The notes under the pieces: generated by a model | The model's database searches: none | Seen by the model: only the letters and a program-made list of their open reading frames with translations | What the model was told of the DNA's origin: nothing | NCBI GenBank assembly: GCA_021157525.1 | Contig: JAGGWK010000060.1 | Span: 11,293-75,292 of the forward strand | Reading direction: 5' to 3' | DNA from: Candidatus Cloacimonadota bacterium | GTDB lineage: Bacteria; Cloacimonadota; Cloacimonadia; Cloacimonadales; TCS61 | DNA length: 64,000 bases | Shown here: positions 1 through 64,000 of the stretch, piece by piece | How positions within the stretch are numbered: position 1 is the first letter of the stretch | How the letters are laid out: every line of letters begins with the position of its first letter | Made by a program: the position numbers and the translations under genes

Positions 1-907
1 GCTCCGTCAGGAAGGCTCCATCGAAGAGGTGCTCAGTTACCTTGCAGAAGCTCACGTTACCTTTGAAAAAGACGATGCAATCTGGTTTCAATCTACCAAA
101 TATGGCGATGAAAAAGACCGGGTTCTGATGAAAGCCGACGGCACAATCACCTATTTTGTTCCCGATCTTGCCTACCATCTTACCAAATATCAACGGGGCT
201 TCGACATCATCATAGACGTTTTGGGCCCAGACCATCATGGTTACGTACCCCGTCTTCGGGCTGGCATCGAGAGCCTGGGATACGATGTCAATAAGCTGGA
301 AGTGGTCTATTTGCAGCACATCAACCTCTATCAGGATGGTGAGCTGGTGAAGATGTCTAAACGGGCCGGCCGTATAGTGAGCATGGACGACCTCTTCTTT
401 GAGGTAGGCAAGGATGCAGCCCGCTATTTCTTCCTGGATCGCAAACCCAGCGCACATCTCAATTTCGACATGGAACTGGCGAAAAAGCAATCTGCAGAAA
501 ACCCGGTATTTTATGTTCAATACGCACACGCACGCATCAACAGCATCCAGAGAAAAGCGAAAAAAGCCAAAATCTCGTTGAAAAATTTCGATGAGAAAGC
601 ACTACGAAAACTGGATAAGCCCGAAGAACTGGCTTTGATAAAAAAGATGTTGCAACTGCCGGAATTATTAAAATCCATAGCCGACACCCGGGAGCCTCAC
701 CGCCTTTGCACGTACGTTCATGACCTTGCGGGAATGTTGCACAAATATTATGCCCGCTATAAAATAGTAGATGAAAACCACATAGCCCTTTCTGAAGCCC
801 GGCTTTTCCTGCTGGTTTCGGTTAAAGGGGTAATTCGCCTCGTGCTGGGTTTATTGGGTATTTCGGCTCCGGAAAAAATGAAAAAGACCAAGAAAAAGCA
901 GGCATGA
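1..907 (+). CDS. argS: arginine--tRNA ligase, C-terminal part (5' truncated by window edge)
   Basis: ORF 29..907 continues in frame to position 1; motifs KMSKRAGRIVSMDDL and NPVFYVQYAHARI typical of the ArgS anticodon-binding/C-terminal region. Confidence 0.85.
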   Translation, partial: LRQEGSIEEVLSYLAEAHVTFEKDDAIWFQSTKYGDEKDRVLMKADGTITYFVPDLAYHLTKYQRGFDIIIDVLGPDHHGYVPRLRAGIESLGYDVNKLEVVYLQHINLYQDGELVKMSKRAGRIVSMDDLFFEVGKDAARYFFLDRKPSAHLNFDMELAKKQSAENPVFYVQYAHARINSIQRKAKKAKISLKNFDEKALRKLDKPEELALIKKMLQLPELLKSIADTREPHRLCTYVHDLAGMLHKYYARYKIVDENHIALSEARLFLLVSVKGVIRLVLGLLGISAPEKMKKTKKKQA

Positions 908-1416
908 GTAAGATAGTCATTATCTCTGATACCCATGGCAATCAGGCATTTCTACGGCAGGTTCTCAGCCGGGAAATGCCCTATACTCATCTTTTTCATC
1001 TGGGAGACAATTTTGGCGACCTGGATACCAATCCCGACTTACTGGAGGGCGTTACCTACGCCCACGTGCCGGGAATTTACCACCCGGGATATCGAAATCA
1101 TACCATCTCTCCCACCCTCAATGTAACAGTGGAGGGATGGCATTTTACGCTGGTTCACGCTATCCAAGATGCCAGAAAACTTCCGGTATCCTGCGATTTT
1201 ATCTGTTTTGGCCACACTCATAAGTGGTTTTTTAAACAGGAAGATAGCCACTATCTTCTCAATCCGGGACACCTAAAAGAGAGAATTAATCGTAACCAAA
1301 TGGCCTCATACTGCATTATTGTGGTAAGTGCGATGCAGGCCGACGTCACCTTTTACGGTCTCGACGGCAAAGCAATACATCATGATTGCATAGTAAAGAA
1401 CAGGGAGGAAGCATGA
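904..1416 (+). CDS. metallophosphoesterase (YfcE/MJ0936-like phosphodiesterase)
   Basis: 170 aa; IISDTHGN...LGD...GHTH motifs; ATGA start/stop overlap with argS. Confidence 0.7.
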   Translation: MSKIVIISDTHGNQAFLRQVLSREMPYTHLFHLGDNFGDLDTNPDLLEGVTYAHVPGIYHPGYRNHTISPTLNVTVEGWHFTLVHAIQDARKLPVSCDFICFGHTHKWFFKQEDSHYLLNPGHLKERINRNQMASYCIIVVSAMQADVTFYGLDGKAIHHDCIVKNREEA

Positions 1417-2399
1417 CGATAGAAGAAATCAATCGGCGGGTAATGGAAAAAAGTCAACTGATCGACCGCATCGAAGAAGAAGTAAGCAGGGTCGTAGTAG
1501 GTCAGAGCTACATGATCAAACGGATGCTTATCGGGCTTTTGGCAGATGGGCACATCCTTCTGGAAGGGGTTCCCGGCCTGGCAAAAACCCTCGCCGTAAA
1601 CACTTTGGCGAATACAATAAAAGCCGATTTTAAGCGAGTGCAATTCACTCCAGACCTTTTGCCGGCCGACTTGGTAGGCACCTTGATATTTAATCAGAAA
1701 ACCGGGGAATTCGTCCCCAAAAAAGGGCCTCTTTTTGCTCACTTTGTGTTGGCTGATGAGATAAACCGCGCACCGGCCAAAGTACAAAGTGCTCTGCTGG
1801 AAGCCATGCAGGAACGGCAGATCACCATCAGTGAAACCACCTATCCTCTGCCAAAGCCCTTTTTGGTTATGGCCACCCAAAACCCTCTGGAGCAGGAAGG
1901 AACCTATCCGCTCCCCGAAGCTCAGGTGGATCGTTTCATGCTGAAACTTCTGATAAATTACCCCACCCGCCAAGAAGAAAAGCTCATCCTCACCCGCATG
2001 GTGCGAGATGAAAAGATCGAGGTTTCTCCAGTGCTCACACCTACAGACATCCTTGAACTGCGGGAGCTGGTAAAAGACATCTACATGGAGGACAAAATAA
2101 ATGAGTACATCCTGGATCTGGTATTTGCCACCCGCAATCCCGAAAACTACTCCAAACTGGCAGACCTGAAAAACCTCATCGAATGCGGCGCTTCGCCACG
2201 GGCCACCATCTACTTGGCTCGAGCAGCAAAAGCCCACGCCTTCCTGGATCATCGGGGCTACGTAACTCCCGACGACATCAAGGCCATCGGTAGAGATGTG
2301 CTGCGCCATCGACTGATTCTTTCCTACGAAGCGGAAGCTGAGCAAATCACCCAAGAAGATATCGTTAGCAGACTCTTTGACGAAATAGAAGTTCCCTAG
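1413..2399 (+). CDS. moxR: MoxR-family AAA+ ATPase (first gene of Bat aerotolerance operon)
   Basis: Walker A GVPGLAKT, MoxR signature; start moved to ATG 1413 preceded by GGAGG; TGA of upstream gene overlaps. Confidence 0.85.
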   Translation: MTIEEINRRVMEKSQLIDRIEEEVSRVVVGQSYMIKRMLIGLLADGHILLEGVPGLAKTLAVNTLANTIKADFKRVQFTPDLLPADLVGTLIFNQKTGEFVPKKGPLFAHFVLADEINRAPAKVQSALLEAMQERQITISETTYPLPKPFLVMATQNPLEQEGTYPLPEAQVDRFMLKLLINYPTRQEEKLILTRMVRDEKIEVSPVLTPTDILELRELVKDIYMEDKINEYILDLVFATRNPENYSKLADLKNLIECGASPRATIYLARAAKAHAFLDHRGYVTPDDIKAIGRDVLRHRLILSYEAEAEQITQEDIVSRLFDEIEVP

Positions 2400-2415
2400 C
2401 CAAGGCGAGACAACT

Positions 2416-3297
2416 ATGGAAGCAACGGATATCATCAAACGAATCCGTAAAATCGAGATAACCACCCGGAACCTCGTGAATGAGCTGTTTTCCGGAGAAT
2501 ACCACAGCCTCTTTAAAGGTCAAGGTCTCGAGTTTTCGGAAGTTCGCGAATATCAGGATGGCGACAGCTATCGGCAAATAGACTGGAATGTGTCGGCCCG
2601 CATGGGCGCTCCCTATATCAAGAAATTTGAAGAAACTCGGGAGCTCAACGTCTTTTTCCTTATAGATACCAGCGCTTCAACACTCTTCGGCACCCGCCAC
2701 TATCTCAAGTCCGAGATGATCACTGAAATCGCCGGTGTCCTCTCCTTCTCTGCGCTGTCTAATAACGACAAAGTAGGGATGCTGCTCTTCACCGACCAGA
2801 TAGAGACCTACATTCCCCCTCGAAAAGGGAAAAAAGCTGCACTGCGTCTGTTGCGAGACATCCTCTATCATCAGCCAAAGGGCACCGGAACCGACATCAA
2901 CATGGCGGTGGAATACATTTACCGTCTCATCAAAAAGCGCAGCATAATCTTCGTGATCTCCGACTTTTTGGATAGCGATTATGAAAACAGCCTCAAGCTC
3001 TTGGCCAGGAAGCATGACGTCGTTGCCCTGCGGGTGATAGACAAAGCCGAAATGGAGCTTCCCAAAGCCGGTTTATTGCAATTCAGCGACCCTGAAACCG
3101 GAGAAAAACTCACCGTCAACACCTCATCAGAGAAGATTCGCACCCGTTACAGGGAATTGGCCCTCCAGCAACAAACCGCCCTGGAAGAGCGTTTCAAGCG
3201 CAACCAGATTGACCTGGTAACCATCCATACTGATGAATCTTATACCAAAGAACTGATGAAATTCTTTAAGTTACGCATAAAACGGAAAAACCGATGA
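2416..3297 (+). CDS. DUF58 domain protein (MoxR-associated, VWA-like)
   Basis: 293 aa; conserved DUF58 N-terminal region (YRQIDWNVSAR), conserved position after moxR. Confidence 0.8.
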   Translation: MEATDIIKRIRKIEITTRNLVNELFSGEYHSLFKGQGLEFSEVREYQDGDSYRQIDWNVSARMGAPYIKKFEETRELNVFFLIDTSASTLFGTRHYLKSEMITEIAGVLSFSALSNNDKVGMLLFTDQIETYIPPRKGKKAALRLLRDILYHQPKGTGTDINMAVEYIYRLIKKRSIIFVISDFLDSDYENSLKLLARKHDVVALRVIDKAEMELPKAGLLQFSDPETGEKLTVNTSSEKIRTRYRELALQQQTALEERFKRNQIDLVTIHTDESYTKELMKFFKLRIKRKNR

Positions 3298-4208
3298 AGA
3301 AAATGATCATACTTCTCCTGCTTTTAGTTGGATGCATCCTGCTGGGAGCCCAGCAGATAGAATCTGAGCTGATCAAGCCCGATACCCTCTATGTGGGTAC
3401 ACCGATGCAACTCCTGGTATCGGTCACCTGTGCGCCGGGAGACAGCGTTTTGGTGCCTGAACCCGACGTGATGGACATCTTCGTCCCTACGGATGTGCAG
3501 GAAAACGAGCAGCTCACCGATACCGCCCAACTCACGCAGTTTCTCTACACCTTTCAACCCTTTGATGTGGGCACCTTTACCTTTCCCGCGCTCCCCTTTA
3601 CGGTGCAACATCAGGGCACCCTCACCGAGCTCAAGACCAAACCCTTTGATGTAACTATTTATTCTGTTCTGCCAGACAGCGCCGGAGCTATCCGGGATAT
3701 CGCACCTCCGGTGGCGGTGAAACTGGGCTGGCTGGATATCCTGCTTCCCTTCCTGCTCATTGCCCTCATCATCGCAGCAATTATTTTTATCAAGCGCAGG
3801 CGAGGCAGGGATACATCCGTGCCAAAATCCCCGGTGCCCGAAGATACCCGCCCGGCATGGCGTATCGCCCTGGAAATGCTCTACCGGTTGCAGGATAAAA
3901 AACTGCTTTTCAATGGTGAATTCCTCGCTTTTCACTTTGAGCTTTCCATGATCTTACGCTTTTTCCTGGAACGACAGTTTCACTTTAATGCCATGGAAAT
4001 GACGACGATGGAGATCAAAGAAAATCTGCCTATGAAAGATGTGCAAAAACGCCGGGATGTACTGGAAAAATTGCGCTGGTTTGATATGGTAAAATTTGCC
4101 AGATATGCGCCAACTATGGCCGACAGTGAAGATGCGATGGCCTGGGTAGAATCCTTTTTAAAATCCTATGGATCTACACCCAAAACCACGGAGGCGAAGG
4201 ATGCTTGA
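3294..4208 (+). CDS. hypothetical membrane protein of Bat operon (signal peptide + internal TM)
   Basis: 304 aa; N-terminal signal MKKMIILLLLLVGC, TM segment LGWLDILLPFLLIALIIAAIIFI; synteny with Bacteroides moxR-DUF58-hyp-batA. Confidence 0.6.
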   Translation: MKKMIILLLLLVGCILLGAQQIESELIKPDTLYVGTPMQLLVSVTCAPGDSVLVPEPDVMDIFVPTDVQENEQLTDTAQLTQFLYTFQPFDVGTFTFPALPFTVQHQGTLTELKTKPFDVTIYSVLPDSAGAIRDIAPPVAVKLGWLDILLPFLLIALIIAAIIFIKRRRGRDTSVPKSPVPEDTRPAWRIALEMLYRLQDKKLLFNGEFLAFHFELSMILRFFLERQFHFNAMEMTTMEIKENLPMKDVQKRRDVLEKLRWFDMVKFARYAPTMADSEDAMAWVESFLKSYGSTPKTTEAKDA

Positions 4209-5184
4209 GTATGTAAATCCTCAATGGTTCTGGGCGCTACTCCTTCTTATTCCGGTGATTTTGTATGAGATTTTTGTACGGCCAAACAAGCAGGTACACC
4301 TCAGCCATAGTCGCCTTGATTTGCTCAAACAGGCTGCGGGGTACAGTAACTTTTTGCGGTTTATCCCTCTGATTTTGCGGGTGTTGGCCATCCTGTTTCT
4401 GGTGATAGCTCTGGCACGTCCGCGGCTGGCACACAAGCAACAGCACATCACAGGCAAAGGCATCGATATCATGCTGGCCATCGATGTGAGCGGTAGTATG
4501 AAAGCCCTGGATTTCAAACCGGTAAATCGTCTGGAAGCAGCAAAAAAAGTGGCCAGAGATTTCATTGATAAACGGGTGAATGACCGCATCGGCTGCGTGA
4601 TTTTCGCGGAAAATGCCTTTACCCAGTGCCCCCTCACCATTGATTACAACATCCTCATGAACATCATGGATCACATCCAGATAAATGAAGAAGCCAACGG
4701 CACATCCATCGGGCTGGGGTTGGCAACGGCAGTGGCGCGGCTCAAAGATTCCCCGGCCAAAACCAAGATCATCATCCTGATAACCGATGGCCGCAACAAC
4801 TCCGGTGAGATAGATCCCTCCACAGCAGCCGATCTGGCTGTCGCCTACGGCATCAAGGTATATCCCATAGGTGTCGGAAGTCGCGGACTAGTGGATTTTC
4901 CGGTGCAAACCGCCTGGGGTATGCAAACCAAGCAAGTGCAGATAGACATCGACATGGATGCTTTGGATGCCATTGCCGAAGCAACCGGCACCAGGCACGC
5001 CCGACTGGCTACAAACACCGACGAATTGGAAGAGATCATCCAGACCATCGATAAGATGGAAAAGACCGAAATAAAGATAAAAAATTATTTCACCTACGAC
5101 GAGCTTTTCCCCCGCTATCTGCTGCTGGCCCTTATATTTCTGGCACTGGAGCTGGGATTCAGGCTCTTCATTTTAAAATATTAA
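4201..5184 (+). CDS. batA: BatA (VWA domain membrane protein)
   Basis: N-terminal TM helices then VWA domain (DIMLAIDVSGSM, MIDAS motif); start at ATG 4201 after GGAGG. Confidence 0.85.
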   Translation: MLEYVNPQWFWALLLLIPVILYEIFVRPNKQVHLSHSRLDLLKQAAGYSNFLRFIPLILRVLAILFLVIALARPRLAHKQQHITGKGIDIMLAIDVSGSMKALDFKPVNRLEAAKKVARDFIDKRVNDRIGCVIFAENAFTQCPLTIDYNILMNIMDHIQINEEANGTSIGLGLATAVARLKDSPAKTKIIILITDGRNNSGEIDPSTAADLAVAYGIKVYPIGVGSRGLVDFPVQTAWGMQTKQVQIDIDMDALDAIAEATGTRHARLATNTDELEEIIQTIDKMEKTEIKIKNYFTYDELFPRYLLLALIFLALELGFRLFILKY

Positions 5185-5194
5185 TGAGGCACAT

Positions 5195-6208
5195 ATGAGA
5201 TGGGAACATCCTTTATACCTGATTTTTCTGATAGCTATTCCACTCATGGGAGCTGTTGCTTCGGTTATCGCGCACCGACGCAAACAACGGATGAGCGCCT
5301 TTGCCGAAACCCGCTTTTATGATTTTTTCATGCAGGAATTTTCCGCTTTTCATTGGGGACTCAGAAACGTGGTCTTTTTCCTGGCTCTGGTGTTTTTGAT
5401 TATTGCCCTGGCCCAACCCCAATGGAATAAAGAAGTGCAGATCATGAAAAAGGAAGGCATCGACATCGTGGTTTGCGTGGACGTATCCAAAAGCATGGAT
5501 GCGCAAGACATCAAACCCAGCCGCATCGATCGCGCCAAAGACCAGATCAGCCGCTTCATTGATGGATTGCGGGGAGACCGGATCGCTATCGTGGCCTTTG
5601 CAGGACGCAGCTTCGTGCAGTGCCCTCTCACCGATGACTACGGCGCTGCCAAGCTTTTCCTCAGTTTACTGGACACCGAAACCGTAACATCCTACGGCAC
5701 GGATATCGGTGGCGCTCTGCGAACAGCGATGCCCCTATTTTCCGAAGCGGAAAAGCATAAGGTGATCATCGTGGTGAGTGATGGCGAAGATCTGGAGGAA
5801 AATGCTCTGAAAGTGACGGAAGAAAGCGTAAAACAGGGGGCTGTAATCTACACCCTGGGCGTAGGCACCCCTCAGGGTACCACCATCCCGATATTAGATA
5901 AACAAGGTAACACCGTCTATGCAAAAGACGATGATGGCAACATTGTATTCACCAAGCTGGATGTATCCACCCTCACTGATATCGCCCGCAAAGGGAACGG
6001 TCGATTCTACCCCATCACGCCACAGCAATCGGAGATTTTCGAAATCCTCAACACCATTAATCAGATAGAAAAGAAGAAATTCGACAGCAAAGAGTATCTG
6101 CGCTACAAAGAACAGTATGCCTGGTTCGCCGCTATCGCTTTGCTGATACTGTGCATCGAGTGGCTCATTGTTACCCGCCGCAAAACCACCTTGAGGAGAA
6201 CAGTATGA
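5195..6208 (+). CDS. batB: BatB (VWA domain membrane protein)
   Basis: 337 aa; TM + VWA (DIVVCVDVSKSM); paralog of BatA. Confidence 0.85.
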   Translation: MRWEHPLYLIFLIAIPLMGAVASVIAHRRKQRMSAFAETRFYDFFMQEFSAFHWGLRNVVFFLALVFLIIALAQPQWNKEVQIMKKEGIDIVVCVDVSKSMDAQDIKPSRIDRAKDQISRFIDGLRGDRIAIVAFAGRSFVQCPLTDDYGAAKLFLSLLDTETVTSYGTDIGGALRTAMPLFSEAEKHKVIIVVSDGEDLEENALKVTEESVKQGAVIYTLGVGTPQGTTIPILDKQGNTVYAKDDDGNIVFTKLDVSTLTDIARKGNGRFYPITPQQSEIFEILNTINQIEKKKFDSKEYLRYKEQYAWFAAIALLILCIEWLIVTRRKTTLRRTV

Positions 6209-6948
6209 GACGCACAATTCTGGGGCTTATCTGCATCCTGCCTGCCTTACTGATGGCACAACCTATGCAATATGGCAAGGCTCTGAATAATCTCAAAGGC
6301 ATCCGGCACTACAAAAAAGGAGAGCTGGAGCCGGCGGAAAAAAACTTCAGTGAAAACGCCCTCACTCATCCCGATGACGGACGGCTGCACTTCAACCTGG
6401 GAAACGCCTATTACAAAGAGGGAAAATACGAACAAGCCGAAGCGGAATATCAGTTGGCCGCAAAAGACAAAAAATTCTCGGCGCAATCACAAATTCAGCA
6501 CAACTTGGGAAACGTAAAATATCAGCAGCAGGATTTCAAAACCGCCGTTGAACATTATCGCAATGCCCTCATCGCCGATCCAAACAACCGAGAAGCCCGT
6601 TACAACTATGAATTGGCAGCAAAAAACTTGCAGCGTCAGCAAAACCAGCAGCAACAGCAAAACGATGATAACAAAAATAAAGACGACAAGGAGAAACAAA
6701 AGCAACAGCAGCAATCTGACGACCAGCAAAAACAGGATAAAGAAAAACAGCAGAAACAGGAACAACAGAAGCAGGAACAACAACAGAAACAGGATGCTCA
6801 ACAAAAGCAGCAAAAACTGAAAAAAGACGAAGAGAAAAAAGATGCTGAGCAATTGCTGGAAGCTCTCTTGGCCAAAGAAAAAGAAGAGATGAAAGAAGAA
6901 AAGCGAAAGTTGAACGTTGACAAATCGAAATCCGGTAAATATTGGTAA
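6205..6948 (+). CDS. batC: BatC-like TPR protein with Q/K-rich low-complexity C-terminal tail
   Basis: signal peptide, TPR repeats (GNAYYKEGKYEQA..), then about 100 aa of Q/K/D/E low-complexity; start ATG 6205 after GAGGAG. Confidence 0.75.
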   Translation: MRRTILGLICILPALLMAQPMQYGKALNNLKGIRHYKKGELEPAEKNFSENALTHPDDGRLHFNLGNAYYKEGKYEQAEAEYQLAAKDKKFSAQSQIQHNLGNVKYQQQDFKTAVEHYRNALIADPNNREARYNYELAAKNLQRQQNQQQQQNDDNKNKDDKEKQKQQQQSDDQQKQDKEKQQKQEQQKQEQQQKQDAQQKQQKLKKDEEKKDAEQLLEALLAKEKEEMKEEKRKLNVDKSKSGKYW

Positions 6949-6977
6949 ATTCCTATAGAACGTGGATAGAGGAAATC

Positions 6978-8765
6978 ATGAAGCAACGAATCATCATTCT
7001 TTGGATACTGCTCCTTGCCTGCTCAGTAGCCTTTGGCGCCGAGCTGGAGGTACAGTCATACGTCGATCGCACCACTGTGGGTTTAGATGATTATCTGAAA
7101 TTCACCGTAGAAGTTACAGGATCTAAAGCGAACAAAGCTTCCATTCCCAGCCTCAGCGGTCTGAAGGGATTTCGGAATCTTGGCGCCTCCACATCGTCAT
7201 CATCCAGCTACTCGGTGGTAAATGGCAAAATGACATCCAGTGTTTCCGCCAGTACCACCTTCACATTACAACCTCTGGCTACGGGAGAGCAGATTTTACC
7301 GCCGGTGAGTGTGCAATTCAAAGGCAAAACCTACACCACCAAACCAATTCGCATCAAGGTAAAGGAAGGGAGCACAGAACCGGCTCCACCGGTTTCTCAG
7401 CAGATGCAGCAAAGGGGAAGCACCCATCAATCCTCGGATAAGTTAGCAGATAATATGTTCATTATCGCCGATGTTTCACAAAAATCGGTGTATAAATCTC
7501 AGCCCATCACGGTAGATTTTTACCTCTATACCAAGTATGATGTGCGCAATCTTTCTTTTGGTGAAGAGTCTTCTTACAGCGGTTTTTGGAAGGAAATCAC
7601 CTATACTCCCGACCATATTAATTTCCGCCGCACCACCTATGATGGCCAACTTTTCAATGTGATGCGGCTGCGCAGTATTACCCTGCTTCCCACCCGCAGT
7701 GGAGAACTATCCATTCCTCCTCTGGAGATGCTGATAGATGTAACCGTGCCAGCCCGCAGTTTCTTTGATTTTGGCTCCACCAAACGTTACACCATCCGCA
7801 GTAAAAAAATTCCTATAAAAGTGCGGGACATCCCTCTGGAAGGAAGACCGGAAAGCTACAGCGGCGCAGTGGGTTCGTTCACCATAAAAAGTGAAATCAG
7901 TGATACTCAAGTGAAATCCGGGGAATCCCTTACCTATACCATCACCATATCGGGTAGTGGAAATTTCAGCAATATCGAGCCGCCGGCTATGCCGGATGTT
8001 AATCATCTGCGCTTTGTTGAGCCGGAAATAACCAACGACGTTTCCAGCGGAGGCGTGAAGGGTAGCAAAGTCATCCGTTCTCTGGTGATTCCGGAAGAGC
8101 AGGGAACCTACACCATCCCAGCCCTGAGTTTTGCCTATTTCGATCCTCAGCAAAAAGCCTATAAAGTTCTCAAAACTGCTACTCACACCATCAATGTGGA
8201 CAAGGGTGAAACCCTCTACATCCCATCAGCCGGAGCTCAAAACGTGGTTCACATAGAAGGCGCAGACATCGGTTTTATTCAGATTCCCGACACGGTAACG
8301 TCTTTTCATCTTTACTTTGATGCAGCAGGATTCTGGCTCATCTGGCTTATTTTGGCTCTGTGCATTCCGGCAGCTGTGATCTTTGCAAAAGAGCAGGAAA
8401 AATTGCGTGGAAACCTGCATTATCAGCGGAAGCGCCTGGCTACACGCATCCTGAAGAAATACCTGAGACAGGCCACCGAATACGCACAAAACAAAGACAG
8501 AGCCTTTTACACCGCCGCTCAAACCGGACTTCTTACCTACCTTGCCGATGTGTTACACATAGCCCGCGGCAGTACCGCAGACGCAGTTTTGCTTGAGCTG
8601 AAAAGCCGTATCGATTCAGCAACGCTGTATCAGCGCACCAGTAGCATGATAGAGCGTTGCAACCAGGCGCGCTTCATGCCGGGAGGCTTTGCCAGCGAAA
8701 ACATCCCTCGGGATTTTGAATTGCTGAAGGAAATCATGGCCGACATCGCCAAACTGAAATTGTGA
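6978..8765 (+). CDS. batD: BatD (oxygen-tolerance protein)
   Basis: about 595 aa, N-terminal signal, C-terminal TM; BatD-like architecture and operon position. Confidence 0.75.
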   Translation: MKQRIIILWILLLACSVAFGAELEVQSYVDRTTVGLDDYLKFTVEVTGSKANKASIPSLSGLKGFRNLGASTSSSSSYSVVNGKMTSSVSASTTFTLQPLATGEQILPPVSVQFKGKTYTTKPIRIKVKEGSTEPAPPVSQQMQQRGSTHQSSDKLADNMFIIADVSQKSVYKSQPITVDFYLYTKYDVRNLSFGEESSYSGFWKEITYTPDHINFRRTTYDGQLFNVMRLRSITLLPTRSGELSIPPLEMLIDVTVPARSFFDFGSTKRYTIRSKKIPIKVRDIPLEGRPESYSGAVGSFTIKSEISDTQVKSGESLTYTITISGSGNFSNIEPPAMPDVNHLRFVEPEITNDVSSGGVKGSKVIRSLVIPEEQGTYTIPALSFAYFDPQQKAYKVLKTATHTINVDKGETLYIPSAGAQNVVHIEGADIGFIQIPDTVTSFHLYFDAAGFWLIWLILALCIPAAVIFAKEQEKLRGNLHYQRKRLATRILKKYLRQATEYAQNKDRAFYTAAQTGLLTYLADVLHIARGSTADAVLLELKSRIDSATLYQRTSSMIERCNQARFMPGGFASENIPRDFELLKEIMADIAKLKL

Positions 8766-8772
8766 GGAAATC

Positions 8773-9531
8773 ATGCGGAAATTAATGATCATCTTTACCC
8801 TGATACTCCCGCTTCTGGTGGGAGCCAACTCAACCATAGACACCGCTTTTCAGCGGGGTGTAACGGCCTACGAGAACCAGGAATATCAAGAGGCTCTGGA
8901 TATATTTTTACAGATTCAGGAGCAGGGCATCACCAATGCTGATGTGGCCTACAACATAGGTAACTGCTATTTTCGTCTGCAAAATATCGGCCTGGCAATT
9001 CTCTACTACAAGCGTGCCCTCCGCATCAATCCGGCCCACGGCCCTGCAGAGAAAAACCTCCGTTACGCCATGGAACTCACCGTGGATAAACAGCACCCCG
9101 CTACTGAGGATGCCTTCAGCAGCACCGTGTCGCGATCTTTCAATCGCATCCCGGCAAATGCCCTGGCTATCGCTGCGTTGATTCTTTTTGCGTTGATCGT
9201 TATCACCCTGTGCGCAATGATCATTTTTTGGCGGGGGCGTGAAAAATCGCTGCCCACCTTTATCCTCACCATCATCATCGTTTTCTGGATAATCGCTCTC
9301 TTTGGGGCCAATCTCAAGTGGCGGCAGTTTCATCATGATCCCACAGCGGTCATTATCGCTGACACAGTAATGGGCTATAGTGGCCCAAATGCAGAATACA
9401 CACGGGTTTTCACCATTCACGAAGGAATGATCTGCCAGATTGAACGGCAAGAAGAAGGCTGGAGTTTGATCAAATTGTCCAATGGTCTGGGAGGCTGGGT
9501 AGAGAACACAACATTTGCAAAGGTGCGTTAA
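8773..9531 (+). CDS. batE: BatE-like TPR + SH3b domain protein
   Basis: TPR repeats (ADVAYNIGNCYFRLQN), TM segments, C-terminal SH3-like GWSLIKLSNGLGGWVE. Confidence 0.7.
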   Translation: MRKLMIIFTLILPLLVGANSTIDTAFQRGVTAYENQEYQEALDIFLQIQEQGITNADVAYNIGNCYFRLQNIGLAILYYKRALRINPAHGPAEKNLRYAMELTVDKQHPATEDAFSSTVSRSFNRIPANALAIAALILFALIVITLCAMIIFWRGREKSLPTFILTIIIVFWIIALFGANLKWRQFHHDPTAVIIADTVMGYSGPNAEYTRVFTIHEGMICQIERQEEGWSLIKLSNGLGGWVENTTFAKVR

Positions 9532-9532
9532 T

Positions 9533-10069
9533 ATGAAAGAGATGCTCACGGTTCCAAATCTTTTGGGATTCGCCAGAATTTTGTTAGCTCCGGTCATTTT
9601 CTGGATGCTGATAACCGGAAATGATGCAACTTTTTATGTCATGGGAGCAGCTCTATTTACCGACCTTCTGGACGGCCTGCTGGCCCGGCTTTTGCACCAG
9701 ATCACCAACTTTGGCCGCATCCTCGATCCTATCGCCGATAGAATACTTTTCACCTTCGCTTTACTGGGTCTGTGCATCCGTTACAATTACACTGCGTGGC
9801 TGCTGTTCTTTAGCATCATCATTGTGCTCTACACCACGGTTTATATCGTGGTTCGCAAAGATCTCCAGCACTACGGCGTGCACCCAAATATGCTGGGGAA
9901 AGTCTGCGTGTTCCTCAATAGTTTCGTGTTGTGGGCTATGACTTGGGGGGTTTCATCCCAGTGGCTTTTAGCCCTTTTCACCCTGCTATTATTGATTCCC
10001 CAGTTCAATTATTTATTCATTTACCTTAAAATCAGACGGAATATCAATATTCGAAAAAAAGCTGATTAG
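9533..10069 (+). CDS. CDP-alcohol phosphatidyltransferase family protein
   Basis: DLLDGLLAR...GRILDPIADR motif (D-G-x2-A-R...G-x3-D-x3-D). Confidence 0.75.
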   Translation: MKEMLTVPNLLGFARILLAPVIFWMLITGNDATFYVMGAALFTDLLDGLLARLLHQITNFGRILDPIADRILFTFALLGLCIRYNYTAWLLFFSIIIVLYTTVYIVVRKDLQHYGVHPNMLGKVCVFLNSFVLWAMTWGVSSQWLLALFTLLLLIPQFNYLFIYLKIRRNINIRKKAD

Positions 10070-10769
10070 CAGGGTAAACCGCGATATATCCAGGAGATTT
10101 GCCTTCCCTTATCACCGTTTTTTCTATAGGAAAAGTAGTTGTCAGATTCCCACGTGCAGGTGGCATCATTCTGGATTCGATCTACACAAACACCGGCCTC
10201 AACTAATTGTGCGATAAGTACTTTTTTCATATCCAGCCAGGGATGCCGTTGCGTTTGGCCGGTATCTTTCACAAATTGCCAAAACAGTTCATCATTCACC
10301 GGATAGTGCTTGCTGCAGATCGCCGGCCCCAACAATGCATAAATTCTCTGACTCTCTGCACCCAGAATCCGCATATTTTTTACCGCTTCAGCAATGATGT
10401 TTTGCCTTGTGCCATCCCGGCCTGCATGGACAGCACCAATCACTTCTGCATGAGCATCATACAGTAGCACCGGCACACAATCTGCCGTCTTTATACAGAG
10501 GAGCACATTTCTCTGCTTTGTTACCAGACCATCCACATGGGGCACCACTATCATCTGCTGAGTAAGGTCGGATGGATTGATGATTTTCACCTCGTTTCCA
10601 TGCACCTGCTCACCCAACACAATATTGGTCACAGGAGTTTCGCGCACACTGTCCTGACAGCGGGAAAGTGCATCCAGACTGTATTTGTGGTCTCCGAAGT
10701 GGTAATACACCGCTTGATGTGAAGAGAGGGGCACCTGAGTGCCCCTCTCTAATATCTGATGAAATTTCA

Positions 10770-10770
<1 letters not shown>
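10066..10770 (-). CDS. pgeF: peptidoglycan editing factor PgeF (YfiH/DUF152 laccase-domain protein)
   Basis: 234 aa; conserved H..H..C..H pattern (HAGRDG, CVPVLLYD) typical of YfiH family. Confidence 0.75.
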
Positions 10771-12155
<1,385 letters not shown>

Positions 12156-12166
12156 AGATTCTCCTG

Positions 12167-13153
12167 TTATTGCATTTTATTCTTTTCAATCTCTCGCACA
12201 ATTTCCAGTGCGATTTTCAGCGCCCGTGTACCTGCACGGCCATCCACCACCGGATTCAAGCCAGCTTCCACCGCATGAACAAAGGATTCCAGCTCTGTGG
12301 TCAGAGCATCTTTGGTGCGGTGAGAAGCATCCACCTCCCGGGTATCAACCACCATTGAGGGATCAATATTGTCATATTTGCCCATCAGAATTTTGGGCAT
12401 CACCTTATAAAGCTGTTTTGATTTTGTAATATAGGTCGCCTTTTTGTTTTGAAAATCGATGGAGAAATAAGCATCTTTCTGGAAAATCCGTAGTTTGCGG
12501 GAACGCTTCATGGAGATGCGGCTGGCCGTAACATTACACACAGCGCCGTTTTCAAATTCGATACGAGCGTTGGCGATGTCGATGCTTTTGGTAAGCACAC
12601 CAGCACCGCTGGCACTAATGTGTTTTACCTTGCTGGGAATGAAGGCCAAAAAGAGGTCGATGTCATGAATCATGAGCTCCAGCACCACAGGAATATCGGT
12701 GCCCCGTGGCGTAAATGGCGCAATGCGGTGGCATTCGGCGAAGATGGGATCTTTGATATCCTTCTCGATTTCCATGATGGTGGGATTAAACCGCTCGATG
12801 TGCCCCACCTGAATTTTCAGCCCCTTTTCCTCTGCCAAATCACACAGCTCTTCCGCCTGCCACAGATGCTCGGTTATAGGTTTTTCAATAAACACATGCT
12901 TCCCCTGCTCCAGCGCTTGCCGGGCCAGATCATAGTGAGAAAGAGTAGTAACTACGATGGCTAACGCGTCAACCGCATCCAGTAATGACTGAAAATCCGG
13001 GAATATGCGCGCATCGATGCGTTCACCAATTTCGCGAGCACGCTTGGGATTTTTGTCGTACAATCCCATGAATTCACAAACCGAGCTGTTCCTTAAAATC
13101 CGCGCATGGTTCTGACCAAACTGTCCAACCCCTGCGATGCCTACCTTGAGCAT
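12167..13153 (-). CDS. Gfo/Idh/MocA family oxidoreductase
   Basis: [13 protein letters not shown] Rossmann N-terminus, EKP motif; start trimmed to ATG 13153 preceded by GAAGGAG. Confidence 0.8.
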
Positions 13154-13312
13154 GTGCTCTCCTTCGTTTTTTATCGGTGATAAACATGATTTCGCCGATG
13201 TGCTGTCAAGAAAAGAAACCCCATACAGGGCGAGAGTTGATGGCAATAAACTTTGCTTGACAGCTGGATGGGCTAGATTGTTTGCAAGAATGATAAAGAC
13301 AAGGATGGAAAC

Positions 13313-14860
13313 ATGAAAGATAAAGTACTTTTGCTTATTCTGGATGGATTTGGTAAAAACCCTTCGACCTATGGCAATGCCATCGCAGCGGCAGACACGC
13401 CGTTCCTGGATGCCTACTTTTCCCAAAAGCCTACGGCACAATTACTTCCATCAGGACTATCGGTGGGACTGCCGGAAGGTACCATGGGTAATTCTGAAGT
13501 CGGGCATCTCAATATCGGTGCCGGCCGCATCGTGTATCAACTGAATACCCTGATCAATAAAGCCATCGCCGACGGCAGCTTTGATACAAATCCGGCACTG
13601 CTGAAAGCGATAAACCATGCCAAAGAAGCCGGGAGCGCTCTCCACTTGATGGGGCTTCTCAGTAACGGCAATGTTCACAGCCACAATTCCCATCTACGGG
13701 CGTTGCTGCGTCTATGCAAGGATACCGGTTTGCAGCGGGTTTATCTCCACGCCTTTATGGATGGTCGTGATACTCTGCCCCATTCGGGCAAAGGTTTTAT
13801 GTCAGAATTTTTGGACATGGCGGCAAAAATCGGAGTGGGTCGCGTGGCCACCATCAGCGGACGCTACTACGCTATGGATCGGGATAATCGTTGGGAGCGG
13901 GTGGAACAGGCCTACCGCGCCATGGTAGATGGCACAGGGGTGGCAGCTACCGATCCGCTGGGTGCAATCCAGCAGAACTACGATGCCGACATCACTGATG
14001 AGTTTATCCAGCCGGCAGTAATGATGCAGGATGGCAGGCCGGTCGCCCGCATCCGCAAAGACGATGCTGTCATCTTCTTCAATTTCCGTGCAGACCGAGC
14101 CCGGGAGATCACCCGTGCGCTGGTTGCCCCGGGCTTTGATGCATTCCCCCGCACCGATCTCACGGGCATCCCCTATATCACCTTTAATGACTACGATATT
14201 CAATTCGCCGATTTCACCGATGTGGCCTTCCATTTGCCGGCACTTACGCACATCCTGGGTGAGGAAGTGAGTGCTGCCGGTATGCATCAACTGCGGCTGG
14301 CGGAGACCGAAAAATATGCTCACGTCACCTTCTTCTTCAACGGCGGCGTAGAAGCGCCATTCAAAAACGAAGACCGAATTCTGGTACCTTCGCCCAAAGT
14401 TGCAACCTATGATCTGCAACCACAGATGAGTGCACCGGCAGTTTGCGACACATTGATAGAAAAGCTCCAATCCGGCACTTATGAGATGATCATTACCAAC
14501 TTTGCCAATTGCGACATGGTGGGCCATACTGGCGTATTTGAAGCTGCTGTAAAAGCTGTGGAGACGGTGGATAATTGCATGAGCAAAGTGATTCCTGCCG
14601 CCCAGGCTGCCGGATATCACATCCTGCTTACTGCCGACCATGGGAATGCTGAAAAAATGCTGGACGAAGAGGGAAACATCTTTACTGCTCACTCCACCAA
14701 TCCAGTACCCATCGTGATAGACCTGCGCACAACAGGCGATTATACCATAAAAGACGGCATCCTGGCCGATATCGCCCCCACCATGCTTCACCTGCTGGGC
14801 ATCGGCATCCCGCCGGAAATGACCGGCTGCATCCTGGTACAACCAAAAGAAGAGGAATAA
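13313..14860 (+). CDS. gpmI: 2,3-bisphosphoglycerate-independent phosphoglycerate mutase
   Basis: 515 aa; LLILDGFG N-terminus and iPGM C-terminal metal-binding ADHGNAE. Confidence 0.9.
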   Translation: MKDKVLLLILDGFGKNPSTYGNAIAAADTPFLDAYFSQKPTAQLLPSGLSVGLPEGTMGNSEVGHLNIGAGRIVYQLNTLINKAIADGSFDTNPALLKAINHAKEAGSALHLMGLLSNGNVHSHNSHLRALLRLCKDTGLQRVYLHAFMDGRDTLPHSGKGFMSEFLDMAAKIGVGRVATISGRYYAMDRDNRWERVEQAYRAMVDGTGVAATDPLGAIQQNYDADITDEFIQPAVMMQDGRPVARIRKDDAVIFFNFRADRAREITRALVAPGFDAFPRTDLTGIPYITFNDYDIQFADFTDVAFHLPALTHILGEEVSAAGMHQLRLAETEKYAHVTFFFNGGVEAPFKNEDRILVPSPKVATYDLQPQMSAPAVCDTLIEKLQSGTYEMIITNFANCDMVGHTGVFEAAVKAVETVDNCMSKVIPAAQAAGYHILLTADHGNAEKMLDEEGNIFTAHSTNPVPIVIDLRTTGDYTIKDGILADIAPTMLHLLGIGIPPEMTGCILVQPKEEE

Positions 14861-14862
14861 CT

Positions 14863-15279
14863 ATGAAGGTATTTGCAGAACACGAAACGCCACGGCGCTA
14901 TCCCATCCCTGCCTGGGTGAAATTTGCCCTGATGATAGCAGTGATTATGGGATTTTCGATGAGAAGTTGCTACTTAAAAAATCAAAGTAAGAGCTTTGTG
15001 ATCTCCCACGTAACCATTCAGGAAAAAACCCGCGTAAGCGCCGATGTGGCCTTTACCATTACCAATCTAGCTAAGGTGAAATTGAAGAAATCCGTGATGA
15101 TACAGGTGTATGACATCAACGGTGATCTGCTGGCCAACAAGCTGTCTCAGGTAGAAGTTCCCGGCAGTTCGGAGCGCAGATTTCTCAAGGTGCTACAGAA
15201 GTTTGTGCGACCTATCAAGGACACCTCGGAAATCGAGCTGGCCACTGTGGATATCTACAACAGCAAATTGTTTCAGTAG
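14863..15279 (+). CDS. hypothetical membrane-anchored protein
   Basis: 138 aa ORF with one N-terminal TM segment; no recognisable domain. Confidence 0.4.
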   Translation: MKVFAEHETPRRYPIPAWVKFALMIAVIMGFSMRSCYLKNQSKSFVISHVTIQEKTRVSADVAFTITNLAKVKLKKSVMIQVYDINGDLLANKLSQVEVPGSSERRFLKVLQKFVRPIKDTSEIELATVDIYNSKLFQ

Positions 15280-15501
15280 AAGATTGAGACGGTATTGCAG
15301 GAGGGTTGGAATAGACGGTGTTTGACTTTGCCGACACAGTTATCTCCGATCATGATTCAATTTGAGACAGCAGGGCATCTATATCGCTGCGGTTTCTTTT
15401 GATTGCATTTTTGCACCGGAAGCAGTAGGATCATTATTTTCAGGCGGGCAGGCTCAAGGATGATTTTATCGATCACAGGTTTGAAATTCCATCGGTATCA
15501 T

Positions 15502-15816
15502 TCACTTCATGAGTAGGATAATTCCAATGTTGATATCATCAACACCATCGCTGAACATTTCCCGCAAAACCTGTTTTTCCAATTTGTAAATGTTCCAGAG
15601 CATATTCTTCAGCAAGGGAGAACGTAATGCCGAGCCCAGGGGAAATTTGCCAATCCACTTGGTAATGCGATGCGAGCGGTTAATTGCCTCAATCTTGTCG
15701 TCGGCTACCGTAACTTGCATCCCTATCTCCACCCGATCACCGTCATACTGAAAGATGTTGATTATCAGCGTGAGTACAGCGCCGGTAATAGCCAGGATGC
15801 GTACAATTTTTTTCAT
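15502..15816 (-). CDS. hypothetical secreted protein
   Basis: 104 aa, N-terminal signal peptide MKKIVRILAITGAVLTLIINIF; GGAGG upstream; isolated in a low-coding island. Confidence 0.45.
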   Translation of the reverse strand: MKKIVRILAITGAVLTLIINIFQYDGDRVEIGMQVTVADDKIEAINRSHRITKWIGKFPLGSALRSPLLKNMLWNIYKLEKQVLREMFSDGVDDINIGIILLMK

Positions 15817-16473
15817 CTATCTCCTCCTTTGTGCATCATTCTTTTCCCGGATTCTGCAATGCAGGGAGTAACACTAAGGAGTAATACCATTATAGTAAGA
15901 GCAAGATAGAAAACGATGGAGCTGACTTGATGGACACACAAACTGCCTATGCAACACGACGCTGCAGATATCCTTGGAATTTATAACATTTATAATATCG
16001 ATGAGTTTAGAAACTTTGTCAACAAGAAAACATGAATAAGCTCTAATATTTTGTTATAAAGGAGATAATGGGTTCTGCATAATAGACACCTGAAGAGAAA
16101 GCGATCACTGGCACCCACACTCAATTCTCATTGCATCATAAAACCCGGGGATTTTGTGATATTTCTTCACCGGTTCCAATAACTTTAACCACCATTTCGA
16201 GTGAAGAATCCGCACTATTTTCAGTACAGATGAAAACAACGAACTGCCGCCATCCAGAATGAGTACCAAGAGTTTTAATCGGCAACGACATCCCGCAATT
16301 GAGACAAAATGTATGACCCTTGCAACATGCCATTTACGATCCGAGCTCCTGTTCTTTTCTCCCATTATCCTCCCTATATTCCCCTTTGAATGAATCTGAG
16401 GTTTCAAATTGAGAAATTGCTATTGACACAGGAGACAATAACTAAAGTTTTGGAGCAAATTTAGGAGTGTTGT

Positions 16474-16740
16474 ATGTTTAAATTAGATGAGATACATTTA
16501 GAGAAAGCCAGGGAGATGGCGGTTCGTAACAGAACAAAGAAAAAGTGCAAGCTGTGTTACGACCGCGGATATATTGGAGTTACTCCCGAGAACCTGCTGG
16601 TTCCGTGCCATAAATGCGTTGATCTCGACAAAGTTATGGAAGAGTGGAAGGCCTATGTTGCCGAGATTCCCGAACTGAGAGAATACTTTGCCGACCTCTT
16701 TGAAGAAGAAAAAGAGGATGAAAATACCGAACAGGAGTAA
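16474..16740 (+). CDS. small zinc-ribbon-like hypothetical protein
   Basis: 88 aa with CKLC...CHKC pairs, acidic C-terminus; RBS AGGAG; stop 2 nt before ileS. Confidence 0.45.
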   Translation: MFKLDEIHLEKAREMAVRNRTKKKCKLCYDRGYIGVTPENLLVPCHKCVDLDKVMEEWKAYVAEIPELREYFADLFEEEKEDENTEQE

Positions 16741-16742
16741 CT

Positions 16743-19700
16743 ATGTATAAACCGGTAAATTTAAAAGAAAATATCGCCAACCTTGAAAAACGGGTGCAAG
16801 AGTACTGGATGCAGCACGGCACTGCCGGCAAGAGCATCGAAAACCGTGAAGGCGCCCCCAGATACATCTTTTTCGAAGGCCCCCCCACGGCCAACGGAAA
16901 ACCTGGCATCCATCACGTGATGGCGCGCACCATCAAAGATACGGTGTGCCGCTACAAAACCATGAAAGGATTTCAAGTAAAACGCAAAGCAGGATGGGAT
17001 ACCCATGGCCTACCCGTGGAAATCGAAGTGGAAAAGCGCCTTGGCCTCCATGACAAACGGGAAGTAGAAGCCTACGGCCTGAAAGAATTTTGCGAAAAAT
17101 GCCGTGACTCGGTATTTTCCTATGAAAAAGAATGGCGGGAAATGACCCGGGAAATGGCCTATTGGGTCGACATGGACAATCCCTACATCACTCTGGAAAA
17201 TAACTACATTGAAACCGTGTGGTGGATTTTGAATAATTTTTACCAAAAGGGCATCATCTACAAAGGCCACAAAATCGTGCCTTACTGCCCCAAATGCGGC
17301 ACCCCCCTTTCCAGCCACGAAGTTGCTCAGGGCTATCACGATGTGGAAGACCCCTCCGTCTTTGTAAAATTTAAAGCAAAAGACGAAGAAAATCTCTACT
17401 ACCTGGCCTGGACAACCACTCCATGGACCCTTATCTCCAACGTCGCACTGGTAATGCATCCGGACGAAACCTATGTAAAAGTGCGCCACAATAACGAATT
17501 CCTCATCCTGGCAAAAGCGCGCTTGGAAGTGCTGGATGGCGATTATGAGATCGTGGAAGAATACATCGGCAAAGAGCTGGAACACAGAGAATATGAACAA
17601 ATGTTCCCCTTTGTGATCCCCGAAGAAAAAGCCTTTTTCATCGGCTGCGCAGACTACGTAACCATGGGCGATGGCACCGGCGTAGTTCACACCGCCCCCG
17701 CCTTCGGTCAGGATGACTACAATCTGGGAATGAAATACGGTCTGCCCTTTATTCAACCTGTTGACGGTGCCGGGTGTTTTACCGACGTCATCACTCCCTG
17801 GGCCGGACAATTTGTAAAAGATGCCGACAAAAGCATCATCCGCAACATGAAGGATCGCGGTGTACTGTACAAACGGACACAGATCAAGCACAGCTATCCC
17901 TTCTGCTGGCGCTGCGACAGCCCGCTGATCTACTACGCACGCTCCAGCTGGTACATCCGCACCAGCGACTACAAAAAGCAACTCATCGCCAACAACAAAA
18001 AGATAAATTGGACACCTCCGTTTGTGGGGGAAAAACGCTTCGGCGCCTGGCTGGAAAACAATGTGGACTGGGCCATCAGCCGTGACCGCTTTTGGGGAAC
18101 ACCCCTCAATATCTGGAAATGCGACGATTGTGACGAGCTGGAAAGCATCGGTTCCATCGCAGACCTCTGTGCCAAAGGCCGGATGCAAGACGGCAGCGCC
18201 GTCCCTGCAGATATCGAGCTGCACCGCCCCTCTGTGGATGATGTGCTCCTCACCTGCCCAAAATGCGGCGGCACAATGCACCGCACACCAGAAGTTATCG
18301 ACTGCTGGTTTGACAGCGGAGCCATGCCCTTTGCTCAATGGCATTATCCCTTTGAAAATAAAGAAAACTTCGAGACGGAGCTCTTTCCTGCCGATTTCAT
18401 CGCCGAAGGCATCGACCAAACCCGTGGATGGTTTTACTCCCTCCTTACCATTTCCACCATCCTCATGGGAAAATCATCCTACAAAAATGTGCTGGTGAAC
18501 GACCTGATCCTGGATAAAAATGGGATCAAAATGAGTAAGTCTAAAGGCAACTCGGTAAATCCCATGGCGCTGATGCAAAAATACGGCGCAGACGCCATCC
18601 GCTGGTACCTCCTGGCGGTGAGTCCACCATGGGTTCCTACTAAGTTTGACGAAAAAGGCGTGGTCGAAATCCTCAATAAATTCTTCGGCACCCTGAAAAA
18701 TGTCTATTCCTTCTATGTCACCTATGCCAATATCGATGGTTTTGATGCCATGCAGCACCGGCATACCGATGAGAAGGAAGAGGAAATCGACAGCTGGATC
18801 ATCTCACGCCTGAACTCGGTGATAAAAGAAGTCACCCAGAATAATGACAATTATGATCTCACCCGCTCGGTACGCGCCATCCAGAGCTTTATGATGGATG
18901 ACGTGAGCAACTGGTATGTACGCCGGTGCCGTCGTCGTTTCTGGGCAATGGAACTCACCGACGACAAGAAAGAAGCCTACCTCACTTTGCACCACATATT
19001 GGTGGCGGTGAGCAAACTGATGGCGCCCTACGCGCCCTACCTTGCCGAAGAGATATACACAAATCTCACCGGCAATGAAAGCGTGCATCTGGACGTCTAT
19101 CCTGTAGCCAATGAAGCGGTAATCCGCCCGACTCTGGAAAAGGAAATGCAAACAGTGATCGACTTGGTTTCTCTGGGACGGGCTGCCCGGAACAGCTGCC
19201 AGATCAAGGTACGCCAAACCCTGCAAACCCTTCATGTACCCGAAAGCGCCAGGCCCCTGATGGAACGCATGGAAAACCTGATAAAAGAAGAAATCAATGT
19301 GAAAGATATCCGCTACATCAGTGAAGAGAGCGGCTTTGTACAGTTTGACATCAAGCCGAACTTCAAGGTGATGGGGCCCAAATTTGGCAAAGAGATGAAG
19401 CGCATCGCCGCAGCACTGAAGCAGAAAAACGGCAACGAAATCATCACAACCCTGAATAACAGAGACAGCTATACCCTGAAAATGGACGGACAGGAATTTC
19501 TCCTCACCACCGAGGATATAGCGGTTTCCATCCAACAGAAAGAGGGCTTTGTCTTTGAATCCCACAAAGAGCTTTATGTGGCGTTGGACACCCAACTCAC
19601 CCCCGAACTCATCACCGAAGGCTACGCCCGGGAACTGGTAAATAAAATCCAATATACCCGAAAAGAACAGGGCTTCGAGATCATGGATCGCATCACTGTT

Positions 19701-19868
19701 CGCTACAGCGCAGATGATGAAATTGCCGCCGTCTTTGCCGCCTATGATGACTATATCCGGCAAGAAACCCTTACCGACAGTGTGGAACGCATCCGGGATG
19801 CAAGCAGCCTGCCCACCTGGGATATCAACGGCAAAACCGTATATTACGAGATTACGAAAAATAAATAA
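16743..19868 (+). CDS. ileS: isoleucine--tRNA ligase (type 2)
   Basis: 1041 aa; HIGH-like PGIHHVMARTIKD, KMSKSKGN, editing domain, C-terminal Zn-ribbon region characteristic of type 2 IleRS. Confidence 0.9.
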   Translation: MYKPVNLKENIANLEKRVQEYWMQHGTAGKSIENREGAPRYIFFEGPPTANGKPGIHHVMARTIKDTVCRYKTMKGFQVKRKAGWDTHGLPVEIEVEKRLGLHDKREVEAYGLKEFCEKCRDSVFSYEKEWREMTREMAYWVDMDNPYITLENNYIETVWWILNNFYQKGIIYKGHKIVPYCPKCGTPLSSHEVAQGYHDVEDPSVFVKFKAKDEENLYYLAWTTTPWTLISNVALVMHPDETYVKVRHNNEFLILAKARLEVLDGDYEIVEEYIGKELEHREYEQMFPFVIPEEKAFFIGCADYVTMGDGTGVVHTAPAFGQDDYNLGMKYGLPFIQPVDGAGCFTDVITPWAGQFVKDADKSIIRNMKDRGVLYKRTQIKHSYPFCWRCDSPLIYYARSSWYIRTSDYKKQLIANNKKINWTPPFVGEKRFGAWLENNVDWAISRDRFWGTPLNIWKCDDCDELESIGSIADLCAKGRMQDGSAVPADIELHRPSVDDVLLTCPKCGGTMHRTPEVIDCWFDSGAMPFAQWHYPFENKENFETELFPADFIAEGIDQTRGWFYSLLTISTILMGKSSYKNVLVNDLILDKNGIKMSKSKGNSVNPMALMQKYGADAIRWYLLAVSPPWVPTKFDEKGVVEILNKFFGTLKNVYSFYVTYANIDGFDAMQHRHTDEKEEEIDSWIISRLNSVIKEVTQNNDNYDLTRSVRAIQSFMMDDVSNWYVRRCRRRFWAMELTDDKKEAYLTLHHILVAVSKLMAPYAPYLAEEIYTNLTGNESVHLDVYPVANEAVIRPTLEKEMQTVIDLVSLGRAARNSCQIKVRQTLQTLHVPESARPLMERMENLIKEEINVKDIRYISEESGFVQFDIKPNFKVMGPKFGKEMKRIAAALKQKNGNEIITTLNNRDSYTLKMDGQEFLLTTEDIAVSIQQKEGFVFESHKELYVALDTQLTPELITEGYARELVNKIQYTRKEQGFEIMDRITVRYSADDEIAAVFAAYDDYIRQETLTDSVERIRDASSLPTWDINGKTVYYEITKNK

Positions 19869-19880
19869 TGAGGTAGAATT

Positions 19881-21122
19881 ATGGCCAAAATCAAGCCTTT
19901 TAAAGGAGTGCGTCCCGCCTTCGACAAAATCAAGGATGTGGCATCGCCACCCTACGATGTGCTGAATTCGGCAGAGGCGCGGGTAGCGGTGCAAGGCAAA
20001 CCCTACAGCTTTTTGCACGTGATTAAGCCCGAAGTTGATCTTCCCGAAGATATCGACCTGTACGACGAAAAAGTGTACCAAAAGGGTAAAGAAAACCTCT
20101 ATCGCATGATGCAGGAAGGCGTGCTCATCCAGGATGCAACTCCCTGCTACTACATCTACCGTTTAATCATGGGCGATGTTTGTGAAGTCGGTCTGGTGGC
20201 TGGCACATCGGTGGAAGATTATGAAAACGATGTTATCAAGAAACATGAGCATACCCGCGCTGACAAGGAAGCTGACCGCATCAAACACGTTGACACCCTC
20301 AATGCCAACACCGGTCCAGTGTTCCTTACCTACCCGGCTCGTGAAGACCTTGATGCACTTATGAATGAGCTGATGAAAGCCACTCCTGACTACGACTTTA
20401 CAGCAGATGACAATGTAAGACATACCTTCTGGAAAATCGAAGATGCCGACGTGATTAACAAGATCACCGACATCTTTACTAGAATTCCCAATCTGTATGT
20501 AGCAGATGGTCATCACCGTTCTGCATCCGGCACAAAAGTGGGACAACAGCGCAGAGCTGCTAATCCCAACCACACTGGTGACGAAGAATACAACTACTTC
20601 CTCTCGGTGATTTTTCCTCACGACCAGCTGTACATCATGGATTACAATCGCGTGGTGAAAGACCTCAATGACCTTTCCAATGGTGAATTCATAGCCAAAG
20701 TTGAAGAAAAATTCTCCGTGGAAAAAATTGGATATGAGCCCTACAAACCAGAAGCTCTGCACACCTTCGGTATGTATCTGGATGGCGCATGGTACAAGCT
20801 TACCGCTATCGACGGCACCTTCCCGGCCAATGACCCCGTGAAATCTCTGGATGTTTCCATCATGCAGGAAAACCTGCTCCATCCCATCCTGGCTATTGGT
20901 GATCCCCGTACAGACAAACGCATCGATTTCGTAGGCGGCATCCGCGGATTAGACGAGCTGTCACGTCGCGTAGATGCTGGCGAAGCAGTGGCGTTCTCGA
21001 TGTTTCCCACATCTATAGAACAGCTGATGGCCATAGCCGATGCCGGCAAAGTAATGCCGCCAAAATCTACCTGGTTCGAGCCGAAATTACGCTCCGGCGT
21101 GATCGTGCATCTGCTTGATTAG
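19881..21122 (+). CDS. DUF1015 domain protein
   Basis: 413 aa; N-terminus MAKIKPFKGVRP... and overall pattern typical of DUF1015 family. Confidence 0.7.
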   Translation: MAKIKPFKGVRPAFDKIKDVASPPYDVLNSAEARVAVQGKPYSFLHVIKPEVDLPEDIDLYDEKVYQKGKENLYRMMQEGVLIQDATPCYYIYRLIMGDVCEVGLVAGTSVEDYENDVIKKHEHTRADKEADRIKHVDTLNANTGPVFLTYPAREDLDALMNELMKATPDYDFTADDNVRHTFWKIEDADVINKITDIFTRIPNLYVADGHHRSASGTKVGQQRRAANPNHTGDEEYNYFLSVIFPHDQLYIMDYNRVVKDLNDLSNGEFIAKVEEKFSVEKIGYEPYKPEALHTFGMYLDGAWYKLTAIDGTFPANDPVKSLDVSIMQENLLHPILAIGDPRTDKRIDFVGGIRGLDELSRRVDAGEAVAFSMFPTSIEQLMAIADAGKVMPPKSTWFEPKLRSGVIVHLLD

Positions 21123-21171
21123 CTCAATAAATAATGGCATTCGGGGCGGTGCGTATCGCCCCGATTTTCAT

Positions 21172-22452
21172 ATGAGAAAATTCCACATTATCAGTTTGGG
21201 ATGCCCAAAAAATCTGGTGGACAGCGAAGTCTTCACGGCTCTTGCCCAGCAGGGCGGCTACACCTATACTCAGGATGCAGAAACCGCTGAGCTGATCATT
21301 GTAAACACCTGCGGTTTCATCAATGATGCCAAAGAAGAATCCATCGCTGCCATACTGGATGCAGTAGAGTATAAAAAGGATGGTGCATGCAAAACCTTGG
21401 TAGCCACCGGATGCCTGGTGCGGCGCTACATGGCACAACTGCGGGAAGAAATACCGGAAGTGGATCATTTCGTTGATCTCAAGGATTTTGCCGATTTTGC
21501 CCACATCCTCCACACCACACCCTCAACAGATCGTGAATTACTCACACCACCCCATTACGCCTACATCCGCATCAGTGACGGCTGCAACAACCATTGCAGT
21601 TACTGCGCCATCCCCGACATTCGTGGACCATTGATAAGCCGCAGCATCACCGATGTGGTGGCCGAAGCTGGTAATCTGGCAGGTCGCGGTGTGAAGGAAC
21701 TCATCGTTACCGCCCAAGACACCACACAATTCGGAGCAGACAGCCACGGTAAATCGTTGCTGGCACCTCTTTTGAAGCAGCTTCACGACATTGAAGGATT
21801 TGAGTGGATTCGCCTGTTGTACCTCCATCCTGCCCACATCACCAGCGAGCTCATAGATATGATTGCGGGGTTGCCTAGAGTGTGTAACTATTTTGAGATT
21901 CCGCTTCAGCACATATCTCAGGGCATCCTGCAACAGATGAACCGCCATGTTGGCCAGGAACGTATTAAGGAAATTTACCGGGAAATCCGTGCCAAGATCC
22001 CCGATGCAGTGATGCGCACCACTCTCATTGTAGGGTATCCGGGAGAGACAGAGGAAGATTTTGCCGAGCTGAAACAATTCATCCAGGAATATCCTTTTGA
22101 ACGTTTGGGCATATTCACCTACTCTCAGGAAGAAGGAACTGTTGCAGGAGCATGTGAGAATCAGGTGGATGCAGCCATAGCCCAGCAGCGCAAAGACGAG
22201 CTTATGCAAATTCAGATACAGATTTCCACAACCCAGCTGGCCCGTTTTGTTGGCCGCCGCATCCCGGTAATCATCGATGCCATGGGGGAGGAATATCCCT
22301 TTGAAGGACGCAGTTATTTTGATGCCCCCGATATCGACGGCACCGTGTTCATAACCAATGAAGATGCAGCCATTGGGGAAGTGGTGGAGGTGGAAATCAT
22401 CGATTCATGGGAATATGATCTGGTGGGCACCATCGTCACACCCATCCCATAG
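21172..22452 (+). CDS. rimO: ribosomal protein S12 methylthiotransferase RimO
   Basis: MTTase N domain (FHIISLGCPKN), radical SAM CNNHCSYC, C-terminal TRAM domain. Confidence 0.8.
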   Translation: MRKFHIISLGCPKNLVDSEVFTALAQQGGYTYTQDAETAELIIVNTCGFINDAKEESIAAILDAVEYKKDGACKTLVATGCLVRRYMAQLREEIPEVDHFVDLKDFADFAHILHTTPSTDRELLTPPHYAYIRISDGCNNHCSYCAIPDIRGPLISRSITDVVAEAGNLAGRGVKELIVTAQDTTQFGADSHGKSLLAPLLKQLHDIEGFEWIRLLYLHPAHITSELIDMIAGLPRVCNYFEIPLQHISQGILQQMNRHVGQERIKEIYREIRAKIPDAVMRTTLIVGYPGETEEDFAELKQFIQEYPFERLGIFTYSQEEGTVAGACENQVDAAIAQQRKDELMQIQIQISTTQLARFVGRRIPVIIDAMGEEYPFEGRSYFDAPDIDGTVFITNEDAAIGEVVEVEIIDSWEYDLVGTIVTPIP

Positions 22453-22497
22453 CCCCATGCATCCATACTGCAAAAAACCAGATACGAGGAGAAACGA

Positions 22498-23493
22498 ATG
22501 AGAAGAAAAATTGCCTGCACCGGCATCAAACCCACCGGTGTCCCTCATATTGGAAATTATTTTGGCATGTACAAACCAGCTCTGGAGCTGGCAAAAGAGT
22601 ATGACACCCGCTATTTCATCGCCGATTATCATGCGCTGAATTCGGTAAAAGACCCTGCCGTGCTCAAGAAAAATATCTACGAAGTCACCGCCACATGGCT
22701 TGCCTGCGGGCTTGATCCCGAGACGCAGATTATCTACAAACAATCTGATGTGCCCTGGACCTTTGAGCTTTCTACCATGCTCATGGCCTTTACTCCCAAA
22801 GGCCTGATGAATCGGGCTCATGCCTACAAAGCCATGGTGCAAGCCAATACCGAAAACGGTAAAGACCCCGATAATGGCGTGAATGTGGGACTTTTTACCT
22901 ACCCCATCCTCATGGCTGCCGACATCCTGCAATTTGATTCTGACGTGGTGCCGGTGGGGAAAGATCAGGTTCAGCACCTGGAAATGGCCGTGGACATCGC
23001 GGAGGCCATCAACCGCAACTATGGCAAGGAGCTTCTCACCATCCCCAAAGGCGTAGTCCGCAAGGAGACAGGCCTGGTTATCGGGATGGATGGGCGCAAA
23101 ATGAGCAAAAGTTACAACAACACGATTCCCCTCTTTTTGCCTGCCAGGAAATTGCGTAAGCTGGTGATGAAAATCGTCACCAATTCCCAAACCATAGATG
23201 AGCCCAAAAACCCTGATGAATGTAATGTGTTTACCCTGTACAAACTCTTCGCAAATGAAGAGCAACAGGAAGCCCTCCGACGACGGTACCTGGCTGGTGG
23301 CATGGGCTGGGGAACTGCCAAGCAGGAATTGTTTGAGGTAATGGACGCCTATCTGGCACCAATGCGCCAAAAGTATGAAGCCCTCATGGCAGACACCGCC
23401 TATATGGAAACCGTTTTGCGCCAAGGTGCTGAAAAAGCAGCAGCTATCGTTTCTGAAAAAATGACGTTTTTACGAGCTCACATGGGTATGTAA
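22498..23493 (+). CDS. trpS: tryptophan--tRNA ligase
   Basis: 331 aa; HIGH-like GVPHIGNY and KMSKS motifs. Confidence 0.9.
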   Translation: MRRKIACTGIKPTGVPHIGNYFGMYKPALELAKEYDTRYFIADYHALNSVKDPAVLKKNIYEVTATWLACGLDPETQIIYKQSDVPWTFELSTMLMAFTPKGLMNRAHAYKAMVQANTENGKDPDNGVNVGLFTYPILMAADILQFDSDVVPVGKDQVQHLEMAVDIAEAINRNYGKELLTIPKGVVRKETGLVIGMDGRKMSKSYNNTIPLFLPARKLRKLVMKIVTNSQTIDEPKNPDECNVFTLYKLFANEEQQEALRRRYLAGGMGWGTAKQELFEVMDAYLAPMRQKYEALMADTAYMETVLRQGAEKAAAIVSEKMTFLRAHMGM

Positions 23494-23580
23494 GAAATTT
23501 TAAGAGCAATCGGGAAATAATATTTGACACTAAAACCGGAGCTCAATAATTGTGCTTTGATATTAAGAAAAGGAGAGTAA

Positions 23581-23937
23581 ATGTATACTCTATTAATGAT
23601 ATTGTTTGTGATCGTTTGTGTCGCATTGATAGGTGTGATTCTGGCTCAGTCCAGTAAAGGTGGTGGTCTTGAAGGTATCGTTGGCAACACAGCATCCGGC
23701 CTTCTTGGTGGTCAAGGAGCTTCATCATTTTTGAAAAACGCAACACGGGTTTTGGCTATTATTTTTGTGATACTGTGCATCCTCTTGGCATTTCAGAAGC
23801 CGGGAGGCCCCAAAAGCTCTTCCAATAAAGCTGTGAAAGCATTGCAAAAAGAAGCAGCTCAAGAACAGACTCAGGAATTGCCTCCTATGCCGGCAAATGA
23901 AAATCCTGCACCGGCTGCCGAAGGCACAACAGAATAA
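23581..23937 (+). CDS. secG: preprotein translocase subunit SecG
   Basis: 118 aa, two TM helices with glycine-rich loop LGGQGAS typical of SecG; followed by tRNA-Leu as in E. coli secG-leuU. Confidence 0.8.
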   Translation: MYTLLMILFVIVCVALIGVILAQSSKGGGLEGIVGNTASGLLGGQGASSFLKNATRVLAIIFVILCILLAFQKPGGPKSSSNKAVKALQKEAAQEQTQELPPMPANENPAPAAEGTTE

Positions 23938-23945
23938 AAAAATTA

Positions 23946-24033
23946 GCAGAAGTGGTGGAATTGGCAGACACGCAAGACTAAGGATCTTGTGCCCCTATCG
24001 GGTGTGCGGGTTCAAGTCCCGCCTTCTGTACCA
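23946..24033 (+). tRNA. tRNA-Leu (leuU-like; anticodon read as AAG)
   Basis: 88 nt, long variable arm, D-arm GTGGTGGAATTGGCAGACAC, T-arm GCGGGTTCAAGTCCCGC, G1-U72, encoded CCA; anticodon loop CTAAGGA. Confidence 0.8.
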
Positions 24034-24040
24034 TACTAAA

Positions 24041-24064
24041 GCGACTCTTCGGAGTCGTTTTTTT
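24041..24064 (+). terminator. rho-independent terminator after tRNA-Leu
   Basis: hairpin GCGACTC-TTCG-GAGTCG followed by TTTTTTT. Confidence 0.7.
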
Positions 24065-24212
24065 GTACCTGCACCGGTATCCGGTTTTACAAAACTTACG
24101 TTTCACGATGTTTTGAACTTTTTATCAAATCTTTCAATATTATGCTTGACATCAATATCCCTTTCCTATTTTTGAATATGGTAAAAAAGGTTCAAAATAA
24201 AAGGAGTAACCT

Positions 24213-24782
24213 ATGGGGCGTAAAGAAGAGATTATTGCTGCCGCAGAAAAAGTGTTCATCAAGTACGGGCTGGAGAAAATAACCCTTGATGATATTGCTT
24301 TCGAGTGCGGCATCAAAAAGACCGCTCTCTACTACTATTTCAAAAACAAAGATGAGATATTGAGCGCCATGATTAAAACGAAGGCTATGGCCATCTCCGA
24401 CCACATTCGTAGTAAAGTAATGGAATGTGACAACGTAAGGGATAGACTGCGTACATTTATGCGATCCAAGATTTCCATCATGCAGGAAAACATGCGTTTT
24501 ATGAAACTTTTTGAACGGGAAGGTCTCCCTAAAAGAGCCATGGAGTTTCTCAACAAGGTTGAACGCTCGATGACAGATTCCGATTTTTCCCTGGTAAAGG
24601 AAGTAATCAGCCAAGGAATCAAAAACAATCGTATCTCCTACCAGATGAGCGACTCCCTGGTACTGATGATCCTTGGCGTGGCCTACGGCTCCTTCATAGG
24701 GAAGCACTACAACAAATGCAATTGGAATACCGATGCCATGATCGAAACTGCAATTGATGTCATTTTTAGAGGAATAGAATAG
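24213..24782 (+). CDS. TetR/AcrR family transcriptional regulator
   Basis: 189 aa; N-terminal HTH ITLDDIAFECGIKKTALYYYFKNKDEI. Confidence 0.85.
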   Translation: MGRKEEIIAAAEKVFIKYGLEKITLDDIAFECGIKKTALYYYFKNKDEILSAMIKTKAMAISDHIRSKVMECDNVRDRLRTFMRSKISIMQENMRFMKLFEREGLPKRAMEFLNKVERSMTDSDFSLVKEVISQGIKNNRISYQMSDSLVLMILGVAYGSFIGKHYNKCNWNTDAMIETAIDVIFRGIE

Positions 24783-24794
24783 GGATGTTAATCC

Positions 24795-25040
24795 ATGAAA
24801 AAACAAATCCCTCTGTTCTTCGTGCTGATAGGCAGCCTTGTGCTGGGAGCTCAGGTAGAGCTAACCCTTCATCAGAGCATGGAACTGGTTCAAAAGAACA
24901 ACAAAACCCTGCAAAAAGCCCGTGAAGAGGTGAGCAAATACCGTGAGGAATACAACAACGTCCGGGGCAATCTGCTGCCTGATGTTTCTCTGGAAGCAGG
25001 CTGTCAGTTCAGCAAAATCTGGATGCCGGATGCCCTCTGA
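24795..25040 (+). pseudogene. N-terminal fragment of a TolC-like outer membrane efflux protein
   Basis: 81 aa: signal peptide + LTLHQSMELVQKNNKTLQKAREEV...GNLLPDVSLEAG matches the TolC/OprM N-terminus, then premature stop; full-length would be about 450 aa. Confidence 0.6.
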
Positions 25041-25128
25041 AACCACCGAAGAAACACTTCTGGAAGCAAGTCCTACCAGGCTCAAGCCCATTCTTATCAG
25101 TAGCATAGCCATCAAGGAACGGGTTTAA
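24943..25128 (+). pseudogene. C-terminal remnant of an RND (AcrB-like) transporter
   Basis: last about 25 aa TLLEASPTRLKPILISSIAI resemble AcrB TLEAVRMRLRPILMTSLAF; different frame from TolC fragment. Confidence 0.4.
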
Positions 25129-25182
25129 CATAGAGATGATGGCACAAGTCCTTCCGCTTTTCCCCAAAGGGAATCAGAGAAA

Positions 25183-25665
25183 ATGAAAATCAAAAGGATC
25201 ATATCCATCAATGCTATTTTACTTCTGGTGGTTTGTGTACAGGCTCAGGAGCCAACACCCGAAAATCCTCTGGAAAAAATCAGGGTAAATCACCCGGCCA
25301 CACACCATACCGGGATTTCTATCTCTCCCGCATCAGGGGTATGGCAGGATGCACCTACGTCCAGCCCTTCAGCCTATCACACCCGAGCGCTGTGTGAGGC
25401 GGGTGGATTTATCGCCGGATTGTGGAGTTACGATCGTTACGTAACCAAACAGCCTTGGGCGATGATAGGAACAAACAGCATCAAAGCAAATTTCCAGCAT
25501 GGCTTTGAGTGGGATCGGGGAGAATTTGGCATGAATCAGATTTTACACCCCTATAGCTACGGCTTAAGTTATACCTGTTATCACCGTAACGGCCAATATC
25601 ATAACCATCCCGATATCAAAAGTTTCAGCGATATGCTGAGAACCTATATAAAGGTAACCATCTGA
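25183..25665 (+). CDS. hypothetical secreted protein
   Basis: 160 aa, signal peptide, aromatic/His-rich; no confident domain. Confidence 0.45.
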   Translation: MKIKRIISINAILLLVVCVQAQEPTPENPLEKIRVNHPATHHTGISISPASGVWQDAPTSSPSAYHTRALCEAGGFIAGLWSYDRYVTKQPWAMIGTNSIKANFQHGFEWDRGEFGMNQILHPYSYGLSYTCYHRNGQYHNHPDIKSFSDMLRTYIKVTI

Positions 25666-25782
25666 TGCAGCGGTACAGTACTCATTATTGTCTTACACGA
25701 CCGAATAAATATGTTCCCCTTCTCAGTTGTTGTGCGCTTTTGTGTGAATCTACGTGGTACACATCTACTAAAGAGTGTTAGT

Positions 25783-26643
25783 ATGAAAAATAAAAACATC
25801 ATTTCCATCGAGTCTCAAGCAAGCTTGCAGCTGTTTGAGACATATAAGGATATAGCTACTGCCGAGTTCCGTGGCAGGATGCATCCTCTTCTGGCCACAA
25901 AGATAAAAAAACAGGGATTCAAGGCTCTATTTCATCAGGATATCACCATCAACCTGCGCAAAACGAAGCGCAATGTGGTGATGGATATTTCATTGCCCGA
26001 AGATGATCAACTGGCAGGACAGCACATGACAGTCAAGCACAACGAAATGAATCTCTTTCGTCAGCTGGAATCACTGGTGAAAACCACCAAGGCAAAACGC
26101 GCCTGGCAGGCAGCTCTCAAACTGATTGATCTGGGTCTGCATACCCCCTTGCCCTTGGGATATTTAGAGCGCTTCAAGGGACCTTTAATTCACAAAACCG
26201 CCTATTTCACCAAAACCATTGAACAGGGTCAGAGTGTGAAAACATGGTTTTGGGATGAACAGCGCAACGAAGCAGAACAGCAGCAAATGATTGCGGCGGT
26301 GGCAGCCTATAGCCGGCGGATGCATGACAACGGAATTACCCATAATGATCTGCATCTCTCTAACTTTATGGTAAGCCCTACTGATGAAGGATTGCAGCTC
26401 AGCTGCATTGACCTCAATCGGTGCCGATACCACCGACGCCTGACTCTGTGGCAACGTTGTCTGGATCTCAGCCGCTTTTCCTGGAGAGGCTATCTCCCGC
26501 AATTCCTTGATGCTTACTGTGGTTCTGATTTCTCCCTTGATGGCTGGTGGTGGGTAGCTCGCTGGTCACGGAAACTACGGAAAAAACGGCGTCAACTGAA
26601 GAGAGTTTCTAATAGGCTGAATAACTGCATGCATCCAGCTTGA
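25783..26643 (+). CDS. lipopolysaccharide kinase (Kdo/WaaP/InaA) family protein
   Basis: kinase catalytic loop ITHNDLHLSNFMV and CIDLNR; start chosen at ATG 25783. Confidence 0.55.
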   Translation: MKNKNIISIESQASLQLFETYKDIATAEFRGRMHPLLATKIKKQGFKALFHQDITINLRKTKRNVVMDISLPEDDQLAGQHMTVKHNEMNLFRQLESLVKTTKAKRAWQAALKLIDLGLHTPLPLGYLERFKGPLIHKTAYFTKTIEQGQSVKTWFWDEQRNEAEQQQMIAAVAAYSRRMHDNGITHNDLHLSNFMVSPTDEGLQLSCIDLNRCRYHRRLTLWQRCLDLSRFSWRGYLPQFLDAYCGSDFSLDGWWWVARWSRKLRKKRRQLKRVSNRLNNCMHPA

Positions 26644-26730
26644 AGATGTGGTAAGCACAAAAGCCAAATCCCGATTGACATGAATTCCCCGGCAAGAAAC
26701 ATGACGGGCAATGAATATTCAGAGGTAATA

Positions 26731-27555
26731 ATGCAAAGTGATTTGATACAGATGGCATTGCAAGAGGATTTAGGCACTGAGGGAGACGTTACTTCCGATG
26801 CCATCTTTTGTGATGAAGTGGCAGAATATTGGCTGATAGCCAAAGACGAAGGTGTCCTTTGCGGAATGGATGTAGTGCGGGAAGTGTTACACAGGGTTGA
26901 CCCTGACATCGCGCTGGACACCACCTATACCGACGGGGACAAGGTATTTCCCGGTGATGAAGTAGCCAAAATAAGTGGCCCCACCAAACAGATTTTGTGC
27001 GCTGAGCGCACCCTCCTCAATTTCCTTTCCCATCTCAGCGGCATCGCCACCAGTACCGCCCGTTTTGTAGAAGCGGCAAAGGGTAAAGTAAAAATTCTGG
27101 ACACCCGCAAAACCCTTCCGGGCTGGCGAAAACTGCAAAAATACGCAGTGAAATGCGGCGGCGGAACCAATCACCGCATGGGGCTGTACGACATGGTTCT
27201 CATCAAAGACAACCATGTGGACGAAGCCGGAGGCGTAACCGAAGCCGTCCAGCGTGTACGGGATGCATGGGGTAACCGCTTCAGTATTGAAGTAGAGACC
27301 CGCACCCTCAAGGAAGTGATCGAAGCCGTGGAATCCGGTGCCGATATCATCATGTTGGATAATATGGACAACAGCACCATGCATAAGGCGGTGGAGGTTA
27401 TCGATGGACGGGCCGAGACCGAAGCCAGCGGCAATATGAGCGTTGAGCGAGTAGCTGGCGTTGCCGCCACCGGCGTCGATTTCATCTCGGTAGGCGCACT
27501 TACCCACAGCGTGATAGCTCTGGATTTCAGTTTGAAAAAGCGGGAGCAGATATGA
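26731..27555 (+). CDS. nadC: nicotinate-nucleotide diphosphorylase (quinolinate phosphoribosyltransferase)
   Basis: CAERTLLN, LDTRKTLPGWR, KDNH, MLDN motifs; start at ATG 26731 after AGAGG. Confidence 0.85.
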   Translation: MQSDLIQMALQEDLGTEGDVTSDAIFCDEVAEYWLIAKDEGVLCGMDVVREVLHRVDPDIALDTTYTDGDKVFPGDEVAKISGPTKQILCAERTLLNFLSHLSGIATSTARFVEAAKGKVKILDTRKTLPGWRKLQKYAVKCGGGTNHRMGLYDMVLIKDNHVDEAGGVTEAVQRVRDAWGNRFSIEVETRTLKEVIEAVESGADIIMLDNMDNSTMHKAVEVIDGRAETEASGNMSVERVAGVAATGVDFISVGALTHSVIALDFSLKKREQI

Positions 27556-28589
27556 CAAACCTCGAGAAAATTTCCTCCATAAAAAAAACATTGGGTAGCA
27601 AACTCACCATTCCGGCTCATCATTATGAGACTGATGACATCGTTGCATGCGCCGATTTTGTGGGAGATTCCTATAAACTGGCAGTGGATTGTTCTCACAC
27701 CGATGCCCAATACATCGTTTTTTGCGGCGTACGGTTTATGGCCGAAAGCGCTGCCATCCTGGCCAAACCAGGCCAGAAAGTTCTGCATCCGGAACCTGGC
27801 TCCGGCTGTCCTATGGCAGATATGATCACCGCAGAGCAGGCTCACGCGGCACTGAAATTGGCCGCCACAAGAACATCCAGGGAAATCATTCCCGTGGTTT
27901 ACATGAACTCCTATGCCGACACCAAGGCCTTTGCCGGTGAGCATGGCGGCGCAGTGTGCACCAGCAGCAATGCGGCAAAAATCGTGCAGCATTTTCTGGA
28001 TGCCGGTAAAGCTGTGCTTTTTGCACCGGATTACAATCTGGGGATAAACACTGCCGATCTGCTGGGCATTGGCGCTCAAACCATTAAAATCACCCGGGAT
28101 ATTCAGCTGGAGAGCATAGCCGATGATCCTCGCATGTTTTTATGGGATGGATTTTGTCATGTGCACAAAGAGTTTTCATTGGCACAGATCAGCCGGCAGC
28201 GGGCTTCCGATGCAAAGATGCAGGTGATCGTGCATCCCGAATGCAATCGTGAGGTGGTGCAAACAGCCGACATCAGCGGATCAACATCCCAGATTTACGC
28301 CGCCATCGCACAATCCCCCGCAGGAAGCAGCTGGGCGGTGGGAACCGAATATCAGTTTGTAAACCGCATGGCAGAGAAATTCCCTGAAAAGACCATCGTT
28401 CCCATTACCACATCCATCTGTGTTGAGATGAGCAAAATTGATCAGGAAAAACTTCTGCTGTCTCTGGAATCCATAACCAACCATGAGGAATCCGGAAGTC
28501 CATTGCTTCATGAAGTGATTGTGCCGCACCATTTGAGGGATCATGCCCGGATGGCATTGAATCGAATGCTTGCCATAATGGAGAATTGA
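27552..28589 (+). CDS. nadA: quinolinate synthase
   Basis: 345 aa; three-fold repeat with conserved Cys; ATGA overlap with nadC. Confidence 0.85.
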   Translation: MTNLEKISSIKKTLGSKLTIPAHHYETDDIVACADFVGDSYKLAVDCSHTDAQYIVFCGVRFMAESAAILAKPGQKVLHPEPGSGCPMADMITAEQAHAALKLAATRTSREIIPVVYMNSYADTKAFAGEHGGAVCTSSNAAKIVQHFLDAGKAVLFAPDYNLGINTADLLGIGAQTIKITRDIQLESIADDPRMFLWDGFCHVHKEFSLAQISRQRASDAKMQVIVHPECNREVVQTADISGSTSQIYAAIAQSPAGSSWAVGTEYQFVNRMAEKFPEKTIVPITTSICVEMSKIDQEKLLLSLESITNHEESGSPLLHEVIVPHHLRDHARMALNRMLAIMEN

Positions 28590-28590
28590 G

Positions 28591-30159
28591 ATGCGTAGAA
28601 AATTTGATGTCGTCATTATCGGGACGGGAATCGCCGGATTAACCGCCGGCATTTTTTTGCATAAGGCAGGACGTAATGTAGCGATAATCACCAAAGAAGA
28701 TGACATCGCTGCCACTGCCACCAACCTTGCACAGGGCGGAATAATCGCCTGGCAGCCCAACGACTCGGCCCAAATCCTGGCCGATGACCTCATAAAGGCC
28801 GGGTGCGGTGTGAATAACCGGCAGGCGGTGGAACAATTGGCACGTGAAGGGCCGCAACTGGTTTTTGATTTTCTCATCGATGAAGTAGGATTGCAGTTCA
28901 GCACAGCTGATGACGGCTCTCTGGATTACACCGAAGAAGCTGCCCATGCTGTCCGACGCATCCTGCACTACCACGATTTCACCGGCGACCGCATCCAGCA
29001 TAGTTTGATGGATTATGCCAGAAGCATCGGACTTTCCATCCTGAGTGGTCGCACCAGCATAGACCTTATCACAAACATCCACCATTCTCAAGACTCCCAG
29101 GAGATTTACCGACCCCGGGAAGTGATGGGCGTGTATGTGCTCAACAATAACACCAAAAAGATCGATACTTTTTTAGCATATGACGTAATCTTGGCCACCG
29201 GGGGCGTAGGCAACCTGTATCAGCACACCACAAATCCGTCGGGAGCTACGGGGGACGGCATGAGCATGGCCCATCAGGCTGGTGCCGAAATCATCAATGC
29301 CGAGTACATTCAGTTTCACCCCACAGCCCTGTATCATCGGGATATAAAGCGCTTTTTGATATCGGAATCCTTGCGCGGTGAGGGAGCAATTTTGCTGAAT
29401 CATACTGGGGAAGCCTTTATGAAAAGGTATGCATCCAAACGGGAATTGGCGCCTCGTGATGTGGTTGCCAGAGCCATCTACGAAGAGATGGCTAAAACGG
29501 GAAAAGAGTATCTTTATCTGGATGCAGCGAATCATTACAAGGGAGCAAAGCCGTTGAAAGACCGGTTTTCCAAGATCTACGCCACATGTCTGGAAGGGGG
29601 TATTGATATCACCAGAGATCCCATCCCCATCGTGCCGGCAGCCCACTATTTTTGCGGTGGCATCAAGGTCGATCTGGATGGGCGTTCCACCCTGAAAAAT
29701 CTCTATGCTGTCGGTGAGACCAGTTGTACCGGACTGCACGGGGCAAATCGTCTGGCATCATCATCACTGCTGGAAGGCTTATTGTGGGGTAAGCGCTCTG
29801 CAATGGCTATAATCAAGGAAGATACAAAGATCTCCGCAGCCCGATTCAGCGCCATCCCAAACTGGCAGCCCCCAGAGCACACCGAGATTTTCGATCCCAT
29901 TCTATTTGTGCAGGATTGGAGTATTATTCAACAAACCATGTGGAATTATGCCGGGATCATTCGCACCCAAAAGGGATTGGAACGAGCCCGTGCGGATATC
30001 AATTATCACTCCCATCGTATTTTCAAATTTTATCAAGAGGCACAGCTGTCCAAAGAGATTATCGAATTGCGCAATGGCATCGTGAATGCGTCTATAATAG
30101 TACATGCTGCACAGCACAATAATAAATCCTTAGGCTGCCACTTTGTTGCATCCAAATAA
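28591..30159 (+). CDS. nadB: L-aspartate oxidase
   Basis: FAD-binding N-terminus DVVIIGTGIAGL, succinate dehydrogenase/fumarate reductase flavoprotein fold, 522 aa; completes nadCAB operon. Confidence 0.85.
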   Translation: MRRKFDVVIIGTGIAGLTAGIFLHKAGRNVAIITKEDDIAATATNLAQGGIIAWQPNDSAQILADDLIKAGCGVNNRQAVEQLAREGPQLVFDFLIDEVGLQFSTADDGSLDYTEEAAHAVRRILHYHDFTGDRIQHSLMDYARSIGLSILSGRTSIDLITNIHHSQDSQEIYRPREVMGVYVLNNNTKKIDTFLAYDVILATGGVGNLYQHTTNPSGATGDGMSMAHQAGAEIINAEYIQFHPTALYHRDIKRFLISESLRGEGAILLNHTGEAFMKRYASKRELAPRDVVARAIYEEMAKTGKEYLYLDAANHYKGAKPLKDRFSKIYATCLEGGIDITRDPIPIVPAAHYFCGGIKVDLDGRSTLKNLYAVGETSCTGLHGANRLASSSLLEGLLWGKRSAMAIIKEDTKISAARFSAIPNWQPPEHTEIFDPILFVQDWSIIQQTMWNYAGIIRTQKGLERARADINYHSHRIFKFYQEAQLSKEIIELRNGIVNASIIVHAAQHNNKSLGCHFVASK

Positions 30160-30246
30160 AATCATAAAAATCGACGTACAGGATTTACACTCTTTTGCGC
30201 CGGTTTTTTATCATTTTTTACAGATGAGCTCCATCACAATTTTCCC

Positions 30247-30510
30247 CTAGAACCACTCGTTGGTGGGAGCAAACCCAAAACCACGATAAAAAGCTTCAGC
30301 CCTTTCGTTTCCCTCTGCAAGATTCAGAGTGATGCGGTTGCATTGAGGTAATACCGAGAGGTCATCGAGCAATTCCCGAAAGGCGGCGGAACCCAGCCCT
30401 TTGTGTTGGTGGTTTTTATTGATCATCATGGTAAGGATGTCATGATGGTCAGCCCGAGATCCTTTTTCATATACCGGCAGCCCCACTGGGACGTCGTCTT
30501 CTACTGTCAC
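30247..30510 (-). pseudogene. GNAT family N-acetyltransferase fragment (C-terminal two-thirds, GTG start)
   Basis: 87 aa with acetyl-CoA motif HQHKGLGSAAFRELL and C-terminal FYRGFGF; too short for an intact GNAT; upstream N-terminal coding in a different frame with stops. Confidence 0.5.
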
Positions 30511-30613
30511 CAGAGGAATCCGGGTGTTATGAGCATTACAATTGGCAATGGTTGAGCATTTGAAGGGCTAAAAGGTTTTTGGGTATCGGTAACGTCCATC
30601 TTGAGAACATCTG

Positions 30614-30640
30614 CAAAAAAAAGCCGCATCAAATGATGCG
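30614..30640 (-). terminator. rho-independent terminator downstream of tRNA-Gln(CTG)
   Basis: minus strand CCGCATCATTTGATGCGG hairpin + CTTTTTTTTG. Confidence 0.65.
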
Positions 30641-30644
30641 GTAA

Positions 30645-30719
30645 ATGGTTGGGCTAGAAGGAGTTGAACCCTCACATACGGAACCAGAATCCGCTGTACT
30701 ACCATTATACTATAGCCCA
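30645..30719 (-). tRNA. tRNA-Gln (anticodon CTG)
   Basis: 75 nt, U1-A72 pair typical of bacterial tRNA-Gln, anticodon loop TTCTGGT, encoded CCA. Confidence 0.8.
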
Positions 30720-30727
30720 GAGAAACA

Positions 30728-30802
30728 TGGTTGGGCCGGGAGGATTCGAACCCCCGCATACATGGACCAAAACCATGTGTCTTACCACTTGACGACGGCC
30801 CA
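30728..30802 (-). tRNA. tRNA-Gln (anticodon TTG)
   Basis: 75 nt, U1-A72, anticodon loop TTTTGGT, T-arm GGGGGTTCGAATCCTCC, encoded CCA. Confidence 0.8.
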
Positions 30803-30825
30803 ACAAAACTTCTCAAAAATATAGC

Positions 30826-30916
<91 letters not shown>

Positions 30917-30933
30917 AAAATAGCAAAGATCAA

Positions 30934-31019
30934 TGGCGGAGGATGAGGGACTCGAACCCCCAAGGGCATAGCCCGGCGGTTTTCAAGACCGCTGCCTTAC
31001 CAATTAGGACTAATCCTCC
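30934..31019 (-). tRNA. tRNA-Ser (anticodon TGA)
   Basis: 86 nt, long variable arm, anticodon loop CTTGAAA, T-arm GGGGGTTCGAGTCCCTC, encoded CCA. Confidence 0.75.
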
Positions 31020-31074
31020 GTTCAGGCTGGATCAAATAATTTTAGCCGGGTTTGAATGTCAAACAATTTTTCCC

Positions 31075-31959
31075 TTAAAGATACCCAAATTCGTTTAAGG
31101 CGTTCTTCTTCTTACGCCAGTTTTGTTTTATCTTCACCCATACCTCAAGTTTAACCCGTTTGCCCACAATTGAATGTATCTCCTTCTCTGCTGCAAGGCG
31201 CAATTCTTTGATCTTCTTTCCACCAGCCCCCAAAAGAATCGGCTTCTGACTATTGCGTTCCAACCACAGATTCACCGAGATCTCAACTTTGTTGGGAAAC
31301 TCTTTGTATTGCTCACAGGTAACGGTGGATGCATAGGGGATTTCTTCACGATACCGCAGAAATATCTGTTCCCGCACAATCTCCTGCACAAAGAACCGCA
31401 TCGGGAGGTCGGAGATTTCATCGGTAGCATAGTAGGGTTGTGCAAAGGGTAAAAAGGAAGAAATCCGGGTGATGAAAGAATCGGCAGATTCCATGTATAA
31501 AGCCGAGATAGGTATGATTTCGTCGAAGAAAAGCGCTTCCATCTGAGCCATCTTTGCCTTGGTCACTTCCTGACTTACCAGATCCATTTTGTTCAGGATG
31601 GCCAATTTTGGTGCTGAGGAGTGTTTGAGTATCTGGCACACTTGTTCATCATAATCGGTGGGATAGGTGGAGACGTCGGTAATGAAGAGGATAAGATCGG
31701 TATTTTTCAGGGAGCCCTTGATGTATTCCACCATGCGTTCCTGCAGTTCGTATCGGGGCTTAAGAAAGCCGGGAGTATCCAGAAAGATAATCTGAGATTC
31801 CGGGCTGTTATATATTCCCTTCACCTGTTGCCTAGTAGTTTGGGGTTTGGGGGAGATGATGGAGAGTTTTTCCCCCATCAGTCGATTCATAAGTGTTGAT
31901 TTTCCTACGTTTGGCTTGCCCACGATAGAGACAAATCCGCTTCGGAATTGTTTGTTCAT
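31075..31959 (-). CDS. era: GTPase Era
   Basis: 294 aa; G1 GKPNVGKST, G4 NKMD, C-terminal KH domain. Confidence 0.9.
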   Translation of the reverse strand: MNKQFRSGFVSIVGKPNVGKSTLMNRLMGEKLSIISPKPQTTRQQVKGIYNSPESQIIFLDTPGFLKPRYELQERMVEYIKGSLKNTDLILFITDVSTYPTDYDEQVCQILKHSSAPKLAILNKMDLVSQEVTKAKMAQMEALFFDEIIPISALYMESADSFITRISSFLPFAQPYYATDEISDLPMRFFVQEIVREQIFLRYREEIPYASTVTCEQYKEFPNKVEISVNLWLERNSQKPILLGAGGKKIKELRLAAEKEIHSIVGKRVKLEVWVKIKQNWRKKKNALNEFGYL

Positions 31960-31967
31960 GCTTCCTC

Positions 31968-32984
31968 CTAGCTGGTGCAGATCATATAGATCAGTCGTTC
32001 GAGAATAATCCGCTGCAACCAGGTTTCTTGTGATTTCAGGTCTATATCGGCCTGAAGCAGCAAAGAAAAGGTATTTCGCAGAGATGGCCGCCGATACCGC
32101 TGAGCAAAGGCGATGTAATCGTTGCGGAATTTATAATAAACTTCGGGGATATGTTTTGCCGCGATCTCGCCGGTATCCATACCGCTATCCAGCAGAGTTC
32201 GGATTTTCCACAATATCGTAAAGAAACGGGTCAGCATCACCACTACCAAGATGGGTGGCTCATCGGCTTCGATCATACTTTCCAGCATGGTCAGTGCTTT
32301 TTTCCGGTCTCGCATGCCCAAAGTATTTTGTAGCTCAAAAATGCTGTTTGAACGGGATTTCCCCACGCAGGCATGTACTGCCGCCAGAGATATTCTGGCG
32401 CTGCCTTTGGCATAAATCAGCACTTTTTCCAGTTCATTTGATGCCACCATATAGTCGTTTTCCACGCTATTTGAAAAAAGCTCCACTGCAGCCCGATCCA
32501 TAATGATATTGCGGTCTCGCAACTCATTTGTCACCCATCGCTGGATGTCCCGAGCATCGTAGGGCTGCTTGCATTGCACCACCGTAGCGTTGTTCATAAT
32601 GGTTTTCCATGCCACCTGCCGCTTATCGGTTTTTGTGGCGGTAAGTACCAGGATGGTGGTGTCCATGGGGTTTTTACAATACTCTGCAATGGCGTTGCGA
32701 TCTGCTATATCCATCTCGTCCAATCGACGCAAAAGCAATACCCGTTTCGCCGCAAGAAAGGGCATCATGTCCAGTTGCTCCAGAAGGTCTGAACTTTTTG
32801 CTGTATCACCATAAAACTGTGCGTAATCAAAATCTTCGGAATCCGGGGTAACAAACCGCTTGGTGATAGCCTTCAGCACTTTGTCGATAAGATAGGTCTC
32901 CGGTCCAAAAATAAGATAAACAGACACCGGCTTTTCTTTGGGAAATCGGCGCAAAAATTCGTAATGTGCAAGCTGGGCAGCCAT
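31968..32984 (-). CDS. holA: DNA polymerase III subunit delta
   Basis: 338 aa; N-terminal YLIFGPETYLIDKVL and delta-subunit fold pattern. Confidence 0.75.
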   Translation of the reverse strand: MAAQLAHYEFLRRFPKEKPVSVYLIFGPETYLIDKVLKAITKRFVTPDSEDFDYAQFYGDTAKSSDLLEQLDMMPFLAAKRVLLLRRLDEMDIADRNAIAEYCKNPMDTTILVLTATKTDKRQVAWKTIMNNATVVQCKQPYDARDIQRWVTNELRDRNIIMDRAAVELFSNSVENDYMVASNELEKVLIYAKGSARISLAAVHACVGKSRSNSIFELQNTLGMRDRKKALTMLESMIEADEPPILVVVMLTRFFTILWKIRTLLDSGMDTGEIAAKHIPEVYYKFRNDYIAFAQRYRRPSLRNTFSLLLQADIDLKSQETWLQRIILERLIYMICTS

Positions 32985-32987
32985 GAA

Positions 32988-33791
32988 CTATCCCTTTAAA
33001 ATAACGATGGAAACGATCGAAATCACCCAGCAATAATAGGCAAAATACTTCAGTTTGTTCTTTGCCACCAGATTGATAAGCCATGAGATAACGGCATAGC
33101 CAGAGATGCCGGCTGCAACGCTTCCCGCCATATAATTAAGCAGGGTTGCCGAAGGCAACGCCGTAAGCTCTGGTAACTTGGTAATTGTCGCTCCCAGAAT
33201 TGCAGGAATGGATATCAGGAAGGAGAAGCGGGCAGCCGAACGGCGATCCAGCCCCAGATACACAGAGGTGGCAATAGTGGTGCCAGAACGGGAAATCCCC
33301 GGCAACAAAGCCACAGATTGTCCTAATCCGATAACCACACTGCGCCATAAGCCCATCTTGTCTGCCGGAATCCCTTTGCTGGGAACCAGATCGGAAATAA
33401 ACAGAATGGCCCCGGTGACTGAAAGCAAAACGGCAGCATAGATGGGATGTTCAAAAGCTGCATCCACCCTGTCTGACAGCAGAAAATAGATCACGCCCGT
33501 AACCGCCGTGGCAACAATGAGATAAAGCAGTATCAACCGGTTCTTCCGATGAGCGGGAGCAGGATTTTTTATAGCCACCAGCGAACCGGCCATTCCCAGA
33601 AGGTCTTTAAAAAAATAGACCAATACGGCAATAAGGGAGCCAAAATGTACGATCACTTCAAAACTGATCCCCGGATCCTGGATGTGCATAAAACGTTGCA
33701 CCAAGACCAGATGGCCAGAGCTGCTCACGGGCAAAAACTCGGTAAGGCCCTGAATGATCCCTAAAAGGATCGCTTGTAACGTCGTCATCAT
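32988..33791 (-). CDS. uppP: undecaprenyl-diphosphatase
   Basis: 267 aa polytopic; BacA signatures GLTEFLPVSSSGHL and SRSGTTI. Confidence 0.9.
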   Translation of the reverse strand: MMTTLQAILLGIIQGLTEFLPVSSSGHLVLVQRFMHIQDPGISFEVIVHFGSLIAVLVYFFKDLLGMAGSLVAIKNPAPAHRKNRLILLYLIVATAVTGVIYFLLSDRVDAAFEHPIYAAVLLSVTGAILFISDLVPSKGIPADKMGLWRSVVIGLGQSVALLPGISRSGTTIATSVYLGLDRRSAARFSFLISIPAILGATITKLPELTALPSATLLNYMAGSVAAGISGYAVISWLINLVAKNKLKYFAYYCWVISIVSIVILKG

Positions 33792-35014
33792 GATATCTCC
33801 GGAACTGCTGAGCGGAAAAGCTCAGAGGCAGGGATTAACTGGATGTCCATTCCATCCAGCTTCTTCAGAAACTTTTTCAAATAATCATACCGTTCGCGGG
33901 TTGTACAATGGGTTATCACCACAATCTTATCTTTCTTTTTCATCAATATTTTTATCTTTTCCATTTTTTTATTCAGCGTAGCGTCGCTGTGGTCCGGTGC
34001 ATCCAGAAAAATATCCCGTCGAATGCTGGGGATCAGCATTTCCTGAGCTGTCTGAAAGGCTACAGATGATGAGGTGGTAAAGCTGTCGATAAAAAACATG
34101 CTATGCCGTTTCAGCACCTCCAGCACGGTGGTCATCACCTGTTTATCGGCAGTGGCCAGGGAGCCCATGTGGTTATTTGCCCCGATGCAATAGGGCAGTT
34201 CTTTCATATAATTTTGCACCCGTCGCACGATTTCTTTTTGGGTAAGATGCACATAAATCGCTTCTTTGCCAGGATTGTTTTTGGGGTAGCTGACAGGCTC
34301 CATAGGCATGTGGATAATGCTCTCGTGGCCACTGTTATATGCGGCATCCATGGCATCCCGTGAGTGAGCAAGGTGCGGCATAATGGCAAAGGTTATTGCC
34401 GGATCGAGGGCACAAAAATCCTGCAACAATTGCCCATCGAAATTGCCAAAGTCATCCACGATTATCGCCAGTTTTGTTTTATCGGATGCCTGTTTCTGTT
34501 GCTTTGTGTAGTATAGTTTCACCACGTAAGTTATCTTATTTTCAGTATCTTTGTAGGTGAGAAGCTGGGTCGATCCGTTGTACAATTCCTTGCCCGTAAG
34601 CAACTCGCCTCCCGCCATTTCTATCTGGCCGGTGATCACCATATTGGCATAATTCAGATCCGAAATTTTTCCATCTATACCGATGTACACGTACACCTTA
34701 TTGTCCTTCACTCGGGTGGAATAATAGTCATCCGGTACACTGAGGCTCTTGCGGGCATGGTCTATGGCATCCTGGATGGACGCTTTTTCTTCTATCTCAG
34801 TAGGGGTTACAGAGGTTTTGGCTTTGGGAGTGAAATTGATATCGTAGCGACTGATGAAGAAGTAGAGTGCAAACAGTAATATCAGGGCAACCAAAAAGAT
34901 CAGGGCGGAAGCAGAGGATCCGGCCTTCTTTTTCGTCTGTTTTTTCTTTTTCTTCGGGCTTGGTTTTTTCTTCTTTACTGCCATAATCTCCTCAGACTTT
35001 TTTGGGGACTTCAT
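33788..35014 (-). CDS. divergent polysaccharide deacetylase (YibQ-like) family protein
   Basis: K-rich N-terminus + TM, then IIVDDFGN...HMPME motifs of YibQ/DUF610-type deacetylase. Confidence 0.65.
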   Translation of the reverse strand: MKSPKKSEEIMAVKKKKPSPKKKKKQTKKKAGSSASALIFLVALILLFALYFFISRYDINFTPKAKTSVTPTEIEEKASIQDAIDHARKSLSVPDDYYSTRVKDNKVYVYIGIDGKISDLNYANMVITGQIEMAGGELLTGKELYNGSTQLLTYKDTENKITYVVKLYYTKQQKQASDKTKLAIIVDDFGNFDGQLLQDFCALDPAITFAIMPHLAHSRDAMDAAYNSGHESIIHMPMEPVSYPKNNPGKEAIYVHLTQKEIVRRVQNYMKELPYCIGANNHMGSLATADKQVMTTVLEVLKRHSMFFIDSFTTSSSVAFQTAQEMLIPSIRRDIFLDAPDHSDATLNKKMEKIKILMKKKDKIVVITHCTTRERYDYLKKFLKKLDGMDIQLIPASELFRSAVPEIS

Positions 35015-35136
35015 GGTGAGCCCTCTGGTGCGTCAAGCAAAAAGAGCAAATAGGATAAATGGAAAAGCAAAACCTTGACGCCTGAAAGGGTATAAATAAT
35101 TTCCAGCAAATTCCGTGAAAGGAGACGCAGCTGAGA

Positions 35137-35994
35137 ATGGAAAGATCCGCACCAACACAGAATCGGCTTTCAGGCATCGTGATTGCACTGATTATCTCGC
35201 TGTTGCTGCACCTATTGGTCATTGTGGTGATCTCCTTTTTGCAAACCGATTTCCTTCATCATTTTGTGCAGGATGTACCATTGGTACCGCCATCCCGGGA
35301 AAAACCGCTGGTTTTCGAGTTGGTAGAAACCCCGGATGTTCCCTCTTCACCACCAGAGCAACCAACCGATCTGGCATCAGATACCGCCACTTCAGCCCGG
35401 GATGCGGTGGACAAACAGCTTCCCATCAGTGATACACCTTATGCCGAAGGAACTGCCAGCACCAGAGATGTCACAGCTCCCGCAAAGCCTGAGAACCAGC
35501 CCCGGGCAGAGCCGTCCAGCGCAACTGCTGCCGTTGAAGGACAGGGGAAAGAAACCGCCACTCCGGCAGAACAGCAGCCGGTAGTAATTCCTCAGATGCT
35601 GGCATCGAATCAGCAGAGTTTTAGAAATCTGCGCTCTGAGGTTGCATCCAGAGGCGGGATGATGTTGAACACCTATCAGTGGAAATATGCACCATACCTG
35701 CTCAAGCTCAAACGGAGAATTTCCGGTAACCTGAGACCGCCCTACGCCTTTACCCGACTGGGCATCATCGGCGGTCAAAACCTTATCCGCTTCCGCATCA
35801 ACCCCGATGGAGCTATTGTGAATGTGACGCTTTTGTGGAGCAATTCCCACGAATCCCTGGAGCAGAGCAGCATAGCAGCCATAGAAAAGTCCCATCCATT
35901 TTTGCCGCTTCCTGCGGGATTTCCCAAAGAATACCTGGAGATAACGGCCCTCTTTACGTACAATAACAAACCACCAACAGAAGGTAGAAAATGA
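35137..35994 (+). CDS. tonB: energy transducer TonB
   Basis: N-terminal TM anchor, Pro/Glu-rich linker, C-terminal TonB domain (YAPYLLKLKRRISGNL...GAIVNVTL). Confidence 0.8.
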   Translation: MERSAPTQNRLSGIVIALIISLLLHLLVIVVISFLQTDFLHHFVQDVPLVPPSREKPLVFELVETPDVPSSPPEQPTDLASDTATSARDAVDKQLPISDTPYAEGTASTRDVTAPAKPENQPRAEPSSATAAVEGQGKETATPAEQQPVVIPQMLASNQQSFRNLRSEVASRGGMMLNTYQWKYAPYLLKLKRRISGNLRPPYAFTRLGIIGGQNLIRFRINPDGAIVNVTLLWSNSHESLEQSSIAAIEKSHPFLPLPAGFPKEYLEITALFTYNNKPPTEGRK

Positions 35995-36614
35995 AAGAAT
36001 TTATCGCATTACTCCAGCAGGGCGGCATCATTATGTATCCGCTACTGCTCTGCTCGGTGATCTCCCTGGCCATCGTTATCGAGCGCTGTTTTACATTACG
36101 GCACAAGCACATAATCGTTCCGGAGATCGAGAAGGTTGTACGCTCTATTCGCACAGCCGAAGACATCCCGTTGGCACTGAAGGTCTGTAGTCAGAACAAA
36201 GGGCCCTTTGCCGCTATTATGCGGGTAGGACTGGAGAATCACACCCTCCCCGCTGCGATTCTCAAAGAGGAAATCACCAACCACGGACGCCAGCAGGTAC
36301 GGGTGCTGGAGCGGGGATTGGTGGTATTGGAAACCGTTGCTGCGGTGAGTCCCATCCTGGGCTTGCTGGGAACGGTGGTAGGGATGATCAAAGTGTTTAA
36401 AGTCATCTCCTTGCAAGGTGTGGGAGAAGCATCCGCTCTATCGGGGGGTATTTCCGAAGCACTCATCACCACAGCAGCAGGTTTGACAGTGGCCATCCCG
36501 ACCGTGATATTTTATAATTTTCTCTCCCAGAAAGCCGAGAACCTGATAATGGACATTGAGGATAATGCCAACAATCTGGTGCGGACGATTCGAGAGTTTT
36601 CCAAGGATGCATGA
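35991..36614 (+). CDS. exbB: MotA/TolQ/ExbB proton channel protein
   Basis: 207 aa, 3 TM, conserved C-terminal TM pair; ATGA overlap with tonB. Confidence 0.85.
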   Translation: MKEFIALLQQGGIIMYPLLLCSVISLAIVIERCFTLRHKHIIVPEIEKVVRSIRTAEDIPLALKVCSQNKGPFAAIMRVGLENHTLPAAILKEEITNHGRQQVRVLERGLVVLETVAAVSPILGLLGTVVGMIKVFKVISLQGVGEASALSGGISEALITTAAGLTVAIPTVIFYNFLSQKAENLIMDIEDNANNLVRTIREFSKDA

Positions 36615-37012
36615 TGAATTTTCGTGAAAAGAAGAGACGTAACGTCACTATCAATATCACTTCCCTCATCGACGTGGTATTGCTGTTGCTCATCTTTTTC
36701 ATGCTTACCACCACCTTTTCCGAGCAGCCGGGGATGAAGCTGGAATTGCCGGAAGCCAAGAGTTTTGGAACCCAGCGATTTTCTCAGTTGGAAGTTTCCA
36801 TCGGTGCTGATGGCACTCTCGTCCTCAATGGCAACAAGATTGCCACCGAGGATTTGAAGCAGGCAATCACCGACCTGGTTCCTCAGATCGAAGAAAAAAC
36901 CATCATCCTGCGGGCTGATAAAGCGGTGCAACACGGTGTGGTGGTGATGGTGATGGATGTGGCCCGCAGTGCAGGAATAGAAAAGGTGGTAATCGCAGCA
37001 AAACCCCGATAA
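36611..37012 (+). CDS. exbD: biopolymer transport protein ExbD/TolR
   Basis: 133 aa; single N-terminal TM (INITSLIDVVLLLLIFFM) + periplasmic domain; overlap with exbB. Confidence 0.85.
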   Translation: MMNFREKKRRNVTINITSLIDVVLLLLIFFMLTTTFSEQPGMKLELPEAKSFGTQRFSQLEVSIGADGTLVLNGNKIATEDLKQAITDLVPQIEEKTIILRADKAVQHGVVVMVMDVARSAGIEKVVIAAKPR

Positions 37013-37087
37013 AAGCAGTTTCATGATATCATGAAACTATATCGAGACAGGAAAACGGTGTGAACGTGACTTTAAAAATGTAAAAAA

Positions 37088-37301
37088 GGGGCCGTCCCGC
37101 AACCGCAAAACTGAGACCTCTACTCTCCATGCCTGCGGCAGGTCGCCGCACAAGTCCGCTTCCGTCTTCGTTCATTGTAACACATGAACTACGACGCGAA
37201 AAGACGATCCGATGTGACAGCGACTTGGAGAGAGGCTCAAAACGAAGATTTCAATCTCGAATCTCGATTTTCTTGTTCTTCTCTCGGTTGTGGGACGACC
37301 C
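37088..37301. repeat. about 210-bp repeat element copy 1 with 17-bp terminal inverted repeats (MITE-like or structured RNA)
   Basis: left arm GGGCCGTCCCGCAACCG vs right arm CGGTTGTGGGACGACCC; internal core CTGAGACCTCTACTCTCCAT...TGACAGCGACTT...TTCTCTCGGTT shared with copy at 52689-52892. Confidence 0.7.
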
Positions 37302-37312
37302 TTATATTAATC

Positions 37313-38290
37313 CTATTTAAATTCCCAGACGAAGGGATCCGGGCTATTGAATACAAAACGTTTCAGATAGGAAATCATGGTGTGGAGATCATAACCTGCA
37401 GGCACCACAAAGTAATCGTATTTGGCGACGAGAGCGGCAAATTCGGCATTTTCCATGAGGGCTGCATCGACGAAATAGATACCATGGCCAGGAAGGCTTA
37501 AGTCGGATGCATCCGTTGGCTCCACCTGACGATACAACACAACGTCCTGCTCTTTCAGCAGCTCTTCTTTGAGATGAGAAAAGTATTGGCCGTTGGATGG
37601 AGTAGCCAACACCACCAGTTGCTGCCCTGGTCGGAAGACATCAATGAGACGCTGTTGTTCCTCTGGAGCACTGGTGTCGGAAAGACCTGCCAGACCCCGC
37701 ACACCGCTCACGATAAACCATAGGGCAATAAGCACCGAGGCGATGCGTCCGATGAGTTTCAGCTCTTTTACTTTACTGAAAAAACCCACAAATCCCATGG
37801 GAACGAGGTATAATGTGGTGCCCAGAAAAAAGCCGAAAAAGAGGGTTGCGCCGTTTATGGGCCCCCCGAGATTCACCGCTTTTGAGAGAGCAATAAGAAA
37901 GGATGGACAGAAATTTACTCCCGTGAGCACCCCCAGCAAAAAAGCGCTTTTGGTGATGTTTGCCATCTTCGGAATGTGACATTTTTTTGCTTTTTGATGG
38001 GATCGTACTGCGGTGAGCAGCAGATACAATGAGAGTAAAATATAGGCAATGGATGTGAAAAACGTTCGGTTGATTTCGGTGATATTTTTGCCCAGATAGC
38101 CAGCGACAGCACCAAACGCCAAGTAGGTAAAGAAGCGGCCCAGAGAAATTTCCATTACCGCAAGGAAGGTTTTACCCACTTTTTTGTCATCGCTCAGGAG
38201 ATAGGGCAGGTAAATGGGTGAGCAGGTTGCCAGACACACCACCCCCGTGGCCAGTCCTAAACCCCAGCCTTCGATCAAACTTTGTATCAT
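37313..38290 (-). CDS. DsbD/CcdA-like (DsbD_2-type) polytopic membrane protein with cysteine motifs in TM helices and C-terminal soluble domain
   Basis: 325 aa; TM1 LATCSPIYLPYL resembles CcdA SPCxLPxxP, TM4 GVNFCPSFL resembles the second CcdA Cys motif; about 120-aa C-terminal hydrophilic domain; last gene of ferredoxin operon. Confidence 0.45.
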   Translation of the reverse strand: MIQSLIEGWGLGLATGVVCLATCSPIYLPYLLSDDKKVGKTFLAVMEISLGRFFTYLAFGAVAGYLGKNITEINRTFFTSIAYILLSLYLLLTAVRSHQKAKKCHIPKMANITKSAFLLGVLTGVNFCPSFLIALSKAVNLGGPINGATLFFGFFLGTTLYLVPMGFVGFFSKVKELKLIGRIASVLIALWFIVSGVRGLAGLSDTSAPEEQQRLIDVFRPGQQLVVLATPSNGQYFSHLKEELLKEQDVVLYRQVEPTDASDLSLPGHGIYFVDAALMENAEFAALVAKYDYFVVPAGYDLHTMISYLKRFVFNSPDPFVWEFK

Positions 38291-38299
38291 AGTTGTTCC

Positions 38300-39427
38300 T
38301 TAATATCTGTAAGCAAGGCTGATGCCGTGGGTAAGCCGATCTTTCACAGTATCCCGCAACAGCACGTCGTAGCGATAGCCGATGCGCAGGGAATCATGCA
38401 GCAAAAAGCCCCCCAGTTCCCCGCTGATACCCATATCGTTCACCGACACATTGCCCAGATAATAGTTGTATTCTGCAAAGAAAACAAGCTGCCACAGGTT
38501 GTACTGCATGTTTGCCTTGAGAAGGGTTTCTTCATCGTAAAAATAGTGTTTGGCAGCCAGCCGGATACGATTGATCCGATTGCCCTCTGTGCTGATGGTG
38601 CGCTGAACGATGGATTCCCCAAAGCTTTTTCCCAGCAGCATTTCGTTGTTTTCGGTATCGTACCAGTTTTGGATATCCAGTTTTTGCACCAGCATCCAGT
38701 CTGGATGCAGCTTTGTGCTGAAGCGGGTAGTATAATGCACAAAATAAGGCACGTCGTCATAACGATCCGATTGTCCCAGGATGAGCTGCTGCTGCCAGAT
38801 GTGAGGACGTCCAAAGTAGTGCATCGTCTGTATCCCGGCACCGGCGGTATAGTAGTTAAAAACGTCTTCCTCATTCAAATCGTCGAAATGCTCAAGGGCG
38901 ATTACCGGCATCCAGGTATCGCTTTGCATCCAGGTAAGAGTCACATTGTTGCGGGTATCGAACTCGGTAATATCTTCGTCGCCGGAGTAATCGCGGATAT
39001 TGTAGCGCAGGTTTGCATCCATCAGAAGGTTCCCCACCTGATAGTGAATATTGGCGCCGAGGCCCCAGCCATTTTCCAGCAGGTATTCGCCATTAACACC
39101 GCCGACGTGGGATGGGAAATTATCTGCCGGAGAGAGTTGAACGCTGCCGAAAAATTGAACCATCCCGCCGGATAATGTACGGGTGAGGGATAGTTTGTTA
39201 CGCAGATAGTTGCGTAGATAGGTCTCTTCCAGAGTCTCTGTTTCTTCGCTGAATTTGGCAAAGGTGATGTTATCGATCTGCCATTGGCCAAATTTTTGCG
39301 TGATATAGGAGGTCATCCGAGAAGAAAAGCCCTCTTGGTTATCGGAGACAACGGAGACGGAAATCTGCTGAAGGGCCGAGAGGGAAAGCATCCCAAAAAG
39401 AATACTAAAAAGAAAGGACTGGCGCAT
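38300..39427 (-). CDS. outer-membrane beta-barrel protein
   Basis: start at ATG 39427 (AAGGAG RBS) gives signal peptide MRQSFLFSILFGMLSLSALQ; alternating amphipathic strands; C-terminal GISLAYRY aromatic terminus typical of OMPs. Confidence 0.6.
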   Translation of the reverse strand: MRQSFLFSILFGMLSLSALQQISVSVVSDNQEGFSSRMTSYITQKFGQWQIDNITFAKFSEETETLEETYLRNYLRNKLSLTRTLSGGMVQFFGSVQLSPADNFPSHVGGVNGEYLLENGWGLGANIHYQVGNLLMDANLRYNIRDYSGDEDITEFDTRNNVTLTWMQSDTWMPVIALEHFDDLNEEDVFNYYTAGAGIQTMHYFGRPHIWQQQLILGQSDRYDDVPYFVHYTTRFSTKLHPDWMLVQKLDIQNWYDTENNEMLLGKSFGESIVQRTISTEGNRINRIRLAAKHYFYDEETLLKANMQYNLWQLVFFAEYNYYLGNVSVNDMGISGELGGFLLHDSLRIGYRYDVLLRDTVKDRLTHGISLAYRY

Positions 39428-39437
39428 TGGGGCTCCT

Positions 39438-39683
39438 TTAGTGGATGGCGTTTTCCGGACAGACGTCGGCGCACTTGCCACAGGATACGCATTTGCTTGA
39501 GATAATAACGGGTTTATCGCCGTCGTAATCGATGGCGTTGTGGGGGCATACGTCGTAGCATTGGCCGCAGGCAACGCAGGATGTTTCATCTATTTCGTAG
39601 CTGGCGCCGGTGAGCTTTTTGCAGCTAATGAAGAAGAGCCCTAACATCAACAGTACCAGCAGGATGGGTAAAATTCGTTTCAT
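39438..39683 (-). CDS. exported 2x[4Fe-4S] ferredoxin-like protein (signal peptide/lipoprotein-like)
   Basis: 81 aa from ATG 39683 (GGAG RBS); MKRILPILLVLLMLGLFFISC then CVACGQCYDVCP and CVSCGKCADVCP motifs. Confidence 0.65.
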   Translation of the reverse strand: MKRILPILLVLLMLGLFFISCKKLTGASYEIDETSCVACGQCYDVCPHNAIDYDGDKPVIISSKCVSCGKCADVCPENAIH

Positions 39684-39691
39684 GGATACTC

Positions 39692-39925
39692 CTACTTTAT
39701 GGCGTTGTATGTACAGGTGGTGATGCACATTTTGCAGTCGATGCAGACATCGGTATCGATCACCGCTTTGCCATTTTGCAGACTGATAGCCTGGACGGGA
39801 CAGTAATTGACACAATCGCCACAGCCGACACAGCTTTGTTTGGAAACCTCCGGCTTGCTCTGAACCATGGCAAACAGCACGATGGTGGCCAGCAACAATA
39901 TCGCTATCACTACGTTCTTTTTCAT
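39692..39925 (-). CDS. exported 2x[4Fe-4S] ferredoxin-like protein (signal peptide)
   Basis: 77 aa; MKKNVVIAILLLATIVLFAMVQS then CVGCGDCVNYCP and CIDCKMCITTC motifs. Confidence 0.65.
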   Translation of the reverse strand: MKKNVVIAILLLATIVLFAMVQSKPEVSKQSCVGCGDCVNYCPVQAISLQNGKAVIDTDVCIDCKMCITTCTYNAIK

Positions 39926-39938
39926 CTTATATCCTTTA

Positions 39939-42416
39939 TTAATATTCTACTACTTTCAGTTTTATGGCATTTCGCGGACACCAGCTCACGCAATCACCGC
40001 AGGCTACACAAGCATCGGGATCGATGGTGGCATAGGAGCCGTGGTCAGTGATGGCATCTTCAGGACAGTGACTTACACAGTGGCCGCAGCCATTACAGGG
40101 GGGACGGTTTATCTGGTACACCAGTTTTCCGGCCGGAGAATTTGAGATTTCCGACGTATTCCCATTGTCGTCGGTGGTACGGATGGCGAAGTAGATAACT
40201 TCGCCAGAGTTCAGGCCATTCACGTCGCAGGTTTGTGATGATCCGCCAGCCAGTGGAGCCGGGGGATTGCTGAAGATATTGGCATCATCCCAGTTTGCAT
40301 CGGTGATGGGTTCATCCCAGTACCGGATGTCGTAAATCAGGGCTGTGCCGGTGGTTCCATCATCGCCGGGTGCCGTCCAGCTGATGCGGATAGTGCTGGC
40401 ATTGATTGCCAAACCGGCGACGACAGCCAAATCTGAGATGGTGGCCGGTGGCGTGGTATCTTCGGTAAGCTGGGCGATGGCAATGTTCGAGATGGCCGCC
40501 GCATTGTTATTTTCGTCATAGGCCTTGATGGCAAAATAGTAGTCCATTCCCATGGAGAGACCGGTTACCTGGTAGGTTTCGGCAGAGCCGGATGGAGCCG
40601 GAGCAGGTAGATTGGGCAACAGGTCGGCAGTTTCCCAGTTTGCCTCGGTAATCAGTGCGTTGGATGAGCGAATCTGGTAATGATCGGCAAGGCCGTCCAA
40701 TCCGTCATCTCCCACAGCGCTCCAGCTGAGGGTAATAAAAGAGTCACCTGATTCTGCCGCCAGATCGCCGATAGTGGCGGGTGGTGTAGTATCCTCCAGC
40801 AAGGTGGCAGAGGCATTGTTTGATGCTTCGGAGGTATTTTGAGAATCGTCGGTAGCTCTGATGGCAAAGTAGTACTGGATGCCAGGTTGTGGCACATCGG
40901 TAAGATAGCTTTGCACCGTGCCGGCCACTTGGGGTGCGGGTGGGTTTGGTAATGTGGTGGCATCCTGCCAGTTTGCAGTGGTAATCTGGTTTTCCGAGAT
41001 TTTTATCTCGTAGGAAACCGCCGTTCCTTCATCGCCGTCATCACCGGGAGCTGTCCAATTCAGAGTCATATCGTTCTGGGATGCCGTTACCGCCAGATCA
41101 CTGATAACAGCCGGAGGAACGGTATCGGGGATTTCGGTAGTTTCGCCGGATGGCACGTTGCTCAGGGACGATGCGTTCAGGGCGTCATCCAGTGCGATGA
41201 TGGCAAAATAGTAGGTAGTAAGGGGTTGCAATCCTTCTATCAAAAGTGCTTCGGTAGTGCCGGCTGTCTGAGGTACCATGTTTTGGGGGTAGGCTTCCAG
41301 TGCAGCCCAGTTGTCTGGTGTGATGACCTCGGTATCCACTTTGATGATGTAGGCCGATGCGGTTCCGATATTCTGGTCGTCACCCACAGCGGTCCAGTTC
41401 AGCAGGATGCTGTTCACCGATAGCGAGGCAACAGCCAGGTCGTCAATCGGTGCCGGCGCCATGATATCCCCGATGATCTGAGCCTGTACAACATTGGAGA
41501 TGGCGGCGTAATTGAGGGCATCATCGTAGGCGCGGATGGCAAAATAGTAGTTTTGCTGCAAAGGCAGATCGCTGATGATGAGGGTTTCGGCATCTCCTGC
41601 AGCAGCGGGAACCAGAGACTGGCTGTAGGTGGATGCATCCGGCCAATTGTCTGAAGTGATTTCCTGGGTGCTGTAGCGAATATCATAGCCGGCGGCAAGG
41701 CCTTCCATGGCATCGTCACCTACCGCTGTCCATCCCAGAGTGATGGTGGCTTCGGCAGAAGTTGCCGTAAGGTCTGTGATCTCTGCCGGAGCTGTGGCAT
41801 CGATGATCTCTCCAGCCACCAGGACCTGGCACACCGAGGTGCCGCTGGAGTGGTTCACCTCGTCGAAGGCTTCCAGTTCCACTGATATCTGGGCATTTTG
41901 GGGAAGATCCCGAATAATCCAGTTTTCTTCAAACCCGGCAGGAGAAGGTAGCGGAAGGATAAAATTGTAGGCAATGGGATTGTTCAACGTGTCCCGCAAT
42001 GTAAGGCCATATCGGAAGGAGTTGCCAGATGTTCCGTCATCTCCGGTAGCCACAAACTGTATCTGCACCACGCCGATGGAATCTGAAACGACGGAAAAAG
42101 AATCGATGGCGGCAGGAGCAACGACATCCGGGGTGGTGGTAAAGGCGTCTTCCGGACACTGAAATTGGTCAACACAGCGCATGCACTGTACGCATGCATC
42201 CTGATCGATATAAACGGTAAAGGTGCGGGGATCTTTTTTTATGGCGTCATAGGGACAGGAAAAGTCATCCAGACATTCGTAGCAACCCACGCATCGGGAG
42301 AACTCTACCCGAACCGGTTGTGAATCCGGCCCGACTTTCCGGGCATCATCACTACAGCTGATAACAGTAAAGAAAACAATGACTATCGCTACAACTAACA
42401 AAAAACTCTTATTCAT
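39939..42416 (-). CDS. large lipoprotein: N-terminal ferredoxin-like domain, six FN3-like repeats, C-terminal 2x[4Fe-4S] ferredoxin domain
   Basis: 825 aa from ATG 42416 (AGAGGA RBS); lipobox FTVISC; N-term CVGCYECLDDFSCP + CVQCMRCVDQFQCP; six about 105-aa repeats with WTAxGDDG...YYFAI; C-term CNGCGHCVSHCP + CVACGDCVSWCP. Confidence 0.7.
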   Translation of the reverse strand: MNKSFLLVVAIVIVFFTVISCSDDARKVGPDSQPVRVEFSRCVGCYECLDDFSCPYDAIKKDPRTFTVYIDQDACVQCMRCVDQFQCPEDAFTTTPDVVAPAAIDSFSVVSDSIGVVQIQFVATGDDGTSGNSFRYGLTLRDTLNNPIAYNFILPLPSPAGFEENWIIRDLPQNAQISVELEAFDEVNHSSGTSVCQVLVAGEIIDATAPAEITDLTATSAEATITLGWTAVGDDAMEGLAAGYDIRYSTQEITSDNWPDASTYSQSLVPAAAGDAETLIISDLPLQQNYYFAIRAYDDALNYAAISNVVQAQIIGDIMAPAPIDDLAVASLSVNSILLNWTAVGDDQNIGTASAYIIKVDTEVITPDNWAALEAYPQNMVPQTAGTTEALLIEGLQPLTTYYFAIIALDDALNASSLSNVPSGETTEIPDTVPPAVISDLAVTASQNDMTLNWTAPGDDGDEGTAVSYEIKISENQITTANWQDATTLPNPPAPQVAGTVQSYLTDVPQPGIQYYFAIRATDDSQNTSEASNNASATLLEDTTPPATIGDLAAESGDSFITLSWSAVGDDGLDGLADHYQIRSSNALITEANWETADLLPNLPAPAPSGSAETYQVTGLSMGMDYYFAIKAYDENNNAAAISNIAIAQLTEDTTPPATISDLAVVAGLAINASTIRISWTAPGDDGTTGTALIYDIRYWDEPITDANWDDANIFSNPPAPLAGGSSQTCDVNGLNSGEVIYFAIRTTDDNGNTSEISNSPAGKLVYQINRPPCNGCGHCVSHCPEDAITDHGSYATIDPDACVACGDCVSWCPRNAIKLKVVEY

Positions 42417-42770
42417 ACACCATCCTCTTTTTGCTATCAAACCAACATTCAGGTAACCAGAGAGGTGTCAAATGCAAAATTTCCGGTAAATCCGGAATAC
42501 ATACTTATGCAAGATGCCTGGAGAGGGGAACAAAGTATTTTCGTAAAAAATCTTAGATCCGGATAAAGAGTGTATTATTCACGCCACTGCTTTGTATTCA
42601 CCCGAATCCCGCTTCCAGAGCAGAGATCAATTATTTCTTGAAACGTTAGGAAGAGGTTTTGGACAAAACATAGCCTCCATTGGTAGCCCGTCCAGATCAT
42701 CCAGCCAGAGGCGATATCATGCTATTTAAGTAGATATTAACACCAGAATCCCCTTTTAGCTATCCAGAAG

Positions 42771-43418
42771 CTACATCATGCGCACATTAGATGTAATCAA
42801 TTGTTGCAGTTCGTTGATAGATTTTGACACTGCATGTCCGATGAGATTCATGCGGGAAATCTGATAAATCCGCTCATATGCCTTCTTCTGCTCTTCCCGG
42901 GTAAATACCTGGTCAACCAGGTTGCAGCTATTAATCAGGGACACCAGCACGATATCCCGGGGCTGGGGAATATCATCTGACAGCACCAAAGCCCGGATGC
43001 GGGTTTTCACTTCCACCTCTTCCCGATCATCTATCACGGGGTAACGGCGTTGGTTGAAGACCCAGAGGATTTTGTGTTCTTCTTTCTTCAGGATGCCTTT
43101 GGCGATCAGCTTATCCAGCATCAGTTCCCGGAGGTTTTCTATGCGGTTACGAATTTCCCACACCCAAAAAATCGAGCTCTTGTGGTCGGGGACTTCGGCA
43201 ATCATACCCAGAACACAGTCAAAGAGCTCATCGCCGGTGGGATCGCTGTTTATCAGAATGAGGTTTTCCAAGTCGGTATCGATGCGGTTCATCAGAGCCA
43301 GATCCATCAATATCGCGCCAGCCAGAGCATATTCAAAGGAAACCAGGGACATATTGATAAAGGTTCCTTTTTGGTCATCTAATGCCAGCAGCACCAGTTC
43401 TTCACCGAACGTAATCAT
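42771..43418 (-). CDS. GPP34/GOLPH3 family protein
   Basis: 215 aa; N-terminal FGEELVLLALDDQKG matches GPP34 family signature. Confidence 0.6.
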   Translation of the reverse strand: MITFGEELVLLALDDQKGTFINMSLVSFEYALAGAILMDLALMNRIDTDLENLILINSDPTGDELFDCVLGMIAEVPDHKSSIFWVWEIRNRIENLRELMLDKLIAKGILKKEEHKILWVFNQRRYPVIDDREEVEVKTRIRALVLSDDIPQPRDIVLVSLINSCNLVDQVFTREEQKKAYERIYQISRMNLIGHAVSKSINELQQLITSNVRMM

Positions 43419-43539
43419 ATAGTATTTCCTTCACAAATTTACCTGAAGGATTTTTGCTCAGTCGGCTATCGTGTGTCAATCATAAAACTCCGTAGCGGTA
43501 AGATTGACAAATTTACCGGCGGCAGATTATTTTGTCGTT

Positions 43540-44439
43540 ATGAAAAAGCTTGAAAGGATCACAGCTGAGCCAGCCCTGTTATTGGCGGCGATAATCTGGG
43601 GCTTTGCCTTTGTGGCACAGCGAAGCGGTGCACGTTTTGTGCAGCCCCTCACCTTCAATGGTGTGCGGTTTCTCCTGGGAACCATCAGTGTGGTGCCGAT
43701 ACTTTTTGCCTTTGGAAAACACCGTCTGGATTTCCATTCTGCCCTTGTACCGGGTTTTGTGGCAGGATGCCTCCTCTTTTTGGCGTCGACGTTTCAACAG
43801 TATGGCATCATGTTTACCACCGCCGGTAAGGCAGGTTTCATCACCGGGATGTATGTGCTTTTTGTACCCATTTTCGGGATTTTTTTCCGTCACAAAGCCA
43901 CTAAGATGCTGTGGCTGGCCGTCGGATTTTCTGTTTTGGGATTGTATCTTCTGGCAGGAAGGATGGATAAAACCATGATGAAGGGCGATGCCCTGGTACT
44001 CATTTCTGCCGTATTTTGGGCTTTTCACGTGTTGTCGATCAAACATTTCACACAAAAGGCCGATCCTCTGCTCATTGCCTTTTTGCAGTTCTTTTTTTGT
44101 GCAATGTTCAGTTTGGTGGGAGCACTGTTATTCGAGCCCGTCGCGCTGGAGCCCCTCTTCCAGGCCGCAGGGCCAATACTCTATGCCGGCGTGTTTTCTG
44201 TGGGAATTGCCTTTACCTTGCAGGTGGTTGGCCAGAAAAACACCCATCCCACATCGGCCGCCGTTATCTTGAGTATGGAAGCAGTTTTCGCCGTGATCGG
44301 TGGTGTGATTATTTTACATGAAACCCTGGAATTGCGTGAAGCTATGGGATGCGTGAGTATGCTCTGCGGCATACTTCTGGCACAACTCCCGACTCGTGAT
44401 TCAGGCATCCTGTACCAAAAAGGAAACGCGAGAAATTGA
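43540..44439 (+). CDS. DMT superfamily transporter (EamA-like, 10 TM)
   Basis: two EamA-like halves, hydrophobic throughout; start at ATG 43540. Confidence 0.7.
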   Translation: MKKLERITAEPALLLAAIIWGFAFVAQRSGARFVQPLTFNGVRFLLGTISVVPILFAFGKHRLDFHSALVPGFVAGCLLFLASTFQQYGIMFTTAGKAGFITGMYVLFVPIFGIFFRHKATKMLWLAVGFSVLGLYLLAGRMDKTMMKGDALVLISAVFWAFHVLSIKHFTQKADPLLIAFLQFFFCAMFSLVGALLFEPVALEPLFQAAGPILYAGVFSVGIAFTLQVVGQKNTHPTSAAVILSMEAVFAVIGGVIILHETLELREAMGCVSMLCGILLAQLPTRDSGILYQKGNARN

Positions 44440-44493
44440 TGTAATTTCCCCATTCTTGTAACTGTTTTTTAAATAAAATGAAGGAGACGCAGC

Positions 44494-46881
44494 ATGGAAA
44501 AAGAAAAGAACCTTCCAAAAATCGAGGAAAAAACAACCTCTGACATCATGGTCATGTCTGATATTCTTCCTCCCCATCTGACCATTATTCCCATCAATCA
44601 CCGCCCGATATTTCCGGGATTTATGATCCCTCTCACCTTCAGTGGACGGCGGGTAGTCAAAAAGCTACAGGAAGTCTTTGACTCTGACCCTAAGGTAATC
44701 GGCCTGGTACTGATAAAGGAACTGGATGAGACCGATTTCTTCAAGTCTCCGTTGCACGATGTGGGCACTGTCATCAAAATCTACAAACTCAATGTCATCG
44801 ATGAATTTACCGTCCAGATTATCGCCCAGGGATTGCAACGCTTCCGGCACGCCCACACACTGGCATCCCGCCCTCTTCCTCATTGGAAAGTCACGTACCT
44901 TGTTAACCCCACAGAGAAACCGACCGGGGAGCTGAAAGCCTACACCCTTTCTTTGATGAATTCCATGAAGGATCTGCTGAAGCTTAACCCGATATTTCAG
45001 GAACAATTAAAGCTGGTGATTCAGCATATTTCTCACGACAATCCGGGCCTGTTGATGGATATGGTGGCATCAATGCTTAACGCAGATCAGGAAAAATTAC
45101 AGCAATTACTCGAGACCACCGAGCTCATTCCCCGGGCAGAATTGCTCTTGATTTTGCTGCGTGAAGAGATCGAGCTAACTGCGCTGCAGGAGCAGATTGA
45201 GAAGAAAATCGAGGAAAAAGTTTCAAAGCAGCAACGAGAGTTTTTTTTGCGGGAACAGCTGAAAATCATCAAGAAAGAGCTGGGACTGGAGAAAGACGAC
45301 AAAGCAGCCGAATTGGAAAAATTTCAGAATCGAATTATGGATCTGCAGCTGTCTCAAGAGGCGGCCAAGGTTGTAAAGGAAGAGATGGAGAAGCTGGCAA
45401 TGCTGGAGCCGGCATCGCCAGAATTCAATGTCACCCGCAGTTATCTCACCACCATCACCGAGCTTCCCTGGGGAAAATATTCACCGGACAATCTGAATAT
45501 TGCCCAAGCCCGTGCCATTCTGGATCAAGATCATTATGGGCTTCAGGATGTAAAACGGTTGATCCTGGAATTTATCGGAACCATCATCAAACGTGGGACT
45601 GTAACCGGTTCTATCCTCTGTTTTGTCGGGCCTCCGGGGGTAGGTAAAACTTCCCTCGGAAAATCCATTGCCAGAGCATTGGGACGAAAATTTTTCCGCT
45701 TTTCCGTGGGAGGAATGCGGGATGAAGCAGAGATAAAAGGACACCGCAGAACCTATATCGGTGCGATGCCCGGCAAGATTCTGCAGAGCCTCAAACGTAC
45801 CGGCACTGCCAATCCTGTGATAATGCTGGATGAGATCGACAAGCTGGGAAAGAGTTTTATGGGTGATCCGGCCTCTGCTCTACTGGAAGTGCTGGATCCC
45901 GAACAAAACCGGGATTTCCTCGACCACTACCTGGACATCCGCTTCGACCTCTCAAAAGTGCTTTTCATCACCACAGCCAACCAACTGGACACCATCCCCC
46001 GGCCACTGCTGGACAGGATGGAGATCATTTCGCTGTCGGGATACATCATGGAAGAAAAGGTGAAAATAGCCAAGCGACACCTCGTTCCACGGCAACGAGA
46101 AGCTCATGGATTGAAGGCATCTGAGGTAAAAATCAGCACACCAGCTCTCCGGCAGATTGTAGAAAATTATGCCCGGGAAGCAGGGGTACGCAATCTGGAA
46201 AAAATGATCCGCAAGATCATGCGCCAAGTTACTTTGTTACAGGCAGAAGGAGCCAAGGAACATTTTTCCATCACGGTAAAAAGCCTTACCCGCTACCTGG
46301 GAAACCCCCGTTTTGCCACCGAGAAATTGTATCAACGTGCCATCCCTGGTGTTACCCTGGGTCTGGCCTGGACGTCTTTTGGCGGCACCACACTATACAT
46401 CGAAGCCTCCGCTCTCAAGGGCAAGCCCGGATTTCAGCAAACCGGCCAGCTGGGAGCGGTGATGAAGGAATCGGCAGAAATAGCCTATTCCTACGTCCGT
46501 TCAATCTTATGCAGAGATGAACACTATTGTTCCTTCTTCAATGAGAATTTTATCCATCTTCACGTGCCAGCTGGTGCTACCCCAAAAGATGGGCCATCGG
46601 CTGGAATCACTATGGCTTTGGCACTGTATTCTCTGGCAAAAGCCACACCGGTACGTAAGGGAGTGGCCATGACAGGTGAATTGACCCTGACAGGAAAAGT
46701 ACTCCCCATCGGTGGGCTGAAAGAGAAAACCATTGCCGCCCGCCGCGTTGGCATCAGAGAATTGATTTTCCCCATCGATAATCGACCTCAGTTTGAGGAA
46801 TTACCACATGTTATCAAAGACGGCATCACTCCGCATTTCGTCGATTACTTTGAGGATGTAATAAAAATTGCCTTCGCTTGA
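44494..46881 (+). CDS. lon: ATP-dependent protease Lon
   Basis: 795 aa; LON N domain, Walker A GPPGVGKTS, protease Ser motif PKDGPSAGI, catalytic Lys region. Confidence 0.9.
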   Translation: MEKEKNLPKIEEKTTSDIMVMSDILPPHLTIIPINHRPIFPGFMIPLTFSGRRVVKKLQEVFDSDPKVIGLVLIKELDETDFFKSPLHDVGTVIKIYKLNVIDEFTVQIIAQGLQRFRHAHTLASRPLPHWKVTYLVNPTEKPTGELKAYTLSLMNSMKDLLKLNPIFQEQLKLVIQHISHDNPGLLMDMVASMLNADQEKLQQLLETTELIPRAELLLILLREEIELTALQEQIEKKIEEKVSKQQREFFLREQLKIIKKELGLEKDDKAAELEKFQNRIMDLQLSQEAAKVVKEEMEKLAMLEPASPEFNVTRSYLTTITELPWGKYSPDNLNIAQARAILDQDHYGLQDVKRLILEFIGTIIKRGTVTGSILCFVGPPGVGKTSLGKSIARALGRKFFRFSVGGMRDEAEIKGHRRTYIGAMPGKILQSLKRTGTANPVIMLDEIDKLGKSFMGDPASALLEVLDPEQNRDFLDHYLDIRFDLSKVLFITTANQLDTIPRPLLDRMEIISLSGYIMEEKVKIAKRHLVPRQREAHGLKASEVKISTPALRQIVENYAREAGVRNLEKMIRKIMRQVTLLQAEGAKEHFSITVKSLTRYLGNPRFATEKLYQRAIPGVTLGLAWTSFGGTTLYIEASALKGKPGFQQTGQLGAVMKESAEIAYSYVRSILCRDEHYCSFFNENFIHLHVPAGATPKDGPSAGITMALALYSLAKATPVRKGVAMTGELTLTGKVLPIGGLKEKTIAARRVGIRELIFPIDNRPQFEELPHVIKDGITPHFVDYFEDVIKIAFA

Positions 46882-46888
46882 TTAATTT

Positions 46889-46935
46889 CCATCCCGCATT
46901 ATTATCACTGTTAATGCGGGATGGACTTCTTTATC
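46889..46935 (+). terminator. putative terminator hairpin after lon
   Basis: ATCCCGCATTA-10nt-TAATGCGGGAT stem followed by T-rich tract. Confidence 0.5.
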
Positions 46936-47038
46936 TCCTTCTGAATCTATCGGGTAGCAACAACAGATTATTATTTTTCCTTTGACAATAAATCCCGCAT
47001 TTTAAAGAGTTTTATAGAATTTCTCAGCAGGATGGCAA

Positions 47039-48061
47039 ATGAAAATACAAACAGCGGCAACGCCCATTACCAATCTGTCGGTGATCTGTATCCTACTCAT
47101 TGCAGGCACCGTCCTCAGTGGCGGTATCTCCAGCAGTTTCATCGCAGCCAACAGGCAGCTTTTGCACTCGGTGTATAAGGCGCGGCTTTTATTGCAAGAT
47201 GCCTGTACTCATGATGATTTACAGAAGAATCAGCCGACGATTTCACCTCAGTTGAACAGCAGTATCCGATCAATCGTTCAGTTTCCAGCACACAAGTTTT
47301 TTTGGCAAGGGGCAGCCATCGCCGCATTGCAAAGTAAGCTGGATACATCCTGGAACCGCTTCCTGCAAGCATCTCGTAGAGATAGTGCTCAGACAGACAC
47401 CAAGGAATTTCAGCAGGTTGTGCTTGCCTGTGATGAGATGATCAATGAGCTATCCCGATTTCCCACAATCAATGCCATCAATAGTGGGCTTTTTTCCATA
47501 TTACTCGGCACCTGTGTGATTATACTTTTGTATATTCTCTACTACTCACACCATTTCATTCGGGATAAACTGGCTTTCCAGGCAAGTCATGATCCTCTCA
47601 CCAAGCTTTTAAACCGTAATGTGTACAATGAGCTGGTAGAGACGGAGATCGCTCGTAGTGAGCGATACAAGTATTCAATGTCCCTCATTCTATTTGATAT
47701 TGATAACTTCAAAAAGGTGAATGACACTTATGGTCACGATGTAGGAGATATGGTACTGGTACAGCTGTCACAATTGGTGAAAAGCCTGATTCGTATGAGT
47801 GATTCACTGTTTCGTACCGGTGGGGAGGAATTTGCCATCATCGCGCCAGAAACGGGAACTAAGGCAGCGACGTTTTTGGCAGAAAAACTTCGATCAGCGA
47901 TCAACAGCGCAACCTTCGATGAAGCAATCAATATAACGGTGAGTTTTGGATTGGCGGAATATCACTATCACGAAGGATCTGCCAAGCTATTTCGGCGAGC
48001 AGATCAAGCACTCTACAGAGCCAAAAACACAGGGCGTAATCGCGTAGAAGGAGCGGAGTAA
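47039..48061 (+). CDS. sensor diguanylate cyclase (GGDEF domain)
   Basis: two TM segments flanking a periplasmic region, C-terminal GGDEF with RTGGEEF active site and RxxD I-site-like RAD. Confidence 0.8.
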   Translation: MKIQTAATPITNLSVICILLIAGTVLSGGISSSFIAANRQLLHSVYKARLLLQDACTHDDLQKNQPTISPQLNSSIRSIVQFPAHKFFWQGAAIAALQSKLDTSWNRFLQASRRDSAQTDTKEFQQVVLACDEMINELSRFPTINAINSGLFSILLGTCVIILLYILYYSHHFIRDKLAFQASHDPLTKLLNRNVYNELVETEIARSERYKYSMSLILFDIDNFKKVNDTYGHDVGDMVLVQLSQLVKSLIRMSDSLFRTGGEEFAIIAPETGTKAATFLAEKLRSAINSATFDEAINITVSFGLAEYHYHEGSAKLFRRADQALYRAKNTGRNRVEGAE

Positions 48062-48101
48062 CTTCGTAATGCAAGCATCGCTGAAATAGAAATCTGGGTA
48101 T

Positions 48102-48127
48102 AAAAAAACCGTTACCAGAGGCAACGG
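48102..48127 (-). terminator. rho-independent terminator downstream of tRNA-His cluster
   Basis: minus strand CCGTTGCC-TCTG-GTAACGG + TTTTTTT. Confidence 0.6.
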
Positions 48128-48138
48128 CATCTATTCTA

Positions 48139-48216
48139 TGGGGTGGCTGAGGGGATTCGAACCCCCGACTCCAAGAGCCACAATCTTGTACTCTAACCAA
48201 CTGAGCTACAGCCACC
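48139..48216 (-). tRNA. tRNA-His (anticodon GTG) with encoded G-1
   Basis: 78 nt; extra 5' G pairing with C73, anticodon loop TTGTGGC, encoded CCA. Confidence 0.8.
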
Positions 48217-48229
48217 ATAAAATTACTTA

Positions 48230-48306
48230 TGGTACGCCAGCGGGGACTCGAACCCCAGACCTACGGATTAGAAATCCGTTGCTCTATCCAGCTGAGCTAC
48301 TGGCGC
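48230..48306 (-). tRNA. tRNA-Arg (anticodon TCT)
   Basis: 77 nt; anticodon loop TTTCTAA; T-arm GGGGTTCGAGTCCCC; CCA encoded. Confidence 0.8.
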
Positions 48307-48315
48307 ATAAAAAAA

Positions 48316-48392
48316 TGGTAGCGGCGCAGGGACTTGAACCCCGGACACTCGGATTATGATTCCGATGCTCTAACCAACTGAGCTACGCCGCC
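48316..48392 (-). tRNA. tRNA-Met elongator (anticodon CAT; tRNA-Ile2/lysidine not excluded)
   Basis: 77 nt; anticodon loop ATCATAA; no GGG/CCC anticodon-stem signature. Confidence 0.7.
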
Positions 48393-48406
48393 ACTCATTA
48401 AAAAAA

Positions 48407-48483
<77 letters not shown>

Positions 48484-48704
48484 TCAAATTATCATAAAGA
48501 TTCTCTGCAAATTTGCATGCTCAAGATCATGATCAACTATGCATCAAATCTGTTCTCACTACGTTTTAAAGATCCTTTTCCTGACTGTCTTGATCATTCA
48601 AAACATCAGGATGGACATATTTTGAGCTAAGGATTTGGTGTCAAGAAATAGTTTAAAAGAAAATCCTTGACGATTTTTCTGATATCACGAGTACGTATTA
48701 CCCT

Positions 48705-50210
48705 ATGAAAGAAAAAGTATTTAGTGAGCTTATTATTAATGTACACCCGTTTGAAACACGGGTGGCGTTACTAGAAGACAATAAACTCGTTGAGCTGTTT
48801 ACCGAAAAAAAAGAACAGCAGATTGTTGTAGGTAATATCTACAAAGGCATTATCCGGAATGTGCTCCCCGGAATGGGGGCAGCATTTGTGGACATCGGCC
48901 TCGCCCGTACCGCATTTTTACACTTCTCTGACATTGATGGGCAATTCCTTCCCCCCGCCAAACGACGCATGCTGAAATCCCGGGATTCTTCAAAAATCAG
49001 CAGAGTTTTGTCTCCAGGACAGGAAATCCTCGTTCAAGTAAAAAAAGACCCACTGGGCAAAAAGGGCGCACGCATCACTGGAAAAATATCCATCCCTGGA
49101 AAATTCCTGGTTTATATGCCCAGCCAGAACAAGGTTTCTATCTCGAGGAAAATTACATCCAATGCAGAGAAGAACCGCATCCGGGAAATCATTCGAGAAA
49201 TCAAAGATCCGGCGGTTGGCCTTATTGTTCGTACCGATACCGAAGGAATTACCAAAGAGGACTTCATTCAGGAATATAATGGATTGCACAAAACCTGGAA
49301 ATTCGTGGAAAAGCAAAATAAGTATGCAAAAGCACCTTATTGCCTTTTTAATCAGAGTGATTTGTCATTTTCCCTTATCCGAGACCTTTTCAGCACAGAG
49401 ATCGAACACCTTGTGGTTGATGACAAACGGATGAAAAACGAGATTGTCAGCAATCTGAAAACCGTGATGCCTGAACTGATTGATCGGGTAGAATACTACA
49501 ATGAAGAGTCGCCGATATTCGACACCTTTGGCATTGAAAAAGAGCTTCAAATGATTTTCCGATCTCGTATCGGCTTACCAAGCGGTGGTAACATTACCAT
49601 CCAACAAACCGAAGCACTGGTAGCCATAGACGTCAATACCGGCAGTTTTACCGGCAACAGAAATTATGAGGAAACGATATGCCGGACGAATATCGAAGCG
49701 GCAATTGAACTTGCCAGACAAATCCGCTTGAGAGATCTTTGCGGGATTATGGTTGTGGACTTCATAGACATGACAAGCGAAGCAGATCAGGATGAAGTAT
49801 TCAGCGTGTTGAAATACTCGATGAAACGAGACCGCGCGAAGAATAAGATTTTCCCCTTCTCACCATTGGGACTGGTAGAAATTTCCCGTAAACGGACTCG
49901 TCCCAGTCTGTTGCTCTCCTATTCGGAGATGTGCCCATATTGCAACGGTACCGGGCGTTTGCTCTCTCGAGATTCGATGGCAGTGCAGATATCTCGCTGG
50001 CTTCAGCGGGCAAAGTTCTTCATTAAAAACGAACCACTCAAGCTCCGTGCTCATCCCAATGTTATCACGTTTTTGAAAACCAATTCCGAGGTTTTGGAGA
50101 GCACAAGCAACCAGATTACATTCGAGGCATCAGAAGACATGAAGCTTGACGAATTCGTCATCCTGTCTGGGATTACAGGCAAAGAGCTTACCCGTCAATA
50201 TAATGCTTGA
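48705..50210 (+). CDS. rng: ribonuclease G/E family endoribonuclease (Rng-like)
   Basis: 501 aa; N-terminal S1 domain, DNase I-like catalytic core IDVNTGSF; no long C-terminal scaffold so RNase G-type. Confidence 0.8.
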   Translation: MKEKVFSELIINVHPFETRVALLEDNKLVELFTEKKEQQIVVGNIYKGIIRNVLPGMGAAFVDIGLARTAFLHFSDIDGQFLPPAKRRMLKSRDSSKISRVLSPGQEILVQVKKDPLGKKGARITGKISIPGKFLVYMPSQNKVSISRKITSNAEKNRIREIIREIKDPAVGLIVRTDTEGITKEDFIQEYNGLHKTWKFVEKQNKYAKAPYCLFNQSDLSFSLIRDLFSTEIEHLVVDDKRMKNEIVSNLKTVMPELIDRVEYYNEESPIFDTFGIEKELQMIFRSRIGLPSGGNITIQQTEALVAIDVNTGSFTGNRNYEETICRTNIEAAIELARQIRLRDLCGIMVVDFIDMTSEADQDEVFSVLKYSMKRDRAKNKIFPFSPLGLVEISRKRTRPSLLLSYSEMCPYCNGTGRLLSRDSMAVQISRWLQRAKFFIKNEPLKLRAHPNVITFLKTNSEVLESTSNQITFEASEDMKLDEFVILSGITGKELTRQYNA

Positions 50211-50277
50211 CAATGTAATGGGGTGAAAACTTCTTTGATTTTTCCAAAAGAATATAGTGATAAATAAGGAGATAGAG

Positions 50278-50592
50278 ATGTACGCGATTGTAGATTTTAA
50301 GGGTACCCAGTTTACCGTTGAAAAAGATATGACGGTAAAAGTGCCTTATATGAAAGAATATGAAATCGGTACCGAGGTGGAACTTGATCGCGTTCTTTTC
50401 GTACAAGATGGTGATGACACAATGATTGGCCGTCCTACAGTGGAGAATGCAAAAGTTGTTGCAGAACTGACAGGCCACTCAAAAGATAAAAAGATCATCG
50501 TCTTCAAGAAAAAACGCAGAAAAGGGTACCAGAAAAAACAGGGCCATCGTCAAAACTGGTCAACGTTAAAAATCAAGGATATCGTTAAATAA
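50278..50592 (+). CDS. rplU: 50S ribosomal protein L21
   Basis: MYAIVDFKGTQF N-terminus; start at ATG 50278 after GGAG. Confidence 0.9.
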   Translation: MYAIVDFKGTQFTVEKDMTVKVPYMKEYEIGTEVELDRVLFVQDGDDTMIGRPTVENAKVVAELTGHSKDKKIIVFKKKRRKGYQKKQGHRQNWSTLKIKDIVK

Positions 50593-50607
50593 CACGGGAG
50601 GATTTCC

Positions 50608-50871
50608 ATGGCACATAAGAAAGGTGTTGGTAGTAGTAAAAACGGTCGGGACAGTAATCCTCAATATTTAGGCGTGAAAAAATATGGTGGTCAGTTTGTT
50701 CTGGCTGGAAATATCATTGTTCGTCAACGGGGAACCAAGTTTCACAAAGGCGAAAATGTTGGATTAGGCAAAGATTATACGCTTTTTAGTCTGGTAGATG
50801 GTTATGTCAAATTCGAAACCAAAAAAGCCGGGAGAAAATTTGTAAGCGTGCATCCGGAAAAAGCCAACTAG
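50608..50871 (+). CDS. rpmA: 50S ribosomal protein L27
   Basis: [24 protein letters not shown] conserved N-terminus. Confidence 0.9.
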
Positions 50872-50897
50872 ATACGCGATCCCGTCGGATTTTTTAA

Positions 50898-50920
50898 GCA
50901 GCCAGCAGGCTGCTTTTTTA
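50898..50920 (+). terminator. rho-independent terminator after rpmA
   Basis: GCAGCCAGCAGGCTGC hairpin + TTTTTTA. Confidence 0.7.
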
Positions 50921-51007
50921 TTTTCATTTTTTTTTACTTTGCACTTGACCTCTTACCCTCACCTTAACAATCTATGCGTCATATTTAAATTATCTATGGG
51001 AGGAGAG

Positions 51008-52669
51008 ATGGCTTTAATGACCATGAAAGAGATGTATAGTCGCGTAGATTCAGCAATTACGCAACATCAGGATGTAAAGAATAACATACCCCGTACTGAA
51101 ATGATACGTGATGCTGTGGCTAATGGAGAAGCTCTGCCGGCGGCAAATGGTGCCCTCGCTACCTGGACACCTCCAGAATCTACCGGACGGAGCCCAAAAG
51201 ATACAATCACCGTAAAACACCCGGACTCATACCACAATATCGACTGGGATTCACCTAATAATTTGCCCCTGGAACCTTCTACCTTTGATATGCTGTTTGA
51301 AGACGCCCTGACCCTGATCAATAACAAAAAGACCCTTTACATCACAGACAGAGTGGTGGGAGCCGATTCCTCCTATGCCCTGCCTACTCGCGTCATTACC
51401 GATTGCGCACTCACCGCACTTTTCACAGATAATATGTTCCGTCCCGTACCCGAAGATATCGAAAGCAGCTGCTTCGCAGATAAACCTTTCACACTGATGG
51501 TTTTCCCCTATAATAAACTTCAGCGGGACCGCTACAAAGGCCTTCTGCGCACCATGCCAGATGGTCAAACATCCAACATGGCTGTTGCAATGGACTTCGA
51601 TCGCCGCATGGGTATTATCATCGGCTCCGCCTATGGTGGTAGCGTGAAAAAACTGATGTTCACCGTTATGAACTACTATCTGCCATTGATAGGCATCCTT
51701 CCTTTGCACTGTTCGGCAAATGAAGGCAAAGACGGCGACTCTGCTCTGCTTCTGGGCTTATCGGGAACCGGGAAAACCACTCTCTCTGCAGATCCAAATC
51801 GCGCCCTGCTGGGTGACGATGAGCATGGCTGGAGCAACGAAGGTATCGCCAACTTTGAAAACGGCTGCTATGCCAAACTGATCAACCTCAGTGTCCAAAA
51901 AGAACCGGAAATTTACAAAGCCGTCTTCCACGATGATGACTACCTCAAACATGGTTCCATCATAGAAAACTGCATGATGTACCCCAACGGACATTTTGAT
52001 CTGGATGATGAACGCCTGACACCAAATTCCCGTGGCTCATACCCCCTTACCTTCCTCAGCAATATCAAGCCATCATCAAAATCGGGACATCCCACGACCA
52101 TCCTCTTCCTCACTGCAGATGCAAATGCGGTAGTGCCTCCGGTATCCAAACTCACCGCACCCCAGGCAATGTTGTGGTTCCTCATGGGCTACACCAGTAA
52201 ATTGGCTGGCACCGAAACCGGCATCGTAGAGCCGGTATCAACCTTCTCGCGCTTCTTTGGTCAGCCTTTTATGCCCTGCAATCCAAACAGATATGCCACG
52301 ATGCTGGGAGAGAAAATGAAGGAACACGGCACCAACGTCTATCTGGTAAATACCGGATGGAGCGGAGGCCCCTACGGCGTGGGCTCACGTATGGATATCA
52401 ACCTTACTCGCAGCCTGGTAAATGCCGCCCTTACCGGAGAACTGGAAAAAGTAGATTACCGCGAGGATACGCTGTTGCACATCATGGTACCTACCTCCTG
52501 CCCAGGAGTGGATGCCACTATCCTGAACCCCAGAAACACCTGGGAAGACAAAGCTGCTTTTGATGCTCGCGCACAAAAACTGGCTCAAGACTTCAGTGAT
52601 TATTTCGACAAAGCCTACGGCAATAAAGAGCTGGATCCCGCTATTGTAGCTCAATGCCCGGGAAAATAG
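51008..52669 (+). CDS. pckA: phosphoenolpyruvate carboxykinase (ATP)
   Basis: kinase-1a loop GLSGTGKTTLS, PCK signature; start at ATG 51008 after GGAGGAG. Confidence 0.9.
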   Translation: MALMTMKEMYSRVDSAITQHQDVKNNIPRTEMIRDAVANGEALPAANGALATWTPPESTGRSPKDTITVKHPDSYHNIDWDSPNNLPLEPSTFDMLFEDALTLINNKKTLYITDRVVGADSSYALPTRVITDCALTALFTDNMFRPVPEDIESSCFADKPFTLMVFPYNKLQRDRYKGLLRTMPDGQTSNMAVAMDFDRRMGIIIGSAYGGSVKKLMFTVMNYYLPLIGILPLHCSANEGKDGDSALLLGLSGTGKTTLSADPNRALLGDDEHGWSNEGIANFENGCYAKLINLSVQKEPEIYKAVFHDDDYLKHGSIIENCMMYPNGHFDLDDERLTPNSRGSYPLTFLSNIKPSSKSGHPTTILFLTADANAVVPPVSKLTAPQAMLWFLMGYTSKLAGTETGIVEPVSTFSRFFGQPFMPCNPNRYATMLGEKMKEHGTNVYLVNTGWSGGPYGVGSRMDINLTRSLVNAALTGELEKVDYREDTLLHIMVPTSCPGVDATILNPRNTWEDKAAFDARAQKLAQDFSDYFDKAYGNKELDPAIVAQCPGK

Positions 52670-52688
52670 GCAATACATCTATGAAAAA

Positions 52689-52892
52689 GGCCATCCCACA
52701 ACCGAAAAGCTGAGACCTCTACTCTCCATTCCTCAACGGAAGGTCGCCGTGCAAGTCCACTACGGTCCCGGCTTCTACGGCTAAAGCCGATACGCCGCGA
52801 CACAGCGGGGTGACAGCGACTTAGAAGTGGCGGCTTAAAACGGAAATTTGAATTTCTGCTTTTTTGCTTCTCTCTCGGTTATAGGATGGCTC
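52689..52892. repeat. about 205-bp repeat element copy 2 with terminal inverted repeats
   Basis: GGCCATCCCACAACCG ... CGGTTATAGGATGGC(TCC) arms; shares CTGAGACCTCTACTCTCCAT core with copy 1; begins 20 nt after pckA stop. Confidence 0.7.
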
Positions 52893-53073
52893 CTTTTTCT
52901 CTATGCTGAAATTCAATCCCATCTTCACTCCTTCTGGGTATCTGAAAAGCAGTAAATTTATGCGTAATCTTCCCCTAAAACGGTGTAATGACACCGGGCA
53001 GAAGACATTTTCTTTGACACAGCATCCCACCCTTCAAAGTGTTGCGCATGCAACAAAAAGGTGAGGGATAACA

Positions 53074-53517
53074 ATGTGGAGAGACAAAGCTGTAGCCTAC
53101 TGGATAAATCTGATTTCTCAGACATCCAGGACCCATATCGATCGGGAACTTGCTCCCCTTAAACTCAGCTCGGGAGCCTGCAATATCCTGATGGTGCTGT
53201 TTCGCCAAAATGGCATGTCTCAGCGGGATCTCTGCCGGATACTGCTGGTGCACAAGGCAAACATCACCAGGGCATTGCAGAAGCTTGAAAAGCAGGGATT
53301 TGTTCGCCGCAAACCAGACCCCTCCGACAGTCGCACCTACCGCATTTACCTTACGAACAAAGCCCATGACCAGCGAAGCAACATCAAGGAGCAACTCAGG
53401 GCCTGGGATATCCATCTGCGGGAATCACTACTGCCCCGGGAACAGGAAGAATTACTTCGATTACTCCGCAAGATTGCCAAATATCTGCATCCATCCAAAG
53501 CCGGTGACGCCTTATGA
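53074..53517 (+). CDS. MarR family transcriptional regulator
   Basis: 147 aa winged HTH (MSQRDLCRILLVHKANITRALQKLEKQGFVRR). Confidence 0.85.
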   Translation: MWRDKAVAYWINLISQTSRTHIDRELAPLKLSSGACNILMVLFRQNGMSQRDLCRILLVHKANITRALQKLEKQGFVRRKPDPSDSRTYRIYLTNKAHDQRSNIKEQLRAWDIHLRESLLPREQEELLRLLRKIAKYLHPSKAGDAL

Positions 53518-54857
53518 GCCAAAAGCCCATACTGGCAGATACCAATATTCCCCGGCTTCTGATTAAACTCTCGGCTCCGGCCACGGTAGGGATGGCTGTG
53601 ATGGCCCTTTACAACGTGGTTGATACAATTTTCGTCAGTCGCGGCATAGGCTCTCTGGCCATCGCTGGCATTGCCATTGTGTTTCCTATTCACCTCATGA
53701 TGCTGGCTCTTGGTCAGCTTATAGGGATGGGAACCGCATCGCTGATTTCCCGCAGTTTAGGAGCCGGAGATACGCAAAAAGCCCACTACGCTTTCGGCAA
53801 TGCCATGGTGTGCATCGGAATCATTGGTGCCATCATCACCGCACTGAGCTATATTTTTATGGATAATCTACTGGTACTCTTTGGCGCTACCGAAGCCATC
53901 CTGCCTTACGCCCGCCAATACCTGGGCATCATTGTGGGAAACACCACCGGTTTCATGTTTATCATCACCAGCAACAACATCATCCGCTCCGAAGGCCACG
54001 CCCGCACAGCCATGAAACTTATGATGAATTCCGCCATCATCAACATCATCTTGGACCCTATTTTCATCTTCGGCTTTCATCTGGGCATCCAGGGAGCCGC
54101 CATCGCCACTGTTATCGCCCAACTCACCACGGCCGTGAGAGCCATCATCTTTTTCCAGTCAGGCGTGAGCATCCTGCACATCAAGCTCCGTTATTTCAGG
54201 ATGCAGTGGCGTATCATCAGCGAAGTAATGGCAGTGGGGAGCTCGTCCTTTATCCGCCAGATCGCCGGCAGCATCGTAGTGATAGCGATAAACAAAGCTC
54301 TGGCCTGTTATGGAGATGACCTCTACATCGCAGCCTACGGCGTAATCAATCGACTGATGAGCTTTGCCATCATGCCAATTTCCGGTATTGCTCAGGGGAT
54401 GCAGCCTATCATCGGCTTCAACTATGGTGCTGGCCGTAACGAGCTGGTGAAGAAAACCATTCGCCTGGCAATGATGCTTGCAACTCTTTTTTCCTGCGTG
54501 AGTTTTGTTGTGTTCTACTTTTTCCCGCAACTGCTGTTCCGCATCTTTACCGATGATCAACAACTCATCGCCCGGGGTATTCCCTCCATCAAGCTTCTCA
54601 TTTTGGCAGGACCGATTATCGGGTTTCATATTATCGGGACGGTGGTATTTCAGTCCCTGGGAAAAGCCTTCCCCTCCCTGATGCTCTCACTGTCGCGACA
54701 GATTATCTTTCTCATTCCCATATTGCTGCTGTTGCCCCGAGCTATCGGGATGCCGGGGGTATGGCTTGCCTTTCCTCTGTCGGATTTTTTGGCAGCCATC
54801 GTTACCCTTATTCTCATTATCCCACTCTTCCGGCATCAATTGAACAGCGGGGAATAG
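53514..54857 (+). CDS. MATE family efflux transporter
   Basis: 447 aa, 12 TM, MATE N-terminus; ATGA overlap with marR. Confidence 0.85.
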   Translation: MSQKPILADTNIPRLLIKLSAPATVGMAVMALYNVVDTIFVSRGIGSLAIAGIAIVFPIHLMMLALGQLIGMGTASLISRSLGAGDTQKAHYAFGNAMVCIGIIGAIITALSYIFMDNLLVLFGATEAILPYARQYLGIIVGNTTGFMFIITSNNIIRSEGHARTAMKLMMNSAIINIILDPIFIFGFHLGIQGAAIATVIAQLTTAVRAIIFFQSGVSILHIKLRYFRMQWRIISEVMAVGSSSFIRQIAGSIVVIAINKALACYGDDLYIAAYGVINRLMSFAIMPISGIAQGMQPIIGFNYGAGRNELVKKTIRLAMMLATLFSCVSFVVFYFFPQLLFRIFTDDQQLIARGIPSIKLLILAGPIIGFHIIGTVVFQSLGKAFPSLMLSLSRQIIFLIPILLLLPRAIGMPGVWLAFPLSDFLAAIVTLILIIPLFRHQLNSGE

Positions 54858-54965
54858 GCTGATGAGAAACTACAGGCTTATTGCATCCATAAAGAAAATA
54901 ACTTGTCAGAACAGAGCACAGATTCCAGTTAGGCTAAATAGTATGGGTAATAAGGAATCAGAGAT

Positions 54966-55838
54966 ATGACGAATTATATATTGGCAATGGTTCTTGGAAT
55001 CATTGGTACCGTCACGATACATCTGGCAAAATGCTTTCAGCGGCAGGGCATACATACTTTCCATCAGTCGTTGAAAAACCTCTCAAACGGCAAAAAACCA
55101 CATCGTTCTAAGACCTATATGATGGGCGTAATCTTGGCAAACAGTGCTTTTTTCTTTGTCATCATCGCAAACCGATTAGCCCCGCCGTCGTACTACACAT
55201 CGATGTTTGGCTTTGGCCTTGTAGTCCTGATGGTTTACTCCGACAAGGTTTTGAAAGAGCCCATACGCACCCGGGAATATATTGGCACTGCCATCCTTGT
55301 GGTGGGCACTGTCGCCCTGGGAGTGGAGAACATCCGCAATCCATTAGAAGACTTTTCGATAATTAACTATCACCTAGTATGGATAACACTGGGGATTTTT
55401 CTCCTCATCAGTGGGCCACTGTTGATTTTTAGTCTGAAAAAAGACAATCACATTCTCATCGGAGTCATTTTTGGTCTCATCACCGGTGCCACCGCCAGCA
55501 TGGATCCTTTCTTCAAGGGCATTGGCCAGCATCTGGGGGGTACCCCCGGTTTCATACCATCGGTACCCATTGGCTGGTTCTATTTCATCATCAGCTTCGC
55601 CTTTTCCACCACCCAATTTCTTCTCACGCAACTGGGATTTCTGCGCCGCGCCCACGCCTCAGTGCTGGTTCCCATTCACAACACCGCCTACATCATATTT
55701 CCCATCCTCATCCAGCAGGTAGCTGTACCAAACTACTCTATCACTATGCTTACCGGGGTGGGACTCGGTCTCATCATCTTTGGTGCTTCACTGCTGCATC
55801 CTTTGAACAAACAGAAATTCTCTCTGGATTTGATGTAA
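54966..55838 (+). CDS. polytopic membrane protein (DMT-fold, NIPA/DUF803-like)
   Basis: 290 aa, about 9 TM; N-terminal LGIIGTVTIHLAKCFQRQG resembles NIPA Mg transporter signature; weak. Confidence 0.4.
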   Translation: MTNYILAMVLGIIGTVTIHLAKCFQRQGIHTFHQSLKNLSNGKKPHRSKTYMMGVILANSAFFFVIIANRLAPPSYYTSMFGFGLVVLMVYSDKVLKEPIRTREYIGTAILVVGTVALGVENIRNPLEDFSIINYHLVWITLGIFLLISGPLLIFSLKKDNHILIGVIFGLITGATASMDPFFKGIGQHLGGTPGFIPSVPIGWFYFIISFAFSTTQFLLTQLGFLRRAHASVLVPIHNTAYIIFPILIQQVAVPNYSITMLTGVGLGLIIFGASLLHPLNKQKFSLDLM

Positions 55839-55904
55839 CAAACCAGTTGCTGACAATCCCTGAAAAGATAGTTTATTTACATTAGGAAATACACAGGAGG
55901 AATT

Positions 55905-56651
55905 ATGGATCCATTATTACTGAGAGTACTTATCGGCGTTGCCGTCATCTTTGTCCTTAGCGCATTGCGCATCGTGCGAGAATACGAGCGTGGTGTGATT
56001 TTCCGTTTAGGCAGATTGCTCAAAGCAAAAGGCCCCGGCCTTATTATCGTTATTCCCATCATCGATAAAATGGTGAAAGTAGAGCTCCGTACCGTTACTC
56101 TGGACGTTCCTCCTCAGGATATCATCACCCGTGATAACGTGCCGGTGAAGGTAAATGCGGTGGTGTACTTTAAAGTGGTAAATCCCGAAGACGCCATCGT
56201 GAAGGTGAAAAATTACTACCATGCCACCTCTCAGATTGCCCAGACGACGCTGCGTAATATCTTGGGAAAATCCGATCTGGACGAGCTCTTATCAAATCGC
56301 GACAAAATCAGCCATGACCTGCAAAAAATCATTGATGAGCAGACCGATCCCTGGGGCATAAAGGTGAGCATCGTAGAAGTTAAGGATGTGGAACTCCCCC
56401 AATCCATGCAGCGGGCTATGGCCAAACAGGCTGAAGCAGAGCGGGAACGCCGCGCCAAAATCATTCATGCCGAAGGCGAATTCCAGGCATCAACCAAACT
56501 TTCCGATGCTGCCGGCATACTGGCGAAAAACGAAGCCGCCATCCAGTTGCGCTTCTTACAAACCCTCACCGAAATCTCCGCTGAGAAAAATTCCACCATC
56601 ATCTTCCCCGTGCCGATAAACCTCTTAAATTCATTTATAAAAAAGGATTAG
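55905..56651 (+). CDS. SPFH/band-7 (stomatin-like) protein
   Basis: N-terminal TM anchor, band-7 core ([14 protein letters not shown]...), coiled-coil C-terminus. Confidence 0.85.
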
Positions 56652-56653
56652 CC

Positions 56654-57610
56654 ATGCATAAACTCCCTCTCTTGCTCGTTGCAGTTTTGCTGGTTCTGGC
56701 AGGATGCGCATCCCAAAAAGCCACCTCCGCCCCATCTCTGCCTATCTTCGATCTTCAGTGGGATTACCAGCATCCCGACTCCACCGAAACACACTTTACC
56801 GCCATCCTGCGGCAGGCGGAAAATCGCCATCTGGCCACATACAATCCCTCGTATCACGCCCAATTACTCACCCAGATCGCTCGCGCCCAGGGGCTCCAAG
56901 GCAAATTTGCCGAAGCACAAACATCCCTGGATGCAGCCGCCAAAATCATCACCGATGAGATGCCATCAGCCCACATCCGCTATCTGCTGGAACAGGGCCG
57001 CATCGATAATGCATCCGGCAAAAAAGAAGAAGCCAAAGCACTTTTTATGGATGCCTGGGAGTTTGGACGTGACAAAAATCTGGAACTTTACGCCCTGGAT
57101 GCTGTGCACATGCTGGGTATTGTGGATGTTCCGGAGAAACAGCTGGAATGGAATCTCAAAGCCCTTCAAATAGCTGAAGATTCTTGGGATAAACGCTGCA
57201 AAGCCTGGCTGGGCGCACTCTATAACAACATCGGCTGGAGCTATTATGACATGGGAAACTACCAGACAGCTCTGGAGTATTTTGAAAAAGGACTGGCCTG
57301 GCGGCAGAAAAAAAATGATGCCTATGGCACTCGCATCGCCAAATGGGCGGTTGCCCGAACACATCGGTCGTTGGGTCATACGGACATTGCCCTGAAGATG
57401 CAGTTGGAGCTGCTGGATGAGATTTCCCGGCTCAATCTACCGCCAGACGGCTATGTACACGAAGAATTGGGAGAGCTGTATCTGCTCAAAGGCGATGCGG
57501 ATGCGGCAAAACAACAGTTCGCCGCAGCCTGGAAAATACTCTCTGCTGACTCATGGCTGCAACAGAATGAACCAGCACGACTACAACGATTGAAGGAGCT
57601 GAGTAATTAA
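56654..57610 (+). CDS. TPR-repeat lipoprotein
   Basis: lipobox LAGCAS, multiple TPR-like helical repeats. Confidence 0.65.
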   Translation: MHKLPLLLVAVLLVLAGCASQKATSAPSLPIFDLQWDYQHPDSTETHFTAILRQAENRHLATYNPSYHAQLLTQIARAQGLQGKFAEAQTSLDAAAKIITDEMPSAHIRYLLEQGRIDNASGKKEEAKALFMDAWEFGRDKNLELYALDAVHMLGIVDVPEKQLEWNLKALQIAEDSWDKRCKAWLGALYNNIGWSYYDMGNYQTALEYFEKGLAWRQKKNDAYGTRIAKWAVARTHRSLGHTDIALKMQLELLDEISRLNLPPDGYVHEELGELYLLKGDADAAKQQFAAAWKILSADSWLQQNEPARLQRLKELSN

Positions 57611-58918
57611 ATGGCCATTACCATTGAAACCATCCATTCCCACAGTCTGGCCGCTGCCGCCGGTTTGCAGGCCGATGATAAAATCGTCAGCATCAATGGC
57701 CACACCGTCACCGATTTTCTCGATCTGCAATTTTACGGCGCAGACAAAGAACTTACCATCCAATTTTTGCGGGATGGAAAAGCTCACACCCTCCACATCA
57801 GTCAAGACTGGGAAACCCCTCTGGGCATCGAACCGGTGGAGCATCGCTGCCGCACCTGCGTCAACCACTGCATCTTCTGCTTTGTGGACCAGATGCGCCC
57901 CGGCATCCGCGACACGCTGCATATCAAAGATGATGACTTTCGCCTTTCCTTCGTGTTTGGCAATTTCATCACTCTCACCAATCTGAATCAACTGGACATT
58001 GCGAAAATCATTGAACAACGTCTCAGCCCACTCTATATCTCCGTGCATACTACCAATCCTGAACTGCATAAACGCATGCTGCGCTACCACCATGATTTCA
58101 ACATCCTGCATACCCTGCGCTATCTCTCTGCTGCGGGCATCAGTTTTCATACCCAGATCGTGGTGATTCCCGGATGGAATGATGCCACTGAGCTGCAACG
58201 CACTCTGGATGAACTTTCCGCACCAGACATCAGCACCCTCACCATCGGCATCGTACCCGTGGGCATCACCAGATACAGGGAATCCCTTACACCGCTGTCA
58301 CGCATCGATGCGCTCCAGGCTACCCGCATCCTGGAGCTGGCATCCCGCTATCCAAAAGCCTTTTGCTCCGATGAATTCTATCTGCTAAGCAATACCCCCA
58401 TCCCGCCCACAAAGTTCTATGACGACTTTGCCCAATTGGAAAATGGCATCGGCATGACCCGTCTGCTGCTGAATAACTGGGCCGTGGTGAAGGAAGATTT
58501 TTGCGATGACCTGGCCTTGGTGGGCAACCGTTTCGTCTTTGTCTGTGGCATGCTTATCCGCCCGATTATCGAGAAAATCGTAGAAGAAATTTCGGCGATT
58601 TCAGGTTTGGATGCCCGGATGCAGACCATCGAAAATAACTTCCTGGGCCCGCAGGTAACGGTTACCGGCCTCTTAGCTGCTGATGATATTTTTGCGCAGC
58701 TGGAACTTACCGATGATGAAATCCCGATTTTTTCTGCCGGGATGTTTAACGACAACCTGCTTACGATTGATAACGTGGAGCAGGCAGTAATCCCGCAGCA
58801 TTTTGGCAGAGCCATCATGGTGGTGCAGGAAGAATTTGATGATTGGAAAGTGGTGGCGGGAAATGATGGATGTGAGACAGAAAATGAAATCTTGTGTTAC
58901 AAAAATGCAAAGGAATGA
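57611..58918 (+). CDS. DUF512-type protein (PDZ + Fe-S/radical-SAM-like core)
   Basis: N-terminal PDZ-like (LQADDKIVSING), Cys cluster CRTCVNHCIFC, about 435 aa as in DUF512 family. Confidence 0.6.
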   Translation: MAITIETIHSHSLAAAAGLQADDKIVSINGHTVTDFLDLQFYGADKELTIQFLRDGKAHTLHISQDWETPLGIEPVEHRCRTCVNHCIFCFVDQMRPGIRDTLHIKDDDFRLSFVFGNFITLTNLNQLDIAKIIEQRLSPLYISVHTTNPELHKRMLRYHHDFNILHTLRYLSAAGISFHTQIVVIPGWNDATELQRTLDELSAPDISTLTIGIVPVGITRYRESLTPLSRIDALQATRILELASRYPKAFCSDEFYLLSNTPIPPTKFYDDFAQLENGIGMTRLLLNNWAVVKEDFCDDLALVGNRFVFVCGMLIRPIIEKIVEEISAISGLDARMQTIENNFLGPQVTVTGLLAADDIFAQLELTDDEIPIFSAGMFNDNLLTIDNVEQAVIPQHFGRAIMVVQEEFDDWKVVAGNDGCETENEILCYKNAKE

Positions 58919-58934
58919 CTTATGGAGTATGAGT

Positions 58935-59108
58935 ACTTTGACTCACAATTTGATGATAGTAAGAGAAGCAAACAGAGAAGGAGCTCCTCAGGTGGAGCTA
59001 GTTGATGGAGAAAAGTTAGTAGAGATGTTTCATAGTTTGGAATTGGGCGTAAAGCCTAAAACCGTTTATGATGTCGATTTACAATTCTTTGATCAATACA
59101 TGGAGTGA
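58935..59108 (+). pseudogene. C-terminal remnant of an Mrr-like restriction endonuclease
   Basis: about 55 aa VELVDGEKLVEMFHSLELGV matches the conserved tail (IxLIDGxxLaxLMIxHxVGV) of Mrr_cat proteins; no catalytic N-terminal part; upstream part of listed ORF 58803..59108 is overlap artefact. Confidence 0.5.
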
Positions 59109-59144
59109 AGGTAAAACGCTTTTTCAGAGTTCGTTTTCTCATTT

Positions 59145-59588
59145 CTAATCAAATGACTCCCATGGCCTGCCATAGCCCTGCCGGAATTCGATGGTGAGGG
59201 ACGAATTTTCCGAGGGTTTAAATTGCAGCTGAAATTCCGGTAACACTTTGCTCTGATTATCGTTATTGCCATCAAACTCGACCCCTTGCTGATAGGTTGC
59301 AGAGCCATAATTCACAAAATTCAGATTCACTTTCAGATTCCATTTTTCATTGAATTTATAGGAAATATGGTTGGTATAGGTCGATTGATAATAGGTTTGA
59401 TCGGAGCCGGAGGAAAAGCCCGACGTAAAGGAAATGGAGTGATGCATATCCAGGTTATTTAGATTCAGTACTGAATTTTGCAACCGGTTTGGTATGAAGT
59501 AATTCGGGGCAAAAAGCTTGGATTGATACTGGGCAGACAATGCACCAACCAGCATCAAAAGGGCACAAACAACAACTCTCTTTTTCAT
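59145..59588 (-). CDS. hypothetical secreted beta-rich protein
   Basis: start ATG 59588 after GGAGG; signal peptide MKKRVVVCALLMLVGALSAQ; N/Y/S/Q-rich. Confidence 0.5.
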   Translation of the reverse strand: MKKRVVVCALLMLVGALSAQYQSKLFAPNYFIPNRLQNSVLNLNNLDMHHSISFTSGFSSGSDQTYYQSTYTNHISYKFNEKWNLKVNLNFVNYGSATYQQGVEFDGNNDNQSKVLPEFQLQFKPSENSSLTIEFRQGYGRPWESFD

Positions 59589-59628
59589 ATGAGCCTCCGT
59601 GTCTAATTTCTCGGACAGATAATTTATG

Positions 59629-60279
59629 TCAATCCCCGGTTTTTGCAACGGAGAATTGGTCAAAGGGTATTACCGAGCGGTGGGGGGTTTGCCTGAGCTC
59701 TGCGATCAAAGCGTGGCAGGCGGTTTCCAGCTCTGCGGGAGTACCGTCGTTTTTCAGCAGGATGTCTGCACGCGGCGCTTTTTCTGCATCATCCATCTGG
59801 GATGCAATTTTCTTCCGGGCATAGGCGGTGTCGATGCCGTCTCGGGTACAAAGTCGTGCGATACGTTGCTCCAGCGGCGCCACTAACAGAACACTTACAT
59901 CCACGCATCTCTCCAGTCCACTCTCGAAAAGCAGAGGAATCTCCAGAAACAGAAGATCGCCATCAAATGCATCGATGCGCTTTTGCGCCAGAGCACGTAT
60001 GGCAGGATGCATCAGAGCATTGAGCTGCGACAGTGTATCAGCGTTTTCGTACACCATCTTCCCCAGCGCTTCTCGAGAAACTACACCGTCCTTGAGGATT
60101 TCGTCACCAAAAAGTAACTGCACCCGCCGAATGATGGCTGCATCCTGTAATACCTCGTGCCCCAGCTCATCGAAATTAATTACCGTATAACCCTGTTGCA
60201 TCAACCACGAAGCTATCAGGGATTTTCCTGAGGCAATGCCGCCGGTGATTCCTACTAAAAGCGCTCTATTCGATTTCAT
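59629..60279 (-). CDS. coaE: dephospho-CoA kinase
   Basis: P-loop GITGGIASGKS, about 215 aa. Confidence 0.85.
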   Translation of the reverse strand: MKSNRALLVGITGGIASGKSLIASWLMQQGYTVINFDELGHEVLQDAAIIRRVQLLFGDEILKDGVVSREALGKMVYENADTLSQLNALMHPAIRALAQKRIDAFDGDLLFLEIPLLFESGLERCVDVSVLLVAPLEQRIARLCTRDGIDTAYARKKIASQMDDAEKAPRADILLKNDGTPAELETACHALIAELRQTPHRSVIPFDQFSVAKTGD

Positions 60280-61009
60280 CTTTGAGCAATTGCGAAAGTT
60301 CATCGATGGTAATATCGCCGGTGAGATTTCCCTGTTTCACAAAGGAAATCTCCCCGGTTTCCTCCGATACCACCACGGCGATGGCGTCGGTAATTTCTGT
60401 AATGCCGATGGCCGCCAGATGGCGGGTGCCAAATTTCCGGGTGTATTGTAATTTCTCTGAGAGGGGCAACACCACTTTCACCGCCAACAACCGCTCTCCC
60501 CGTATCACCGCCGCACCGTCATGCAGGATGGATTTGTTGTTAAACACCGTAAGCAGCAATTTCACCGAGATAAGTGCATCCACCATTTCGCCGCTTTCCA
60601 GATAATTGTTGAGACGCCGCTTGTTTTCGATGACGAAAAGCCCGCCGATTTTGCGGAATGACATGATGGAAATAGCATTGAGAAGCGGGGCAAATTCCAC
60701 CTTTTTTCGCTGATGAAAAAGGTCGCGGAAATTGTGGTCGTGAGCAATCCGCGCCAGGGTAGCACGGATTTCCGGTTGAAAAAGAACGATGAGCACGATG
60801 ACCCAATATTGCCGTAACATGCTCAGAAAACGGGAAAGCATCTCCAGTTTGAGTCCTGCCGCAACCAGAGACAAAAGGAGAATCACCACCAGTCCCAGCA
60901 AAATCTGGTAGCCGCCGGTTCGCTTGAAAAGCAGATAAACACGGTAGAGAATCACCCACACTACCAGGATGTCAACGATAGAAGCCAGTGATGGTATCAG
61001 AAATTCCAT
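60266..61009 (-). CDS. cdaA: diadenylate cyclase CdaA (DAC domain, 3 N-terminal TM)
   Basis: DisA_N motifs DGAAVIRGERL... and TRHLAAIGITE; three N-terminal TM helices. Confidence 0.85.
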   Translation of the reverse strand: MEFLIPSLASIVDILVVWVILYRVYLLFKRTGGYQILLGLVVILLLSLVAAGLKLEMLSRFLSMLRQYWVIVLIVLFQPEIRATLARIAHDHNFRDLFHQRKKVEFAPLLNAISIMSFRKIGGLFVIENKRRLNNYLESGEMVDALISVKLLLTVFNNKSILHDGAAVIRGERLLAVKVVLPLSEKLQYTRKFGTRHLAAIGITEITDAIAVVVSEETGEISFVKQGNLTGDITIDELSQLLKDEIE

Positions 61010-62205
61010 TAGCCCTCCCTGATGGCGCGCAGTACGTCCAGCAGACGTTTATGCGCTTTTACGTCGTGCACCCGTACAATGGCCGCACCCTGATAAAACG
61101 CCTGAGCCGTGGTTGCCAGACTCCCTTCCAGCCGATCTTCCGGCACTGCGGGATAGATGCGATTGATAAAACTTTTTCGTGATGCCCCCAGCAAAACCGG
61201 TACCCCAAGAGCCCGGAATTCCTCCAGCCGCCGCAGAATGGTGAGGTTATCTGTGTGACTTTTGCCAAAGCCCACCCCGGGGTCTATGATGATGCGCTCT
61301 CTGGCAATTCCCGCCTCGGTGCAGTACTGGATGCGTCCCGCCAGGTAGCCCAGGATGTCATTCATCACATCGTGGTAATGGGGATTATTCTGCATGGTTT
61401 GTGGTGTACCCTGCATGTGCATCAGGATGAGTGGAGCGGCAGGGTAATGCAGTGCCACATCCACCATGGCGGCATCCATTGTAAAGGCGCTGATGTCGTT
61501 GATAATGCTGGCGCCAGCGGCCAGAGCAGCATCGGCCACCACAGCTTTGTGGGTATCTATGGATATGGGGCAATCGGTGTGGCGACGCAGGGTTTCTATC
61601 ACGGGCATCACCCGGGCAATCTCCTGCTCAGCAGTGACTTCAGCAGCGCCGGGGCGGGTCGATTCTCCACCGATATCGATGATTTGTGCGCCATCTTCGA
61701 TCATCTGCAGGGCATATTCCACCGCCGCATCGTGGCTGAGCCACTTATTGCCGTCGGAAAAACTATCCGGCGTTACATTGAGTATCCCCATGATGGCTGG
61801 CGTGGAAAAATGCAGGGTTGTAGCACCGCACTGCATGGATGTGATGGGCGCAAGTTGGAGCCGGATGCACTGCGCCACCTCCTGACGGATGGCATCCAGA
61901 CCAAAAAAGGACTGCCGTGAAAGTTTATCTACCAGCTTCTGCAATTTTGCCACGGTGCCCAGCAGCAGCACATCGCTGCGGAGTGTGGAGCCATTTACCA
62001 CGCCACGAGCCACCGCAGCATCCCCACCCAGAGAGAGCATCTCCTGCTTGAGAATATTGGCAGCCCCCACAGCTACGTCATGAAGCTTGATGCACAGAGA
62101 AAGGCATTTGGGAGCCATACATGCCACTCCGCCATCGGTTACACCCAGTTGGCGAAGCTGCTCTTCAGCCTCTTGAATGGTTTGTATCTTCATGTTTCGA
62201 TTCAT
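61009..62205 (-). CDS. folP: dihydropteroate synthase with about 115-aa N-terminal extension
   Basis: pterin-binding core GILNVTPDSFSDG...IIDIGGESTRPG; N-terminal 115 aa of unknown function. Confidence 0.8.
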   Translation of the reverse strand: MNRNMKIQTIQEAEEQLRQLGVTDGGVACMAPKCLSLCIKLHDVAVGAANILKQEMLSLGGDAAVARGVVNGSTLRSDVLLLGTVAKLQKLVDKLSRQSFFGLDAIRQEVAQCIRLQLAPITSMQCGATTLHFSTPAIMGILNVTPDSFSDGNKWLSHDAAVEYALQMIEDGAQIIDIGGESTRPGAAEVTAEQEIARVMPVIETLRRHTDCPISIDTHKAVVADAALAAGASIINDISAFTMDAAMVDVALHYPAAPLILMHMQGTPQTMQNNPHYHDVMNDILGYLAGRIQYCTEAGIARERIIIDPGVGFGKSHTDNLTILRRLEEFRALGVPVLLGASRKSFINRIYPAVPEDRLEGSLATTAQAFYQGAAIVRVHDVKAHKRLLDVLRAIREG

Positions 62206-62370
62206 TATTTATTCCTTTGGCGCAGAGGGTGTGGAAGGGTAAAAATCTGTCAAGTGTGCCGATGTGAAAAAATAAACAAATGAAATGTTGGCACGAAAAT
62301 GTTCTAACGTATTTTTTACTTTGTAGATTAAATAATGAAAAGAAAAACAAATCCTTATAAAGGAGGAGAG

Positions 62371-64000
62371 ATGAAGAAAATTGGGATTTTGGTTTTAATG
62401 GTTCTTAGTATAGTGTGGGTGTGGGGAGCAGATTACGGTTCTATGTATATTACTGCCGGAGAAGCATCAAAGTCAACTTCAACAGCCTTTTCGCTAATTA
62501 CAGGATATACAAGTATGGCAACATCTGGCTGCACTTACACAACCGATGGAATTACAACTGGTGCAACTGTTGGTGAGAAGCGATATTTGATCCGCTATTC
62601 TTTAAGTTTCTATGGAGACGCTGCTCTTTGGAGTTTTGGAGTTAAAATTGGTGACGGCACAACTAGAGGTATTATTGAACGTAGGATTTCAGAAGGAGGT
62701 ACTGATGTTGGAAACGCGGCTGGTAGTTTTATTGCTACTATACCTCAAAATACCGAAATAGTACTTCAAATAAAAGCAGACTCTGGAACAGCGAATTACA
62801 CTCCTGTTCATAGCCAATTAGTTGTAGTTGAGTTAAGCGAAGCTGGAACTCCAAAATATGGCGAAATGCAGATAGTTAATAATGATAGTCCGCAAATATT
62901 AGATAACTCTGGTAATTCTTACTACAATCCTCTTTTCACTACCGTAGAACATTTTGGAAATACGCATTCAAATTTGTCGGGATGGGTATTTGCTTCAAAT
63001 GCATTAACTGCCAGTTCAGGTTCTGCTGGTACGTATTTAGCAATTTTATCTACTAGTTTTAATAGTACTTTAAGTACTAGTTTTGAATTTGGCGTTTCAT
63101 TAAACGGATATGATCCCTACGGAGAATCTTCCGATACACAAATTGTTCTTAAAAGAACTGTTGGTGATACAGATATCGGAAATGGAGGTGCTTGCGGTAT
63201 TATCTCGATTTCTGATGATGATGTAGTGAGTATTCAAGCAAAAGCGGCTGGTACTGGGGCACAAACAATTACAACGCAATATGCATCTCTTACTTTGTTG
63301 AAGATTGCAGATAATACTTTGCCACCCTACGCAGGGATGAGAGTCAACAATAACGTAACCAAGATTGACTTACCTCATTCAATCTGGGTTAAAGAAGTTG
63401 ATTTTGTTTCAGATATACTGCATCCAACATATTGGGATTTTTCAGATACAGAAGTTCAATTAACACCAAAGAATTCATCAGCTGGTGATTATCTGGTAAA
63501 CTATTATTTGTCCATCTCTGTACCTTTAGGTTCAGATACAAAATATACTTTTAACACCTTGTGTGCTATTTTCAATAATGGTTCACAGTTATCCGATTTA
63601 ACAACGGAAAGAACTCTTGAAAGGAAAAAGAATGATGCAAACAATCAGCCTGATGTTGCAGCAATTGCTGGGACAGCGATTATCACTATTGAACACCCTG
63701 ATGACGCATTATATCTTCAATTGCAAAATATTGACCAAGATAACACCATGAATCCAATTATAAGATATGCAAATGTGAATCTATTCCGAATTAGCACTAA
63801 AGGCGACGGAGCCCTTCCCGTCACTCTTTCCAACTTCTCGGCAGCCTATATCGGTAGTGTACCGATTATCGCCTGGACTACCCAGAGCGAAAGCGGCAAT
63901 GCCGGCTGGAATGTCTATCGGGGAGATTCCCCAGAAGCTCTGCAAAATGGTGACGCCTTCTTGGTTAACGGCAGCCTTATCAATGGCGCCGGCACCACCA
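62371..64000 (+). CDS. large secreted repetitive beta-rich protein (3' partial, runs off window)
   Basis: ATG 62371 after AGGAGGAG; signal peptide MKKIGILVLMVLSIVWVWG; open frame to window end (>540 aa); S/T/G/N-rich. Confidence 0.6.
   Translation, partial: MKKIGILVLMVLSIVWVWGADYGSMYITAGEASKSTSTAFSLITGYTSMATSGCTYTTDGITTGATVGEKRYLIRYSLSFYGDAALWSFGVKIGDGTTRGIIERRISEGGTDVGNAAGSFIATIPQNTEIVLQIKADSGTANYTPVHSQLVVVELSEAGTPKYGEMQIVNNDSPQILDNSGNSYYNPLFTTVEHFGNTHSNLSGWVFASNALTASSGSAGTYLAILSTSFNSTLSTSFEFGVSLNGYDPYGESSDTQIVLKRTVGDTDIGNGGACGIISISDDDVVSIQAKAAGTGAQTITTQYASLTLLKIADNTLPPYAGMRVNNNVTKIDLPHSIWVKEVDFVSDILHPTYWDFSDTEVQLTPKNSSAGDYLVNYYLSISVPLGSDTKYTFNTLCAIFNNGSQLSDLTTERTLERKKNDANNQPDVAAIAGTAIITIEHPDDALYLQLQNIDQDNTMNPIIRYANVNLFRISTKGDGALPVTLSNFSAAYIGSVPIIAWTTQSESGNAGWNVYRGDSPEALQNGDAFLVNGSLINGAGTT

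Follow-up and report, generated by a model that had tools for sequence, protein, structure and literature searches.

A non-coding element of about 215 bases was found in two diverged copies in the window, which is the whole analyzed stretch of 64 kb. Both copies have defined boundaries and share a conserved pairing, a deletion variant of one copy exists, and the element is absent from the related lineages and belongs to no known RNA family. The explanation that we tentatively prefer is that it represents a lineage-specific, transcribed and structured intergenic repeat with a terminator-like architecture, which may have been copied or mobilised as a bounded cassette lacking a promoter of its own. 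We infer its transcription, its terminator activity and the means of its spread.

An earlier reading of the sequence alone (the sequence-only reading) had placed two repeat copies in this stretch, which was borne out by the sequence itself and by the alignment of both copies (Table 1). A covariance model was built from the two copies (R1) and searched over the window with the filters switched off. Both copies, and only these, were recovered with 251 and 241 bits, and all other sequence stayed below 10 bits. The reverse strand of the copies reached 17–19 bits, compared to 240–251 bits for the strand on which the copies were recovered. The repeat is therefore real, present twice in the window and not a palindrome over its whole length. 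In approximately 75 kb of the genome that were read, two copies and no further pair of terminal inverted repeats could be identified.

The mean identity between copy 1 and copy 2 is 81% in a MAFFT alignment of 255 columns with the flanks included and 82% for the trimmed minus-strand units. The divergence is strongly non-uniform and conservation is block-wise. The 20-mer CTGAGACCTCTACTCTCCAT is exactly the same in both copies and was found nowhere else in 64 kb (n = 2; 0.00 expected by chance), and the block GTGACAGCGACTT is common to both as well. The block TTCTCTCGGTT, which had been listed as shared, matches at 10 of 11 positions. Between the copies, at most about 12 nt of homologous sequence precede the stem and about 12 nt follow it. 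On the minus strand, copy 1 consists of an A-rich lead, the closing stem, the interior, the closing stem again and a U6 tract. The 17-bp terminal inverted repeats described for the element are real but imperfect: in copy 1, GGGCCGTCCCGCAACCG matches the reverse complement of CGGTTGTGGGACGACCC at 15 of 17 positions, and the repeat of copy 2 is comparable.

Both copies are overlapped by short open reading frames, but neither the starts nor the ends of these correspond between the copies. A chimeric six-frame peptide query of the element, aimed at mis-called open reading frames over homologous elements, gave no match among 5.8 billion proteins. Both results agree with the earlier statement that the element has no coding capacity. 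The distances that had been given for copy 1 (12 nt from the stop of the DsbD-like gene and 76 nt from exbD) are correct within a base, since exbD ends at 37012 and the stop lies at 37313.

Table 1. Positions of the two copies, their structural parts and the neighbouring features in the window.
Feature	Position	Strand	Basis or remark
Copy 1, whole unit	37082..37303	-	Model R1 251.1 bits over 37082-37304; sequence read; fold z = -5.1
Copy 1, closing stem, 5' arm AAGGGUCGUCCCACAACCG	37285..37303	-	Column mapping, helix 1
Copy 1, AU-rich hairpin H3	37239..37271	-	Helix 3
Copy 1, long arm H4-H7	37142..37224	-	RNAalifold and column mapping
Copy 1, invariant 20-mer	37111..37130	-	AUGGAGAGUAGAGGUCUCAG on the minus strand; exact in both copies
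Copy 1, closing stem, 3' arm CGGUUGCGGGACGGCCCCUU	37086..37105	-	Continues into U6 at 37082-37087
Copy 2, whole unit	52683..52895	-	Model R1 240.6 bits over 52681-52895; sequence read; fold z = -6.2
Copy 2, closing stem, 5' arm AGGAGCCAUCCUAUAACCG	52876..52894	-	Column mapping, helix 1
Copy 2, AU-rich hairpin H3	52837..52862	-	Loop 7 nt shorter than in copy 1
Copy 2, long arm H4-H7	52743..52820	-	RNAalifold and column mapping
Copy 2, invariant 20-mer	52710..52729	-	Exact match to copy 1
Copy 2, closing stem, 3' arm CGGUUGUGGGAUGGCCUUUU	52685..52704	-	U5 tract at 52684-52688
exbD	36611..37012	+	Convergent with copy 1; ends 76 nt away
Palindrome CAGTTTCATGATATCATGAAACTG	37016..37039	.	Perfect 10-bp; separate, between exbD and copy 1
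DsbD_2 (PF13386), last gene of the ferredoxin operon	37313..38290	-	Gene table
pckA (ATP-dependent PEP carboxykinase)	50939..52669	+	Stop ~20 nt before copy 2, opposite strand
MarR-family regulator	53074..53517	+	~180 nt from copy 2; divergent from a minus-strand transcript

The folds of both copies on both strands were more stable than those of shuffled controls, with z = -5.1 and -6.2 on the minus strand and z = -4.5 and -3.6 on the plus strand (copies 1 and 2, respectively). For the minus strand, RNAalifold identified 65 consensus pairs. In 9 of these, both partners differ between copy 1 and copy 2 and still pair. Counted across all strain variants, 99.7% of the cells are paired. The fold is composed of an 18-bp closing helix formed by the ends, a 5-bp extension and, inside the closing helix, an AU-rich hairpin, a long arm, a small hairpin and the invariant 20-mer. 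The interior, with a length of ~172-180 nt between the arms, folds into the same multi-helix, multi-branch domain in both copies.

In the closing helix (helix 1) all 18 pairs are formed (100%). Nine of these differ between the copies, two by changes on both sides and seven on one side, and none is broken. Helix 3 comprises 11 pairs, of which one is changed on both sides and three on one side. The base of the long arm (GUCGCUGU with GCGGCGAC) is conserved and bears the GGACUUG block; the apical hairpin of this arm is not alignable between the copies. In each copy, the 20-mer can pair with the variable linker located upstream of the long arm. The registers of this pairing differ between the copies, which argues that the 20-mer is conserved for more than that pairing.

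Since the consensus structure was derived from the same sequences, a less biased transfer test was run, in which pair predictions based on a single copy were transferred through the sequence alignment and evaluated in the other. This resulted in 14 broken pairs compared to 21.1 +/- 2.8 under permuted substitutions (P = 0.011), and over the range of the test in 14–16 broken pairs compared to 21–23 expected ones (P about 0.01). The proposal that the terminal repeats close a long stem is supported by the 18 pairs that were all kept and by the conserved fold. The sequence-only reading had named two copies genome-wide together with a lack of covariation as grounds against its proposal; covariation was found in the 9 pairs changed on both sides, so that at most half of these grounds applies.

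The functional strand is probably the minus strand. Here, the closing helix is followed by U6 in copy 1 and by U5 in copy 2, whereas on the plus strand a stem leads directly into a U-run in copy 2 only and copy 1 has the tail UUAUAUU. In addition, some positions, mostly in copy 2, form G-U pairs on the minus strand and would be A-C on the plus strand. In folding energy, the strands differ within the range of random windows (n = 392), which makes this comparison uninformative. A scan for terminator-like sequences flagged 37104..37090 plus CCTTTTTTAC in copy 1, and the simple terminator scan flagged nothing at copy 2.

The recognisable promoters of this genome have TTGAC at -35, as seen for two tRNA operons, tonB, pckA and marR. 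No TTGAC -35 was found upstream of either copy on the minus strand. Immediately upstream of copy 1 lies the coding end of the DsbD_2 C-terminus, with the stop codon 11-12 nt upstream on the same strand, so that a promoter could not be accommodated there. Transcription of copy 1 would therefore come from the ferredoxin/DsbD_2 operon, with copy 1 as its tail. At copy 2, no transcription source is visible for the minus strand. The only assured transcription there is the read-through from pckA on the plus strand, which conflicts with the preference for the minus strand.

These observations bear on the reading as paralogous small RNA genes on the minus strand, which we regard as doubtful. The RNAs would be trans-acting or protein-binding, with the 20-mer AUGGAGAGUAGAGGUCUCAG as the functional site and the closing stem and U-tract as the terminator. 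The 3' UTR of the ferredoxin/DsbD_2 operon would be the source from which copy 1 is released, and an unrecognised promoter divergent from marR would drive copy 2. The block-wise conservation with a 20/20 invariant segment and a varying pairing partner is consistent with such genes, as are the compensatory and wobble changes that keep the fold, the minus-strand U-tract of both copies, strain SNPs compatible with G-U pairs on this strand and an apparently low copy number. The missing promoter-like -35 and a homology that stops short of the promoter region argue against them, as do the lack of an orthologue in any other Cloacimonadota locus fetched, the loss of 48 nt of copy 1 including GGACUUG in some strains and a population diversity near neutral. 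The structured small RNA that had been suggested is supported by its fold; an independent gene for it is not supported by a -35 region on the favoured strand or by room for a promoter at copy 1.

A function of the plus strand is improbable in our estimation. The copies would then be 3'-UTR elements of exbD and pckA, and the pyrimidine-rich 20-mer CUGAGACCUCUACUCUCCAU, with its CCUC and CUCC motifs, would be a putative anti-Shine-Dalgarno seed in a 3'-UTR-derived regulatory RNA. Both copies have the same orientation relative to the plus-strand gene upstream of them, 76 and 20 nt past its stop codon, so that transcription of the plus strand is assured, at least at copy 2. Apart from copy 2, no terminator-like hairpin was found after pckA, and nothing but copy 2 could terminate this gene. 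In copy 2, the plus-strand fold also leaves most of the 20-mer unpaired. However, the plus-strand folds are weaker than those of the minus strand (z values above), the closing stem of copy 2 would contain 2-4 A-C mismatches, all four strain SNPs at paired sites would give A-C, and the tail of copy 1 has no U-run.

The search against Rfam 15 with gathering thresholds detected only tRNAs in the whole window and nothing over either copy. At E<=10, each copy gave only chance fragments of miRNAs, snoRNAs and lncRNAs with 11-22 bits. The novelty with respect to known RNA families, for which this comparison had been suggested, therefore stands even at the relaxed threshold.

The homologues of PckA and DsbD_2 assign the window to the Cloacimonadota, and its contig was found in NCBI as well as ENA assemblies. 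Loci for comparison were fetched by exact-protein look-ups with pckA, DsbD_2, L27, ExbD and folP as queries; one open reading frame of the window had no exact record. This yielded 16 contigs of the same species. The MAGs bearing the element include GCA_053985355.1, GCA_053999875.1 and GCA_053986365.1, and the samples from the source environments include SRR7051058, SRR15988955, ERZ27248110 and JGI 3300021509. All 14 contigs that span one of the sites bear the element (14/14), and the remaining two are short Logan contigs that end inside copy 1. As all spanning contigs are occupied, no empty site is available within the species. In other lineages, the pckA site carries a plain terminator and no element in L037 (pckA 85% identical) and L084 (74%). 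In L083 the next gene follows ~70 nt after pckA, and in L039 a 333-nt gap contains a short hairpin only and no copy. At the DsbD_2 site, a plain terminator without the element was found in L041 (DsbD_2 75%), and in L073-L082 (DsbD_2 48%) the next gene is 9 nt away. In the other Cloacimonadota loci, R1 matched only terminator hairpins of 30-40 nt, which were aligned to the closing stem and the U-tract. The lineages without the element are too distant (pckA <=85% identity) for an alignment of the flanks; an 11-nt inverted match between the flank of copy 2 and the pckA tail of L037 was no better than other chance alignments.

The exact 20-mer had 0 matches in 185,579 species genomes. Of eight matches of an exact 18-mer to JGI metagenome contigs, only one was real; this contig carries copy 2 and belongs to the same species. 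In IMG/VR, three pattern scans resulted in chance matches only, blastn against plasmids and phages gave nothing relevant, and no match was found in 5,426 E. coli genomes. A genome fetch anchored on Lon had a best match of only 64% identity, which indicates that the reference set is without a close relative. A literature search on non-coding RNAs, MITEs and 6S RNA of the Cloacimonadota found nothing. On the data reached, the element is confined to one uncultured species-level lineage of the Cloacimonadota.

The absence from the orthologous sites of related lineages would fit a classical MITE, in which a DDE transposase acting in trans recognises the 17-bp terminal repeats and the two copies are survivors of a small family. 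Overall, this is unlikely. The terminal inverted repeats, the size of ~215 bp, the lack of coding capacity and the intergenic position of both copies just past stop codons are in line with it, and a TA dinucleotide fits at each end of either copy, the flanks being AT-rich. As a candidate target-site duplication, the direct repeat TCTATG flanks copy 2, but only with the ends set outside the A and T tracts, and nothing comparable was seen at copy 1. Two copies were found in 64 kb, and the other matches resembling the terminal repeats are chance matches inside coding sequence. The gene tables list no transposase around either copy, and no parent IS with these ends was seen. The paired changes of the arms and the G-U asymmetry point to selection on a folded strand and not on a transposase site, and the strongly non-uniform divergence also speaks against a MITE. 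Where the sequence-only reading had left the choice between a MITE and a structured small RNA, the conserved structure was found; a convincing target-site duplication, a further copy in the window or in the fetched loci and a parent IS were not.

Two independent assemblies of the same species, L042 (10987-11161) and L043 (2955-3129), contain a copy 1 that lacks ~48 nt of the apical arm. The deletion corresponds to window positions ~37150-37200 and removes the otherwise conserved GGACUUG block. A GCG microhomology is present at the junction, and the closing helix still forms in this variant. The two short Logan contigs, L062 and L063, end inside copy 1. Their ends, of which that of L063 coincides with the right boundary of the deletion, suggest a coexistence of both alleles in these samples.

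The nucleotide diversity of copy 2 is 0.0073, compared to 0.010 at the third and 0.0009 at the first and second codon positions of pckA and 0.0135 in the neighbouring spacer. Purifying selection on copy 2 is not clearly visible at the population level, the number of sites being small. At paired positions, the strain SNPs are C/T opposite G on the minus strand in 4 of 4 cases, whereas the SNPs of the flanking 4 kb comprise 21 C/T and 17 A/G. This pattern gives mild support for a constraint on the minus-strand fold (roughly P = 0.04).

A further alternative is a decaying relic without present function, namely a segmental duplicate of a former element, whose conserved blocks were kept alike by gene conversion. 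The near-neutral strain diversity, the deletion allele segregating at copy 1 and the missing promoter are compatible with a relic. We nevertheless consider it improbable, as all 18 pairs of the closing stem are kept though 9 of them differ, the transfer test gave P about 0.01 and the SNP spectrum at paired sites is one-sided.

In the promoter-less cassette that we prefer, the duplicated unit consists of an A-tract, a GC-rich terminal helix of 17-18 bp, an interior of ~180 nt, the helix again and a U-tract. The unit occupies the site at which relatives have an ordinary Rho-independent terminator, 12-20 nt past the stop codon. It would have been copied or mobilised with precise bounds and no promoter of its own, and would be co-transcribed with the neighbouring genes. 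At the RNA level, it may act as a 3'-end module, in which the terminal helix and the U-tract would end or protect the transcript. A second function, probably that of a binding site, would reside in the interior and particularly in the 20-mer. A terminator function leaves the invariant 20-mer without explanation. For the role of the interior, the 20-mer and the variable partner that sequesters it offer the best lead.

The cassette reading is supported by the precise bounds, the lack of a TTGAC -35 and the plain terminators or directly following genes at the sites of relatives, and further by the kept pairing, the SNPs compatible with the minus strand (4/4) and the U5-U6 ends of both copies. A mobile repeat, however, usually has more than two copies, whereas only two were seen in the window and the 18-mer led to one true metagenome contig. 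Neither a convincing target-site duplication nor a parent element or transposase was seen, and there is no empty site among the same-species contigs spanning either site. Furthermore, a 'loop' of 180 nt is unusual for a terminator, the diversity of copy 2 is near that of the third positions of pckA and the strand signal from folding energy is weak.

A more far-reaching version of this explanation appears unlikely. It would place the element in an undescribed class of structured bacterial RNA, which is ~215 nt long and branched, contains a purine-rich 20-mer sequestered by a variable partner and spreads as a promoter-less, terminator-capped 'portable 3'-end module'. If true, such modules would replace ordinary terminators and add a regulatory or protein-binding function to the operon ahead of them.

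Known systems were compared with the element. ERIC/IRU and Correia elements are transcribed intergenic repeats of enterobacteria and Neisseria, respectively, and terminator activity is reported for Correia elements. The element is likewise short, non-coding, bounded by inverted repeats and located in intergenic regions beside gene ends, and it is probably also co-transcribed, with its pairing kept by compensatory changes. It differs from both in that two copies were seen, with no clear duplication of TA or another target, and in its branched interior with an invariant 20-mer in place of one long hairpin. Unlike ERIC/IRU, it has no similarity in the 5,426 E. coli genomes. Membership in the ERIC/IRU family was rejected, as neither enterobacterial homology nor a whole-length palindrome is present.

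With a Rho-independent bidirectional terminator, the element shares the A-tract, the GC-rich stem and the U-tract after stop codons. It is located at sites where relatives have plain terminators, and the closing stem of R1 matches those terminators. The loop of a normal terminator is 3-8 nt long, and a short loop lets the hairpin form in the exit channel. In contrast, the 'loop' of the element comprises ~180 nt and is conserved and structured.

Similar to paralogous small RNAs such as 6S-1/6S-2 and to 3'-UTR-derived small RNAs, the element is ~200 nt long, has paired ends and exists in two diverged copies with an invariant short segment and a terminal U-tract, copy 1 being located directly behind an operon on the same strand. 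It differs from them in having no visible promoter and no orthologues found outside one species, and from 6S RNA in its branched fold, which is not a rod with a central bubble. An identity as 6S RNA was rejected, since no match to RF00013 or related families was obtained at E<=10 and the consensus is a multi-branch junction.

Type I toxin mRNAs (hok, AapA1-like) are characterised by pairing between the 5' and 3' ends and a sequestered ribosome-binding site. The element likewise has a long-range pairing of its ends and a pairing of GGAG/GAGG-rich with CUCC-rich sequence, and copy 2 has a short hydrophobic open reading frame on the plus strand. This identity was also rejected: the shared frame lacks a start codon in copy 1, the ends of the reading frames differ, that of copy 2 extends 60 nt past the element, and the substitutions keep RNA pairs. 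Translation of a small protein from the AUG within the 20-mer was discarded as well, the peptides having 16 and 33 amino acids and all changes being non-synonymous. A retron msr-msd and a guide, omega or bridge RNA linked to a reverse transcriptase, IscB or TnpB were dismissed, since the Pfam tables list only housekeeping genes and no reverse transcriptase or nuclease gene within +/-10 kb of either copy. The copies are also not attL and attR of an island, as the 15.4 kb between them are housekeeping DNA.

Taken as a structured intergenic repeat or small RNA, the element belongs to a general kind that is already known. It is a real, unannotated, structured two-copy element with a narrow distribution and of modest interest. 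If functional, it would add an unannotated structured RNA to the Cloacimonadota, for which we know of almost no described non-coding RNAs, and would be a clean example of a complex RNA domain inside a terminator stem that was copied as a unit. The main practical value is that of a candidate for an Rfam-style motif survey and for metatranscriptome checks.

Several features of the surroundings were recorded in addition. On the minus strand, the palindrome CAGTTTCATGATATCATGAAACTG resembles a terminator; it probably represents the older terminator that the convergent operons share. It is overlapped by a promoter-like site on the minus strand (TTCACA, 17 nt, TATAGT; 37064-37036). A second palindrome, TTGCGCATGCAA at 53042-53053, is located just upstream of the marR start and adjoins a TTGACA -35 box. 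It is likely a MarR operator, as predicted from its sequence, and lies in the spacer that also borders copy 2.

The tRNA genes are arranged in two minus-strand clusters of four (30649-31019 and 48142-48483) and one single tRNA (23946-24030). The cluster promoters have TTGACA at -35 and a weak AT-rich -10 region, and served to judge the form of promoters in this genome.

The longest open reading frame of pckA encodes 576 aa from a TTG start and exceeds all homologues and called genes (553-557 aa) by 19-23 residues, so that translation probably starts further downstream (region 50939-51010). The region downstream of pckA varies between lineages: a ferredoxin-type gene (L037:1872-2273) takes the place of marR and MATE in L037, the closest other lineage, a Lys exporter follows in L039, MATE follows directly in L083, and a 58-aa open reading frame is found in L084. 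Within the species, one contig (L058:1-1900; NCBI GCA_053986365.1) has a gene of the Fer4_22 family upstream of the block of RNase G, L21, L27 and pckA. Other same-species contigs have Lon, GGDEF and tRNAs at this position, which represents a rearrangement at the strain level.

The ferredoxin operon, consisting of the Fer4/FN3 protein, two small ferredoxins, a protein of ~375-416 aa and DsbD_2, is kept in the distant Cloacimonadota L073-L082. Its 833-aa protein (39939-42440) has ferredoxin-type 4Fe-4S motifs at both ends and internal repeats of ~336 nt (40504-41550), which are fibronectin-III-like according to Pfam hits in relatives.

Follow-up and report, generated by a model that had tools for sequence, protein, structure and literature searches.

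Small Ferredoxins with Sec-Type and Lipoprotein Signals in a Conserved Operon of Cloacimonadota: A Candidate Haem-Free Electron-Transfer Module of the Cell Envelope

The Ferredoxin Operon

The window, i.e., the whole stretch of 64,000 nucleotides of DNA from an uncultured Candidatus Cloacimonadota bacterium that was analysed, contains an operon of five genes on its minus strand (Table 1). In order, these encode a large lipoprotein (Big), two small ferredoxins (FerA and FerB), a predicted outer-membrane barrel, and a membrane protein of the DsbD_2 family. The sequence-only reading of this DNA had described two small 2x[4Fe-4S] ferredoxins at 39438-39925, and their coordinates, lengths and N-termini match exactly. 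It passed over the flanking genes for Big, the barrel and the DsbD_2 protein, and also the annotation that hides the signals of the ferredoxins. Another 30 proteins of the window were, by Pfam, housekeeping only, with no Tat, SUF/ISC or cytochrome-maturation genes among them. None of the five operon proteins contains a CxxCH haem motif, and a scan for sigma-70 promoters and terminators gave nothing above shuffled expectation.

Word-index searches returned a handful of relatives; the wider set came from an exhaustive HMMER run and two collection scans. The synteny is strict: each barrel homologue examined, including the most divergent (E = 6e-6), lies directly after FerA and FerB. Our literature search found no account of Sec-exported or extracellular ferredoxins, of the five-gene operon, or of Tat in Cloacimonas.

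Table 1. Features of the ferredoxin operon (positions are those of the window; domain, signal and topology entries are predictions).
Feature	Position	Strand	Description
Big, first operon gene	39939-42416	-	825-aa lipoprotein; signal MNKSFLLVVAIVIVFFTVISC, SDD at +2 to +4
Big N-terminal di-cluster domain, aa 42-88	42153-42293	-	Both motifs Cx2Cx2Cx5CP
Big Fn3-like repeats, six, ~aa 100-760	40137-42119	-	W-T/S-A-x-G-D-D motif in each
Big C-terminal canonical 2x[4Fe-4S] domain, aa 774-814	39942-40097	-	Conserved tail ...KLKVVEY-COOH
FerA Shine-Dalgarno AAAGGA	39932-39937	-	6 nt upstream of FerA ATG; read from sequence
FerA	39692-39925	-	77 aa; signal peptide or anchor aa 1-23, then 54-aa 2x[4Fe-4S] domain
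FerA export signal, codons 1-23	39857-39925	-	MKK, 17-residue h-region, VQS↓KP
FerB Shine-Dalgarno AGGAG	39689-39693	-	Overlaps FerA TAG stop (39692-39694); read from sequence
FerB	39438-39683	-	81-aa lipoprotein ferredoxin; signal aa 1-20, predicted lipidated Cys21, 7-residue linker, 2x[4Fe-4S] domain
FerB lipoprotein signal, codons 1-21	39621-39683	-	Lipobox F-I-S-C
Barrel protein	38300-39427	-	375 aa; signal peptide MRQSFLFSILFGMLSLSA↓LQQ; end ...SLAYRY
DsbD_2-family protein, last operon gene	37313-38290	-	325 aa; Pfam DsbD_2 E=2.8e-22

The Two Small Ferredoxins

By sequence, FerA and FerB are clostridial-type 2x[4Fe-4S] ferredoxins. Both match Pfam Fer4 families far over the cut-off (Fer4 E=1e-12 and 1e-18, respectively), and FerB matches the clostridial ferredoxin structures 1FDN, 1FCA and 1CLF. 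As in the clostridial ferredoxins, where a domain of some 54 aa holds a pair of CxxCxxCxxxC(P) motifs, the motif CxxCxxCxxxC occurs twice in each protein: CVGCGDCVNYCP and CIDCKMCITTCT in FerA, where the usual Pro is missing from the second, and CVACGQCYDVCP and CVSCGKCADVCP in FerB. The two proteins are 40% identical to each other over 52 residues. All eight ligand cysteines are invariant in the orthologues of FerA, and likewise all eight in those of FerB, while identity at other positions falls to about 50%. A reading of the two genes as RiPP precursors was dropped in view of their Fer4 matches, which include CP motifs, and of the lack of a nearby maturase gene. The clostridial ferredoxins differ from this pair in being cytoplasmic and without a signal, whereas FerA has a Sec signal and FerB a lipoprotein signal.

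The GenBank models of both ferredoxin genes are truncated at the N-terminus (58 and 69 aa), which hides these signals; that of FerA (MCD6182178.1, 58 aa) starts at an internal Met that is not conserved among orthologues. In every lineage examined, by comparison, a Shine-Dalgarno motif (AAAGGA, AGGAG or GAGGAG) lies 5-7 nt 5′ of the ATG of the long form, and that of FerA is kept in orthologues as AAAGGA, GAGGAG or CAGGAG. The overlap of the AGGAG of FerB with the stop codon of FerA implies translational coupling. Within the signals, substitutions are scarce at codon position 2, as expected of coding sequence (counts per codon position 8/1/12, 23/10/36, 8/2/12 and 46/14/72). The positions of the Shine-Dalgarno motifs, the spacing of the genes, the unconserved internal Met and the codon-position pattern all speak against the short GenBank frames, and on this sequence evidence translation includes the signal codons, which are subject to selection.

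The signals themselves (N-termini MKKNVVIAILLLATIVLFAMVQS for FerA and MKRILPILLVLLMLGLFFISC for FerB) have short n-regions, MKK(N) and MKR, followed by h-regions of 17-18 residues with a mean Kyte-Doolittle hydropathy of 2.9-3.2. The combination of signal and ferredoxin domain is kept in all complete orthologues recovered (28/28 for FerA, 30/30 for FerB), in which the n-regions span 2-8 residues and the h-regions consist of 15-20 Leu, Ile, Val and Phe residues with a mean hydropathy of 2.6-3.5. FerB matches the lipobox core of PROSITE PS51257 with its Cys at position 21; the core is present in 9 of 10 lineages, and the h-region ends in Cys in 30 of 30. Thus, the signal of FerB is read as a lipoprotein signal, with lipidation predicted. 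FerA is less simple. Its sequence fits cleavage at V-Q-S↓K, and those of orthologues at A-V-A↓S, L-A-A↓S or V-V-A↓E; cleavage after VQS would leave a mature protein as long as a clostridial ferredoxin (54 aa). Its h-region, of 16-20 residues across orthologues, is also compatible with an uncleaved N-in signal anchor, and the topology is not fixed by the charge rule alone, because the C-terminal flank of the h-region is as basic as the n-region in 5 of 10 orthologues. Sec export can be slowed by Lys at +2/+3 after the Cys, as in FerB, and by basic residues behind the h-region, as in FerA.

By the established rule, Fe-S proteins receive their clusters in the cytoplasm and are exported folded by Tat (PMC10924467). 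The sequence-only reading had invoked this rule, in agreement with the text of that review, and had described FerA and FerB as unusual, with Sec-type signals, a lipobox-like sequence in FerB and no twin-arginine motif. Re-inspection bears this description out: both have a short Lys-rich n-region before a long Leu/Ile/Val h-region, the FerB lipobox is genuine and conserved, and the Tat motif S/T-R-R-x-F-L-K is absent from both n-regions. RR occurs in the n-region of 1/28 FerA and 1/30 FerB orthologues, both from the GC-rich lineage L013; the remaining n-regions are KK, KR or K-only. Nor did any FerA or FerB orthologue have the long n-region and moderate h-region of Tat signals (reference properties from PMC10924467). 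That reading had offered three explanations, namely periplasmic cluster assembly, a signal anchor or another cofactor; the present evidence is compatible with both the first and the last. The arrangement that it had named as a refutation, an N-in anchor whose Cys domain faces the cytoplasm, is topologically impossible for a single N-terminal helix, and the true rival is an N-out anchor like that of RnfB.

Proteins Encoded Beside the Ferredoxins

Big matches Pfam fn3 (E=8e-28) and Fer4_6/Fer4_7 (E=1e-15 to 2e-13) and is predicted, by comparison with PROSITE PS51257, to be a lipoprotein with the lipobox V-I-S-C21. In about 19 of 21 orthologues this Cys stands in the pattern C-[ST]-D-[DNST], which resembles the surface-export signals SDDDD and SDDFE of Bacteroidota (PMC5080379). 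The spacing of both motifs in the N-terminal domain is two residues over the canonical one. In isolation, this domain still matches Pfam Fer4_6/Fer4/Fer4_10 (E=2e-9 to 6e-8). Its alignment to RnfB (8AHX_B) shows a 2-residue gap ahead of the fourth Cys of either motif, and its eight cysteines are all invariant in 9 lineages. The Fn3 repeats, by counts of the GDD motif across orthologues, vary in number from 1 to 8 among lineages. The C-terminal domain has the motifs CNGCGHCVSHCP and CVACGDCVSWCP, with a Fer4_7 match at 774-817. Among the 18 listed orthologues that end after this domain, 17 finish with its [VI][VI]xY tail; the tail of Big in L013 has two more residues (VVAYND), and the sequence from locus L030 stops inside the domain. 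Big has 16 cluster-ligand cysteines and, by motif, four cluster-binding sites.

The 375-aa product of the fourth gene is predicted to be an outer-membrane β-barrel. Its model, of moderate confidence (pLDDT 71.7, from an alignment of 4 sequences), has about 20 strands and no plug. The family is small (only 32 clusters among 1.84 billion representatives) and has been seen only in this operon. A TonB-dependent transporter combines a 22-strand barrel of similar size with an N-terminal plug and a TonB box; the plug domain and the TonB box region are absent from the operon protein. The Fn3 repeats of Big and the signal peptide and aromatic C-terminus of the barrel place the neighbours of the ferredoxins outside the cytoplasm.

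Hydropathy and positive-inside reasoning give the DsbD_2-family protein about six transmembrane (TM) helices and a C-terminal domain of about 120 aa without Cys. Four cysteines are invariant in 7 lineages: C19 and C23 in TM1 (within CLATCSPIYLPY), C104 in a basic loop and C128 in TM4 (within NFCPSF). It matches PF13386 and not PF02683, has no NCBIfam match and no sequence relative in the PDB, and a single-sequence AlphaFold2 model (pLDDT 48.7) was set aside. In GenBank it is named a "sulfite exporter TauE/SafE family protein", and the Pfam DsbD_2 family includes nickel permeases of the UreH type as well. The DsbD_2 label may therefore stand for a thiol-disulfide carrier, a metal permease or an anion exporter. 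The resemblance to CcdA/DsbD lies in six helices, in Cys-Pro motifs in TM1 and TM4, and in being encoded beside Sec-dependent proteins that need reduced cysteines for cofactor uptake; the differences are the PF13386 match, the four invariant cysteines, the extra Cys-free C-terminal domain and the lack of a thioredoxin-like partner, of which there is no gene in the operon.

Related Loci

Genes for ferredoxins with Sec signals lie just upstream of the DsbD_2 gene in 17 of the 20 metagenome loci with at least 3 kb of upstream sequence. Related loci add two components: a NapH-like membrane iron-sulfur protein and a further ferredoxin with a signal peptide (SP-Fer4). The NapH-like genes, of which there is none within the 64-kb window, are found in L014, L015, L030, L033-L036, L041, L051, L054 and L071, and their products match the NapH/MauN family (TIGR02163 E=1e-17, Pfam Fer4_5 E=1e-20). 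The SP-Fer4 proteins have textbook cleavage sites followed by acidic mature N-termini (e.g., IFA↓ETGE and LYA↓EEAA), which makes four Fer4 families with Sec-type or lipoprotein signals (FerA, FerB, Big and SP-Fer4). Loci L033, L034, L036 and L039 have a shorter arrangement, NapH-like, SP-polyferredoxin and DsbD_2 in that order, without barrel or Big; thus, the DsbD_2 subfamily is tied to ferredoxins with Sec signals even where barrel and Big are lacking. In L029 and L031 the operon is headed by a DUF2271 protein with a T9SS tail (DUF2271 being a known family of ApbE substrates).

NapH-like and DsbD proteins are recognised as means of passing electrons through the membrane to redox proteins outside the cytosol (PMC8238504). 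In the flavinylation-associated systems described there, NapH-like or DsbD modules feed secreted or lipidated redox proteins; the carriers in those systems are flavinylated, whereas those considered here are ferredoxins, and the operon in the window has no gene for ApbE or an FMN-binding protein. NapG/NapH likewise combines a poly-ferredoxin outside the inner membrane with a NapH-type Fe-S protein, as the related loci with NapH-like genes would. However, NapG/NapH, NrfC, HybA and DmsB use twin-arginine signals and cytoplasmic loading (PMC10924467), unlike FerA and FerB with their Sec signals.

A Proposed Haem-Free Electron-Transfer Module

Our preferred reading, to which we give an even chance, is that FerA and FerB are the periplasmic parts of a haem-free Fe-S electron-transfer module of the Cloacimonadota envelope. 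The proposal draws on the genes, their signals, the evidence for translation and conservation, the invariant ligand cysteines, the synteny and the predicted barrel fold, from which we infer export itself, the cluster content, how and in which direction electrons flow, their crossing of the outer membrane and the part played by the DsbD_2 protein.

In such a module, all four soluble components with Sec-type signals would cross the inner membrane unfolded, as apoproteins. Signal peptidase I would free FerA as a ferredoxin of 54 aa, or FerA would stay anchored by its signal; FerB would be lipidated on Cys21 and face the periplasm; and Big would be lipidated and probably displayed on the cell surface through its C-S/T-D-D motif. 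The [4Fe-4S] clusters would be inserted after export, which is chemically plausible in the anoxic habitats of the phylum, rich in sulfide and Fe(II). We know of no Fe-S assembly machinery outside the cytoplasm in any bacterium. The DsbD_2 protein would support cluster insertion, perhaps by holding the 8-16 ligand cysteines in the reduced state, in the way that CcdA/DsbD serves apocytochrome c. It may instead be a source of metal or sulfur, or pass in electrons itself. In related lineages, the NapH-like protein and the further signal-peptide ferredoxin would join the chain to the cytoplasmic membrane.

At the outer membrane, the plug-less barrel of about 20 strands would let the periplasmic ferredoxins touch Big, as MtrA within MtrB touches MtrC. 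The likeness to a conduit of the MtrAB type, i.e., a barrel encoded together with periplasmic and surface redox proteins, is one of analogy only, with no sequence relationship: the barrel of Shewanella MtrCAB (PDB 6R2Q) has 26 strands and is unrelated in sequence family, and MtrCAB is multihaem, whereas the operon proteins are without haem motifs and their cofactors would be Fe-S clusters. The DmsEFAB system of Shewanella also pairs an Fe-S protein with a barrel, its Fe-S subunit DmsB working at the outer face of the outer membrane beside the barrel. The difference is in the route: DmsAB leaves the cytoplasm folded, via Tat, and passes the outer membrane by type II secretion, and its electrons travel through a decahaem cytochrome. 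Big itself would not be a continuous wire, because six Fn3 repeats without cofactors lie between its Fe-S domains, unless its ends pack together or it oligomerises.

A bolder version, possible but in our judgement probably asking too much, is a complete ferredoxin conduit across the envelope, in which apo-ferredoxins exported by Sec would receive their clusters in the periplasm and on the cell surface by a dedicated maturation route, new to science, around the DsbD_2 protein, and one or two ferredoxins (6 kDa) inside the barrel would form a four-cluster bridge to Big. If true, this would be the first extracytoplasmic Fe-S assembly pathway in bacteria and the first "porin-ferredoxin" complex free of haem, and it would give a molecular basis for direct interspecies electron transfer (DIET) by Cloacimonadota in anaerobic digesters. 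In favour of the preferred reading, DIET has been proposed for Cloacimonadota with pili as the only evidence cited, and the phylum is missing from a list of cytochromes (PMC7382037; PMC13082233). In these abundant syntrophs of anaerobic digesters, the operon is a concrete candidate for extracellular or interspecies electron transfer without cytochromes.

The exit of cofactor-bearing Fe-S proteins through Tat only is a cornerstone of our understanding of bacterial protein export, and predictions of exported redox proteins from genomes are built on it. Set against this are some 60 orthologous ferredoxins from many lineages, with conserved Sec or lipoprotein signals and locked in an operon. With signals so conserved, and with a barrel, Big and a thiol- or metal-handling protein in the same operon, extracytoplasmic Fe-S maturation becomes directly testable.

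Alternative Explanations

The exported Cys-rich domains might not be electron carriers at all. The system could instead traffic iron, sulfide or ready-made FeS clusters, with apo-domains at the surface and in the periplasm capturing iron or sulfur species from a sulfidic environment, the barrel admitting these through the outer membrane and the DsbD_2 protein moving metal or sulfur across the inner membrane; in a weaker version, the domains would merely bind another metal or form structural disulfides. The name given by GenBank to the DsbD_2 gene, a barrel the size of a TonB-dependent transporter, the TonB-ExbB-ExbD set that adjoins the operon in the window and the accessibility that cluster ligands would have once exported by Sec all fit this reading. 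We nevertheless consider it unlikely: the barrel has neither plug nor TonB box region, the TonB-ExbBD neighbours were not seen in L014, L017 and L036 (by ORF inspection only), NapH-like electron-transfer proteins belong to many versions of the operon, and the canonical CxxCxxCxxxCP motifs, with their conserved Pro and their matches to true ferredoxins, speak for stable cubane clusters and against transient binding.

A second alternative keeps the electron-transfer role and ends the Fe-S chain in the periplasm, where a Sec-dependent counterpart of NapGH would feed a periplasmic reductase or oxidase, leaving barrel and Big to substrate entry and binding. The three-gene form of L033, L034, L036 and L039 would suit such a chain, as would the cofactor-less Fn3 repeats that part the two Fe-S domains of Big. 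What makes it distinctly improbable is that the barrel family is confined to this operon, where FerA and FerB always immediately precede it, that Big has 16 ligand cysteines together with a motif like those for surface export, and that the operon genes offer no candidate for a catalytic subunit.

It is very improbable that the ferredoxin domains stay in the cytoplasm, held by N-out anchors, and receive their clusters in the normal way. This is the arrangement of RnfB, which has an N-terminal helix and a cytoplasmic Fe-S domain and is among the best NCBIfam and PDB matches; the long h-regions of FerA (16-20 residues) and the basic C-terminal flanks in some orthologues would accord with it. The n-regions of every lineage, however, have 2-5 Lys/Arg, which N-out anchors are without; many FerA and all SP-Fer4 proteins have AXA-type sites and an acidic or neutral sequence after the h-region; and the neighbouring genes encode Fn3 and outer-membrane proteins. 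For FerB, the lipobox excludes an N-out anchor, since its invariant Cys can be processed only on the outer face of the membrane; for FerA, such an anchor is disfavoured.

The least probable alternative, to which we give hardly any weight, is loading in the cytoplasm followed by folded export through Tat, either despite the lack of RR or by hitch-hiking with a Tat-dependent partner. In its favour, Big, FerA and FerB of L013 each have an n-region with RR, and the basic residues behind the h-region recall Sec-avoidance motifs, but 27/28 FerA and 29/30 FerB n-regions, of 2-8 residues, are KK, KR or K-only, the h-regions are far more hydrophobic than those of Tat signals (PMC10924467), and the operon encodes no partner with a Tat signal, each protein having its own signal, unlike hitch-hikers. 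As L013 is GC-rich, its RR is probably the result of drift from K to R. A tblastn search with E. coli TatA and TatC found no match in 814 kb of collected sequence, a result of no weight for whole genomes. Because the GenBank starts at internal Met residues hide the signals, surveys of deposited proteins will miss signal-bearing ferredoxins of this class.

The ferredoxin genes and their operon

FerA and FerB, two small ferredoxins with N-terminal export signals, are encoded on the minus strand exactly where the sequence-only reading had placed them, and its statement that neither carries a twin-arginine motif holds, RR being absent from both N-termini. The main result is their context: they are genes 2 and 3 of a five-gene operon.

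Features of the operon and of other regions of the window
Feature	Positions	Strand	Description
Big (gene 1)	39939-42416	-	825-aa lipoprotein, lipobox V-I-S-C21
C-terminal tail of Big	39942-39956		[VI][VI]xY
FerA (gene 2)	39692-39925	-	77 aa, 2x[4Fe-4S] ferredoxin with export signal
FerB (gene 3)	39438-39683	-	81 aa, 2x[4Fe-4S] ferredoxin with lipoprotein signal
Gene 4 (predicted outer-membrane barrel)	38300-39427	-	Signal peptide, aromatic C-terminus
Gene 5	37313-38290	-	DsbD_2-family membrane protein, four invariant Cys
TonB-ExbB-ExbD set	35137-37012	+	
GPP34 (Golgi phosphoprotein 3) family protein	42771-43418	-	Pfam E=2e-46
Bacteroides-aerotolerance-type operon	1386-9531	+	MoxR AAA ATPase, DUF58, BatA/BatB-like VWA, TPR proteins, BatD
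tRNA cluster	30646-31019	-	Gln-Gln-Ser-Ser
tRNA cluster	48139-48483	-	His-Arg-Met-Met
Lone tRNA	23946-24033		Leu

Both ferredoxins contain two CxxCxxCxxxC motifs and clear the gathering cut-offs of the Pfam 4Fe-4S families by a wide margin; across the ferredoxin domain they are 40% identical. Among PDB sequences, mature FerB resembles the solved clostridial ferredoxins 1FDN, 1FCA and 1CLF, and also polyferredoxins. The N-terminus of FerA consists of MKK, a 17-residue Leu/Ile/Val stretch and VQS/KP; that of FerB consists of MKR and an 18-residue hydrophobic stretch closing in the lipobox F-I-S-C21.

Big comprises an N-terminal di-cluster domain (motifs Cx2Cx2Cx5CP; alignment with RnfB needs a 2-residue insertion), six Fn3-like repeats and a canonical C-terminal 2x[4Fe-4S] domain. 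Its lipid Cys is directly followed by [ST]-D-[DNST] in about 19 of 21 orthologues, which is like the surface-lipoprotein export signals SDDDD and SDDFE of Bacteroidota (PMC5080379); by analogy, we infer that export of this type may operate in Cloacimonadota. In FerB these positions are occupied by Lys or other non-acidic residues, as would fit a periplasm-facing lipoprotein. As far as sequence can tell, the topology of FerA is not fixed by charge alone, since its C-terminal flanks are basic in half of the orthologues compared. The [VI][VI]xY tail ends Big in 17 of the 18 orthologues with a complete C-terminal Fe-S domain, and in the L013 lineage it is VVAY plus two further residues; its appearance is that of a β-strand or of a sorting motif, one that may dock into the barrel. 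In a 234-aa ORF at another related locus (L043, 2558-3262), Big's lipoprotein signal and its N-terminal Fe-S domain are fused to apparent last barrel strands (...AGSTVLF); the ORF reflects either a deletion or a chimeric assembly.

Searches of Pfam and NCBIfam gave no match to gene 4. Its AlphaFold2 model (pLDDT 71.7, moderate confidence) has about 20 antiparallel strands straight after the signal. A family profile, searched against 1.84 billion protein representatives, retrieved no more than 32 clusters, and the weakest matches looked up (P0032, E=4e-20; P0036, E=6e-13; P0038, E=6e-6) share the operon. The product of gene 5, named TauE/SafE exporter in GenBank, has C19 and C23 in TM1 (CLxTCxPIYxPY), C104 in a very basic, presumably cytoplasmic loop, and C128 in TM4 (FCP), followed by a C-terminal domain of about 120 aa that lacks Cys.

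Start codons

In GenBank, a Cloacimonadota MAG has models of FerA (MCD6182178.1, 58 aa vs 77, beginning at Met20) and FerB (MCD6182177.1, 69 aa vs 81, beginning at Met13), both labelled "4Fe-4S binding protein". The signal is wholly missing from the former and halved in the latter; thus, due to starts at internal Met residues, the export signals are invisible in public protein databases. These short forms are argued against by Shine-Dalgarno sites, gene spacing, the non-conserved Met of FerA and the substitution pattern. Shine-Dalgarno motifs (AAAGGA or GAGGAG for FerA, AGGAG or related for FerB) lie 5-7 nt 5′ of the long-form ATGs in every lineage checked, and the AGGAG of FerB overlaps the TAG stop of FerA. 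With the long forms, the gaps among the five genes are 8-13 nt. The internal Met of FerA is Val in the 78%-identical orthologue of the L009 lineage. Substitutions in signal codons between orthologues, at positions 1/2/3, number 8/1/12, 23/10/36, 8/2/12 and 46/14/72, counts that come from pairs which are not phylogenetically independent and are indicative rather than a P value. Position 2 is avoided, as expected of coding sequence that is kept hydrophobic, which indicates that these codons are translated and selected for hydrophobicity, rather than being spacer. On this evidence, the long forms of FerA and FerB are the real ones.

Conservation and variant loci

Orthologous loci were drawn from contigs with homologues, GTDB genomes and JGI metagenomes; orthologues were found with local HMMs and their N-termini then parsed. 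All 28 complete FerA orthologues have an n-region rich in Lys and an h-region of 16-20 residues, and Cys closes the h-region in 30/30 FerB orthologues (lipoboxes e.g. ISC, AAC, IGC, WGC). The eight cluster-ligand Cys are invariant in each family. Among FerA and FerB orthologues, RR is restricted to the GC-rich L013 lineage, where it occurs (6614-10273) in the n-regions of Big (MRKRR), FerA (MFMRR) and FerB (MRR). This is the sole lineage in which a Tat-like reading of the signals is conceivable. Its RR is probably K-to-R drift; replacement of Lys by Arg seems general in L013.

Many loci are headed by two extra genes, encoding a further ferredoxin (SP-Fer4) of 170-190 aa with a textbook cleavable signal peptide (..IFA/ETGE, ..LYA/EEAA) and a C-terminal Fer4 domain, and a NapH/MauN-family membrane Fe-S protein; the 64-kb window has no NapH-like gene. 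A minimal form (L033, L034, L036 at 3904-6446, and L039) has three genes, for a NapH-like protein, a signal-peptide polyferredoxin (171-177 aa, 16 Cys) and a protein of the same DsbD_2 subfamily, with the barrel and the Big/Fn3 protein absent. Among 20 metagenome loci reached from the DsbD_2 side and having at least 3 kb upstream, Sec-signal ferredoxin genes are immediately upstream of DsbD_2 in 17, with one ambiguous and two without. In two divergent versions (L029, 1896-3077; L031, 571-2019) the first operon gene encodes a DUF2271 and FlgD_ig protein with a T9SS domain at its C-terminus. ApbE is known to flavinylate DUF2271 (PMC8238504); the motif [S/T]GA[S/T] is not evident in these copies, that of L029 specifically.

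A proposed extracytoplasmic electron path

The Sec-type signals on four Fer4 families, with a predicted outer-membrane barrel and an Fn3 lipoprotein as neighbours, make it very likely that the ferredoxins of this system are located outside the cytoplasm. The invariant ligands and canonical motifs suggest that their domains probably hold real clusters. Passing electrons to extracytosolic redox proteins is a recognised role of NapH-like proteins and of DsbD proteins alike (PMC8238504). The putative surface lipoprotein, periplasmic carriers and barrel mirror porin-cytochrome conduits of the MtrCAB type, although MtrCAB has cytochromes where the Cloacimonadota operon has ferredoxins; no haem motif was found in the operon proteins. 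The least secure step is electron passage across the outer membrane, which is proposed tentatively and with a little less than even confidence. A weak point is that Big would not be an obvious continuous carrier, as cofactor-less Fn3 repeats part its two Fe-S domains.

As Sec exports unfolded chains, cluster insertion would need to take place outside the cytoplasm, and no pathway for this is known. It is classical chemistry that, given Fe(II), sulfide and a thiol reductant, such apo-ferredoxins regain their clusters spontaneously, and Cloacimonadota habitats are anoxic and sulfidic. The tight gene link of the DsbD_2 protein to Sec-signal ferredoxins, kept even in the minimal form, makes it the prime candidate maturation factor, which would act on ligand cysteines as a CcdA-like reductant. 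The label of its family is ambiguous (TauE/SafE exporter; the Pfam family also covers UreH-type metal permeases), so it may instead supply sulfur or metal, or feed in electrons.

In the paper library searched, apart from the surface-lipoprotein export signal compared above, there was no account of this operon, of ferredoxins that are Sec-exported, secreted or extracellular, or of Tat in Cloacimonas. Recent Cloacimonadota genomics papers deal with ferredoxin metabolism in the cytoplasm alone, direct interspecies electron transfer has been proposed for the phylum on the basis of pili (PMC7382037, PMC13082233), and databases name the proteins "4Fe-4S binding protein" or "hypothetical protein". 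We class the system as related to two known kinds, extracytoplasmic ferredoxin modules and porin-redox-protein conduits. A more radical reading, in which there would be dedicated extracytoplasmic Fe-S maturation and a porin-ferredoxin complex, is conceivable, though less likely than not.

Genomic surroundings

The neighbours of the operon are housekeeping genes (aminoacyl-tRNA synthetases, NadABC, PEPCK, Lon, RNase G), and there is no sign of a mobile element around it within the window. Just past the 3′ end of the operon, the oppositely oriented TonB-ExbB-ExbD set converges on it. Every same-species contig has this set; inspection of ORFs alone showed none next to the operon in L014, L017 and L036. 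The GPP34 gene is the operon's immediate upstream neighbour, as it is in L009, a 57%-related lineage.

Follow-up and report, generated by a model that had tools for sequence, protein, structure and literature searches.

Ferredoxin-type [4Fe-4S] proteins outside the cytoplasmic membrane are a feature of NapG/NapH and NapH-like systems, and both NapH-like and DsbD proteins are recognized transmembrane electron transfer modules of extracytosolic redox systems (PMC8238504). The operon described here, from a Cloacimonadota genome, is likewise predicted to place such ferredoxins outside this membrane, and a NapH/MauN-family membrane Fe-S partner (TIGR02163, E = 9e-19) is encoded just upstream of it in about 15 related loci. 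The leaders in this operon are, however, of the Sec or lipoprotein type, unlike that of NapG, which is exported by Tat. Moreover, the window (the entire 64,000-nucleotide [nt] stretch of DNA that was analyzed) contains no NapH-like gene, and neither NapA nor any other terminal reductase is encoded in the operon, such that the combination of an adjacent NapH, a Tat-exported NapG, and a reductase that defines a NapGH-type system was not found. No terminal reductase gene was seen elsewhere in the window or in two related loci (L001 and L002). The operon contains, instead, several separate exported ferredoxins, an outer membrane barrel candidate, and a stalk of FN3 domains.

The logic of the operon is similar to that of the porin-cytochrome conduits (MtrCAB, PioAB, and Geobacter Pcc), with which it would share periplasmic redox proteins, an outer membrane beta-barrel, and possibly an outward-facing lipoprotein redox protein. 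The conduits rely on multiheme CxxCH proteins and a barrel of about 700 amino acids (aa) and 26 strands. In contrast, visual inspection of the five translated operon products shows no CxxCH motif, Fe-S clusters would be the cofactors, and the barrel candidate has about 375 aa and about 19 predicted strands. The presumed surface component also differs in having nonconducting FN3 domains between its redox domains. The closest relatives of both redox domains in sequence and fold are RnfB, FwdF, MvhB, and the clostridial 2x[4Fe-4S] ferredoxin, all of which are cytoplasmic and leaderless and have CxxCxxCx3CP spacing. In cytoplasmic polyferredoxins the domains abut, with their clusters within tunneling distance, whereas six FN3 units separate them here.

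The FN3-ferredoxin lipoprotein is encoded by the first gene of a tightly packed five-gene operon with intergenic gaps of 8 to 13 nt, as is also evident in public gene calls (Table 1). Its ATG start codon is preceded by a GAGGA Shine-Dalgarno sequence, and the same 825-aa product has been called independently on identical contigs in public assemblies. An in-frame TTG lies at 42440, eight codons upstream of the chosen ATG. The protein consists, in order, of a Sec-type lipoprotein leader, a variant dicluster ferredoxin, six FN3 units, and a canonical dicluster ferredoxin, an architecture common to about 100 homologues. The sequence-only reading, which had proposed a lipoprotein with a ferredoxin-like domain at each end and a spacer of FN3 domains, was correct in these respects on the evidence of leader, homology, and fold, and the cysteine motifs that it listed are exactly those in the translation. 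It left out the operon context, which is the source of most of the functional information.

Table 1. Features of the FN3-ferredoxin operon, with coordinates in the window
Feature	Coordinates	Strand	Residues and details	Basis
FN3-ferredoxin lipoprotein CDS	39939..42416	-	825 aa + stop	ORF list, translation, Pfam fn3 + Fer4
Sec-type signal peptide with lipobox	42354..42416	-	aa 1-21, VIS-C21 then SDD	Translation + 84 family leaders
N-terminal variant 2x[4Fe-4S]-type ferredoxin domain	42129..42311	-	aa 36-96	hhalign, PDB profiles, AF2, Foldseek
FN3 unit R1	41802..42128	-	aa 97-205, divergent, family-specific	Repeat alignment; HMMER search
FN3 unit R2	41469..41801	-	aa 206-316	Repeat alignment; Pfam fn3
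FN3 unit R3	41127..41468	-	aa 317-430	Repeat alignment
FN3 unit R4	40794..41126	-	aa 431-541	Repeat alignment
FN3 unit R5	40461..40793	-	aa 542-652	Repeat alignment; best Pfam fn3 stretch 555-636
FN3 unit R6	40122..40460	-	aa 653-765	Repeat alignment
C-terminal canonical 2x[4Fe-4S] ferredoxin domain	39942..40121	-	aa 766-825, conserved ...VVEY tail	Pfam Fer4 families
Small exported dicluster ferredoxin A	39692..39925	-	77 aa, signal peptide without lipobox	Pfam Fer4 families
Small lipoprotein dicluster ferredoxin B	39438..39683	-	81 aa, leader ...FFIS-C-KK	Pfam Fer4, 66.6 bits
Probable outer membrane beta-barrel	38300..39427	-	375 aa from MRQSF..., signal peptide, ends ...LAYRY	Sequence pattern, AF2, Foldseek
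DsbD_2-family six-TM membrane protein	37313..38290	-	325 aa, Cys-less C-terminal domain of about 125 aa	PF13386

The leader of the lipoprotein, MNKSFLLVVAIVIVFFTVIS-C21-SDD, is lipobox-like, and by inspection MNK-SFLLVVAIVIVFFTVIS-C21 presents the lipoprotein (SPase II) pattern of a charged n-region, a hydrophobic core, and a lipobox cysteine. In 84 distinct leaders from the family, a short n-region rich in K/R precedes a hydrophobic core, and a cysteine is conserved at a fixed position. This lipobox cysteine is kept in all 84, bearing out the assignment of a lipoprotein leader; the residue at -1 is atypical (Y, Q, H, or F) in some homologues, and the distance to the first cluster cysteine is 21 aa in 71 of the 84. 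To our knowledge, all periplasmic Fe-S proteins that have been studied in detail use Tat, which would favor loading of the ferredoxins in the cytoplasm and folded export through Tat despite an atypical leader, or else an N-terminal anchor with cytoplasmic domains; two of the 84 leaders do happen to contain RR. However, the other 82 do not, the twin-arginine motif (S/T-R-R-x-F-L-K) is absent from the leader of the 825-aa protein, and no consistent twin-arginine motif occurs in the leaders of the operon's exported proteins. The n-region, core, and fixed cysteine described above also argue against this alternative, as does the typically extracytoplasmic location of FN3 arrays, and we regard it as very improbable.

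In Bacteroidota, the lipoprotein export signal is K-(D/E)2, Q-A-(D/E)2, or an acidic run after the lipidated cysteine (PMC5080379, PMC6222051). The C-S-D-D of this protein and the [ST]-D-[DTSN] that follows the cysteine across the 84 leaders, in which Asp at +3 is near-invariant, are acidic but fall outside that published consensus. As read from sequence, these residues appear to resemble the Bacteroidota signal, and the FN3-ferredoxin lipoprotein may be located on the outer surface. The residues following the lipidated cysteine differ in ferredoxin B, where it is succeeded by DK, KK, or EK in 36 homologues (C-[DKE]-K, as opposed to C-[ST]-D-[DTSN]). A lipoprotein with acidic residues after its cysteine is likewise co-encoded with an outer membrane barrel in the SusD/SusC and BtuG/BtuB systems of Bacteroidota, which belong to the same FCB group, but the barrel candidate here is not a TonB-dependent transporter.

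The C-terminal ferredoxin domain, with the motifs C774-x2-C-x2-C-x3-C784-P and C803-x2-C-x2-C-x3-C813-P, is canonical, as had been proposed. Over residues 769 to 820 it exceeds the cutoffs of four Pfam families (Fer4_6, 57.4 bits against a cutoff of 25; Fer4_7, 51 against 27; Fer4, 48.4 against 21.1; and Fer4_21, 47.4 against 35). All eight of its cysteines are invariant among 27 homologues, the terminal tyrosine is present in 82 of 103 family members, and exactly 12 residues follow the last cysteine in 81 of the 103.

The N-terminal domain departs from the canonical CxxCxxCxxxCP spacing in both of its motifs, C42-x2-C45-x2-C48-x5-C54-P and C75-x2-C78-x2-C81-x5-C87-P. Pfam Fer4 models miss it, the sole match being to Fer4_4 and below threshold (18.5 bits versus a cutoff of 24). 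Its profile nevertheless aligns with that of the protein's own C-terminal domain (hhalign probability, 98.4%; E = 1e-14) and with the PDB profiles of RnfB (E = 1.8e-11) and FwdF (E = 6e-11), where a gap of 2 residues precedes the fourth cysteine. The AF2 model has a beta-alpha-beta-beta-alpha-beta fold (pLDDT, 84.6; one of five models was confident), and Foldseek matches it to the dicluster ferredoxins PscB, AprB, and Fd I with TM scores of 0.6 to 0.65. The variant CxxCxxCx5CP domain, suspected from its motifs to be ferredoxin-like, is thus, on profile and fold evidence, genuinely homologous to ferredoxins, with two residues inserted ahead of the fourth cysteine in both motifs. Across 36 homologues, its eight cysteines and F23 do not vary. 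Absence of the cysteines from homologues could have weakened the assignment; the homologues keep them, and the invariance of all 16 indirectly favors the proposal that the domains bind [4Fe-4S] clusters.

The spacer matches Pfam fn3 (PF00041) at 97 bits against a cutoff of 25 and aligns as one divergent and five related units, as originally described and with the consensus originally given. R1 is 22 to 26% identical to R2 through R6, which are 37 to 50% identical among themselves, and in a full HMMER search family members match query residues 1 to 203. The units are repeated as anticipated but are 109 to 114 aa rather than about 105 aa in length, and the DNA-level periodicity, although present, is 327 to 342 nt rather than about 300 bp and spans 40122..42128. 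A bump in GC content and GC skew at 40 to 42 kb corresponds exactly to the Ala/Gly/Asp-rich FN3 repeats, and horizontal transfer was dropped as its source on account of this coincidence.

The periodicity had also been taken to give potential for recombinational length variation, which our analysis does not support. Tandem Repeats Finder detected no array in the gene, and recurrence among the units is confined to 27- to 39-nt patches of 60 to 80% identity at a spacing of 333 to 345 nt. Codon-aligned DNA identity between units is 47 to 57% and no exact word longer than 17 nt is shared, such that the units are too diverged to be a present-day recombination substrate. In three clusters of at least 90% identity, full-length members are identical in length within each cluster, and the shorter members examined (five, in two of the three clusters) are fragments; a DNA-level tandem repeat as a substrate for recombination was rejected on these grounds. 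Complete homologues contain 3, 4, 5, 6, 7, or 8 FN3 units, and the suggested comparison of repeat number among relatives uncovered variation between lineages but not within species-level clusters.

This variation bears upon the suggestion that a rigid spacer acts as a molecular ruler between two redox centers or as a wire along its length. The ferredoxins at both ends and the bead-like FN3 spacer on which the suggestion was based are real. However, FN3 domains carry no cofactor, the units have no cofactor-binding residues, and there are only two stray cysteines in the whole stalk. Six units extend roughly 20 nm, far past the limit of roughly 1.4 nm for electron tunneling in proteins, so electrons cannot pass along the stalk and a wire is not supported. 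Nor is a fixed distance, because the family includes proteins with as few as 3 and as many as 8 units, and the distal ferredoxin is missing altogether from some variants. We consider a ruler or wire extremely improbable.

The family is almost wholly limited to Cloacimonadota, and all 16 ferredoxin cysteines are invariant across it. In the closest relative, the end domains are 83% and 92% identical, compared with 71% for the whole protein. An extended degenerate DNA pattern returned 86 matches, about 40 of which were chance matches in unrelated taxa that were removed by motif filtering, and the operon order is kept in about 46 species-level loci. It runs from the FN3-ferredoxin gene through a ferredoxin of about 80 aa, a lipoprotein ferredoxin of about 81 to 100 aa, and the barrel to DsbD_2. 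These patterns run counter to a role as a surface adhesin or structural fibril, in which the FN3 array would be the functional part (in adhesion, spacing, or capsule anchoring) and the ends would be nonredox caps stabilized by metal or disulfides. FN3 arrays of the same repeat type are abundant in giant surface proteins, the number of units varies as it does in adhesins, and Fe-S loading following Sec export is unexplained, all of which would suit an adhesin. But conservation is highest in the end domains, where every cysteine is retained, the gene is always linked with further exported ferredoxins, and some variants lose most of the stalk along with the distal ferredoxin while retaining the N-terminal one. 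An adhesin is, in our judgment, distinctly unlikely.

The two small ferredoxins occupy constant places in the operon: ferredoxin A starts 13 nt past the stop codon of the FN3-ferredoxin gene and is the next gene in related loci, and the position of ferredoxin B is similarly kept. No other open reading frame with a Fer4 motif, and no secreted polyferredoxin gene, occurs within the 64 kb, whereas a secreted polyferredoxin is encoded just upstream of the operon in about 8 related loci. The next gene, which follows the two ferredoxins in at least 30 related loci, probably encodes an outer membrane beta-barrel. Its product has a signal peptide, no transmembrane (TM) helix, strong period-2 hydrophobicity, and a C-terminal F/Y/W, but no Pfam or NCBIfam match. 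Homologue searches returned 2 proteins with a single sequence and 6 with a 15-sequence profile, and owing to the shallow alignment the AF2 model is poor (all-beta, about 19 strands; pLDDT, 42, low confidence). Foldseek matches to the model are almost all outer membrane barrels (TM score of at most 0.39), and the profile yields only a weak match to the KdgM porin among PDB sequences (E = 0.033).

The last gene, in this position in at least 18 related loci, encodes a protein matching Pfam DsbD_2 (80 bits versus a cutoff of 24.9), with invariant cysteines at C19 and C23 in TM1 (CLxTC[ST]PIYLPY), at C104, and at C128 in TM4 (NFCP). In the CcdA/DsbD relay, too, a DsbD-superfamily protein with TM1 and TM4 Cys-Pro motifs is encoded beside exported proteins, whose cysteines must stay reduced for cofactor uptake, as is proposed here. 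The protein differs in belonging to DsbD_2 rather than DsbD_TM, in its extra CxxxC and Cys-less C-terminal domain, and in the absence from the operon of a periplasmic thioredoxin-like partner. A thioredoxin as a regular partner was rejected, being found beside DsbD_2 in a single related genome (L002). The two TM Cys-Pro motifs suggest that DsbD_2 may act as a thiol reductant relay; its family profile retrieved only spurious OSCA matches from PDB sequences.

The same proteins could constitute a system for capture and import, or sequestration, of iron, sulfide, or Fe-S, in which exported apo-ferredoxin cages bind Fe/S or another thiophilic metal from sulfidic surroundings, the stalked lipoprotein fishes for it at the surface, and the barrel and a DsbD_2-type permease import it. 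Sec export implies that the cysteine cages do not encounter their ligand until they have left the cytoplasm, an outer membrane barrel with an inner membrane polytopic protein resembles an uptake pair, and the DsbD_2 superfamily, whose member here has the extra invariant CxxxC in TM1 and an invariant loop cysteine, also holds metal permeases. TonB-ExbB-ExbD genes converge on the end of the operon in the window, but they are absent from L001 and L002, and their presence is probably coincidental for this reason. The barrel is, moreover, too small for a TonB-dependent transporter and has no recognizable plug, the NapH-like proteins and secreted polyferredoxins of relatives point to electron transfer, and what the ferredoxins have retained, the CP motif and the pairing of pseudo-symmetric motifs, is typical of electron carriers. 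A capture system, including these details, seems unlikely.

Our preferred interpretation, which we advance tentatively and at somewhat less than even confidence, is that the operon encodes a heme-free, extracytoplasmic Fe-S electron transfer chain in which the distal ferredoxin projects on a stalk. The apoproteins would cross the inner membrane unfolded via Sec, DsbD_2 would maintain the 32 cysteines of their motifs in the reduced state (the role of CcdA toward apocytochromes), and [4Fe-4S] clusters would be acquired outside the cytoplasm in a sulfidic, anoxic habitat. The small ferredoxins could then carry electrons across the periplasm, with the barrel as an outer membrane passage or docking site. 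The membrane-proximal ferredoxin would lie 21 residues from the lipidated cysteine, and a stalk of roughly 20 nm, acting as a nonconducting tether, would extend to the distal ferredoxin, a redox head reaching an external partner.

The NapH-like proteins and secreted polyferredoxins upstream of the operon in relatives favor such a chain. Against it are the lack of either gene in the window's operon, the restriction of thioredoxin to one related genome, the short family variants without a distal ferredoxin, the presence of metal permeases in the DsbD_2 superfamily, and a 375-aa barrel that is modeled with low confidence (pLDDT, 42) and is much smaller than the MtrB-type barrels that sheathe a redox protein. 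Because electrons cannot pass the stalk, ferredoxins at both ends can be explained only by assuming flexibility or separate partners. We know of no exported Fe-S protein that uses Sec rather than Tat and of no extracytoplasmic machinery for Fe-S assembly, making cluster loading a real gap in the electron chain model.

Among the syntrophs of anaerobic digesters, the uncultured Cloacimonadota are key members. Proposals that they engage in direct interspecies electron transfer have relied solely on pili (PMC13082233, PMC7382037), and the word "cytochrome" is absent from the text of PMC13082233. A more ambitious interpretation, possible but doubtful when taken as a whole, is that Cloacimonadota possess a new class of trans-envelope conduit composed of Sec-exported [4Fe-4S] ferredoxins. 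Such a conduit would operate with no multiheme cytochromes or flavins, its clusters would be built outside the cytoplasm with DsbD_2 keeping cysteines reduced, and the terminal ferredoxin, borne on a lineage-specific FN3 stalk of 10 to 30 nm, would pass low-potential electrons to syntrophs such as methanogens or to extracellular acceptors.

In the literature surveyed, including papers on Cloacimonadota and methanogenic communities, neither this protein family nor the operon is described, and current annotations of its proteins go no further than "ferredoxin," "FN3 domain protein," or "hypothetical." On a conservative reading, they make up a phylum-wide, tightly conserved operon of five to six genes. 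If the exported ferredoxins carry clusters, then Fe-S maturation following Sec export would be possible, against the working rule of Tat export, as would extracellular or periplasmic electron transfer without heme or flavin, and Cloacimonadota would have a concrete, testable molecular route for electron export.

All four cysteine motifs named in the sequence-only reading match the translation of the FN3-ferredoxin gene exactly (see the table), and identical-sequence public assemblies carry the same 825-amino-acid (aa) gene call followed by the same four downstream genes. An alternative in-frame TTG at 42440 would add 8 residues to the protein. The leader, MNKSFLLVVAIVIVFFTVIS-C21-SDD, is lipoprotein-like. 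Across 84 distinct family leaders, [ST]-D-[DTSN] comes directly after the conserved cysteine, the first cluster cysteine lies 21 residues beyond the leader cysteine in 71 cases, and RR is present in only 2. By these sequence features, the leaders are of the Sec or lipoprotein type, not Tat, and it is very improbable that the protein leaves by Tat with an atypical leader or stays in the cytoplasm. The acidic residues after the cysteine are similar to the Bacteroidota lipoprotein export signal, yet fall outside its consensus (PMC5080379, PMC6222051). Because of this resemblance, and because ferredoxin B, a small lipoprotein of the same operon, has a C-[DKE]-K pattern unlike that of the FN3-ferredoxin leaders, it is reasonable to regard the FN3-ferredoxin protein as putatively surface exposed.

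Features of the FN3-ferredoxin gene, its operon, and related loci (window positions unless a related locus is named)
Feature	Location	Strand	Size	Remark
FN3-ferredoxin CDS	39939..42416	minus		ATG preceded by GAGGA
Variant motifs CxxCxxCx5CP (two)	residues 42-55, 75-88			N-domain
Canonical motifs CxxCxxCxxxCP (two)	residues 774-785, 803-814			C-domain
C-terminal tail	39942..39980 (aa 814-825)			
Ferredoxin A			77 aa	signal peptide
Ferredoxin B			81 aa	lipoprotein
Barrel-like protein			375 aa	no family match
DsbD_2 protein			325 aa	last operon gene
Terminator-like site	37104-37090			past DsbD_2 gene
GPP34 (Golgi phosphoprotein 3, PF05719) homologue	42771..43418	minus		directly upstream; E = 1.8e-46
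TonB, ExbB, ExbD	35137..37012	plus	285, 207, 133 aa	convergent on operon 3' end
Domain-plus-ferredoxin gene	L027 128..619; L088 1943..2443			~100-aa unannotated N-terminal domain plus dicluster ferredoxin
Short variants	L081 3077..4003; P0141, P0147, P0188, P0193		200-314 aa	lipoprotein leader, no C-ferredoxin

Both end domains belong to the ferredoxin superfamily, the N-terminal one (N-domain) being a spacing variant. Eight cysteines are invariant among 36 aligned homologous N-domains, as is a phenylalanine two residues ahead of the fourth cysteine of motif 1, and eight are invariant among 27 aligned C-terminal domains (C-domains). Profile-profile comparison of the two domains gave 98.4% probability (E = 1e-14), with a two-residue gap ahead of the fourth cysteine in both motifs. 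Searched against the PDB, the N-domain profile hit polyferredoxins (RnfB, FwdF, MvhB; E = 1e-10 to 1e-11), and these alignments carried the identical gap. The AF2 model of the N-domain (pLDDT 84.6, with just one of five models confident) has a beta-alpha-beta-beta-alpha-beta order and, at TM scores of 0.6 to 0.65, resembles PscB, AprB, Fd I, and clostridial Fd, all of them dicluster ferredoxins. Together, the profile gaps, PDB matches, and fold matches indicate that the x5 spacing is a symmetric insertion within an otherwise standard dicluster fold. The size of this insertion places the N-domain under the Pfam Fer4 thresholds, and Fer4 models match only the C-domain of the window protein. The ferredoxin-like ends originally proposed hold up, in that the predicted N-domain fold is of the cubane type and the cysteines are kept in homologues. 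Identity to the closest relative is 83% and 92% in the end domains versus 71% for the whole protein; that the protein is an adhesin whose cysteine caps are inert appears quite unlikely.

Spacing before the last cysteine of C-domain motif 2 is one, two, or three residues, depending on lineage; it is unusual for the fourth ligand to be placed this freely. The window protein has x3, and many lineages have x1 (CGDCSCP) or x2 (CGDCLPCP). The C-terminal tail extends exactly 12 residues past the last cysteine in 81 of 103 family proteins, and 82 of the 103 end in tyrosine (...L-x-V-V-x-Y). An aromatic residue held so regularly at the C terminus recalls an OMP beta-signal and could mark a candidate docking strand.

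Between the end domains, residues 97-765 align as six FN3-like units (Pfam fn3, 97 bits against a cutoff of 25), the first of which, R1, is divergent (22 to 26% identity to R2-R6), with 37 to 50% mutual identity among R2-R6. The consensus first proposed for the repeats fits R2-R6, but its dimensions needed correction: the units measure 109 to 114 aa rather than about 105, and the DNA period is 327 to 342 nucleotides (nt) rather than about 300 bp. At the DNA level, recurrence is limited to short patches of 60 to 80% identity spaced 333 to 345 nt apart; codon-aligned identity between units is 47 to 57%, the units share words of 17 nt at most, and Tandem Repeats Finder reported no array in the gene. 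Positions 40001..42000 show a local GC content of 0.544 versus ~0.48 and a GC skew of +0.145. Foreign DNA was rejected as the source of these deviations because both overlap exactly the minus-strand FN3 repeats, which are rich in Ala, Gly, and Asp; they are a compositional effect of those repeats. Elsewhere in the window, a 53-codon open frame at 6639..6797 (minus strand) containing the run CFCCCSCFCCSC is probably a chance open reading frame in low-complexity sequence.

The number of FN3 units varies widely: among 103 complete proteins, there are 3 units in 1, 4 in 34, 5 in 21, 6 in 33, 7 in 2, and 8 in 12. Within each of three clusters at >=90% identity, full-length members are of equal length; five shorter members, drawn from two of the three clusters, were inspected and proved to be fragments. 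In the available data, length therefore varies between lineages and not between strains. A few complete variants consist of the leader, the N-domain ferredoxin, and one or two FN3 units, with no C-terminal ferredoxin; the variant at L081, a related locus, occupies the same operon context as the full-length gene.

A search of 5.8 billion proteins recovered ~70 with the same architecture, the named members of which come from Cloacimonadota metagenome-assembled genomes and are annotated just as "ferredoxin," "4Fe-4S binding protein," or "FN3 domain-containing protein." Exhaustive HMMER searching with residues 1-205 yielded ~35 to 40 family clusters at 50% identity, the remaining matches being giant FN3 proteins alignable over the FN3 part only. 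Scanning with a degenerate DNA pattern built on the N-domain placed the gene in ~46 GTDB species genomes, all labeled Cloacimonadota but for five: one Delongbacteria contig, two labeled "uncultured bacterium," and one short contig each binned to Armatimonadota and Thermoplasmata, the last two of which we read as misbinned.

The four genes downstream of the FN3-ferredoxin gene are separated by gaps of 8 to 13 nt, and the operon order is shared by essentially every related locus of sufficient length, with the barrel-like gene present in at least 30 and DsbD_2 in at least 18. Upstream, ~15 relatives carry a NapH/MauN-like membrane Fe-S protein (TIGR02163, E = 9e-19), ~8 a secreted four-cluster polyferredoxin, and a few a secreted domain-plus-ferredoxin protein with a weak match to the EFR1-family ferredoxins (60 bits, below the cutoff of 75, in L027 and L088). 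None of these three genes lies upstream of the window operon, and there are no further ferredoxin-motif open reading frames within the 64-kb window. The GPP34 family, a homologue of which adjoins the operon in this Cloacimonadota genome, takes its name from a eukaryotic Golgi protein. The TonB-ExbB-ExbD arrangement is kept in the identical public contig and is not found in the related loci L001 and L002. In L002, from one complete Cloacimonadales genome, extra neighbors (5513..7179 and 12919..13266) comprise a secreted DUF1573-rhodanese protein, a divergent NapH-like (Fer4_5) gene, and a leaderless WCGPC thioredoxin just past DsbD_2; L002 is the only locus with a thioredoxin next to DsbD_2.

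The 375-aa protein carries a signal peptide, lacks a transmembrane (TM) helix, is dominated by period-2 hydrophobicity, and ends in F/Y/W. AF2 modeled it as all-beta, with ~19 strands (pLDDT 42), and Foldseek matches were outer-membrane barrels nearly throughout, with low TM scores. These features are no more than moderate evidence that it is an outer-membrane barrel. The DsbD_2 protein has four invariant cysteines, among them those of a Cys-Pro motif in each of TM1 and TM4, a pattern also found in CcdA/DsbD. By our reasoning from the positive-inside rule, its C-terminal domain, which has no Cys, would lie on the periplasmic side.

The window operon encodes eight predicted [4Fe-4S] sites over three exported proteins, along with one putative outer-membrane and one inner-membrane component. 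Extracytosolic redox systems are recognized to use NapH-like and DsbD proteins as their transmembrane modules (PMC8238504). The most economical reading, to which we give somewhat less than an even chance, is that the operon forms an extracytoplasmic, haem-free electron-transfer chain; that it serves instead to capture and import Fe/S or metal is unlikely. In an electron-transfer chain, the DsbD_2 protein would keep exported cysteines reduced, as CcdA does for apocytochromes, allowing clusters to form outside the cytoplasm, and entry would be by way of the variant ferredoxin close to the membrane. The weakest step of this model is that Fe-S clusters would have to be loaded after Sec export, a process without precedent to our knowledge. 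A single FN3 domain spans ~3.5 nm, and electron tunneling through protein is limited to ~1.4 nm. Six such domains, at ~20 nm, far exceed this limit, so the stalk cannot conduct. The distal ferredoxin is therefore best read as a tethered head, which may reach a partner beyond a capsule or S-layer. The molecular wire or ruler envisaged in the sequence-only reading is extremely improbable.

NapGH and porin-cytochrome conduits are nearest in mode of working, but the operon failed the defining tests of both. Unlike NapGH, it has no Tat leader, no reductase, and, in the window, no NapH; unlike porin-cytochrome conduits, it has no CxxCH haem motifs, and its putative barrel is small. A literature search found no paper on the FN3-ferredoxin family or its operon. 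In our judgment, the system is real, conserved, and undescribed, and is a variant of known extracytoplasmic redox modules; that it represents a categorically new Fe-S-based conduit is doubtful. Pili have led to the suggestion that Cloacimonadota engage in direct interspecies electron transfer (PMC13082233; PMC7382037), a proposal that would make a candidate envelope conduit directly testable.

Follow-up and report, generated by a model that had tools for sequence, protein, structure and literature searches.

The window analysed here is a stretch of 64,000 nucleotides whose genes are all housekeeping genes. Matches to its PEPCK and MarR place the organism, which is uncultured and present in several NCBI, ENA, JGI and Logan assemblies, in the Cloacimonadota. 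The pckA gene ends with a TAG stop codon at 52667-52669, the ATG of marR, in the marR-matE operon, is at 53074, and the spacer between them holds one copy of a repeated element (copy 2; minus strand, 52684..52898, a span that includes its paired A/U (A/T) tracts). A further copy in the same orientation (copy 1; minus strand, 37085..37307) lies 15.6 kb away between two convergent genes, exbD and a tauE-like gene. The genes flanking the copies encode ExbD, a DsbD_2/TauE-like protein, PEPCK and MarR, and the two contexts (tonB-exbB-exbD / tauE-like versus pckA / marR-matE) are unrelated housekeeping neighbourhoods. The element is ~215-223 bp long, is closed by a ~26-bp inverted-repeat helix with A/T tracts flanking it, and is previously unannotated.

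A first-pass annotation of the window had placed the second copy of a repeat flanked by inverted repeats in this spacer, and blastn, alignment and a covariance model confirmed it. The left arm (GGCCATCCCACAACCG) begins at 52689, 20 nt past the pckA stop, and the right arm ends at ~52892, 182 nt before the marR ATG (about 180 nt in the annotation), and is followed by TTTTTCT (52894-52900), all as had been described. The extent assigned to the element, 52689-52892, was correct as to place and widens to 52684-52898 when the paired A/T tracts are counted. The accompanying claim that the pair is not a local duplication also holds, given the 15.6 kb between the copies and their unrelated contexts.

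Comparison of copy 2 with the window by blastn revealed two stretches that align with copy 1, a left one of 84 nt at 81% identity (E 2e-17) and a right one of 77 nt at 69% (E 9e-4). In a global alignment, 156/208 bases were identical, and pairwise identity is ~70-75%; the '81%' printed by the aligner for the two copies is a column statistic and not a pairwise identity. A covariance model run over the 64 kb with filters off found exactly two sites, copy 2 at 255 bits and copy 1 at 169 bits (its training alignment contained both scored copies), while all other matches reached at most 12 bits. The best of these non-self matches, a hairpin downstream of lon (46885-46930; 11.8 bits, E 0.05), was rejected as a related copy because its score is at chance level. 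Its stem is TCCATCCCGCATTA / TAATGCGGGATGGA, and it has CCATCCCGCA in common with an arm of the element.

The annotation had also described the copies as conserved at the ends and divergent in the middle, which is roughly right for the middle, where the copies defy alignment over ~50 nt (52757-52808) that nevertheless form a hairpin in each. The ends fit less well: the inverted-repeat arms differ between the copies by several substitutions, most of them pairing-preserving, and the longest run without any difference lies inside the element, a 20-mer at 52710-52729 in copy 2 and 37111-37130 in copy 1. We rejected this 20-mer as a functional motif, because its invariance is unremarkable at such divergence and a C>A change occurs within it in strain L039. 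The arms are nonetheless homologous between the copies, their G+C-rich outer part included, which argues that the closing helix is part of the element and not a pre-existing local terminator at each site. The sequence at the ends of the element is GGCCRTCCCRCAACCG.

Indels of 2, 5 and 7 nt separate copy 1 from copy 2, and the copies have no reading frame in common; on this evidence the element is non-coding. A search for miscalled ORFs over other copies, run in phmmer with the copy 1 open frame as query, returned only two low-complexity matches (E ~4e-4). A type I toxin was likewise rejected: the sole common AUG, in the 20-mer on the minus strand, would open frames of 16 aa in copy 2 and 32 aa in copy 1, with no hydrophobic helix.

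We found no third copy in the flanking extensions of 7.6 kb (left) and 8.8 kb (right), i.e., there are two copies in the ~80 kb of genome examined. Rfam 15, in which 6S, Y RNA, riboswitches, omega RNA/HEARO and ribozymes are covered, gave nothing at the gathering threshold in either region, and at E up to 10 it gave only noise, topped by a snoRNA model at 13.7 bits. An exact 18-mer recovered the same locus (L010) and seven chance matches from metagenome contigs, and an exact 17-mer gave 12 chance matches among GTDB species genomes, none from Cloacimonadota, and no match in viral contigs. Because these scans require exact words, and copy 1 of strain L039 differs inside the word, they lend weak support to absence elsewhere. 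Comparison with phages and plasmids by blastn gave no match, and a literature search on Cloacimonadota structured RNAs or MITEs found nothing relevant.

A branched fold with a strand preference

The predicted parts of the element are listed in Table 1. Within the closing helix (P1), the core consists of the P2 hairpin followed by P3, which leads to a junction with P4, variable at its tip, and P5.

Table 1 Parts of the element, in window coordinates (copy 2 unless stated otherwise).
Part	Position	Strand	Description
Left inverted-repeat arm	52684..52710	-	3' strand of P1; ends in U5 (52688-52684)
Right inverted-repeat arm	52866..52895	-	5' strand of P1; on the plus strand followed by TTTTT (52894-52898)
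P1 closing helix	52684-52710 with 52866-52895	-	26 pairs (consensus structure)
Copy 1 arms	37085-37111 with 37275-37304	-	~26 bp
P2 hairpin	52837..52862	-	11 pairs; 100% of cells paired; 1 pair changed on both sides
P3	52822-52834 with 52715-52728	-	Consensus structure
Invariant 20-mer	52710..52729	-	Plus strand CTGAGACCTCTACTCTCCAT; holds the 3' strand of P3
P4	52811-52820 with 52743-52753	-	100% paired; P4 and its extension span 52743..52820
P4 variable extension hairpin	52757-52808	-	Long irregular hairpin in the independent MFE fold of each copy
P5 hairpin	52729..52741	-	4 pairs; 1 pair changed on both sides, pairing kept

Both strands of both copies were far more stable than dinucleotide shuffles. 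Copy 2 folds to an MFE of -93.3 kcal/mol on the minus strand (z -6.4) and -77.0 kcal/mol on the plus strand (z -4.0), and copy 1 to -93.1 kcal/mol (z -5.9) and -83.7 kcal/mol (z -6.0), respectively. The same layout of P1, P3, P4 and P5 emerged from independent minus-strand MFE folds of each copy, and an RNAalifold consensus of the minus strand (-82.6 kcal/mol, 80 pairs) matched the five-helix layout. Folding of each strand had been proposed in the first-pass annotation, and both strands do beat shuffles (z -4.0 to -6.4); the preference for the minus strand had been missed.

This preference appeared in several comparisons of the strands. RNAalifold on the same two-sequence alignment gave -61 kcal/mol for the minus strand versus -34 for the plus, and the covariance model scored copy 2 at 255 bits on the minus strand versus 21 bits on the plus. 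On the minus strand, all consensus pairs of copy 2 are either Watson-Crick (67) or G·U (13); on the plus strand, each of these 13 becomes a C·A mismatch. The G·U count of copy 1 is 12 on the minus strand versus 4 on the plus. Polymorphism among strains (copy 2 in ten strain-level versions, copy 1 in two additional ones) pointed the same way: stem transitions at 52746, 52818 and 37105 keep pairing on the minus strand only, none of the polymorphisms keeps it on the plus strand only, and the SNP at 52826 turns a U·G pair into C-G. Three transversions break pairs, two in the variable extension and one in P3. Since the minus-strand fold is the better one, the favoured strand is antisense to pckA and marR. 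The bias suggests that selection has acted on a 'sense' RNA of the element or on a single-stranded intermediate, and selection at the RNA level would concern either the present copies or the source copies from which they came.

The annotation had further suggested that the sequence is under structure-related constraint, and the comparison of the copies agrees with this. Consensus cells were paired in 95.6% of cases, versus 40-48% when partners were slid by 1-3 columns, and nine pairs had changed on both sides and kept pairing (5/9 within well-aligned helices), three of them pairs of P1 that differ between the copies. The covariation score was above that of all 500 shuffles. When the 62 observed substitutions were placed at random, the neutral derivatives folded to -63 +/- 7.5 kcal/mol, a loss of ~30 kcal/mol, whereas the real partner copy is at -93 kcal/mol, a value matched by 0 and 2 of 1000 simulations. 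A stricter test, with the structure taken from one copy and substitutions scored in the other, gave p ~0.03 for the whole element and was not significant outside the variable domain (12 kept and 10 broken, versus 11.1 and 12.7 expected). In effect, the copies provide a single independent comparison, copy 1 versus copy 2, and the structure comes from these very sequences. Within the species, polymorphic sites per 100 nt numbered 2.8 in the element, 3.4 in the adjacent spacer and ~1 in coding sequence. Stability has clearly been kept between the copies, and the present copies may be evolving almost neutrally.

Gene ends and orthologous sites

Both copies lie just past stop codons. Copy 2 starts 14-20 nt downstream of the pckA stop, and copy 1 lies on the minus strand 5 nt (37308-37312) past the stop of the tauE/DsbD_2-like gene (37313-38290), or 8 nt when counted from the first P1 pair (37304). 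No other hairpin lies between either copy and its upstream stop codon. On the minus strand, P1 is followed by U5 in copy 2 and U6 in copy 1; on the plus strand, it is followed by U5 in copy 2 and by a poor U tract (UUAUAUU) in copy 1. The order of A tract, stem and T tract means that transcription from either direction would meet a strong stem and then U residues. From this arrangement we infer a role in intrinsic termination from either side and as a 3'-end structure, in which copy 2 would end pckA on the plus strand and copy 1 would end the tauE-like gene on the minus strand. P1 went uncalled in a simple terminator consensus scan, since its stem closes ~160 nt and not a loop of 3-8 nt. Their contexts imply that copy 2 must form the 3' end of the plus-strand pckA transcript and copy 1 that of the minus-strand tauE-like transcript, so the element faces its host genes in opposite senses (antisense with respect to pckA and sense with respect to the tauE-like gene).

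A palindrome and a small hairpin lie near the copies. A near-perfect 24-nt palindrome (CAGTTTCATGATATCATGAAACTA; 37016-37039), in which only the outermost C/A is unpaired, begins 4 nt past the exbD stop, between exbD and copy 1, and the scan called it terminator-like on the minus strand, where it is followed by CTTTTAT. Between the marR promoter and copy 2, the hairpin CGGTGT-AATG-ACACCG (52982-52997) has UUUU (52981-52978) directly after it when read on the minus strand. The latter (52978-52997) would stop minus-strand transcription arriving from further upstream.

A terminator role for copy 2 had already been proposed in the first-pass annotation, and relatives make it plausible, as they carry simple hairpin terminators after pckA and after the tauE-like gene. 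In L011 and L042 (PEPCK 85% for L011; MarR 61% for L042), the terminator AGCCCCGGAAATCTCCGGGGCTTTTTTT follows pckA, and the order is pckA, terminator, fer4 and AFOR genes, and marR-matE. In L046 (MarR 57%), gene order is as in the window and a plain terminator, CGCCCCGGTAAAGCCGGGGCTTTTTTTT, sits where the element would be, with marR ~125 nt further on. In L013 (PEPCK 75%), pckA and a terminator are followed by matE, with no marR. At the site of copy 1, L026 (tauE-like 75%) has GGCCCGAAGC...GCTTCGGGCC and T7 after the tauE-like gene. The covariance model with filters off found no match to the element at the L011/L042, L013, L046 and L026 loci. An apparent alignment of the L046 spacer, in which its terminator matched the right end of the element, was discarded as an artefact of T-rich sequence and not homology. 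To judge from these sequences, both copies occupy sites that hold ordinary hairpin terminators in relatives. The annotation had itself named the finding of the same sequence as ordinary conserved spacer in relatives as what would refute it, and the sequence is absent there. Within the species, the element is fixed in 10/10 contigs, and copy 2 is present in nine other strain-level contigs with 0-3 SNPs.

The pckA-marR spacer has also changed in gene content. L042, the nearest relative, carries genes for a ferredoxin and an aldehyde:ferredoxin oxidoreductase between pckA and marR (7737-9913); the window (52670-53073) is without these two genes, and the element is at that junction. The presence of these genes in L042, together with the lack of marR in L013, marks the pckA-marR spacer as a rearrangement hotspot.

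The control region of marR, at 53010-53054, is shared by three Cloacimonadota lineages (L042 9936-9982 and L046 1594-1640 in the relatives). It consists of TTTCTTTGACA, a spacer of ~21 nt and the palindrome GTTGCGCAYGCAAC, and it contains a -35-like TTGACA (53014-53019) and a perfect 14-nt palindrome, GTTGCGCATGCAAC (53041-53054; GTTGCGCACGCAAC in relatives), which is probably the MarR operator. The annotation had considered that the element could carry a promoter or regulatory site for the efflux operon. This promoter role is unsupported, because the conserved TTGACA and operator lie outside the element, at least 115 nt to its right. For those annotating such genomes, the caution is that the element within the pckA-marR spacer holds no marR regulatory element or riboswitch.

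Origin and competing explanations

The explanation that we consider best, and that we would give an even chance of being right, is that the element is a structured, MITE-like repeat, restricted to its lineage and present in at least two diverged copies, that ends in inverted repeats and serves as a two-way terminator module. Inverted repeats, fold, location at gene ends, absence in relatives, a possible target duplication and use in either orientation together fit this class. The element would most likely have arrived by transposition, in the manner of BOX, RUP, SPRITE, Correia, ERIC or QMITE elements, and recombination is a less likely route. A direct repeat of 5-6 bp, TCTAT(G), abuts copy 2 (left 52678..52682, right 52900..52904) and is a possible target-site duplication; an abutting repeat of at least 5 nt with 2 nt of slack has a chance probability of ~1%, and this one is seen at a single copy only, as no comparable repeat was found at copy 1. 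No transposase, reverse transcriptase or integrase is encoded among the genes of the window, nor a transposase in the extensions, and the window and extensions hold no autonomous IS with matching terminal repeats.

The likeness to known MITEs (Coxiella QMITE2, Neisseria Correia/CREE, enterobacterial ERIC, and pneumococcal BOX and RUP) lies in the 100-250 bp length, in the non-coding, intergenic character, in ~25-bp terminal inverted repeats that pair in the transcript, and in a very stable predicted fold. Those MITEs also have short flanking direct repeats that decay with age, of which TCTAT(G) at copy 2 is a possible counterpart, and they can influence the expression of neighbouring genes. 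The element differs from them in several ways: Rfam and blastn against phages and plasmids gave no sequence similarity, two copies and no candidate parent IS are known, and the fold is a branched five-helix one with a one-strand G·U bias and not a simple long hairpin. MITEs are typically AT-rich, whereas the element is not (51% G+C, versus 48% for the window and 33-43% for neighbouring spacers). Published descriptions of prokaryotic MITEs mention inverted repeats at the ends, direct repeats that erode over time and transcripts with extensive base pairing; in QMITE2, the terminal repeats measure 23-29 bp, the direct repeats 7-9 bp and the core 113-145 bp (PMC10969869, PMC3049150).

SPRITE, a repeat enriched at the 3' ends of convergent genes and proposed to have been co-opted as a terminator (PMC3049150), offers a parallel for the function. 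Like SPRITE, the element is an interspersed repeat with a long duplex and then a U-rich tract just past coding sequences (PMC3049150). SPRITE, however, has an 18-bp stem with a small loop, whereas the element has a ~26-bp helix closing a structured core of ~160 nt; the two share no sequence similarity and come from unrelated phyla. A further likeness is to bidirectional intrinsic terminators between convergent genes, where copy 1 also lies: in both, a G+C-containing stem stands between an A tract and a T tract directly past stop codons, but canonical terminators have loops of 3-8 nt (the terminators of the relatives at these sites are of this simple type) in place of a ~160-nt core. Given this design of A tract, stem and U tract, two-way termination is the most economical function that can be inferred.

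The strand bias and the branched, preserved core exceed what termination needs, and we therefore keep two readings in which the RNA or its fold matters in itself. In one, the main rival, the copies are paralogous genes for a stand-alone minus-strand small RNA of ~215 nt, ended by P1 and its U tract and acting in trans (e.g., by binding protein or RNA), and the adjoining 3' ends are incidental. This is possible, though doubtful. It would account for the strong minus-strand bias of the fold, the U5/U6 that follows P1 on this strand in both copies, the lack of coding potential, the G·U-compatibility of stem SNPs among strains on the minus strand, and a multi-helix architecture and stability kept at ~25-30% divergence. 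Transcription is its difficulty, since neither copy has a sigma-70-like promoter upstream on the minus strand (the consensus may not be that of this phylum), the minus-strand upstream regions of the copies are unrelated, copy 1 starts 5-8 nt past a stop codon and would require a promoter inside the coding sequence, and the hairpin and UUUU at 52997-52978 leave ~80 nt for a promoter upstream of copy 2. The element is also absent from the syntenic regions of the nearest relatives, was found in no other genome by exact-word searches, and is as polymorphic within the species as the neighbouring spacer. The broader reading that the RNA itself is functional, either as an undescribed, lineage-restricted structured ncRNA or in a mobile element that spreads through its RNA or single-strand fold and lands at gene ends as a two-way terminator, is in our judgement unlikely. 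IS110 bridge RNA / IS1111 seekRNA, retron ncRNA and omega RNA were rejected as identities, as no recombinase, reverse transcriptase or TnpB lies nearby.

It is more improbable still that the element is a complex terminator or 3'-UTR stabiliser that evolved once in the host, was never mobile, was duplicated at another locus by recombination or gene conversion, and is maintained for protection from 3' exonucleases and for blocking convergent transcription. Such a module would not explain a one-strand fold in copies that face their host genes in opposite senses, nor the abutting TCTAT(G) repeat, and a five-helix core of ~160 nt far exceeds the needs of termination; the points in its favour are that both copies sit exactly at terminator positions in place of the relatives' simple terminators, that A and U tracts flank P1, that no mobility genes are nearby and that the copies are fixed in all strains. 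A plus-strand cis-regulatory element of the marR-MATE operon (i.e., a promoter, operator or leader) is the least credible reading and highly improbable. Copy 2 does lie 182 nt upstream of marR on the strand of the operon. However, TTGACA and the operator (53014-53054) are outside the element and are conserved in L042 and L046, which lack it; the plus-strand fold is weaker, with 13 C·A mismatches; copy 1 faces a convergent gene and has no downstream plus-strand gene; and no riboswitch or leader family matched even at E up to 10.

If the MITE-like explanation is right, the element would be the first small structured interspersed repeat described for Cloacimonadota, an uncultured phylum important in anaerobic digesters, and a clear example of a repeat that has taken the place of the terminators behind two housekeeping genes, pckA and that of a tauE-like exporter. 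The co-option as terminators of MITE-like repeats whose transcripts fold stably is already known, so the gain would be incremental unless the RNA has a function of its own. The covariance model and fold can be used on full genomes and metatranscriptomes.

Other features of the window include tRNA genes, in two minus-strand clusters of four (48142-48483 and 30649-31019) and one single gene on the plus strand (23946-24030). A minus-strand gene at 39939-42440 encodes an 833-aa protein with fibronectin type III-like repeats and a C-terminal 4Fe-4S ferredoxin domain, and its DNA contains four repeats ~336 nt apart (40504-41550). Finally, coding sequence at 6640-6840 consists of degenerate CAG/CAA/AAA repeats that specify a Gln/Lys-rich low-complexity segment.
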